The notes below the pieces were generated by a model, which did not search any database, was not told the origin of the DNA, and saw only the letters and a list, made by a program, of their open reading frames with translations. Positions 1 to 34,367 of a DNA stretch of 34,367 bases are shown piece by piece. This DNA comes from Macrostomum lignano (Eukaryota). The stretch lies in assembly GCA_002269645.1 (NCBI GenBank), contig NIVC01001564.1, positions 233,517-267,883 of the forward strand. Direction: 5' to 3'. Position 1 is the stretch's first letter; each line of letters starts with the position of its first letter. Position numbers and translations under genes: made by a program.

Positions 1-139
1 GGTGGACGACTGTCGCTACCCGAGCGACCGCAGCCGACCGCGGTTCCGTCTGAGGTCTTCGGAGCGGAGCTGGCAAGCGCGGGCTCTGCAGGGAGCGGAG
101 GGCGTCGAACGGTGCGTCTCGTCGAGTTTTGCCGAATGA
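1..139 (+). CDS. SACS: 3' end of the upstream tandem copy of the sacsin-like gene (end of HEPN domain)
   Basis: Near-identical to 32689..32827 (VDDCRYPSDRSRP...EGVERCVSS.FAE*), TGA at 137-139. It has compensating 1-bp indels relative to the downstream copy. Confidence 0.85.
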   Translation, partial: VDDCRYPSDRSRPRFRLRSSERSWQARALQGAEGVERCVSSSFAE

Positions 140-275
140 CTCGAGTGAGGGACTCGTGAGTGACTTGGAGTTGGCTTTTTTTCTGCAGACAACTGGTTTG
201 CGCGTGTAGCGCGATGCAAGGAGGTGGGGAAATCTTTTTGTGCTTTGTCTTGTCATGTGTTTTTGTTGTATCGAG

Positions 276-726
276 CACAGATACTAGAATAACTAGATGA
301 GCCACTCAGGCATATATACTTAGCAAAACAGCTTTCTACTGTCAGTTCAGTAGCAAATAAAAAGCATAAACTATTTTTTAAGTAAATCAACTGAAATGAC
401 TTTAGTAGGTGCCCATGCCTGCAGGTGTATAAAGCATGGGCACTCTTGCTAATTGGTTCAGCAATAATGTACATTAGCCAGTCCACTGAAACGTACATGG
501 CAGCTTTAGGCTGGAATTTCGAGAAAGGAAATAAAAATTGGGCAGTGCGAGGGTAGTGTGGAAAGCGCTCTTGAGGGAGGGTTTATAAGGGTTTCATTTA
601 TTGGGTGGGATGTCAATAAATTAGCCTCGGCTTTAATAATACAAAAATGCTTCTGTTTAACTTACTACTGAATTCAAAGTAGTTTACATGTGCTGAGTGG
701 CCTATCTGTTATTTTAAGTATCTGTG
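276..726 (+). mobile_element. MITE-like non-autonomous DNA element with ~35-bp imperfect TIRs (CACAGATACT...GCCACTCAG), just downstream of the sacsin stop
   Basis: Left end cacagatactagaataactagatgagccactcag; right end ctgagtggcctatctgttattttaagtatctgtg. A diverged inverted copy lies at 7815..8247. No TSD detected. Confidence 0.75.
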
Positions 727-1031
727 GATTCAAGTGAGGAATTGCGATACAACTTTGTTTATGACAATGAGAGCAGCTTCAGAGGAGACATGTCCAATTG
801 AAATGCGTGCTAATTATGTTTAATAAAAAAGTATGGTGTTTAGAGGTATCGTAGACCAATTTCTACGAAATAATATTTATCGCTGCATACTTCACACTTA
901 GCTTGCTGTATTGTTTAAAATATTCCATTTAAGTTATTCAACAAACAAACAATTGACTGAGGCAAAAGGCCAACAATAAATGGCGATAACTCGTCAGGAA
1001 GGTTATAGATGCGTGTGGAAAGAGGAAAGTA

Positions 1032-1859
1032 CTGTCACGTTATTGCGTAGCGGCTAACTATGGCTATGACCTTAAAAGGGCCGTTTTGACGAGAGTTGTA
1101 GTGAGTCGTAGTCTCAAAATAAGTTGAAGTCAACTCTTGTAAAGCGGATTTTGTAGCGGAGCACTTGGCGATAAAGGCAGGAACTGCCGTAGTTGTTTTT
1201 ATTGGTAGTATCAATATTAGGCTTGGCTATTACTGTCAATTCACAAACTATAGCTTTCTGGGCACTGGCGGCTGCAACAATGGTTTTGAAGATAAATTGA
1301 ATGTGAAGTCAAGTGGCAGACGAATGATGCAATGGCGACGTAACGTGAGGAGCAATGGCAATGAGCACAGTGAAGGCAGTGAGACGCAGTAGGCAGGCAG
1401 ATGAGCAGTGGCGAGGTTGGCGTCAGCCGTGGCGTGAGATAAGGAGGCTCGAGGCAGCCAGACAGAGAGAAGGAAAACAAGGCTAGACAAGGCTAGGCAA
1501 GCCAGACGGACGGAGGACAAGCCTAAGGAGAGAGAACACAGAACACAAGAACAGGGACGAGTGAAACCCCCAGCCCGCCAGGCGAGGGTTAATAAAGAGC
1601 GCAAAAGGGGGGTAGCGTAAAACACGGAGAGTTTTCATTGGCTGGCGAGAGAACTTGAAATTATCGATCGTGCCAAAATTCACAGACGGGCGCAAGGTCT
1701 ATCAAATACACAGTGAAATAGCAGTTGATACAGATTTTTTGCACGCTACTATAAGTAAACGTTAAAATAAACTATTGGAGAAATTAAAATGAGAAATAGC
1801 AAGGGAAACTATAGTCCAACGGCCCTTTTGCGGGACCACTTAAACTAGCAACGTCACAG
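1032..1859. mobile_element. TA-flanked non-autonomous TIR element (Tc1/mariner-like target), ~830 bp
   Basis: TA|CTGTCACGTT at 1030-1041 pairs with AACGTCACAG|TA at 1850-1861. A second inverted block, AAAAGGGCCGTT (1074-1085), pairs with AACGGCCCTTTT (1818-1829). No transposase ORF. Confidence 0.55.
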
Positions 1860-2029
1860 TACTTTTAAGATGTGCCTGTCAGTTGTATGTTCACTATTAG
1901 CTACTGTCTGTTCGTATCCAGATACCCTTTTGCTCAGCTCTGGTAGTTTAAATTTATTCATGCTATGCTTTTTTATTCAAGGGACTATTGTTCAATACAC
2001 TACTGCTTAGATAGTAAGTAGTTAGTAGG

Positions 2030-2130
2030 TTTATATAATTTATTAACTATATAATTCATATTTATTCATATTTATTATTTATTTATTATATTTATTATAT
2101 TTATTATTAGATTCATATTTATTATTTATG
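2030..2130. repeat. AT-rich low-complexity tract (TATT/TATTAT-like)
   Basis: Degenerate repeats of tatttattat/attcatattt. Confidence 0.8.
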
Positions 2131-3269
2131 CTTTACGGATCCAACTCGTAATTTGGTAGTTCTATAAAACAGGTGGCAGTAATCTTGAGGCTTGAAATAA
2201 GTGTGAGACGGTCGACAGCTCGTTAGAGCAAACAGTGACAGCAGTCTGGCATGAGTAGTTTTGTTTCTACTGAATCTTTAATTCACTCATTTATTCCCTA
2301 CCACCAATTTCTAAAAATGACCTTTAAAAATATTTGAAAGATGAAAATTAGAGAATAGAAAATAGTTTTCTAGTTTTCATTCATAAAGTTTTCATTTCAA
2401 CTTTACTTTATAATGCTATAAGGTTATCAATGTTTTATTTCAAGGATTACCTGTAGCTAAACTTAGTTTCTGTGCTGATCCACCGCCTTCCTCTGCTTAT
2501 CATTTTGCGTTGTCATGGGTTGAGCAGTTGGCTCTCCTTAATGTCATTATGTACGGTTCAGCGGTGGATAATAATCTACCTAAAATTAATCATTGATAAC
2601 CATTAGCCGCTAATCTCTCTGTTCATTCTGAACTATATTTATCCAATTAAGTTTTTATCCAGTTTTTTTTCTCGCGCCTCGGCACAATGGCTATATTTAA
2701 GCAAATAATATTCAACCAGTGTTGCACTAATAAAATGCAAAAAAATCGATTCAGTTTGTGGTTTTTTCAATAAACACAATGCTGGAATTTTTGGTCAAAC
2801 TTTAGTTTTAATCGATTCTTCAGTTTTTTGTCTCAATGGTTCCTAATTGTGTGTTTATTTCGTGATCTCAATTGTCTCTCCGTAACAATCATTGCGCAGG
2901 ACTGTAAAAACAGTGTTGCTACAGTGAAACAGCACAGTCAACAGTCAGACAGCCGCGTTACCGCTGCGTGATAAAAATGAAACTAATAATAGGGTGATGG
3001 AGTCTGATTGACGAAGTGACGGCAGTGAATCGGGTCAACTAGATGCAAACTTCTAAGGTAGCTCGTACATGTAGAAGTGTGACAACAGTTCACGAGCAGT
3101 CTAGCAGCAGTTTGGCGCAGGTGTGTCGCCATGGATTTTATAGTGGGGGGGGAGTTAAAGACAAGAATTTTACGTGTACATGACAGATTCCTACTTGTAC
3201 ATTATTTTGAGTATCGGTGTTGTCTGCGCTAATTTTAGCGCCGAAGGCACTCATTTTGGTGCTACAGGC

Positions 3270-3720
3270 TCAGCCTTCTGCACCAATGCTGCTGCCACTC
3301 GTCAATGAGATTATGGATTTAGTGAGTCCAGGTATGCTCAGCAGCGCATTCAAATTCTGTTCAAATGAGTTAGTAGTACTTGACGCTGCTGTTCAGACGA
3401 CAGCGAAGCTGCACTGCTCAACAGATGGTCAATGGACGCTCTGACATCCATGTTTTCATCTGGAGCCGATGAATAAAGTGAAGCTGGTTGCTTATTGAGT
3501 ACGAACAGCTCAGCTTTCGTGGCTTTGACGTGAGCACTTTCGCCTATGTCAATGATGTACTCACTGCTCCATGGATTCTCGACTTCAACAGGATGTTTCT
3601 ACAGCACTCTGGCGTACACAAAGCATCCGTACTTATATCCTTGTGCATCATAATTTTTCTCACTAGGTCGGTTGGGTTTGGTACTGTTTACTTGGATACC
3701 CTCGTCAAACAACATCGTTA
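3270..3720 (-). pseudogene. Decayed inverted paralog fragment of the sacsin-like gene C-terminal region (pre-J and J-like segment)
   Basis: Minus-strand translation FVYARVL*KHPVEVENPWSSEYIIDIGESAHVKATKAELF...IDHLLSSAASLSSEQQRQV aligns with the main gene (LVYARVVERHPGGSDNPWTSEFTIKIGEGSKLRVSMSALF...VDHLLSSAASLPTEQQRQI). In-frame TAG at 3599-3601. Confidence 0.9.
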
Positions 3721-4474
3721 AAGTACTTCAACCGTAAACTGTGTGTTGAAGGAGTGCTAAAAGTAATCAGCTTCATGGAGCAAACGAAAATAAAGTATAA
3801 CATTTTTTGTTTCCGGTTTCGTTTTCGTTTTAAAACGAAATTTTTAAAAATCGAAACAGTCATCACATGACGGGGGTGATCAAGCCTAAAAACGTGTGTT
3901 TCTTGTTTTTTATTGTTTAGCAGTGGCAATGTTTTCTACTTTTTTAAATTGGTTTTCTAAATGACTTCTCTTCTAACAATTTTCTGTTGCTTAAAAACTT
4001 TAAAGGCACATGTAAAGTGATACCTACGCGATTGTGCCGTTCCTGTTCGTTCTGCAGTGCTTGACTGGGTGCTGCGGATCGTTCTACCTACCAACGACGA
4101 CGGCTTTTTTGCGTCAATGCGTGGGTCATCAACATTTCATCAGCATTAGCTCCTATCCTAGTGCTTAGAATTGGATCACGTGATTAAATTCAGAAACTCG
4201 GCAAATCTAAGATGTAAAGAAAAACAGATTTTAAAGCTGTTCAAGAAGAAATTAAAGCTTAAATATGATGAGGATGGACAGTCAGTACTGGTGTGAGGAC
4301 ACATGAGTTCCTTTGATGTACTGCACTTACTAATGACAGTAGCAATATGATTTTTTTGTTTGCTTTTCTACTCTCTTCAATTTTTAATAATTATCGCCTC
4401 CATTAATTTTTTGTACTTTCTCTCATGTTTTTTCCTCTTTTGCTTGGGATTTTATCCCAGCATACTTTTTCATG

Positions 4475-4653
4475 CAGTGGCGCATCCAGAAATTTGTTGA
4501 AGGGGGCCTATTCTGGAGGGTAAAGACCCTAGAGGGGTGGGCGGAGGGTGGTTCTGTATTTTGCTGAAAATGCGCTTGGCCCCCTTTTTGATTTCCAGGT
4601 CTCTGCCTAGGGGGTGGTGTTCCCCGCCCCTGCCCCCCTTGGTTGCGCTTCTG
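4475..4653. mobile_element. hAT-type MITE (179 bp) with perfect 8-bp TSD
   Basis: TSD TTTTCATG at 4467-4474 and 4654-4661. Termini CAGTGGCGCATCCAG ... CTTGGTTGCGCTTCTG with internal G/C runs, typical of hAT non-autonomous elements. Confidence 0.9.
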
Positions 4654-5277
4654 TTTTCATGTCGTAAATAATCAAAATTCGATTATTTCATTTACTTCAT
4701 TTAAGCGACAACTGATCTGGTGAATCACGTGACTGGCGCTTTTCCCCTGATATTTGTCGTGCCATCAATCACGTAAGATTTCGGCCTGTTTGTTTGAATT
4801 TTTCCCAGCGTGAGGATATTTGACAGTTGTGATCATTACCCTTAAAAGTATATTCGTTTTAATCCTAAATCTTCTCGTGGGTTACCCAATTGCTTTCCCA
4901 ATACCTTTCATTTATAGAGGGGAGGTGTGTATCGATATCGACCCCCCCCCCTACCATTGGCTGGCGCCCTACGGCCTTGCATCTCTCCCTGCCTCTCCCT
5001 CTCTCTCTCACTCTATCCCTCCTTCATCTCTCTCCCGGGCTCCACTCCCCTCTAGGCGCTTCCAGGCTATACTTCTGCTGGAAGCTATCCGTATCAATGT
5101 TTCGGGGTTTACTAGAGAAATGTTTCTCTGAGGGAGAATTCGACGTAAAATTCGATGGAGAATTCGATGGAGAATTCGATCTCAAAGAGGATTTCGAGAC
5201 ATGGCCGTGCGCGTACAAAAGTGAACGCGTTCTACAAATTTGCGTGTAAACAACATTCTAAATTAGGCAATTTAAAC

Positions 5278-5869
5278 CACAGAACATACACAGAATGGCG
5301 AATCGGCAGTTCTCTATGAAAGCGAAAATAAATGCGATTGCACTACTAACGTTGTGAAGCTGATAAGTAGCTGCGATTTTTTAAACGCAAAGTTGAATGT
5401 AAAAGTTGAGCTCAAGACAGCCTTTGAAAGCTCTGAATCATCGTTTTGACGCTGCAGATGAATGCTGCGCCATCATTGTAATTAATTTGTTCAAACGGTG
5501 CGTCCGCAAAGTCATGAGCAGTAGTAAGAACTGTTATAACCTCATTGCCATGTACATGTAAGCTAAAAAACAAAAGTAACAAACATATAACAGCAAGGTT
5601 AAGTTTTAATGGCACTAACTTAAAGCGCAGCAGAAGGCAGGGCCAGCCTTAAGGTAGTTTCTAAAAATAGCACAGTTTAGAAGGGGGTGGGTTGGTTCAT
5701 CAAGCCTTCCTATATTCTGTGGAACCCGCAATAAATGGCAAAGAATTGGTAAAGTGCCATTCAGCCTACTTAGTTTCTTTTCACAACAAGAGTAGCCAGT
5801 ATAGAATATCATTCTTGTGCAAGAAATTTTCTCAAAATGCGGGATTCGCCATTCTGTGTATATTCTGTG
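5278..5869. mobile_element. MITE with 27-bp TIRs and 8-bp TSD (P-element- or hAT-like)
   Basis: TIR CACAGAA(C/T)ATACACAGAATGGCGAATC matches at 26/27. Flanks ATTTAAAC (5270-5277) and ATGTAAAC (5870-5877) match at 7/8. Confidence 0.8.
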
Positions 5870-6224
5870 ATGTAAACTCCCGCGCACATGCTTCCCGAAT
5901 ATTCCCGGACTTTAACATTTTGTATGAAATTGTGTATAAATAAAAAGCACCCAGCATTGCATTTATTCAAGCCAGAATTTTTTCATACTGAAAACTGTTT
6001 AACAAAAATAAAGCCAAAGAACCATCGCCTTTACGGCTCATTCGTTTAAACTCGCTACAGATACTTCTCATCAATGAACTGAAAGCTGACTGGCAATGGC
6101 GATGGAACTGGCGTTAGTTATCAAGAATTATTCCTCATTCTATGGCACGAGAGATGGGGTGAGCAGAGGTAGAGGCGTGGGGAACGGAGAGGAGGTTAGC
6201 GGCCTCTCCTCACTCAGTCACTCA

Positions 6225-6332
<108 letters not shown>

Positions 6333-7036
6333 CTGACACTCTGCATGTAATGTGACGACGCTTGCCCGCCAGAGGAGTGCTTGGGGCATTGTCGCAGGAA
6401 ACACAATAGCGACTGAGACTGTAGCTGTGAAGACAGTAACAGCTGGAGACAATAGCGGTGATGTCAATAGTACTGTATTCTCGACTTTCTACCCCTGGAA
6501 TGTTTTGTTGCTATGCTTCCACGGGTATACTGAAAGAATGGCGCACATTTGTAAGTCCATTTCTCCTGACTAATTTTCGATCCCCTTAAACTGTGCATGC
6601 TGGGACTGGGAGTTGGGCAGAGTTGGTAGTGATAGAAAATTCTCCCACTTATAAGCTCAGTGAGTCTGGTTGGCCTATTTACCAGAAATTCGTGTACGTA
6701 CCGGTAATGCACGGTGAATTTCCTGGAAATGACATCTCGTTAGGAAAGCGACAGTATATAATGATACACACAATGCACTGATATCGTTAACAGCTCGCAA
6801 TCAATTGAGTAGTTACTCGATCGTGAAACTTCTCTAAGAAAAAAATCAATTCCACCTATTGTTTTTCCAAACCTCTTTTGATACAAACGGTAAGAACTTT
6901 TTTATACAGCTCCATTTTTCGTTGCCGAGTTACTGCAAAAAATAATGTCACTAAAATTGTGATTTGAAATTAGGGAACTTTTGGCCATTTCTGCGTGCAT
7001 GTGTACCTGCTTATAGTTACGCTGGTGTCTATGCTG

Positions 7037-7811
7037 CAGTGCTGAGAGAAACTGGGATAGTGCTGAGGGAGGGACTGGTGTCAGTGCTGAGTGAGGGACT
7101 GGTGCAGTGCTGAGTACTTGGGGTCAGTGCTGAGTGAGGGACTGGGGTCAGTGCTGAGTGAGGGACTGGGGTCAGTGCTGAGTGAGGAACTGGGGTCAGT
7201 GCTGAGTGAGGGACTGGTGCCAGTGCTGAGTAAGGGACTGGGGTCAGTGCTGAGTGAGGAACTGGGGTCAGTGCTGAGAGGAACTGGGGTCAGTGCTGAG
7301 TAAGGGACTGGGGTCAGTGCTGAGTGAGGAACTGGGGTCAGTGCTGAGTGAGCGACTGGTGTCAGTGCTGAGTGAGGGACTGGGGTCAGTGCTGAGTGAG
7401 GGACTGGGGTCAGTGCTGAGTAAGGGACTGGGGTCAGTGCTGAGTGAGGAACTGGGGTCAGTGCTGAGTGAGGGACTGGGGTCAGTGCTGAGTGAGGAAC
7501 TGGGGTCAGTGCTGAGTGAGGAACTGGGGTCAGTGCTGAGTGAGGAACTGGGGTCAGTGCTGAGTAAGGGACTGGGGTCAGTGCTGAGTGAGGAACTGGG
7601 GTCAGTGCTGAGTAAGGGACTGGGGTCAGTGCTGAGTGAGGAACTGGGGTCAGTGCTGAGTGAGGGACTGGGGTCAGTGCTGAGTACTTGGGGTCAGTGC
7701 TGAGTGAGAAACTGGGGTCAGTTCTGAGTGCTGGGGTCAGTGCTGAGTGAGGGACTGGGGTCAGTGCTGAGTGTTTGGGGTCAGTGCTGAGGGAGGGATT
7801 TGGGTCAGTGC
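7037..7811. repeat. 24-bp minisatellite (consensus GGGGTCAGTGCTGAGTGAGG(G/A)ACT), roughly 32-33 units
   Basis: Directly visible tandem units with variants (GAGGAACT, GAGGGACT, AAGGGACT) and a few shortened units. Confidence 0.97.
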
Positions 7812-7814
7812 AAG

Positions 7815-8247
7815 CACAGATACTGTAATAACTGGATGGGCCACTCAGCACATTTGCGCGTAGCTACTTTCAGTGCAGTAGTAAGTAAAGCAGAATTAAT
7901 CATTTAATGAAATATTAAAACCAAGGCTCATTAATTGGCTCTTAGTCCCAGCGTTTCCACACTATTCGCCGCCCCGCCCCAATTTTTATTGTCTTTTTCG
8001 GAATTCCAACCTAAAGCTGCCATGTACATTTCAGTGGACGGGCTAAGGTACATATTGCTGAACCAATTAGCAAGTACATGCACGTCCTCAAGGTTGGGCT
8101 TCAAAACTTAATCAGTCGTTTCAGCTGCCTTTACTTTTCTAAAATAGCTGATATATTCTTCTTTGCTACTGAACTGGAAGTAGAAAGCTGTTTTACTAAG
8201 TAAATCAATATCCCTGAGTGGCCCATCTAGATATTTTAGTATCTGTG
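7815..8247 (-). mobile_element. Inverted, diverged copy of the CACAGATA-TIR MITE
   Basis: TIRs cacagatactgtaataactggatgggccactcag and ctgagtggcccatctagatattttagtatctgtg. Internal sequence is the reverse complement of 276..726 (e.g. cctaaagctgccatgtac, gctgaaccaattagcaag). Confidence 0.8.
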
Positions 8248-10850
8248 GATTTTCTCCTCAGGCGCATATGGTGGAGTAGGAGTACCAAGCTTTTAGTAGT
8301 AATTTGCTGGCCGAACTTGCTGCTTTGCTCTCTTATCTGTTGCGTGTTTTGATTTCGATTTGAGCCGTTTTGATTCGTATGAGTAAATATGCTCGTACTG
8401 CTATTTAGACTGAGAATTGTGTAGATACGTTAAAACCTAACTACCTGAACTACCTGGCTTCAAATTTTATGATTGAGTTCTTGGAAACGCTTATAATTTT
8501 AGCCCCATCGGCCTTTTCCTAAACACTTTAAGAAAAAAAGTTTATCTTGACCAAAGTAGAAACACATTTTAAAAAGTGTCAACGAGCATAGAATTATCAA
8601 ACTCATTTTGTAGTGTATATGAAGTACATCCAGATTCTTGTCATGCAAGTACCACAATGAAACTTCTGTTTGGGTTATTTTCAATTGCATGTAAAATACA
8701 ACTTCGCAGGACGCAATGTATTGTAATTTGCGTCACTGCTAATCAACACCAAAGATCAAACTTTCGGGCCATAGACGATGATGCCAGAGCTGCTCCATGC
8801 CAGAAGATAGCGAAAGCCTCCAGCAGCTTTTCTCAGACAATCTATAGCGGTTCGCTGCATCTCGACTGTCTAATGACCTTGGGCATGATCGAAGGACTTG
8901 CAAATCAAGTCGAATTCGCCGGATGTTACTCCTGAAATCTCCATTCGGCATAGCTCCGTAGTTAAATAGAGGAGGCAGAACTTCTGCCACTGTAGTTGGC
9001 TCTGCGTCCAGCCATTTCGATTTTGTTTGTGTAAATGAAAGATGCAAGCAATCAAATCTGCTGTCTTTCTACTCAGCTCTCTTAAACCTTCTGTCTCCCT
9101 CTTTATGGGATCAAAAAACTACAGTGCATATTAATGTCGATGTGGGCCATAGACTAAAGTTTATTTAAATTTCATTGTAGAAAGTGGGGGCTTCGCCCCC
9201 ACACCCTCATTCTCACTCTCCCCCCTCCTCGACTCCTTCCGGCGCCAAGTAATACCATAGACGAAAGCGCATAGCAATGTTTCTACTGCACTATTTTTTA
9301 GTGTTAATGTCATTACCGGCGCTCGCAAAACAATCGTTGTCACGCACTGGGGCCGCTGTTTATTTACTCATTGTTAGTTGTTTAATTGAGCAGCTTTTTA
9401 TTCAATTCATGAGAAGTTCTATTAAATTCTCAAAAATAGCGTCTATGTCCCTAAGCTACTGAACTCAAATTTATAAGCAACCCATGCCAGCTTTTTCGCA
9501 CAAGTGACCTAAAACAGCGGTCGAACTTTCCGTATTACCGCCATACAAAGTGGCCTATCTAGGGAATATAAGATCTATGATCAACACGACAAAATGAGTC
9601 AATAGAGCGATTAAGCGCAAATCGAATCATCGTAGCATAATTGTCTCTGGCGAATTACACGAAGTTCGGCTAGCCAAGTTGCTGATCGCCAGTTTTGGTT
9701 AGGGCTCTCGTTAGCAGATTTCGGCTAGCTAAATCTTCGCTAACAGATTTCTGCTGGCAAATCTCGGCGAGCAGATAGATTTCTTGCTAGCAAAGGACCC
9801 CGCATATTGTCCCACGGGGTTAAGATGAACAACGAGCATGTCGATGTACACAAGTGAACGCAAGACAGATGAAATTTAGCCTAGGGGTCAGACCCGATCC
9901 AGCTCAGCCAATGAGAGAGCACTAAGGAGAGAGATACAAAGATCCCGCTGAGATCAAAGTCAGAAACAAGCGGGCAAGAAGAAAAGCTTTCGTGCAACCT
10001 CCGACTCCAATATTGAATTTACCCGGTGGGAAAAAAATGGTCGCCGCGACGGCTTCTGTTTGTTGCGTTTACGACGGCGGAAACTCCGTTCGAGTGAACG
10101 CCGAGTTTCCGTCGCCACAACGGTCGCTGCGACGGCGGTCGGAAGACCCATTAGCGACTCTTATATGCGTACGATACTACTTGTATCGTGTAGTAGTGTA
10201 GATGGACCATGATATATCCCACGAATTTTTTATTTTTTCGGAATAAAAAAGAAACGAAATATAGATGCAGTTTTTTTCAACAAATAAACATTATGTTGCT
10301 ATGGGAAATGCTTTTTAGCATTATATTTATAGAATTACCTGATTATTCAGTTCCTGCTAGAGAAGAAAAAATTCACCCATAGACATACTTCAAAAAAGTA
10401 CAATAATATCAAACTGTTGTTTATTAAGCATACACGAAGCGTACAAGAAAGCAATCGTTCACAATATTAAGTACAATAAAGTACAATAAGGTATAAATGG
10501 CCTATAGGGTCCATTGTACCCCACAGACAAATAAGCAGTCATCAATAGAAATATGGCGTGCATTAGCTAACTAATTTTCTGATTATGAACATTGAGCAAC
10601 TACTCCAGATCAGAGCAGTACTCGAGTTCGAGCTCTTGCTCAACTCAGAGTTTGAGGTGAAACTTGCCAGTTATTGCTCACTTTATTCATACGGCCAAAT
10701 GACTAATTCAATGGGCTTTCTATGCACATAAAGTAATAACACTGTTATGTACAGAAGCTGCAATAATAGTCGATTTATGGGGTCAAAAAACTCATTATTT
10801 TTTAAACGTTTGGGGTTTAGAGTAAAAGATCAGCTGTATCATTTAACATA

Positions 10851-11746
10851 TAAGGACACCTAATTTAGCGCCCCAAGGACATCTAGTTTGATCCCCTAAG
10901 GACACCTAATTTATCCCCCAAGTACATCTAGTTTATCGCCCCAAGGACACCTAATTTAGCGCCCCAAGGACATCTAGTTTGATCCCCTAAGGACACCTAA
11001 TTTATCGCCCCAAGTACATCTAGTTTAGCGTCCCAAGGACACCTAATTTATCGCCCCAAGGACACCTAATTTAGTGCCCCAAGGACATCTAGTTTAACGC
11101 CCCAAGGACACCTAATTTAGCGCCTCAAGGACATCTAGTTTAGCGTCCCAAGGACACCTAATTTATCGCCCCAAGGACACCTAATTTAGCGCCCCAAGGA
11201 CATCTAGTTTAGCGTCCCAAGGACACCTAATTTATCGCCCCAAGGACACCTAGTTTAGCGTCCCAAGGACACCTAATTTATCGCCCCAAGGACACCTAGT
11301 TTAGCGTCCCAAGGACACCTAATTTATCGCCCCAAGAACACCTAGTTTAGCGTCCCAAGAACATCTAGTTTGACCCACTAAGGACACCTAATTTATCGCC
11401 CCAAGGACACCTAATTTAGCGCCCCAAGGACATCTAGTTTAGCGTCCCAAGGACACCTAATTTATCACCCCAAGGACACCTAATTTATCGCCCCAAAACA
11501 TCTAGTTTGACCCCCTAAGGACACCTAATTTATCGCCCCAAGGACACCTAATTTAGCGCCTCAAGGACATCTAGTTTAGCGTCCCAAGGACACCTAATTT
11601 ATCGCCCCAAGGACACCTAGTTTAGCGTCCCAAGGACACCTAATTTATCGCCCCAAGGACACCTAGTTTAGCGTCCCAAGGACACCTAATTTATCGCCCC
11701 AAGAACACCTAGTTTAGCGTCCCAAGTACATCTAGTTTGACCCCCA
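10851..11746. repeat. 23-bp minisatellite (CAAGGACACCTAATTTATCGCCC and variants), ~39 units
   Basis: Directly visible tandem units with interspersed variant types (ACACCTAATTT vs ACATCTAGTTT; ATCGCCC, AGCGTCC, GACCCC). Confidence 0.97.
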
Positions 11747-12365
11747 CAGAGAATCGCTCGCTGTGAGAAGCGCCAATTGACAACTGCTTTCAGAAATTTT
11801 TCTTTGAGACTCACTGTATGAGAATCTCTTTCATGCGAGAATTGTCCCTTGCGAAGAACCTTGCAAAAATCGATTCGCAGAGACCCTAACCTGACGTTTT
11901 GATAACTCAAATCTCCAATCCATAGGCGCGTATGGTAATTATAAAGCTTCCTCTCTGGCTCAATGGCCTCCATAAAATTTAGAAAATGCTGTGGAAAAAT
12001 TTCGGCATGCAGTTGGCTTTTGCGAATTTTCTTCTTGATGAATAGCTATTTGCATATGCCATTTTCTAACGCCCTATAAACACATTTTACAATCGGCTTT
12101 CGCGTGGCTATATCTGAGAATAAACATATTTTCAAGACAGCTAATTATGGAGGTGGGAACAGTAAAATGGGGCATCTTTGTGAGAAGGGCAACTGAACCA
12201 CAAAAGGGAAATTCTTAGCTTACTATATGCACCTAAAAATGAGGCATAGAAATGAGATTTTGAGATTGGGGGATTTTTGCGTCACCGATTGTCGGGGGAT
12301 TTTCCGGAGAATTCCCAGGGGGGCTTTGTTTTGACGGGAGGGTGATAGTTGTGCACATATGATGG

Positions 12366-15300
12366 TTAAGGCGATGGAGACTCGTCAGATAAGTCCTGCG
12401 AATCAGGATAGTGCCGCTTTCCGCTGCCCTGCTCGGGTGCACTTGGGCGCTTCTTCGCCTTCTTGCGCAGGTTGTCCCCCGCATGCTTAAGAGCCGAGAT
12501 GACGTGTTTTTCTACATCTCGCTCAGATGGCCTCTCATGAGGCTTGTCGTCTTTGTACATCGTGGAAACGGCTCCTGGAATTGGATTGGTGGTTTTATTC
12601 TGTCAAATTTATTCTACTCTATGCTCCATAGTCCCTACTTTAAGTAGACATTATTCACTTGAATTTGTCTAAATGTTTCATTCTGAACCAGTTTCATTGA
12701 AGAAACTATACTATAAAATTAGGCAAAATGATTCTGATTCTAGATTTACAATTACACACTTTCGGATTTCTGTAAACTTACGCTTCAGAAGAGGAAGCAG
12801 TGTTGTCTGGAAGCCAAGGCTGTCATCTGTTCCCGCGCCGCCGGACCTCTCGGCCAAGCCTCGACCGCAATAGTTTAGCTGGGCCATCATTTCAGGGGTG
12901 ATACACTTTAGCAGCATCCGTCGGATGGTGCTCGCAACACTGTCACCCCGGCAGCGTGCCAGTTGCGTGCGCAGAACTTTCTGTGCCTCCTTATCTGATG
13001 CCAGCTTTAGATAGCCCGCCCACGAAGCAGCTGGTTGCCATTCAGCTTCGGGCAGCTCGATGATAGTGCCGCCAACAGTCGAGTTGCCCTGCCTGTTGAG
13101 GGCCGCCAGAATCTCCCGCTGCTGCTGTTGTATTGTTGCGTCTCGCTGCTCTTGGAGCTGCTGGCCGCGCAACACCAGCAACATCAGCTGCGAGATACCC
13201 TTCAGACTCGCCAAGTCACCGAACTTGGCTGTTAAGTCCATCATCAGCCTGCGAGCGGCTTGGTTCTCCAGTTGTAGGCCCACGCTTTCCCTGTTGCGGC
13301 TCTGGGTGCTTGAGCTAGCAGCTGTGATAGCAGCAGCAGCAGCAGCAGCAGTGAAACTCTGGTCATGTTGAGGCCCTGGTGTCGATGTAGCCGTAGCGGT
13401 ATCTGTTGGCTGAATAGAATAGGGGTGGGGGACAAATCATTACACTCATTACTCCGGATCTGCGAATACATTTATGTCATTTTCTTGTATAAAGCATATA
13501 CACCTTATACTTTCATAGTCTCGAATTCGTACTTAAAATTTAATGCGAACATAGCATAGCATTTATCAATCACAATTACTAATCTTGCACACTCATTTAT
13601 TTATTACTTTGAAGTTGCTGCTGTCGAGACTATAGTGACTAAAATGATGTGCAAAGATGACCAGGGGACCGGATTAACCTTTCCCAAGAATTAAACATGT
13701 CAAGGCGCTCACTATAGTATAAATATACCGTACCCACGGCCAAGCGCCTGAGCGTTATAAATATTTTGTTGTACTTTTTATTTGCGACTCAGTTGTCATG
13801 ATTTACCATAGAAAATTTCCTTTTACAGTTCTTTCTCGCAGTTAAGTTTCTCGCTTCATATCTTCTCATCGTTTAACTCATAATATATATACTTGAATTC
13901 AGCCCAAGTTGACCTATAATTTCACTACAGCGTAAATCTAAAAATTGGTCTGCCATGACATTTTCATCGTCAGGTAGTGAGACACAAGGTGTGCTATGCT
14001 TACCCGCACCGAACGATGCAAATCCGACGGAGAAGCGGCTGCTGCTGAAGGTGAAGCTCGGTTCTGCATGGGTAGTAGTTGAGCCGCCTCCATACTCGGC
14101 TTAGGTACCACAGAAGCTCCATGTGGATGGCTCGCGGATGCTGCTGGCTGCCCGGAACCGACATCAGCCTCTGAATCCTTCGTGCCATGATCCGATTGGA
14201 GTGCCTGCACAGATAGATCGCATAGTATGGGAATGGATTATATAGTTTATCCAGGTGTATGATTATTTCAAAGCCCGAAATTATCTCACGTTATGCTTAG
14301 ACTATAACGACGCAACAGTGAAGGGAAAGGCCCGAATTATACTCATTTTTCTAAGCTAGCAGAATTATATTTTACCTGATGGCTTGTGGATAACTCCGTT
14401 AAAGCAGCCCTTGGCCTTAGCTTAGAGTTTATTCTTAGAAACGTACAAACAAAAATAGGAGTAAAATCATTCTCCTTCCCTGTCCGCAACCGTTGTTTTT
14501 ACCCATAATCCGCTCATTCCTTTCCACTCTGCCCTCCGACCACTCCCACACTTCCATTTGTATTTCTAAGAACGAATTCTTTCTACTGCACTGCAAAAAG
14601 ACAGTCAAAAAGCTTTTTCGACGGCGTGATTTTTGGCTCCTGTTCTGATCGATAGACACCTGGTTTCTTAATAATTTAGTTTGGTAAATTATCTTTTACA
14701 TACCTGCACGGGCTTCAGCAGCAGCCGCTTCTTCACTCCGGGACAAATAACGCGTGGCGAAACCTGAAGGAACATTCGCTTCGGGCGAAAGTCTTTTTCA
14801 AGCCGGCACCTGCGGCAGTACTGTATGACTCTTGTAAGATCATACCCGTCATCAAGCGATACCTGAGAAGTAAGGATTGGGTGTAAATCTAAATTGTATG
14901 GTATAAGTCGTCCCCGACTCCATTTTATTTGTATGCATTATATAGATGAAGGTAGCAGGCTGCAGGTCTTGATAAAGTGCGGACGGTTTTTATATTCTAC
15001 GGAATACCTGCGGAATGGTGTAAAATATTTATGATGCGGACATTGTTTTGGCTCCAATGGCTTCCTCATCAAACGATGCAATATTTCCCCGCATTCAGCT
15101 ACATGCTATACCATCGTGGCCCTTGTTATATGCACTTTTCAATTTCCGAAAAATGTGCACTGCTCTATTTCCAGTAGTGTAGTCGGGCATAGGAATCATA
15201 ACAATCAAAGTGGAAAAACTGGTAGAAATTTCTGCTTCTTGACACGGTACGGTGGACTCAATTTAAACATTGTTATTGCCTAAAGAGTCTGTTGTGGCAG

Positions 15301-15653
15301 TAACAGGCTTTGAAAGCCCAGGAAAAGCAATTATATTAAGGAATTTATTCTATTCCGCATTCCGGTTCCGCAGTTTATAAAGAGCCGCAGGCTGCAGCTG
15401 ACCAAACAATAGAAATAAGATAAAAAAGTCAATATCATTTGCTTACCAATATAACTGTTGCTTCGTAGAAGGCGTCTCCGTAGATGGCGCTGCAACGGAT
15501 CCGCTCCGTCTCATGATCATCACTTTGAGCAAAGCCTATCCAGTCATTGTGACTGTCAAACGTAGCGAATCGCCCTTGAAGCCTTATTTGTTCAAAAGGT
15601 ACTTCAACTACTTCCAGGTCGCAACTAAAAATTACTACGAAGCGCATTGCCAT
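12366..15653 (-). CDS. Five-exon, 467-aa DUF4806-like protein (TE accessory-type). Exons 15653-15447, 14862-14704, 14204-14004, 13409-12782, 12574-12366
   Basis: All four introns are canonical (donors GTAAGC, GTATGT, GTAAGC, GTAAGT; acceptors TTCTCAG, TGTGCAG, TATTCAG, ATTCCAG) and join in frame (phases 0,0,0,1; 1404 nt). The N-terminus MAMRFVVIFSCDLEVVEVPFEQI and the C-terminal GDSVASTIRRMLLKCITPEMMAQLNYCGRG...FQTTLLPLLKRAV...ERDVEKHVISALKHAGD match my recollection of the DUF4806 family pattern (recognised by eye, no HMM run). Confidence 0.75.
14965..15386. mobile_element. MULE/Mutator-like MITE nested in intron 1 of the DUF4806-like gene
   Basis: 10-bp direct repeat GCAGGCTGCA at 14955-14964 and 15387-15396. 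GG-initiated TIRs: GGTCTTGATAAAGTGCGGA vs reverse complement GGCTCTTTATAAACTGCGGA. Confidence 0.75.
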
Positions 15654-15894
15654 ATACGAGCGTACTAGAGCTGAGAGATAACTACAGAAACGATCAGATA
15701 GATATGTCAGATGCTCATAGGAATTGTTCTACGAAGTGAATAGTATCTGACTCAGAAAGTCGTAGTCTGTTCTTAAATGCCACTTAATTCTTTTGTGAAC
15801 CAATGAGAAAGCTACTGCTCTTTTTATCCTCTCTCTCGTTTGCATTCTTTTAGTCCTCATGTTCAGCGACAGCCAATGGGAGATCTTAGTGCAT

Positions 15895-16500
<606 letters not shown>

Positions 16501-17037
16501 TTATCTTGCCTATGAGATACATTGTGATGGTGGGTAGGAGGGTATGCTGTGCTATGTGGCGCCACTCTGTCTGTAACGATGAGACTTTATCGGTACACCC
16601 ACATTCCGGCTGGCCATGAATATGGAACTGAGTGTTCGCAAAAAGGCCCTCAAACCCCCACTACCCCTATCTTTTACATTTCTAAGTTTGAAAATCGGAA
16701 ATGAAGAGCGTGGGAAAATTACTTGAATTGGCTTAGAATGTTAAGATTTAGTATATTTGGATTGCTCTTTGTTTGCCGGGGCTTCAGCACACACCCTCCA
16801 TCTTGCACCCTGCCTCTTCCGGATCCACCAAAATACGCAACAGACTGAGTGTTGTGATCTGTACCCTGGCCCCTCCCCTTCCTTTGATGCAGGCTCCTGC
16901 TTGATTTCCCTGCTTGATTAGTTGCTAAAATGCTATTGCTAAAATTTGTGATTCAAAGGTAACGATAAAAATATATTCTAAAAAAAACATTTGTATTTGT
17001 ATTTACTAATACAGCTTTACAGCTATTTGTATTCATT

Positions 17038-20000
17038 TCTCCGCCTTCGAGTATCTGGAAAGCTGATTAGGCTAGAGATCCGATTCTTTCTGCAAAAGAC
17101 ACCGACTGGGGTGCTCTAATTATCTGTAGAGTCTCATATCTGAATCTACAGATACAGCTTGGCAGTTGCTGATTGATTTTTTTGGCTTTCCCTATTAAAA
17201 TACATTAGAATTTCTAGGAATCTCCGCTTTTGAATATCTGGAAAGCTGATTAGGCTAGAGATCCGATTCTTTCTGCAAAAGACACCGACTGGGGTGCTCT
17301 AATTATCTGTAGAGTCTCATATCTGAATCTACAGATACAGCTTGGCAGTTGCTGATTGATTTTTTTGGCTTTCCCTATTAAAATACATTAGAATTTCTAG
17401 GAATCTCCGCTTTTGAATATCTGGAAAGCTGATTAGGCTAGAGATCCGATTCTTTCTGCAAAAGACACCGACTGGGGTGCTCTAATTATCTGTAGAGTCT
17501 CATATCTGAATCTACAGATACAGCTTGGCAGTTGCTGATTGATTTTTTTGGCTTTCCCTATTAAAATACATTAGAATTTCTAGGAATCTCCGCTTTTGAA
17601 TATCTGGAAAGCTGATTAGGCTAGAGATCCGATTCTTTCTGCAAAAGACACCGACTGGGGTGCTCTAATTATCTGTAGAGTCTCATATCTGAATCTACAG
17701 ATACAGCTTGGCAGTTGCTGATTGATTTTTTTGGCTTTCCCTATTAAAATACATTAGAATTTCTAGGAATCTCCGCTTTTGAATATCTGGAAAGCTGATT
17801 AGGCTAGAGATCCGATTCTTTCTGCAAAAGACACCGACTGGGGTGCTCTAATTATCTGTAGAGTCTCATATCTGAATCTACAGATACAGCTTGGCAGTTG
17901 CTGATTGATTTTTTTGGCTTTCCCTATTAAAATACATTAGAATTTCTAGGAATCTCCGCTTTTGAATATCTGGAAAGCTGATTAGGCTAGAGATCCGATT
18001 CTTTCTGCAAAAGACACCGACTGGGGTGCTCTAATTATCTGTAGAGTCTCATATCTGAATCTACAGATACAGCTTGGCAGTTGCTGATTGATTTTTTTGG
18101 CTTTCCCTATTAAAATACATTAGAATTTCTAGGAATCTCCGCTTTTGAATATCTGGAAAGCTGATTAGGCTAGAGATCCGATTCTTTCTGCAAAAGACAC
18201 CGACTGGGGTGCTCTAATTATCTGTAGAGTCTCATATCTGAATCTACAGATACAGCTTGGCAGTTGCTGATTGATTTTTTTGGCTTTCCCTATTAAAATA
18301 CATTAGAATTTCTAGGAATCTCCGCTTTTGAATATCTGGAAAGCTGATTAGGCTAGAGATCCGATTCTTTCTGCAAAAGACACCGACTGGGGTGCTCTAA
18401 TTATCTGTAGAGTCTCATATCTGAATCTACAGATACAGCTTGGCAGTTGCTGATTGATTTTTTTGGCTTTCCCTATTAAAATACATTAGAATTTCTAGGA
18501 ATCTCCGCTTTTGAATATCTGGAAAGCTGATTAGGCTAGAGATCCGATTCTTTCTGCAAAAGACACCGACTGGGGTGCTCTAATTATCTGTAGAGTCTCA
18601 TATCTGAATCTACAGATACAGCTTGGCAGTTGCTGATTGATTTTTTTGGCTTTCCCTATTAAAATACATTAGAATTTCTAGGAATCTCCGCTTTTGAATA
18701 TCTGGAAAGCTGATTAGGCTAGAGATCCGATTCTTTCTGCAAAAGACACCGACTGGGGTGCTCTAATTATCTGTAGAGTCTCATATCTGAATCTACAGAT
18801 ACAGCTTGGCAGTTGCTGATTGATTTTTTTGGCTTTCCCTATTAAAATACATTAGAATTTCTAGGAATCTCCGCTTTTGAATATCTGGAAAGCTGATTAG
18901 GCTAGAGATCCGATTCTTTCTGCAAAAGACACCGACTGGGGTGCTCTAATTATCTGTAGAGTCTCATATCTGAATCTACAGATACAGCTTGGCAGTTGCT
19001 GATTGATTTTTTTGGCTTTCCCTATTAAAATACATTAGAATTTCTAGGAATCTCCGCTTTTGAATATCTGGAAAGCTGATTAGGCTAGAGATCCGATTCT
19101 TTCTGCAAAAGACACCGACTGGGGTGCTCTAATTATCTGTAGAGTCTCATATCTGAATCTACAGATACAGCTTGGCAGTTGCTGATTGATTTTTTTGGCT
19201 TTCCCTATTAAAATACATTAGAATTTCTAGGAATCTCCGCTTTTGAATATCTGGAAAGCTGATTAGGCTAGAGATCCGATTCTTTCTGCAAAAGACACCG
19301 ACTGGGGTGCTCTAATTATCTGTAGAGTCTCATATCTGAATCTACAGATACAGCTTGGCAGTTGCTGATTGATTTTTTTGGCTTTCCCTATTAAAATACA
19401 TTAGAATTTCTAGGAATCTCCGCTTTTGAATATCTGGAAAGCTGATTAGGCTAGAGATCCGATTCTTTCTGCAAAAGACACCGACTGGGGTGCTCTAATT
19501 ATCTGTAGAGTCTCATATCTGAATCTACAGATACAGCTTGGCAGTTGCTGATTGATTTTTTTGGCTTTCCCTATTAAAATACATTAGAATTTCTAGGAAT
19601 CTCCGCTTTTGAATATCTGGAAAGCTGATTAGGCTAGAGATCCGATTCTTTCTGCAAAAGACACCGACTGGGGTGCTCTAATTATCTGTAGAGTCTCATA
19701 TCTGAATCTACAGATACAGCTTGGCAGTTGCTGATTGATTTTTTTGGCTTTCCCTATTAAAATACATTAGAATTTCTAGGAATCTCCGCTTTTGAATATC
19801 TGGAAAGCTGATTAGGCTAGAGATCCGATTCTTTCTGCAAAAGACACCGACTGGGGTGCTCTAATTATCTGTAGAGTCTCATATCTGAATCTACAGATAC
19901 AGCTTGGCAGTTGCTGATTGATTTTTTTGGCTTTCCCTATTAAAATACATTAGAATTTCTAGGAATCTCCGCTTTTGAATATCTGGAAAGCTGATTAGGC

Positions 20001-21806
20001 TAGAGATCCGATTCTTTCTGCAAAAGACACCGACTGGGGTGCTCTAATTATCTGTAGAGTCTCATATCTGAATCTACAGATACAGCTTGGCAGTTGCTGA
20101 TTGATTTTTTTGGCTTTCCCTATTAAAATACATTAGAATTTCTAGGAATCTCCGCTTTTGAATATCTGGAAAGCTGATTAGGCTAGAGATCCGATTCTTT
20201 CTGCAAAAGACACCGACTGGGGTGCTCTAATTATCTGTAGAGTCTCATATCTGAATCTACAGATACAGCTTGGCAGTTGCTGATTGATTTTTTTGGCTTT
20301 CCCTATTAAAATACATTAGAATTTCTAGGAATCTCCGCTTTTGAATATCTGGAAAGCTGATTAGGCTAGAGATCCGATTCTTTCTGCAAAAGACACCGAC
20401 TGGGGTGCTCTAATTATCTGTAGAGTCTCATATCTGAATCTACAGATACAGCTTGGCAGTTGCTGATTGATTTTTTTGGCTTTCCCTATTAAAATACATT
20501 AGAATTTCTAGGAATCTCCGCTTTTGAATATCTGGAAAGCTGATTAGGCTAGAGATCCGATTCTTTCTGCAAAAGACACCGACTGGGGTGCTCTAATTAT
20601 CTGTAGAGTCTCATATCTGAATCTACAGATACAGCTTGGCAGTTGCTGATTGATTTTTTTGGCTTTCCCTATTAAAATACATTAGAATTTCTAGGAATCT
20701 CCGCTTTTGAATATCTGGAAAGCTGATTAGGCTAGAGATCCGATTCTTTCTGCAAAAGACACCGACTGGGGTGCTCTAATTATCTGTAGAGTCTCATATC
20801 TGATCTACAGATACAGCTTGGCAGTTGCTGATTGATTTTTTTGGCTTTCCCTATTAAAATACATTAGAATTTCTAGGAATCTCCGCTTTTGAATATCTGG
20901 AAAGCTGATTAGGCTAGAGATCCGATTCTTTCTGCAAAAGACACCGACTGGGGTGCTCTAATTATCTGTAGAGTCTCATATCTGAATCTACAGATACAGC
21001 TTGGCAGTTGCTGATTGATTTTTTTGGCTTTCCCTATTAAAATACATTAGAATTTCTAGGAATCTCCGCTTTTGAATATCTGGAAAGCTGATTAGGCTAG
21101 AGATCCGATTCTTTCTGCAAAAGACACCGACTGGGGTGCTCTAATTATCTGTAGAGTCTCATATCTGAATCTACAGATACAGCTTGGCAGTTGCTGATTG
21201 ATTTTTTTGGCTTTCCCTATTAAAATACATTAGAATTTCTAGGAATCTCCGCTTTTGAATATCTGGAAAGCTGATTAGGCTAGAGATCCGATTCTTTCTG
21301 CAAAAGACACCGACTGGGGTGCTCTAATTATCTGTAGAGTCTCATATCTGAATCTACAGATACAGCTTGGCAGTTGCTGATTGATTTTTTTGGCTTTCCC
21401 TATTAAAATACATTAGAATTTCTAGGAATCTCCGCTTTTGAATATCTGGAAAGCTGATTAGGCTAGAGATCCGATTCTTTCTGCAAAAGACACCGACTGG
21501 GGTGCTCTAATTATCTGTAGAGTCTCATATCTGAATCTACAGATACAGCTTGGCAGTTGCTGATTGATTTTTTTGGCTTTCCCTATTGAAATACATTAGA
21601 ATTTCTAGGAATCTCCGCTTTTGAATATCTGGAAAGCTGATTAGGCTAGAGATCCGATTCTTTCTGCAAAAGACACCGACTGGGATGCTCTAATTATCTG
21701 TAGAGTCTCATATCTGAATCTACAGATACAGCTTGGCAGTTGCTGATTGATTTTTTTGGCTTTCCCTATTAAAATACATTAGAATTTCTAGGAATCTCCG
21801 CTTTTG
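17038..21806. repeat. 183-bp tandem satellite, 26 nearly identical copies
   Basis: Period 183 measured from successive GGAATCTCC anchors (17218, 17401, 17584 ... 21792). Each unit contains a 10-bp stem TATCTGTAGA-N14-TCTACAGATA and the palindrome TAGAATTTCTA. Confidence 0.99.
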
Positions 21807-22342
21807 ATCTATGACATCGACAATTAGAGCGCGCCATTGAATTTCTCGTAAAATTGTGATTGAATGCTAATGCAAATAAAGTAATTTTAATTCAGCTCAT
21901 ATTTAATTTAAATAACTTAATTTCAAAGCAAACGTTCTTCCTATTTGTCGTGTAATTTGCGGCCGCTTTGAGGCTTTGTCATTGGAGGATTCATCATGCG
22001 GCGGGGATGAGGTGGGGAACAGTTAAGGGGTGTGGGGAACGAATAAAATTAATGAGCTATGTTAGACTGTGTTAGATTTCCCGCGGGGGATCTAATCAGA
22101 CCAATAAGTCGACATCACAGACCAATGAGTGTTCTGTAAATCTAAAAGATTGCTTGCTTCTTCCCGTGGCCCCAAGTGTTACTTGCATACATTCGTATTG
22201 GTGCAGTGAAGTAAAGGTCTTACAAAGCTGTTTGCTCATAGAGTAGTGTCCTATGCCCTACTTATAGTAGGCACAAGACAACACGTTTAAACTTCGGAAG
22301 ACTAATAATGCATTATAATGTACAACAAAATTCCAAGTCTGA

Positions 22343-22612
22343 TTTTTACACGATGAAGAAGTCGATATTTCAACACCCTTGATTAAACCAGGACTCAAAT
22401 TTCCCTATTTGCATCCCAGCTGCATAGCAACATATTTTCCCTTGGATACCATTGTTTCTATCACCTCAGCTGTTCCCATTAAGGATTATGATGTCCCAGA
22501 TTGCACATTAAAGCGAACTGACTACATTTTAAGCAAAGAAACGTATTCGTTATGCCATAATCGGCAAAATGCAATCAATAGATTTATCCATGACAAAGAT
22601 CAATATCCTTAG
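22343..22612 (+). pseudogene. Possible remnant of a TE-derived coding exon near the right end of the TIR element
   Basis: Open frame FLHDEEVDISTPLIKPGLKFPYLHPSCIATYFPLDT...RTDYILSKETY... loosely resembles the (F/Y)LHP...P..D...R.Y.L tail of invertebrate transposon proteins. Stop codons lie upstream. Recognition is weak. Confidence 0.25.
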
Positions 22613-23878
22613 TCAAGCATTTGATTAACGAGTTCAAAATTTTAACAGCAGACAAGACGTTAAATTTCTATGCAACACTTTAAAATTTGCACTTTAAACA
22701 GCCAGTGCAGAAATAGTCGTATACAAGAAAAAATAATTTGTTACTATGCGGTTGGACTGCTAGGGTAACAAATTCACAAGGATTCTGTTCGCCTGCAAGC
22801 CAAAATTAAATAAGGTTGGGGACTTTAGAGGTTTAATTTGGCCTAGACCGTTGTATTAAGAAGATACCTATTAGTAGGTAAAACATCATGAAATGAAATG
22901 ACATAAAATGACCATTTATCTAAAAAGTACCGATTCCAAAGCTCTATAAGTCTTTGAAGGCGACTCAAGTTACGCTTTTATAAGCCATATAAAATTTATT
23001 TGCCTGAGAAAGGCTAATGCGCAGTTCATACTACTGAGTAGTATTCTGCATACACGTGGGTCGCCAATTAGGCTAACAGTCGAGTGCTTGGCGACCCGGA
23101 GGTTAGCCGACCCATTTTAGTACGCGGGCGCGACCAGGCGCATAACCTCTGATCAAGCGACCCTTTGGCGACCATGTCAAATTATTGATATTTCACTTCC
23201 TTAACCCCGAACTAACCTCAAACAGCCTGTTTTGAGTCATTTGGAGTACATTAGTAGCAGAAAAAAAATTCGACCCGAAATACGACGGACAGCCGTCGCA
23301 ACTCCGTCGCCGCGACCATTTTTTTCCCATCGGGTATTTCAATTTTAAATTATTTCAAGTCTGATGTGAGTCGAATGCGAAGTTAGTTGCACGACAACTA
23401 AGAAAAGAGAAGATTGGGTTTCTGTCAGATTTATCTAAAATTGACAATATTCGTATCATTTCCTATTCACTCTACGATGTACGAGTGTATATTGCGTTTG
23501 TTGGCCCCAAATCGGGCCGTTTTTATTTTTCCTGCTTCGTGCTTACTTAAGGCGTTTCGTATAATAATTTTACGATCGATATTTTAGACCTCTCCGTGCG
23601 CATGGCGCACGAAGAAGTCCAGTTTTATTACCTTTAAATATAGCCTGGTCTCTCTCTTCCTACCTTTTACGACTTTTTACCGTTAAAACTTTCACTGCCC
23701 GCCTCTTGCTAAATATAGCCTTCCTAAGTGTTAGTCATTCTGTCTTCGTTATTTGTCTCACTAGCAATTGGACAGTTTACAACACAATGGCCAATCACGC
23801 AAACCCGTGCATCAAGTCATGCACTCTCATGTACTTCAATCAAAGTTAAAATCACTCAAAAACCCTACGCACTCCAGA

Positions 23879-26800
23879 ATGGCCCAGACCTCCGACGGCC
23901 TGCGTCTGCGTGGACAGTCCGAGCCGCTCACCCGACGACTCAAGCGACTGCTCGACGAGTACTCTGACGGTCTGGCGGTGCCCAAGGAGCTGCTGCAGAA
24001 CGCTGACGACGCGGGCGCCACCGAGCTCACCATGCTCTACGACTGTCGCAAGAACTCAAACTGGCGCGGCTCCGAGTCGCTGCTCGATCCGGCGATGGCC
24101 GACTGTCAGGGACGGGCGCTGTGGGCCTTCAACAACGCCACCTTCAGCGACGAGGACTTCGACAACATCCTGCAGCTGAGCGGAGCCACCAAGCTGGAGA
24201 AGACGGCCAAGGTCGGTCGCTTCGGTCTGGGCTTCAACTCGGTGTACAACCTGACTGACGTGCCGCAGATCCTCAGTCGACACCGCATGCTGATCCTCGA
24301 CCCGCATGGTGAGCGCAGAGGCGAGGGCTACTTGGAGACGGTGTACGCGAGTCACGGGGACAGGGACACTGGAGTTGAGCTCGACTTTCAAGCACAGCGG
24401 AGTCTGCTGGATCAGTACGCCAACCAGTTTGCACCGTTCGCTGGAGTCTCAGGCTGCAATCTGCAAGCGGATGAAGGAAACTTCGCCGGCACGCTGCTGC
24501 GTCTTCCGCTGCGCACTGAGGCTCAGGCAGCGAAGTCGAAGATCTGCGATCGCGTGTACTCTGACTCGGAGATTCGTGGCTTGTTGAGACTGGCTGCAGA
24601 GCAAGCTGACACTATGCTTCTGTTCACCCAGACAGTGCGAACATTCCGGTGTCTGTTCCTGCCGTCCAATGCGACCGATCCTTCAAATCAAACTCAACTC
24701 GTGTTCTGCGTTCACAAGAGCCCTCTCAAATATTTCCAGCGACATGCCATTGCACTGCCACCGCTACCAATAGCAGGAATGTCACAAGCGGATCAAGAGT
24801 TCGCTGCTCAGAGCTCTATTCTCAAGGTAGCCGAAGCTCTGATCGAATCTGCTACTCAAGGAGGGTCTGGACGAAATCAAGCACATCGCTGTCAAGCGAC
24901 TGTCGAGGTAGAGGTTCAGCTTGGAGACTCAGCTCATGACCAGTTCCAGATCAGCACAGTCGCCTCCACCAGAGTGTGGCTCGTGTGCGCTGCTGTCGCC
25001 ACTGGGCAGTCGCTCGCTGTCGCGTTGGAGCAGCGTCGTCTCGGACTGGCGCCTGTGGGAGCCGTGGCTCTGCCCATCGAGCAGTCTAACAGGATTGTGC
25101 CGCTATCACGTGACACACAGCCGGCCTCGCTGCTGTTCTGTTTCCTACCGCTGCCTGTAGAAAATCCATTTCCAGTGATGCTGAACGCGAGCTTCTCCGT
25201 CACCTCGAGCCGACGCCACCTCAACGAGGTCACGGTCGACGAGAAGCAGGGCGTGTGGAGTCTCGGCGAGTGGAACCGAGTGCTGCTCACAGACGTCATT
25301 TGTCCTGCCTACATCGACGCTCTGAAGATTCTAAGTGGAATGTCTTTGGTAAATGCAGAGATTTCGCAAGAGCTGTGGCCTCGATTCGACAGAGCTACTC
25401 AGTCTGTGTGGAGGCCGCTTATTGAGAAGTTCTACGCTTCCCTGCTTGACGGTCAGGCGTCAATCTTTCACACATCAGCCGGCTGGAAAAGTTTGGGACA
25501 TACAGTGTTTCTGGATCCCAGCATCCTGTCACTGGGTGGGATTTCAGATTGTTTGAGTCGACTCGCCACGAGACTCGTGGGTCAGCACGAAGGTGTAGCA
25601 TCGTTGACCGATGGAGTTCGACGAACTGTGGAGCAGCTGGGACTGACGAACAAGATTTTGCAGCGTCAATGGTCGGGCGAGACACTGCTGCTTAATTTGG
25701 TGCCGAACATGCCTCGCTTGTGGCAGTCGGGCTACTCTGAGGACTGCTTTAAAGCGCTGAAATTCATACTGAATGTTATCAGTGGAGGCGGCAATGCAGA
25801 CTGGAGCTCCGCTTCTAGAATTGTTACTCAAAAGGTTTTGAATTCGTTGAAGCAGTCCTATTGCATTCCTAACGTTGGAAACGCCTTTTGTCAGCCTCTG
25901 CAGCTTCTGGACACCAGCTGTCAGGCTGCAAAGCTGTTTGAAATGAACGCAAGCGTTTTTCCTCACAGCGACCTGCAAACACCGGATCAGCTAAAAGCGC
26001 TCCGCACAGTCGGGCTCCGTGCGGATCTCAATTGGGCCGAGTTGCTGAGTCGCGCTCAGTCAGTTGCTGCGCTCTCCGAGCCTCAGAGAACTGAGCGCAC
26101 GGTTGCGCTGCTTTCGTACTTGGATTCGTTCCTCTCTAAGTTTGTAAACCAGCCGATCGGTCAGCTGAGAAACGTAGCATTTCTACCTGCCTTGAAGAAA
26201 GCTAACGACAGTTGCCTTGTCTGGCTTTCAGATCGGCATCCAAAAACGCAACTTTTCCAGCCTTGTCAGCTGTTTGATGCCAGCTGCAAAGATCTCGTTT
26301 CGGCTTCATACCTTATTTTGGACGAGACAGTGCTGCGTGATGTTACCTCATCAAGCAGACAAGATCTATTGGCTCAAATCGGAGTTTTGAACGTGAGTTA
26401 CGTCGCCAATGAGGTGGCTTGGAAGCAGCTGGTAGCTCTGGCCGGCACCCAAGCTGGCAATGAAGAAACTCTGCGAGTGAGCCGGTGCGTTTATCGACAC
26501 CTCAGTGCCCAAATCTCCAACCGACGGCTCAATAGCCAAATGGTTCTTGGCATAGTGACTCAGACTCCGAACATTATTTGGTCCCCATCAGGTTTCATTA
26601 CGCCTGCTCAAGTAAGTCTGTCGAGATCTGATGCGGGATTCGAGCCATTTCTTCATGTTTTGCCTTCCGAACTAAGCGGCATTCAGTGCGAAAGCTTCTT
26701 CAGGGCAGCTGGAGTCAATGAAAATTTCGCGGCATCGCACTATGCAGGTGTGCTTAAACTTCTTTCTCAGCGTTACTCCTCGGCACCACTAATACCTGGC

Positions 26801-29800
26801 GATTTAGATTTGAGCCTGAAAATACTCGACCAGATTAGCCGCCGTCAGGATGAAACCTTGGCGACTGAGAGCTTGCTCGCACCTGACCATAGCCGCATTC
26901 TGAGACCCTGCACACAACTGTGCTTTAACAACCTGCCTTGGATGAAGTCCGTGCAACTACCAAATGAGACCTTCTTCTGCCACGAAAACATCTCCTTCGG
27001 ACTGTGCCAGAAACTTGGAGTTCCAAGCCAGAGAGAAAGCATGCTGGCTCAAGCGATGCAGCCTCTGCCTTTCGGCCAACACGAGGACCTCACAACCAGA
27101 CTGCAGAACATCATTTCCGGATACCCGCTTGGAATCGAGCTCTTCAAGGAACTCATTCAGAATGCGGACGATGCTGGGGCATCAAAGATCAGCTTCATCA
27201 TCGATCGTCGGCATCACGGGACCGAGCGAGTGCTGAGTGACAGCTGGAAGGAGCTGCAGGGACCTGCGCTTCTTGTCTACAACGACTCGACATTCTCCGA
27301 TGCGGACATCGAAGGCATCCAGAATCTCGGTCTCGGGTCCAAGCGAGACGACGCATGGAAAGCTGGACAGTACGGCATCGGATTCAACTGTGTGTACAAC
27401 ATCACGGATGCGCCCTCGTTTCTGTCCGATGGAAAGATTTTCTGCGTGATGGATCCGCACTGCGGGTACATGCCTGGTGCTACTTTGGCTTCTCCAGGAG
27501 GTATGTACAAGAACGTCGAGTGTTTGAAATATACTTTTCGCGACGTATTTGCGGGGTACTGTCCCGAGAGCTTGAAGCAAACCGGAGGAACCGTGTTTCG
27601 ACTGCCATTGAGAACGGTGAGCTCAGCTAAAAAATCTAGGATATGCGAACGATCGGTAAGTGCCGATGATATCAAGCAGCTATTCGACGAATTCAAGAAT
27701 GAACTTGGGCGAACTGCCTTGTTTCTCTTGAATATCCGTGAAGTGCAACTCTCCGAAGTATGGCCTGACAACAAGTTCACAACAGTTTTTGCCGCCAAGT
27801 TGGAAGTTGAAACTGTATCAGGGTGCTTTGATAACTACAAGGAGGCGTGCGAAACTGCCAGTCAGCATCTGCGGAGCAGGGGAGCTCAGTTAAGCTGCAT
27901 TCCAGTCAGCTCGGTCACCTACGAACTTACGGTTAGTGGGACTGGCACCAATTTCAAGCAAAGATGGCTCGTTTTCCAAAAACTCGGAGGTGGACTGGAC
28001 CACATGCCCGCACAGCTGCAGCAGCAAGTGGCCTCCGGAAAGTGGCGTCTTTTGCCAAAGACCGGAGTCGCTGCTCCCATTTCCATGACTGAAACATGCA
28101 GGGTTGAAGGTCACGTCTACTGTCTGCTGCCATTGCCTGTGACGACTGCACTTCCTGTACACGTGAACGGTCACTTCATTCTGGACCCATCGCGCAGATC
28201 TCTGTGGAAGGCGGATGGAGCTGTGGATGTCAAGGAGCAATGGAACCAAGTGCTGGCCACACAGCTTCTGCCTGACTGCTATGGCAGTCTACTCGAAGCA
28301 GCAAAAACAGTTTATCCGAATGTGCAGAACGTACACCACTTCTACAGCCTTCTTCCAGAGTACCACGCAAGCAATCAGACGCTGTGGGGCCAGCTTGCAA
28401 AGCTTGTCTTCCAAAACGCCTTTCGATTTCGATGGGCCATCTTCCCTGTGCACTCTGTACTTGAAAAGCAGCTGAAGTGGCTGCCGCTAGCACAGAGCTC
28501 AGGTGATGTCAGCGGTAGTGCTGCATTCTTGACTCCGTACAATTTGACCGCGTTTCTTCAGAACATCCTGAGTAAACTGCGATTTCCCATCATGGTCCCG
28601 GATCATGTAGGCCTTCGTCAGTCGCTTGAGTCGAGCCAGCTGGAGTTCAGCCCTGTAGCTGATGCTGTGTCAATTTGCGCATTTCTCAGGGGTCCAGCGT
28701 GCAAGCAACTTCGAGATTCGTTGCCGAGTGATGTGAGCACGTCATCATTTCAAACACCAGAGGCCGTTGTAAGCCTGCTCAAATATCTGCTTGATGAATT
28801 GCAAGACGAAGTGCAGCATCTCATCGGAGTGCCCTTGAATTTAGGTGCCGGTAACCGACTCACTGAGTTTGACAATGGACGGACGCCTCTGTTTCTCACT
28901 CAATTCCACGACTTGTTTTCACACAGCGAAGCAAAGCACGAGTTTGTGCACAAGAAAGTTTTGTTTCAGCTCGATCAAAATAAGAAAAACAATTTAATCC
29001 AGAAACAGCTGTGCAAAAAGTTTCAGCTGATGGATTTTTGCACTCTTCTGCACAGAGAGCATGCTGCAATCTGCAGGACTGACTCTGCCTTTTTACCAAA
29101 TTCAGAGTTCGGAATGGAAGCTGAGTTTCTCGAACAATGGTTGAATCGAGTGTGGGAGTTTCTAGACAACAAATGCACTAATAAGAATGCACCAATGCAA
29201 ACGTTATCCTCTTCAGGACTGGGCAGCGCACACCTGATTCCTGTAAACCAGTCGCGCTTTGCAAGCCTCTCACTAGCGCCCTGTATTTATGAGCCAATCA
29301 GATTCGGTCTCGATGACTGCAGCAAAGCAGTTGAGGAGTCTCTGCAGCAGCTCAACGCTCCCTCGCTCAGCATGATGGGCTTGAAGCTGGTCGGCAGTCT
29401 GTGTGGCAACGTCAGACAGCCCGAGTCCATGCTGAGAGTGATGGAGTTCGCTCTAAATGAGAACGCTGAGAGATCTACGATCACAGAGAAGCAGGCTGTG
29501 AGCTTTTTGGTGTACATTCAGAGCAACTGGGGAGAGCTAAGTAAGAGAATGGGAGAGCAGAACCTCCTTGCAAGAGTGCGTCAATTACCGGTGTTTGTCA
29601 CTTCTGATGGTCGCTGCTGTGCGCTCAAGTCTGAGCAGGCCTGTATCTTACCGGCATCGCTCGTGACCGATGAGATGGACGAGTGGAAGAGCTCCAGCAA
29701 GGCCATCTTCTTGAAGGCAAACTGGTCTCTCACGATGCTGTACGCAAAGCTTCAATGCGACGAGATGGCAGAGCTTGAGGTTTATGCGAGGTTTATCCTG

Positions 29801-31789
29801 CCAGTGTTCTCCAAGTTCACCGACGATACTCGAAAAAAGCATCTCGAAAAACTTTGCGAGCTGAGCTGGGATTTCGAAAGGGTTAAAGTGAAGAACCCTG
29901 ACAAGTTTCAAATGCTCAGTCAGTCTCTCAGGGCAGCCAAACTCATTCCGTTTGACGGACAATGGTGGAGCGTCAACACGTTTTATGATGGAAATGTTGA
30001 AATTTTCAAAAAGTTTCTTCAGCCACAATGCTTCTTGCCAACGCCGTACAATGAAGAGCGATGGAGAAAGCTGATGAAATTTTCCGGTCTGATCTTGGAA
30101 TGCACGGCTCCAATTGCCATCAGCTTTGCCAGTGAACTGCAAACGCAAGGAGCCATTGGTATCACAGATGAGTTATCTAGGAAATCGGAAGCTCTGCTCA
30201 AGTTTATCGACAGCTATGAGTTCCGCAAAGACAGAACTGAATCTGTAGTCCGACAACTGGCAGGAATTCAATTTATTGTAGCCAACAGCGACGGCGCTCT
30301 TCAGAGCCTTTGTCAGAGCGATCGAATTCGAATGGCGAGTCTGTCCCAGTGCGCCCTGTTCGAAGCTCGCTTCCTGTGCTGGACTGCCATGCCCTACGGA
30401 CCGAGCTGTGTTGGCCAGGGCAGCTGCTTTGCAAGCTCAGTGATGCCAGTTTCTGATGCCATTTTTCTGCGCCACGTTGTCAACCTTTTCTCTGCAGCGA
30501 CCTTCACGTCAGCTGATCTTCGAGGCGAAGTTGCAACACTGAGAAGCGATGTCATGAATTCCGTGTACTCAAGATTGAGTACCATTATGAATTCTACAGC
30601 AGTTCAGTCAATTCTATTTCTGAAAGATATTCCGTGTGTGCTAATCAAAACCGAAGGCTATAAATCATTTTTTGTATCAGCTGGCAGAATTACTCAAGAT
30701 AAAAACTCTGCTATTCTGCCTTACATTCACGAGTGTCCTCAAGAATTTTCACAGTTCCGCAAGCTGTTTGCAAAACTGGGAGCTACAGAGTCTGCCACAA
30801 TCGAGCAACTTCGACTTGCATTGGAACTGATTCGGAATGAGCAACAAGGCTCGCTTCGCGCAGAGCAACTGAAGTCAGTGTCGCACTGTCTATCGAGTAT
30901 CATAGTTCTGCTGGAGCGGGGCGGCAGGCTCCAGTTCGAGTCCGACAGAGTGCTCTTCCTGCCTAAAAGAAGTCAGCATCAAGACAGCAGCACGGAAGCC
31001 GCTTTCGAACTGGTGGACTGCAGGTGTCTGACCATCAACGACTCAGAGGCGCACAACAATCGATTGGTGGATGCACAGGATGTACAGTTCCTTGATCTGA
31101 GCTTCTGCAAGCTGGGCACTGACAAGCTTCAGAGGCTGTACTTTCATCTCGCAGCCGACATGGGCCTGAAGAAACTGAGCGACAACGTAAGCGAGAGGCT
31201 GCTTTCAGACACCAATAAGTTTTGCAGCGATGGTGAGAGCTGTGAGACCCTACTCGGTCTGCAAGCTAAGTTGAGCCACCCAATGCTGCACCTGTGCATC
31301 GTAAGCATCATGCTGCATGGAAACAAGGATCTTTCTGGCAAAGGAGACGAGCGACTGGCTGCAGTGAAATCTTTGATATCTCGCTTCTCGGTTGTGTGTC
31401 TTTCCGAGTTGCGCACGTGTCTGCTGCTGGATGGTGTCGAGCAGCAGGACTCGGAACAGGACAAGAACTTCTTTCTGGATGGGCAGCGGATTCTCATGAA
31501 TCACTCTACGATTCCGGACGAGATGAGCGGTGACCGAAGGCAGCTCTGGCAGATGGACTTTATCAAAATTATAATGCAGATTTTGAATTACGGTGTCAAC
31601 ATTTTGCCAGAGCAGAAAAGTTATTTGATTCAGGTGCTTCTTATGGACAGTCCAGACAGCATGCTGGCCGTTCTGCACGGACTAGGAATTGCACTGCACC
31701 AGACCAGTGAGCAGCAGTTTGCAGAGCCAAGCGCAACCGATGACTCAGTGCTCGTGAACCTGTACCGGAGTTTGAGCAGTGTCTACTGA
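23879..31789 (+). CDS. SACS: Sacsin-like protein, main uninterrupted ORF with two SRR (HSP90/GHKL-like ATPase) repeats
   Basis: Two sacsin repeat cores: GQSEPLTRRLKRLLDEY...ELLQNADDAGA...GRALWAFNNATFSDEDF...VGRFGLGFNSVY and FGQHEDLTTRL...ELIQNADDAGA...QGPALLVYND...GQYGIGFNCVY, each followed by an FCFLPLP/YCLLPLP...HVNGHF block. The ORF-track start (23768) is TTG. ATG 23879 coincides with a sharp rise in GC and directly precedes the first repeat. Confidence 0.95.
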   Translation: MAQTSDGLRLRGQSEPLTRRLKRLLDEYSDGLAVPKELLQNADDAGATELTMLYDCRKNSNWRGSESLLDPAMADCQGRALWAFNNATFSDEDFDNILQLSGATKLEKTAKVGRFGLGFNSVYNLTDVPQILSRHRMLILDPHGERRGEGYLETVYASHGDRDTGVELDFQAQRSLLDQYANQFAPFAGVSGCNLQADEGNFAGTLLRLPLRTEAQAAKSKICDRVYSDSEIRGLLRLAAEQADTMLLFTQTVRTFRCLFLPSNATDPSNQTQLVFCVHKSPLKYFQRHAIALPPLPIAGMSQADQEFAAQSSILKVAEALIESATQGGSGRNQAHRCQATVEVEVQLGDSAHDQFQISTVASTRVWLVCAAVATGQSLAVALEQRRLGLAPVGAVALPIEQSNRIVPLSRDTQPASLLFCFLPLPVENPFPVMLNASFSVTSSRRHLNEVTVDEKQGVWSLGEWNRVLLTDVICPAYIDALKILSGMSLVNAEISQELWPRFDRATQSVWRPLIEKFYASLLDGQASIFHTSAGWKSLGHTVFLDPSILSLGGISDCLSRLATRLVGQHEGVASLTDGVRRTVEQLGLTNKILQRQWSGETLLLNLVPNMPRLWQSGYSEDCFKALKFILNVISGGGNADWSSASRIVTQKVLNSLKQSYCIPNVGNAFCQPLQLLDTSCQAAKLFEMNASVFPHSDLQTPDQLKALRTVGLRADLNWAELLSRAQSVAALSEPQRTERTVALLSYLDSFLSKFVNQPIGQLRNVAFLPALKKANDSCLVWLSDRHPKTQLFQPCQLFDASCKDLVSASYLILDETVLRDVTSSSRQDLLAQIGVLNVSYVANEVAWKQLVALAGTQAGNEETLRVSRCVYRHLSAQISNRRLNSQMVLGIVTQTPNIIWSPSGFITPAQVSLSRSDAGFEPFLHVLPSELSGIQCESFFRAAGVNENFAASHYAGVLKLLSQRYSSAPLIPGDLDLSLKILDQISRRQDETLATESLLAPDHSRILRPCTQLCFNNLPWMKSVQLPNETFFCHENISFGLCQKLGVPSQRESMLAQAMQPLPFGQHEDLTTRLQNIISGYPLGIELFKELIQNADDAGASKISFIIDRRHHGTERVLSDSWKELQGPALLVYNDSTFSDADIEGIQNLGLGSKRDDAWKAGQYGIGFNCVYNITDAPSFLSDGKIFCVMDPHCGYMPGATLASPGGMYKNVECLKYTFRDVFAGYCPESLKQTGGTVFRLPLRTVSSAKKSRICERSVSADDIKQLFDEFKNELGRTALFLLNIREVQLSEVWPDNKFTTVFAAKLEVETVSGCFDNYKEACETASQHLRSRGAQLSCIPVSSVTYELTVSGTGTNFKQRWLVFQKLGGGLDHMPAQLQQQVASGKWRLLPKTGVAAPISMTETCRVEGHVYCLLPLPVTTALPVHVNGHFILDPSRRSLWKADGAVDVKEQWNQVLATQLLPDCYGSLLEAAKTVYPNVQNVHHFYSLLPEYHASNQTLWGQLAKLVFQNAFRFRWAIFPVHSVLEKQLKWLPLAQSSGDVSGSAAFLTPYNLTAFLQNILSKLRFPIMVPDHVGLRQSLESSQLEFSPVADAVSICAFLRGPACKQLRDSLPSDVSTSSFQTPEAVVSLLKYLLDELQDEVQHLIGVPLNLGAGNRLTEFDNGRTPLFLTQFHDLFSHSEAKHEFVHKKVLFQLDQNKKNNLIQKQLCKKFQLMDFCTLLHREHAAICRTDSAFLPNSEFGMEAEFLEQWLNRVWEFLDNKCTNKNAPMQTLSSSGLGSAHLIPVNQSRFASLSLAPCIYEPIRFGLDDCSKAVEESLQQLNAPSLSMMGLKLVGSLCGNVRQPESMLRVMEFALNENAERSTITEKQAVSFLVYIQSNWGELSKRMGEQNLLARVRQLPVFVTSDGRCCALKSEQACILPASLVTDEMDEWKSSSKAIFLKANWSLTMLYAKLQCDEMAELEVYARFILPVFSKFTDDTRKKHLEKLCELSWDFERVKVKNPDKFQMLSQSLRAAKLIPFDGQWWSVNTFYDGNVEIFKKFLQPQCFLPTPYNEERWRKLMKFSGLILECTAPIAISFASELQTQGAIGITDELSRKSEALLKFIDSYEFRKDRTESVVRQLAGIQFIVANSDGALQSLCQSDRIRMASLSQCALFEARFLCWTAMPYGPSCVGQGSCFASSVMPVSDAIFLRHVVNLFSAATFTSADLRGEVATLRSDVMNSVYSRLSTIMNSTAVQSILFLKDIPCVLIKTEGYKSFFVSAGRITQDKNSAILPYIHECPQEFSQFRKLFAKLGATESATIEQLRLALELIRNEQQGSLRAEQLKSVSHCLSSIIVLLERGGRLQFESDRVLFLPKRSQHQDSSTEAAFELVDCRCLTINDSEAHNNRLVDAQDVQFLDLSFCKLGTDKLQRLYFHLAADMGLKKLSDNVSERLLSDTNKFCSDGESCETLLGLQAKLSHPMLHLCIVSIMLHGNKDLSGKGDERLAAVKSLISRFSVVCLSELRTCLLLDGVEQQDSEQDKNFFLDGQRILMNHSTIPDEMSGDRRQLWQMDFIKIIMQILNYGVNILPEQKSYLIQVLLMDSPDSMLAVLHGLGIALHQTSEQQFAEPSATDDSVLVNLYRSLSSVY

Positions 31790-32145
31790 AGCAACTGCCA
31801 GATAGACCAAGGGACATTGTGAACCAAATTGTGGCTTACAGAAATGACGATGGAAGACTTGTTTACGCTCGGGTAGTGGAAAGACACCCTGGTGGCAGCG
31901 ATAACCCGTGGACTAGCGAGTTTACTATTAAAATCGGTGAAGGTTCGAAACTACGAGTTTCAATGTCTGCGCTGTTCTCCTTTGAAGAGCGGTCTTTCGC
32001 CCAAGCTAACCAAAATAATGGTGAGGACATTGCAACAACGGTGGATCATCTGCTGAGCAGCGCAGCTTCTCTGCCGACCGAGCAGCAGCGCCAGATTTTT
32101 CAGCGCATACTGGCTCACTACTCGAACTCGGATGAGTCATTAAAC
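31744..32145 (+). CDS. SACS: Sacsin-like gene continuation (frame 1): pre-J region and degenerate J-like segment
   Basis: After a -1 switch near 31741-31750 the frame reads AREPVPEFEQCLLKQLP...NQIVAY...LVYARVV...EFTIKIG...SALFSF...VDHLLSSAASLPTEQQRQIFQRIL. This is colinear with the sacsin P.P...GE.VGY...YA.IV...Y.IDIG...LDLYKF and AWKLP...RKKII.RL region. Confidence 0.85.
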
Positions 32146-32827
32146 CAGGTGCGAACGCGCGCTGCAACATGGATGGACCCGACAGTTCGATCAGTGCATT
32201 GGTGGATGGCGCGAGCAGACAACTCGGGTTACCAGGTACCGACAGATTCTCATCGCAGAGGAAGTTGTCGTCACCATGCGATCAAGAAGCTACGGAGGAG
32301 GAGGCTGGAGCGGTGGCGGCGGCGGCGGTGGCTGCGCTTTCCGCTACCCTGGCCGGTCTGGCAGTTCGAGAGGCGGCGGTTCTGCCAGCTTTTTCTGCAG
32401 TTCAGGTGGCGCAAACTTTGCCAAACCGTCGCCTGACGATGCGGCGAGGTACCTGAAGACGGCGCGGCACGACCTGCGCTCGGCTGCGCGATTGGCTGAG
32501 GCCGGAGAGTACAACTGGGCCTGCTACATCAGCTGGCAGGCTACTGAGAAGGCGCTGAAGGCATTGCTGCTGAGACAGGGTCAGCCCATCGAGCGCAGCC
32601 ACCAGCTGAGCCAGCATCTGAGCTGCGTCTCGAGCAGCGACCTGCAGAGCAGCCTGGCCGGTCACGTTGCCGACCTGGCGGGCGCCATGGTGGACGACTG
32701 TCGCTACCCGAGCGACCGCAGCCGACCGCGGGTTCCGTCGGAGGTCTTCGGAGCGGAGCAGGCAGCGCGGGCTCTGCAGGGAGCGGAGGGCGTCGAACGG
32801 TGCGTCTCGTCCGAGTTTGCCGAATGA
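32146..32827 (+). CDS. SACS: Sacsin-like gene C-terminus (frame 2): Gly-rich linker and HEPN domain
   Basis: PSPDDAARYLKTARHDL...YNWACYISWQATEKALKALL...SHQL...RYP...FAE* is a clear HEPN signature, as at the end of sacsins. This frame is open from 32144. Confidence 0.9.
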
Positions 32828-32956
32828 CTCGAGTGAGTGACTTGGAGTTGGCTTTGTTTTTCTGCAGACAACTGGTTTGCGCGTGTAGCGCGATGCAGAA
32901 GGAGGTGGGGAAATCTTTTTTGCTTTGTCTTGTCATGTGTTTTTGTTGTATCCGAG

Positions 32957-33415
32957 CACAGATACTAGAATAACTAGATGAGCCACTCAGGCATATATAC
33001 TTAGCAAAACAGCTTTCTACTGTCAGTTCAGTAGCAAATAAGAAAGCATAAACTATTTTTTTAAGTAAATCAACTGAAATGACTTAAATAGGTGCCCATG
33101 CCTGCAGGTGTATACAGCATGGGCACTCTTGCTAATTGGTTCAGCAATAATGTACATTAGCCAGTCCACTGAAACGTACATGGCAGCTTTAGGCTGGAAT
33201 TTCGAGAAAGGAAATAAAAATTGGGGCGGTGCGAGGGTAGTGTGGAAAGCGCTCTTGGAGGGAGGGTTTATAAGGGTTTCATTTATTGGGTGGGATGTCA
33301 ATAAATTAGCCTCGGCTTTAATAATACATAAAAATGCTTCTGTTTAACTTACTACTGAATTCAAAGTAGTTTACAATGTGCTGAGTGGCCTATCTAGTTA
33401 TTTTAAGTATCTGTG
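32957..33415 (+). mobile_element. Copy of the CACAGATA-TIR MITE within the duplicated segment
   Basis: Same TIRs and position as 276..726. Confidence 0.75.
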
Positions 33416-33710
33416 GATTCAAGTGAGGAATTGCGATACAACTTTGTTTATGACAATGAGCAGCTGCAGGAGACATGTCCAATTGAAATGCGGCTAATTA
33501 TGTTTAATAAAAAAGTATGGTGTTTAGAGGTAGACCAATTTCTACGAACCAATATTTATCGCTGCATACTTCACACTTAGCTTGCTGTATTGTTTAAAAT
33601 ATTCCATTTAAGTTATTCAACAAACAAACAATTGACTGAGGCAAAAGGCCAACAATAAATGGCGATAACTCGTCAGGAAGGTTATAGATGCGTGTGGAAA
33701 GAGGAAAGTA

Positions 33711-34367
33711 CTGTCACGTTATTGGCGTAGCGGCTAACTATGGCTATGACCCTTAAAAGGGCCGTTTTGACGAGAGTTGTAGTGAGTCGTAGTCTCAAAA
33801 TAAGTTGAAGTCAACTCTTGTAAAGCGGATTTTGTAGCGGAGCACTTGGCGATAAAGGCAGGAACTGCCGTAGTTGTTTTTATTGGTAGTATCAATATTA
33901 GGCTTGGCTATTACTGTCAATTCACAAACTATAGCTTTCTGGGCACTGGCGGCTGCAACAATGGTTTTTGAAGATAAATTGAATGTGAAGTCAAGTGGCA
34001 GACGAATGATGCAATGGCGACGTAACGTGAGGAGCAATGGCAATGAGCACAGTGAAGGCAGTGAGACGCAGTAGGCAGGCAGATGAGCAGTGGCGAGGTT
34101 GGCGTCAGCCGTGGCGTGAGATAAGGAGGCTCGAGGCAGCCAGACAGAGAGAAGGAAAACAAGGCTAGACAAGGCTAGGCAAGCCAGACGGACGGAGGAC
34201 AAGCCTAAGGAGAGAGAACACAGAACACAAGAACAGGGACGAGTGAAACCCCAGCCCGCCAGGCGAGGGTTAATAAAGAGCGCAAAAGGGGGGTAGCGTA
34301 AAACACGGAGAGTTTTCATTGGCTGGCGAGAGAACTTGAAATTATCGATCGTGCCAAAATTCACAGA
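33711..34367. mobile_element. Left part of the TA-flanked TIR element (duplicate of 1032..1859), cut by the window edge
   Basis: TA|CTGTCACGTT at 33709-33720, followed by the same internal sequence. Confidence 0.55.

What the first reader, a model, noticed from the sequence alone, without database searches (positions are those of the whole stretch)
10022..23334. 13.3-kb TIR-bounded element with an intact accessory gene but no transposase, next to the sacsin promoter
Seen: 31-bp TIRs with TA on both sides, subterminal GCGACC/CGACGG repeats, a spliced gene, two tandem arrays and a nested MITE. The right end is ~545 bp from the sacsin ATG. From memory, animal EnSpm/CMC elements often have CCC...GGG ends with 2-bp TSDs, and DUF4806 genes often sit beside such transposases. 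Inference: a large non-autonomous element that kept its accessory gene. In a tandem array each sacsin gene lies between the right end of one element and the left end of the next, a composite-transposon-like layout that could drive or accompany amplification.
Basis: partly seen in the sequence, partly recalled or inferred. Interest (0 to 1): 0.7.

Follow-up and report, generated by a model that had tools for sequence, protein, structure and literature searches.

The report
Young transposase-less CACTA-type flatworm transposon
The 13.3-kb stretch is a real, very recently inserted DNA transposon of the flatworm Macrostomum lignano that has lost its transposase but kept a DNA-binding-type helper gene; it landed next to a sacsin gene by chance and did not drive that gene's duplication.

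Summary
Window 10022-23334 is bounded by 31-bp inverted ends (29/31) and a TA duplication. The same M. lignano assembly holds eight insertion loci of this element. All six with both ends readable have a perfect 2-bp duplication of varying sequence. A paralogous sacsin unit (L012) shows the exact empty site with a single TA.

Copies are over 99% identical and differ mainly in the number of 183-bp repeats (1 to 26). None encodes a transposase. All nine sequences keep an intact 5-exon, 467-aa gene. Its model shows a Tudor-like N-terminus, a coiled coil and a BEN-like (DUF4806) C-terminus.

In two sister families, homologues of this gene sit beside a Transposase_21/DUF4218-type transposase. Those elements also start CCCAGTGG and have 2-bp duplications. 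I therefore assign the element to the CMC (CACTA-like) superfamily as a non-autonomous member mobilised in trans. No autonomous copy with identical ends was found.

The proposed composite-transposon role in sacsin amplification is not supported. Sacsin units are 3-6% diverged, whereas element copies differ by 0.3% or less. Three sacsin paralogue loci lack the element, and the other copies lie near unrelated genes. The nested MITE was not found. This is a new member of a known kind.

The parts
10020..10021 (.). Left copy of the 2-bp target-site duplication (TA)
   Evidence: The empty site in L012 has a single TA between the two flanks (118 of 121 identical across the junction).
10022..10052 (+). 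Left terminal inverted repeat, CCCGGTGGGAAAAAAATGGTCGCCGCGACGG. This is the 3' end relative to the accessory gene.
   Evidence: The same 31-mer ends the similarity in copies L001-L008 and L016 (L015 differs by a 1-bp deletion in the A run).
10022..10160 (.). Left subterminal region with GGTCGC and CGACGG repeats
   Evidence: Motif positions.
10852..11738 (.). 23-bp tandem array (about 38.7 units, 82% matches), present with 31-36 units in every copy
12366..15653 (-). Accessory gene, 5 exons (15653-15447, 14862-14704, 14204-14004, 13409-12782, 12574-12366), 467 aa. The protein has a Tudor-like N-terminal domain, a disordered linker, a coiled coil and a BEN-like (DUF4806) C-terminal domain.
   Evidence: GT-AG splice sites. 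465 of 467 residues identical to PAA69771.1. AlphaFold model and Foldseek hits to BEN domains on DNA and to an RBBP1 Tudor domain.
16104..16499 (.). (TC)n microsatellite, with a short second tract at 15902-15935
17038..21807 (.). 183-bp tandem array, 26 units, 99% identical. It lies where sister family L013 carries its transposase gene. Unit number varies from 1 to 26 between copies.
   Evidence: L013 layout.
23050..23334 (.). Right subterminal region with GGTCGC/GCGACC and CGACGG repeats
23304..23334 (-). Right terminal inverted repeat (reverse complement CCCGATGGGAAAAAAATGGTCGCGGCGACGG). The same two differences from the left TIR are present in every copy whose right end is readable.
23335..23336 (.). 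Right copy of the target-site duplication (TA)
23879..32827 (+). Context, not part of the element: the sacsin-like gene. The ATG is at 23879, the open frame runs to 31789, and the C-terminal HEPN-like part lies in other frames up to 32827.
   Evidence: PF25794 SACS in the paralogues.

Best explanation
Window 10022-23334 is one copy of a young, multicopy, non-autonomous cut-and-paste DNA transposon of Macrostomum lignano. It belongs to the CMC (CACTA/Mirage/Chapaev) superfamily, in the animal 'CCC-ended, 2-bp TSD' group first described as TRC elements. It inserted at a TA 545 bp upstream of one sacsin paralogue after the sacsin units had already diverged. It has no transposase gene. The position that one sister element (L013) uses for the transposase ORF holds a hypervariable 183-bp satellite. 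It keeps the clade's second gene, a Tudor-like/coiled-coil/BEN-like (DUF4806) protein. Inferred mechanism: a CMC transposase from another element cuts at the shared CCCRGTGG termini. The element's own BEN-like protein is a sequence-specific DNA binder for its family-specific subterminal GGTCGC/CGACGG repeats, playing a TnpA-like role. That would explain why this gene is retained intact. Shown here: mobility, boundaries, TSD, absence of a transposase, homology of the accessory gene to genes lying beside CMC transposases, and the BEN-like fold. Inferred: trans-mobilisation, which transposase does it, and the binding of the accessory protein to the subterminal repeats.
For: Organism and copies: the accessory protein matches M. 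lignano proteins. Its 90% cluster has members on at least 10 contigs. Eight distinct loci carry the element: the window, L008, L001, L002, L003, L004 (= L015), L005 and L006 (= L007). TSDs: six of six loci with both ends readable have matching 2-bp flanks of different sequence: TA, GT, AA, TG, TT, TG. Empty site: L012 9273-9458 matches window 9836-10021, and L012 9457-15290 matches window 23335-29168, with one TA at the junction. Youth: copies are collinear and 99.0-99.6% identical overall. The gene region is 99.7-99.97% identical, and all nine ORFs are intact with 0-2 amino-acid differences. Superfamily: sister element L013 6585-12587 has TIR CCCAGTGGAAAAGACAACGTTGAT (21 of 24), TSD CT, a 638-aa ORF and a 31%-identical accessory homologue immediately downstream. 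Homologues of that ORF carry PF13960 (DUF4218) and PF02992 (Transposase_21). In L017 a transposase homologue lies divergently next to another accessory homologue; the candidate ends are CCCAGTGGGAC with TSD AT. L014 is a third transposase-bearing element with CCCAGTGTT ends and TSD TA. Literature: animal CACTA-related elements, including one from the flatworm Schistosoma, start with CCC, have 2-bp TSDs and carry internal tandem repeats (PMC1636069). Accessory protein: the top Foldseek hits are BEN domains bound to DNA (4x0g, 4ix7, 8yzs, 7yun, 7yuk; probability 0.72-0.99) and a Tudor domain (2mam). DUF4806 has been reported as structurally equivalent to the Insv BEN domain (PMC10789644). Each family has its own subterminal motif: GGTCGC/CGACGG here, CAACGG in L013, CCGCCC in L017.
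Against: No autonomous copy with the same TIRs and subterminal motifs was found. All nine copies I could fetch lack a transposase, so trans-mobilisation and the identity of the helper are inferred. I could not scan the whole M. lignano genome. The Foldseek E-values for the BEN domains are weak (0.2-1). This was a whole-protein query, and the model has mean pLDDT 66.8, with the folded domains at about 75-93. A profile search against PDB sequences found nothing. Binding of the accessory protein to the subterminal repeats is untested. With so few substitutions between copies, selection on the ORF cannot be measured. The ends of L013, L014 and L017 each rest on a single copy, and those of L017 are only 11 nt long.
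Confidence: 0.8

Rival explanations
1. One reading: element copies flank each sacsin gene in a tandem array in a composite-transposon-like layout that drives or accompanies sacsin amplification.
For: The window starts with the 3' end of a previous sacsin copy; head 1-1686 and tail 32689-34367 are 96.9% identical. On the same contig a second element copy (L008, left end at record position 217980) lies in the same orientation before a 3,071-N scaffold gap that ends at window position 1. So the order element - gap - sacsin 3' end - spacer - element - sacsin does exist on this scaffold.
Against: The left flank of the upstream copy is unrelated to the window's spacer, so it is an independent insertion and not the same unit duplicated. 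L012 is a collinear sacsin unit with the exact empty site. The L009 sacsin tandem pair has a 7-kb spacer with no TIR, and L011 has none either. Sacsin units are 3-6% diverged whereas element copies differ by 0.03-1%. The duplication therefore predates the insertions. Six other copies sit at loci with no sacsin similarity; the annotated neighbours there include acyl-CoA dehydrogenase, glycosyltransferase, Tctex-1 and actin genes.
Confidence: 0.04
2. The accessory gene is a passenger: a captured or host-derived gene, or a regulator, that plays no part in transposition. The element is an ordinary deletion derivative that happens to retain it.
For: No biochemical evidence links the protein to the ends. 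BEN-domain proteins are often transcriptional repressors (established knowledge). Too few substitutions exist between copies to show purifying selection. L014 carries a CMC transposase with no detectable homologue of this gene by tblastn.
Against: All 15 HMMER relatives among 1.84 billion representatives that could be traced are M. lignano multicopy genes. In the two families examined, the homologue lies directly beside the transposase between CCC...GGG ends. A firefly homologue of the transposase is itself named as DUF4806-containing (P0230). Subterminal motifs differ between families in step with the diverged accessory proteins.
Confidence: 0.12
3. The element is autonomous after all: either the 467-aa protein or an unrecognised spliced gene in 15654-23334 supplies the catalytic activity.
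For: Copies are extremely young, and every one examined has the same structure with no transposase-bearing master copy.
Against: The protein model shows only a small beta-rich domain, a coiled coil and a helical BEN-like domain, with no RNase-H-like fold. Much of 15654-23334 is a (TC)n tract plus a 183-bp satellite that shrinks to a single unit in L002 without loss of mobility signatures. No match to 120 CMC transposases or their HMM was found. The GenBank annotation places no other gene inside the element.
Confidence: 0.03
4. The copies arose by segmental duplication or polyploidy rather than by transposition.
For: M. lignano has a highly duplicated genome (established knowledge). Two pairs of loci (L006/L007 and L004/L015) are the same insertion on two contigs.
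Against: Similarity between loci stops exactly at the TIR termini. Flanks are unrelated. There are six different perfect 2-bp duplications and a precise empty site.
Confidence: 0.01

Closest known systems
Animal CACTA-related 'TRC' elements (SmTRC1 of Schistosoma mansoni and relatives in Tribolium and Aedes; DeMarco et al. 2006, PMC1636069), i.e. animal members of the CMC superfamily
   Same: TIRs begin with CCC. The target-site duplication is 2 bp. There is an internal tandem-repeat region. The host is a flatworm. Sister families in the same genome encode Transposase_21/DUF4218-type transposases.
   Different: This family encodes no transposase. Its TIRs are 31 bp, against 54 bp in SmTRC1. 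It carries a separate Tudor-like/BEN-like gene, which the passages of that paper I read do not describe.
Maize En/Spm (CACTA), with TnpD transposase plus TnpA, which binds subterminal repeats, and its defective dSpm/I derivatives (established knowledge)
   Same: A two-component logic is plausible: a catalytic protein acting at the termini and a second, sequence-specific protein acting on subterminal repeat clusters. Internally deleted derivatives are mobilised in trans.
   Different: The termini are CCC rather than CACTA. The TSD is 2 bp rather than 3 bp. The accessory protein is unrelated to TnpA (BEN-like fold). Here the derivative lost the transposase but kept the accessory gene. Binding to the repeats is untested.
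BEN-domain DNA-binding proteins (Insv, Bsg25A/Elba, BEND6, BANP, NACC1) and Pfam DUF4806
   Same: The C-terminal domain of the accessory protein has these as its best structural matches. UniProt labels the family DUF4806, and one paralogue 'BEN domain-containing'. DUF4806 has been reported as structurally equivalent to the Insv BEN domain (PMC10789644).
   Different: No sequence-level match to any solved BEN domain was found. This protein is transposon-encoded and multicopy, and it has a Tudor-like N-terminal domain.
Sister CMC families in M. lignano: L013 6585-12587, L017 about 3936-13324, L014 6637-14857
   Same: All have CCCRGTG termini, 2-bp TSDs and clustered subterminal motifs. L013 and L017 also carry a homologous accessory gene (27-31% identical).
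   Different: They carry a 600-660-aa transposase ORF. Their subterminal motifs differ (CAACGG, CCGCCC, CCGGAATAATTCCGG). There is no nucleotide similarity to the window element (for L013, for L014; L017 was not compared at DNA level).

Membership tests
CMC (CACTA/Mirage/Chapaev) superfamily of DNA transposons | The element encodes a DDE transposase of the Transposase_21 (PF02992) / DUF4218 (PF13960) type | tested here: not met
   tblastn with 120 homologues and an HMM built from them gave no credible match in 10022-23334. This is expected for a non-autonomous member, so membership must rest on the other rows.
CMC (CACTA/Mirage/Chapaev) superfamily of DNA transposons | Target-site duplication of 2-3 bp with no fixed sequence (2 bp in animal members) | tested here: met
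   Six of six copies have perfect 2-bp TSDs: TA, GT, AA, TG, TT, TG. The empty site has a single TA. The literature value comes from PMC1636069.
CMC (CACTA/Mirage/Chapaev) superfamily of DNA transposons | Terminal motif: CACTA in plants, CCC in the described animal elements | tested here: met
   The ends read CCCGGTGGG... and CCCGATGGG.... They resemble the CCCAGTGG/CCCAGTGT ends of three transposase-bearing M. lignano elements.
CMC (CACTA/Mirage/Chapaev) superfamily of DNA transposons | Clusters of short subterminal repeats inside both ends | tested here: met
   8 of 9 GGTCGC sites and 7 of 10 CGACGG sites lie within 300 bp of an end.
CMC (CACTA/Mirage/Chapaev) superfamily of DNA transposons | Shared ancestry with elements that do encode the superfamily's transposase | tested here: met
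   The accessory protein is homologous (E = 1.6e-29 and 1.9e-12, 27-31% identity) to genes lying next to CMC transposase ORFs within CCC...GGG ends in L013 and L017.
Non-autonomous derivative of a specific autonomous element | An autonomous element with the same TIRs and subterminal sequences exists in the genome | tested here: inconclusive
   All nine fetched copies lack a transposase. Related elements share only the first 10-12 terminal bases and have other subterminal motifs. A whole-genome search was not possible with these tools.
Tc1/mariner | Obligatory TA target duplication | tested here: not met
   Only the window copy has TA; the others have GT, AA, TG, TT, TG.
piggyBac | TTAA target duplication flanking CCC...GGG ends | tested here: not met
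   The flanks here are ...TTTA|CCC and GGG|TATT, and the duplication is 2 bp.
Composite transposon or element-mediated amplification of sacsin | Sacsin units are regularly bounded by element copies at homologous positions and are no older than the elements | tested here: not met
   L012 has the empty site. L009 and L011 lack the element. The upstream copy (L008) has an unrelated flank. Units are 3-6% diverged against 1% or less for the elements.
BEN / DUF4806 domain proteins (the accessory gene product) | BEN-type all-helical DNA-binding fold | tested here: met
   The top five credible Foldseek PDB hits are BEN domains in complex with DNA (probability 0.89-0.99, target TM-score 0.42-0.65, E = 0.2-0.4), for a domain modelled at pLDDT 83-93. 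UniProt gives DUF4806/BEN labels. Significance is modest, and a sequence profile against the PDB found nothing.
BEN / DUF4806 domain proteins (the accessory gene product) | Sequence-specific DNA binding | not testable with these tools
   This needs EMSA, DAP-seq or a similar assay with the subterminal repeats.

The most novel reading that the evidence does not exclude
The family is 'half-autonomous'. It has discarded the catalytic transposase, which it borrows from diverged CMC relatives that recognise the shared CCCRGTGG tip. It must keep its own BEN-like protein because recognition of its private subterminal repeats (GGTCGC/CGACGG) cannot be borrowed. That would divide transposon functions into a sharable catalytic module and a non-sharable specificity module. 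It would also assign a transposition role to the DUF4806/BEN-like domain, a link I found in none of the papers retrieved by two text searches.
Probability: 0.3. Interest if true: 0.6.

Novelty: new member of a known kind. Interest (0 to 1): 0.35.

Why it matters
The finding gives a cleanly delimited, very recently active DNA transposon family in a regeneration and transgenesis model flatworm. It comes with exact ends, the TSD rule, an empty site and candidate helper transposases in the same genome. It also suggests a testable role for the poorly characterised DUF4806/BEN-like domain as the end-binding accessory factor of animal CACTA-type elements. For the sacsin locus the result is negative and useful. 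The element is a late, incidental insertion 545 bp upstream of one paralogue, not the cause of the array. It could still alter that copy's promoter and be polymorphic between lines.

Tried and rejected
- **Transposase remnants in the element.** I ran tblastn with the L013 transposase, then with 120 homologues, then an HMM of them against the six-frame translation. Only noise came back.
- **Nested MITE.** Short-range inverted-repeat scans of the unique parts of the element gave only weak pairs: 11774-11802/11994-12022 (79%) and 21870-21887/22397-22414 (83%). Neither has supporting copies. BLAST of the element against all fetched DNA outside element copies found nothing.
- **Sequence-profile search of the accessory family against the PDB.** The only hit was a chance match at E = 1.7.
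- **Word-indexed protein search with the accessory protein.** It returned 3 hits, all M. lignano. The exhaustive HMMER search found only 15, and every one that could be traced is from M. lignano. The family therefore looks lineage-restricted at sequence level.
- **Is the upstream copy (L008) the same tandem unit as the window copy?** I compared its left flank with the window and with all other loci. It is unrelated to both.
- **Does L014 carry an accessory homologue?** None was found by tblastn with P0001. A profile search was not run.
- **Prokaryotic, viral and metagenome collections.** I did not scan them for the TIR because the host is an animal genome and those collections would not hold it.
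- **Considered and rejected.** Tc1/mariner was rejected because the TSD is not TA-specific. piggyBac was rejected because there is no TTAA. Segmental duplication was rejected because of the TSDs and the empty site.

Full report
**1. What is in the window**

The two ends of the claimed element are real. Positions 10022-10052 read CCCGGTGGGAAAAAAATGGTCGCCGCGACGG. The reverse complement of 23304-23334 reads CCCGATGGGAAAAAAATGGTCGCGGCGACGG, a 29 of 31 match. The repeat finder reports the pair as 33 nt at 94% once the flanking TA is included. A search for the TIR with up to three mismatches finds only these two sites; none is expected in shuffled sequence.

The interior contains the following features.
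- A 23-bp array lies at 10852-11738.
- A (TC)n tract lies at 16104-16499.
- A 183-bp array of 26 nearly identical units lies at 17038-21807.
- The short motifs GGTCGC and CGACGG cluster at the ends. Eight of nine and seven of ten sites respectively lie within 300 bp of a terminus.
- The only gene is on the minus strand, with five GT-AG exons: 15653-15447, 14862-14704, 14204-14004, 13409-12782 and 12574-12366. It encodes 467 aa.

The sacsin ATG at 23879 is 545 bp from the right end.

**2. Origin of the window**

The accessory protein matches Macrostomum lignano proteins: PAA69771.1 differs at 2 of 467 residues. Locus L016 is 100% identical to window 2366-24093. This places the window at NIVC01001564.1:233517-267883 of assembly GCA_002269645.1, the last 34,367 bases of that contig. 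Window position 1 immediately follows a 3,071-N scaffold gap.

**3. It is a mobile element**

I fetched the contigs that carry members of the accessory protein's 90% cluster. They hold the same element at eight distinct loci: the window, L008, L001 (truncated), L002, L003, L004 (= L015), L005 and L006 (= L007).
- In every case the similarity to the window stops exactly at the TIR terminus, and the flanks are unrelated.
- Six loci have both ends readable. All six show a perfect 2-bp duplication, each different in sequence: TA, GT, AA, TG, TT, TG. Six chance matches at about 1 in 16 each is below 1e-6.
- A collinear sacsin unit gives the empty site. L012 9273-9458 matches window 9836-10021, and L012 9457-15290 matches window 23335-29168. 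The window's two flanks joined around one TA match L012 at 118 of 121 positions.

The boundaries 10022 and 23334, the 2-bp TSD and the insertion event are therefore demonstrated. The target is not TA-specific.

**4. Age and variation**

The copies are collinear and 99.0-99.6% identical to the window copy. Lengths run from 8,749 to 13,313 bp. Nearly all of the difference comes from the 183-bp array, which has 26, 1, 7, 4, 11, 10 and at least 24 units in different copies. One copy (L004/L015) also carries a nested 1,965-bp element. In the 3.4-kb gene region the copies are 99.7-99.97% identical. All nine sequences keep the full 467-aa reading frame, with 0-2 amino-acid differences. This indicates a very recent burst. 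There are too few substitutions to measure selection.

**5. No transposase here, but one in the sister families**

No copy has a transposase, and no remnant was detectable.

An exhaustive HMMER search of 1.84 billion representatives with the accessory protein found only 15 relatives. All that could be traced are M. lignano multicopy genes, 27-32% identical over their full length.

| Locus | Element ends | TIR | TSD | Transposase | Accessory homologue |
|---|---|---|---|---|---|
| L013 | 6585-12587 | CCCAGTGGAAAAGACAACGTTGAT, 21 of 24 | CT | 638-aa single ORF at 7772-9688 | directly downstream |
| L017 | candidate 3936/13324 | CCCAGTGGGAC (11 nt) | AT | homologue, 39% identical to L013's | divergently adjacent |
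| L014 | 6637-14857 | CCCAGTGTTCCC..., 22 of 24 | TA | homologue, 40% identical to L013's | none by tblastn |

Homologues of the L013 ORF carry Pfam PF13960 (DUF4218) and PF02992 (Transposase_21). Sources name them 'Transposase domain-containing', and one firefly homologue is named 'DUF4806 domain-containing'.

DeMarco et al. 2006 described exactly this pattern for animal CACTA-related elements: CCC termini, 2-bp TSDs and internal tandem repeats. Their examples include one from the flatworm Schistosoma mansoni (PMC1636069).

On these grounds I assign the window element to the CMC superfamily as a non-autonomous member. The defining transposase is absent from the element itself. The assignment therefore rests on the termini, the TSD, the subterminal repeats and the homology of its gene to the second gene of transposase-bearing relatives.

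**6. The accessory protein**

An AlphaFold model built on nine family members has mean pLDDT 66.8. The low-confidence stretch is the disordered linker at 118-236. The folded parts score about 75-93.
- Residues 1-110 form a beta-rich N-terminal domain.
- Residues 236-297 form a long coiled coil.
- Residues 315-440 form a helical C-terminal domain.

Foldseek against the PDB puts BEN domains bound to DNA at the top: Bsg25A 4x0g, Insv 4ix7, NACC1 8yzs, BEND6 7yun and BANP 7yuk. Probabilities are 0.72-0.99 and target TM-scores 0.42-0.65, but E-values are only 0.2-1. The RBBP1 Tudor domain (2mam) also appears. A published protocol reports DUF4806 as structurally equivalent to the Insv BEN domain (PMC10789644). 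A sequence profile against the PDB found nothing.

The protein is therefore most likely a sequence-specific DNA binder. Each family has its own subterminal motif: GGTCGC/CGACGG here, CAACGG in L013, CCGCCC in L017 and CCGGAATAATTCCGG in L014. The extreme termini, by contrast, are similar across families.

From this I infer, without proof, a division of labour. A transposase from a relative acts on the shared tip. The element's own BEN-like protein recognises its private subterminal repeats, as TnpA does in maize En/Spm (established knowledge). This would explain why the gene is kept intact in an element that lost its transposase.

**7. Relation to sacsin**

The window does show a tandem arrangement. 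Its first 1,686 bases, which hold the 3' end of a previous sacsin and the sequence downstream of it, are 96.9% identical to 32689-34367. The evidence nevertheless goes against any causal role for the element.
- L012 is a collinear unit with the empty site.
- L009 is a sacsin tandem pair with a 7-kb spacer and no TIR. L011 likewise has none.
- Sacsin units are 3-6% diverged, whereas element copies differ by 1% or less.
- Six other copies sit at loci with no sacsin similarity; the annotated neighbours there include acyl-CoA dehydrogenase, glycosyltransferase, Tctex-1 and actin genes.

A second element copy does lie on the same scaffold, before the gap that precedes the window. Its left flank is unrelated to the window's spacer, so it is an independent insertion. 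The join is across Ns.

**8. Verdict**

- The interpretation as a transposase-less CMC-type element with an intact DUF4806 gene is supported and is now backed by copies, TSDs, an empty site and autonomous relatives.
- The composite-transposon and amplification idea is not supported.
- No autonomous copy with identical ends was found, so trans-mobilisation and the role of the accessory protein remain inferences.
- This is a new member of a known kind. Its moderate interest lies mainly in the possible role of a BEN-like protein in animal CACTA-type transposition.

Noticed in passing
window 1 (NIVC01001564.1:233517); L008 (record 210457-233743): The window starts immediately after a 3,071-N scaffold gap. 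On the other side of the gap lies a second copy of the same element in the same orientation. Its left end is at record position 217980, and at least 24 units of its 183-bp array run into the gap. The true content between that copy and the sacsin 3' end at window 1-135 is unknown.
   Followed up: partly
L004 and L015, at the position equivalent to window 16781-16788: One copy of the element carries a nested 1,965-bp insertion. It has roughly 27-bp TIRs (CATAGAATTCTAGATAACTAACTGGAAG), an 8-bp TSD (GCTTCAGC) and no long ORF of obvious function. This looks like a non-autonomous hAT-type element.
   Followed up: partly
window 7037-7811, 7815-8250, 294-726 and 32957-33415: A GC-rich 24-bp tandem array (33 units) abuts an inverted, 72-89% identical copy of a roughly 430-bp module. 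That module also lies just downstream of each sacsin gene. Related 24-bp arrays lie upstream of the L011 sacsin. It may be another repeat family or a MITE-like module.
   Followed up: no
window 31789-32827: The 2,673-codon sacsin open frame stops at 31789. The remaining C-terminal parts, including the HEPN-like end, continue in other frames (31819-32436 and 32276-32827). This implies short introns or frameshifts. GenBank models of the paralogues are only 1,215-1,762 aa and so look truncated.
   Followed up: no
L013 14503-19094: About 2 kb beyond the 6-kb CMC element lies a non-LTR retrotransposon, with a 447-aa ORF1 and a 1,083-aa ORF whose translation looks (by eye, not searched) like endonuclease, reverse transcriptase and RNase H.
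   Followed up: no
L001 8646-15541: This is a truncated copy of the element: the left end plus the accessory gene, broken 66 bp into the first 183-bp unit. It lies inside the span of an ACAD9/ACADVL-like gene model on the opposite strand.
   Followed up: partly
proteins P0002, P0003 and P0110 (UniProt/MetaClust models of M. lignano): Several database gene models fuse the first exons of this transposon gene, or of its paralogue, to unrelated downstream sequence such as an AAA_16/myosin-like part. These are probably annotation chimeras caused by insertions.
   Followed up: no
window 6228-6329: A perfect (CT)51 microsatellite lies in the sacsin spacer.
   Followed up: no
L013 6585-6835 and 12338-12587; L014 and L017 element ends: Each M. 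lignano CMC family has its own dense subterminal motif: CAACGG in L013, the CCGGAATAATTCCGG palindrome in L014 and CCGCCC in L017. All share the CCCAGTG tip. The L013 motif (CAACGG) differs by one base from the window's CGACGG.
   Followed up: partly
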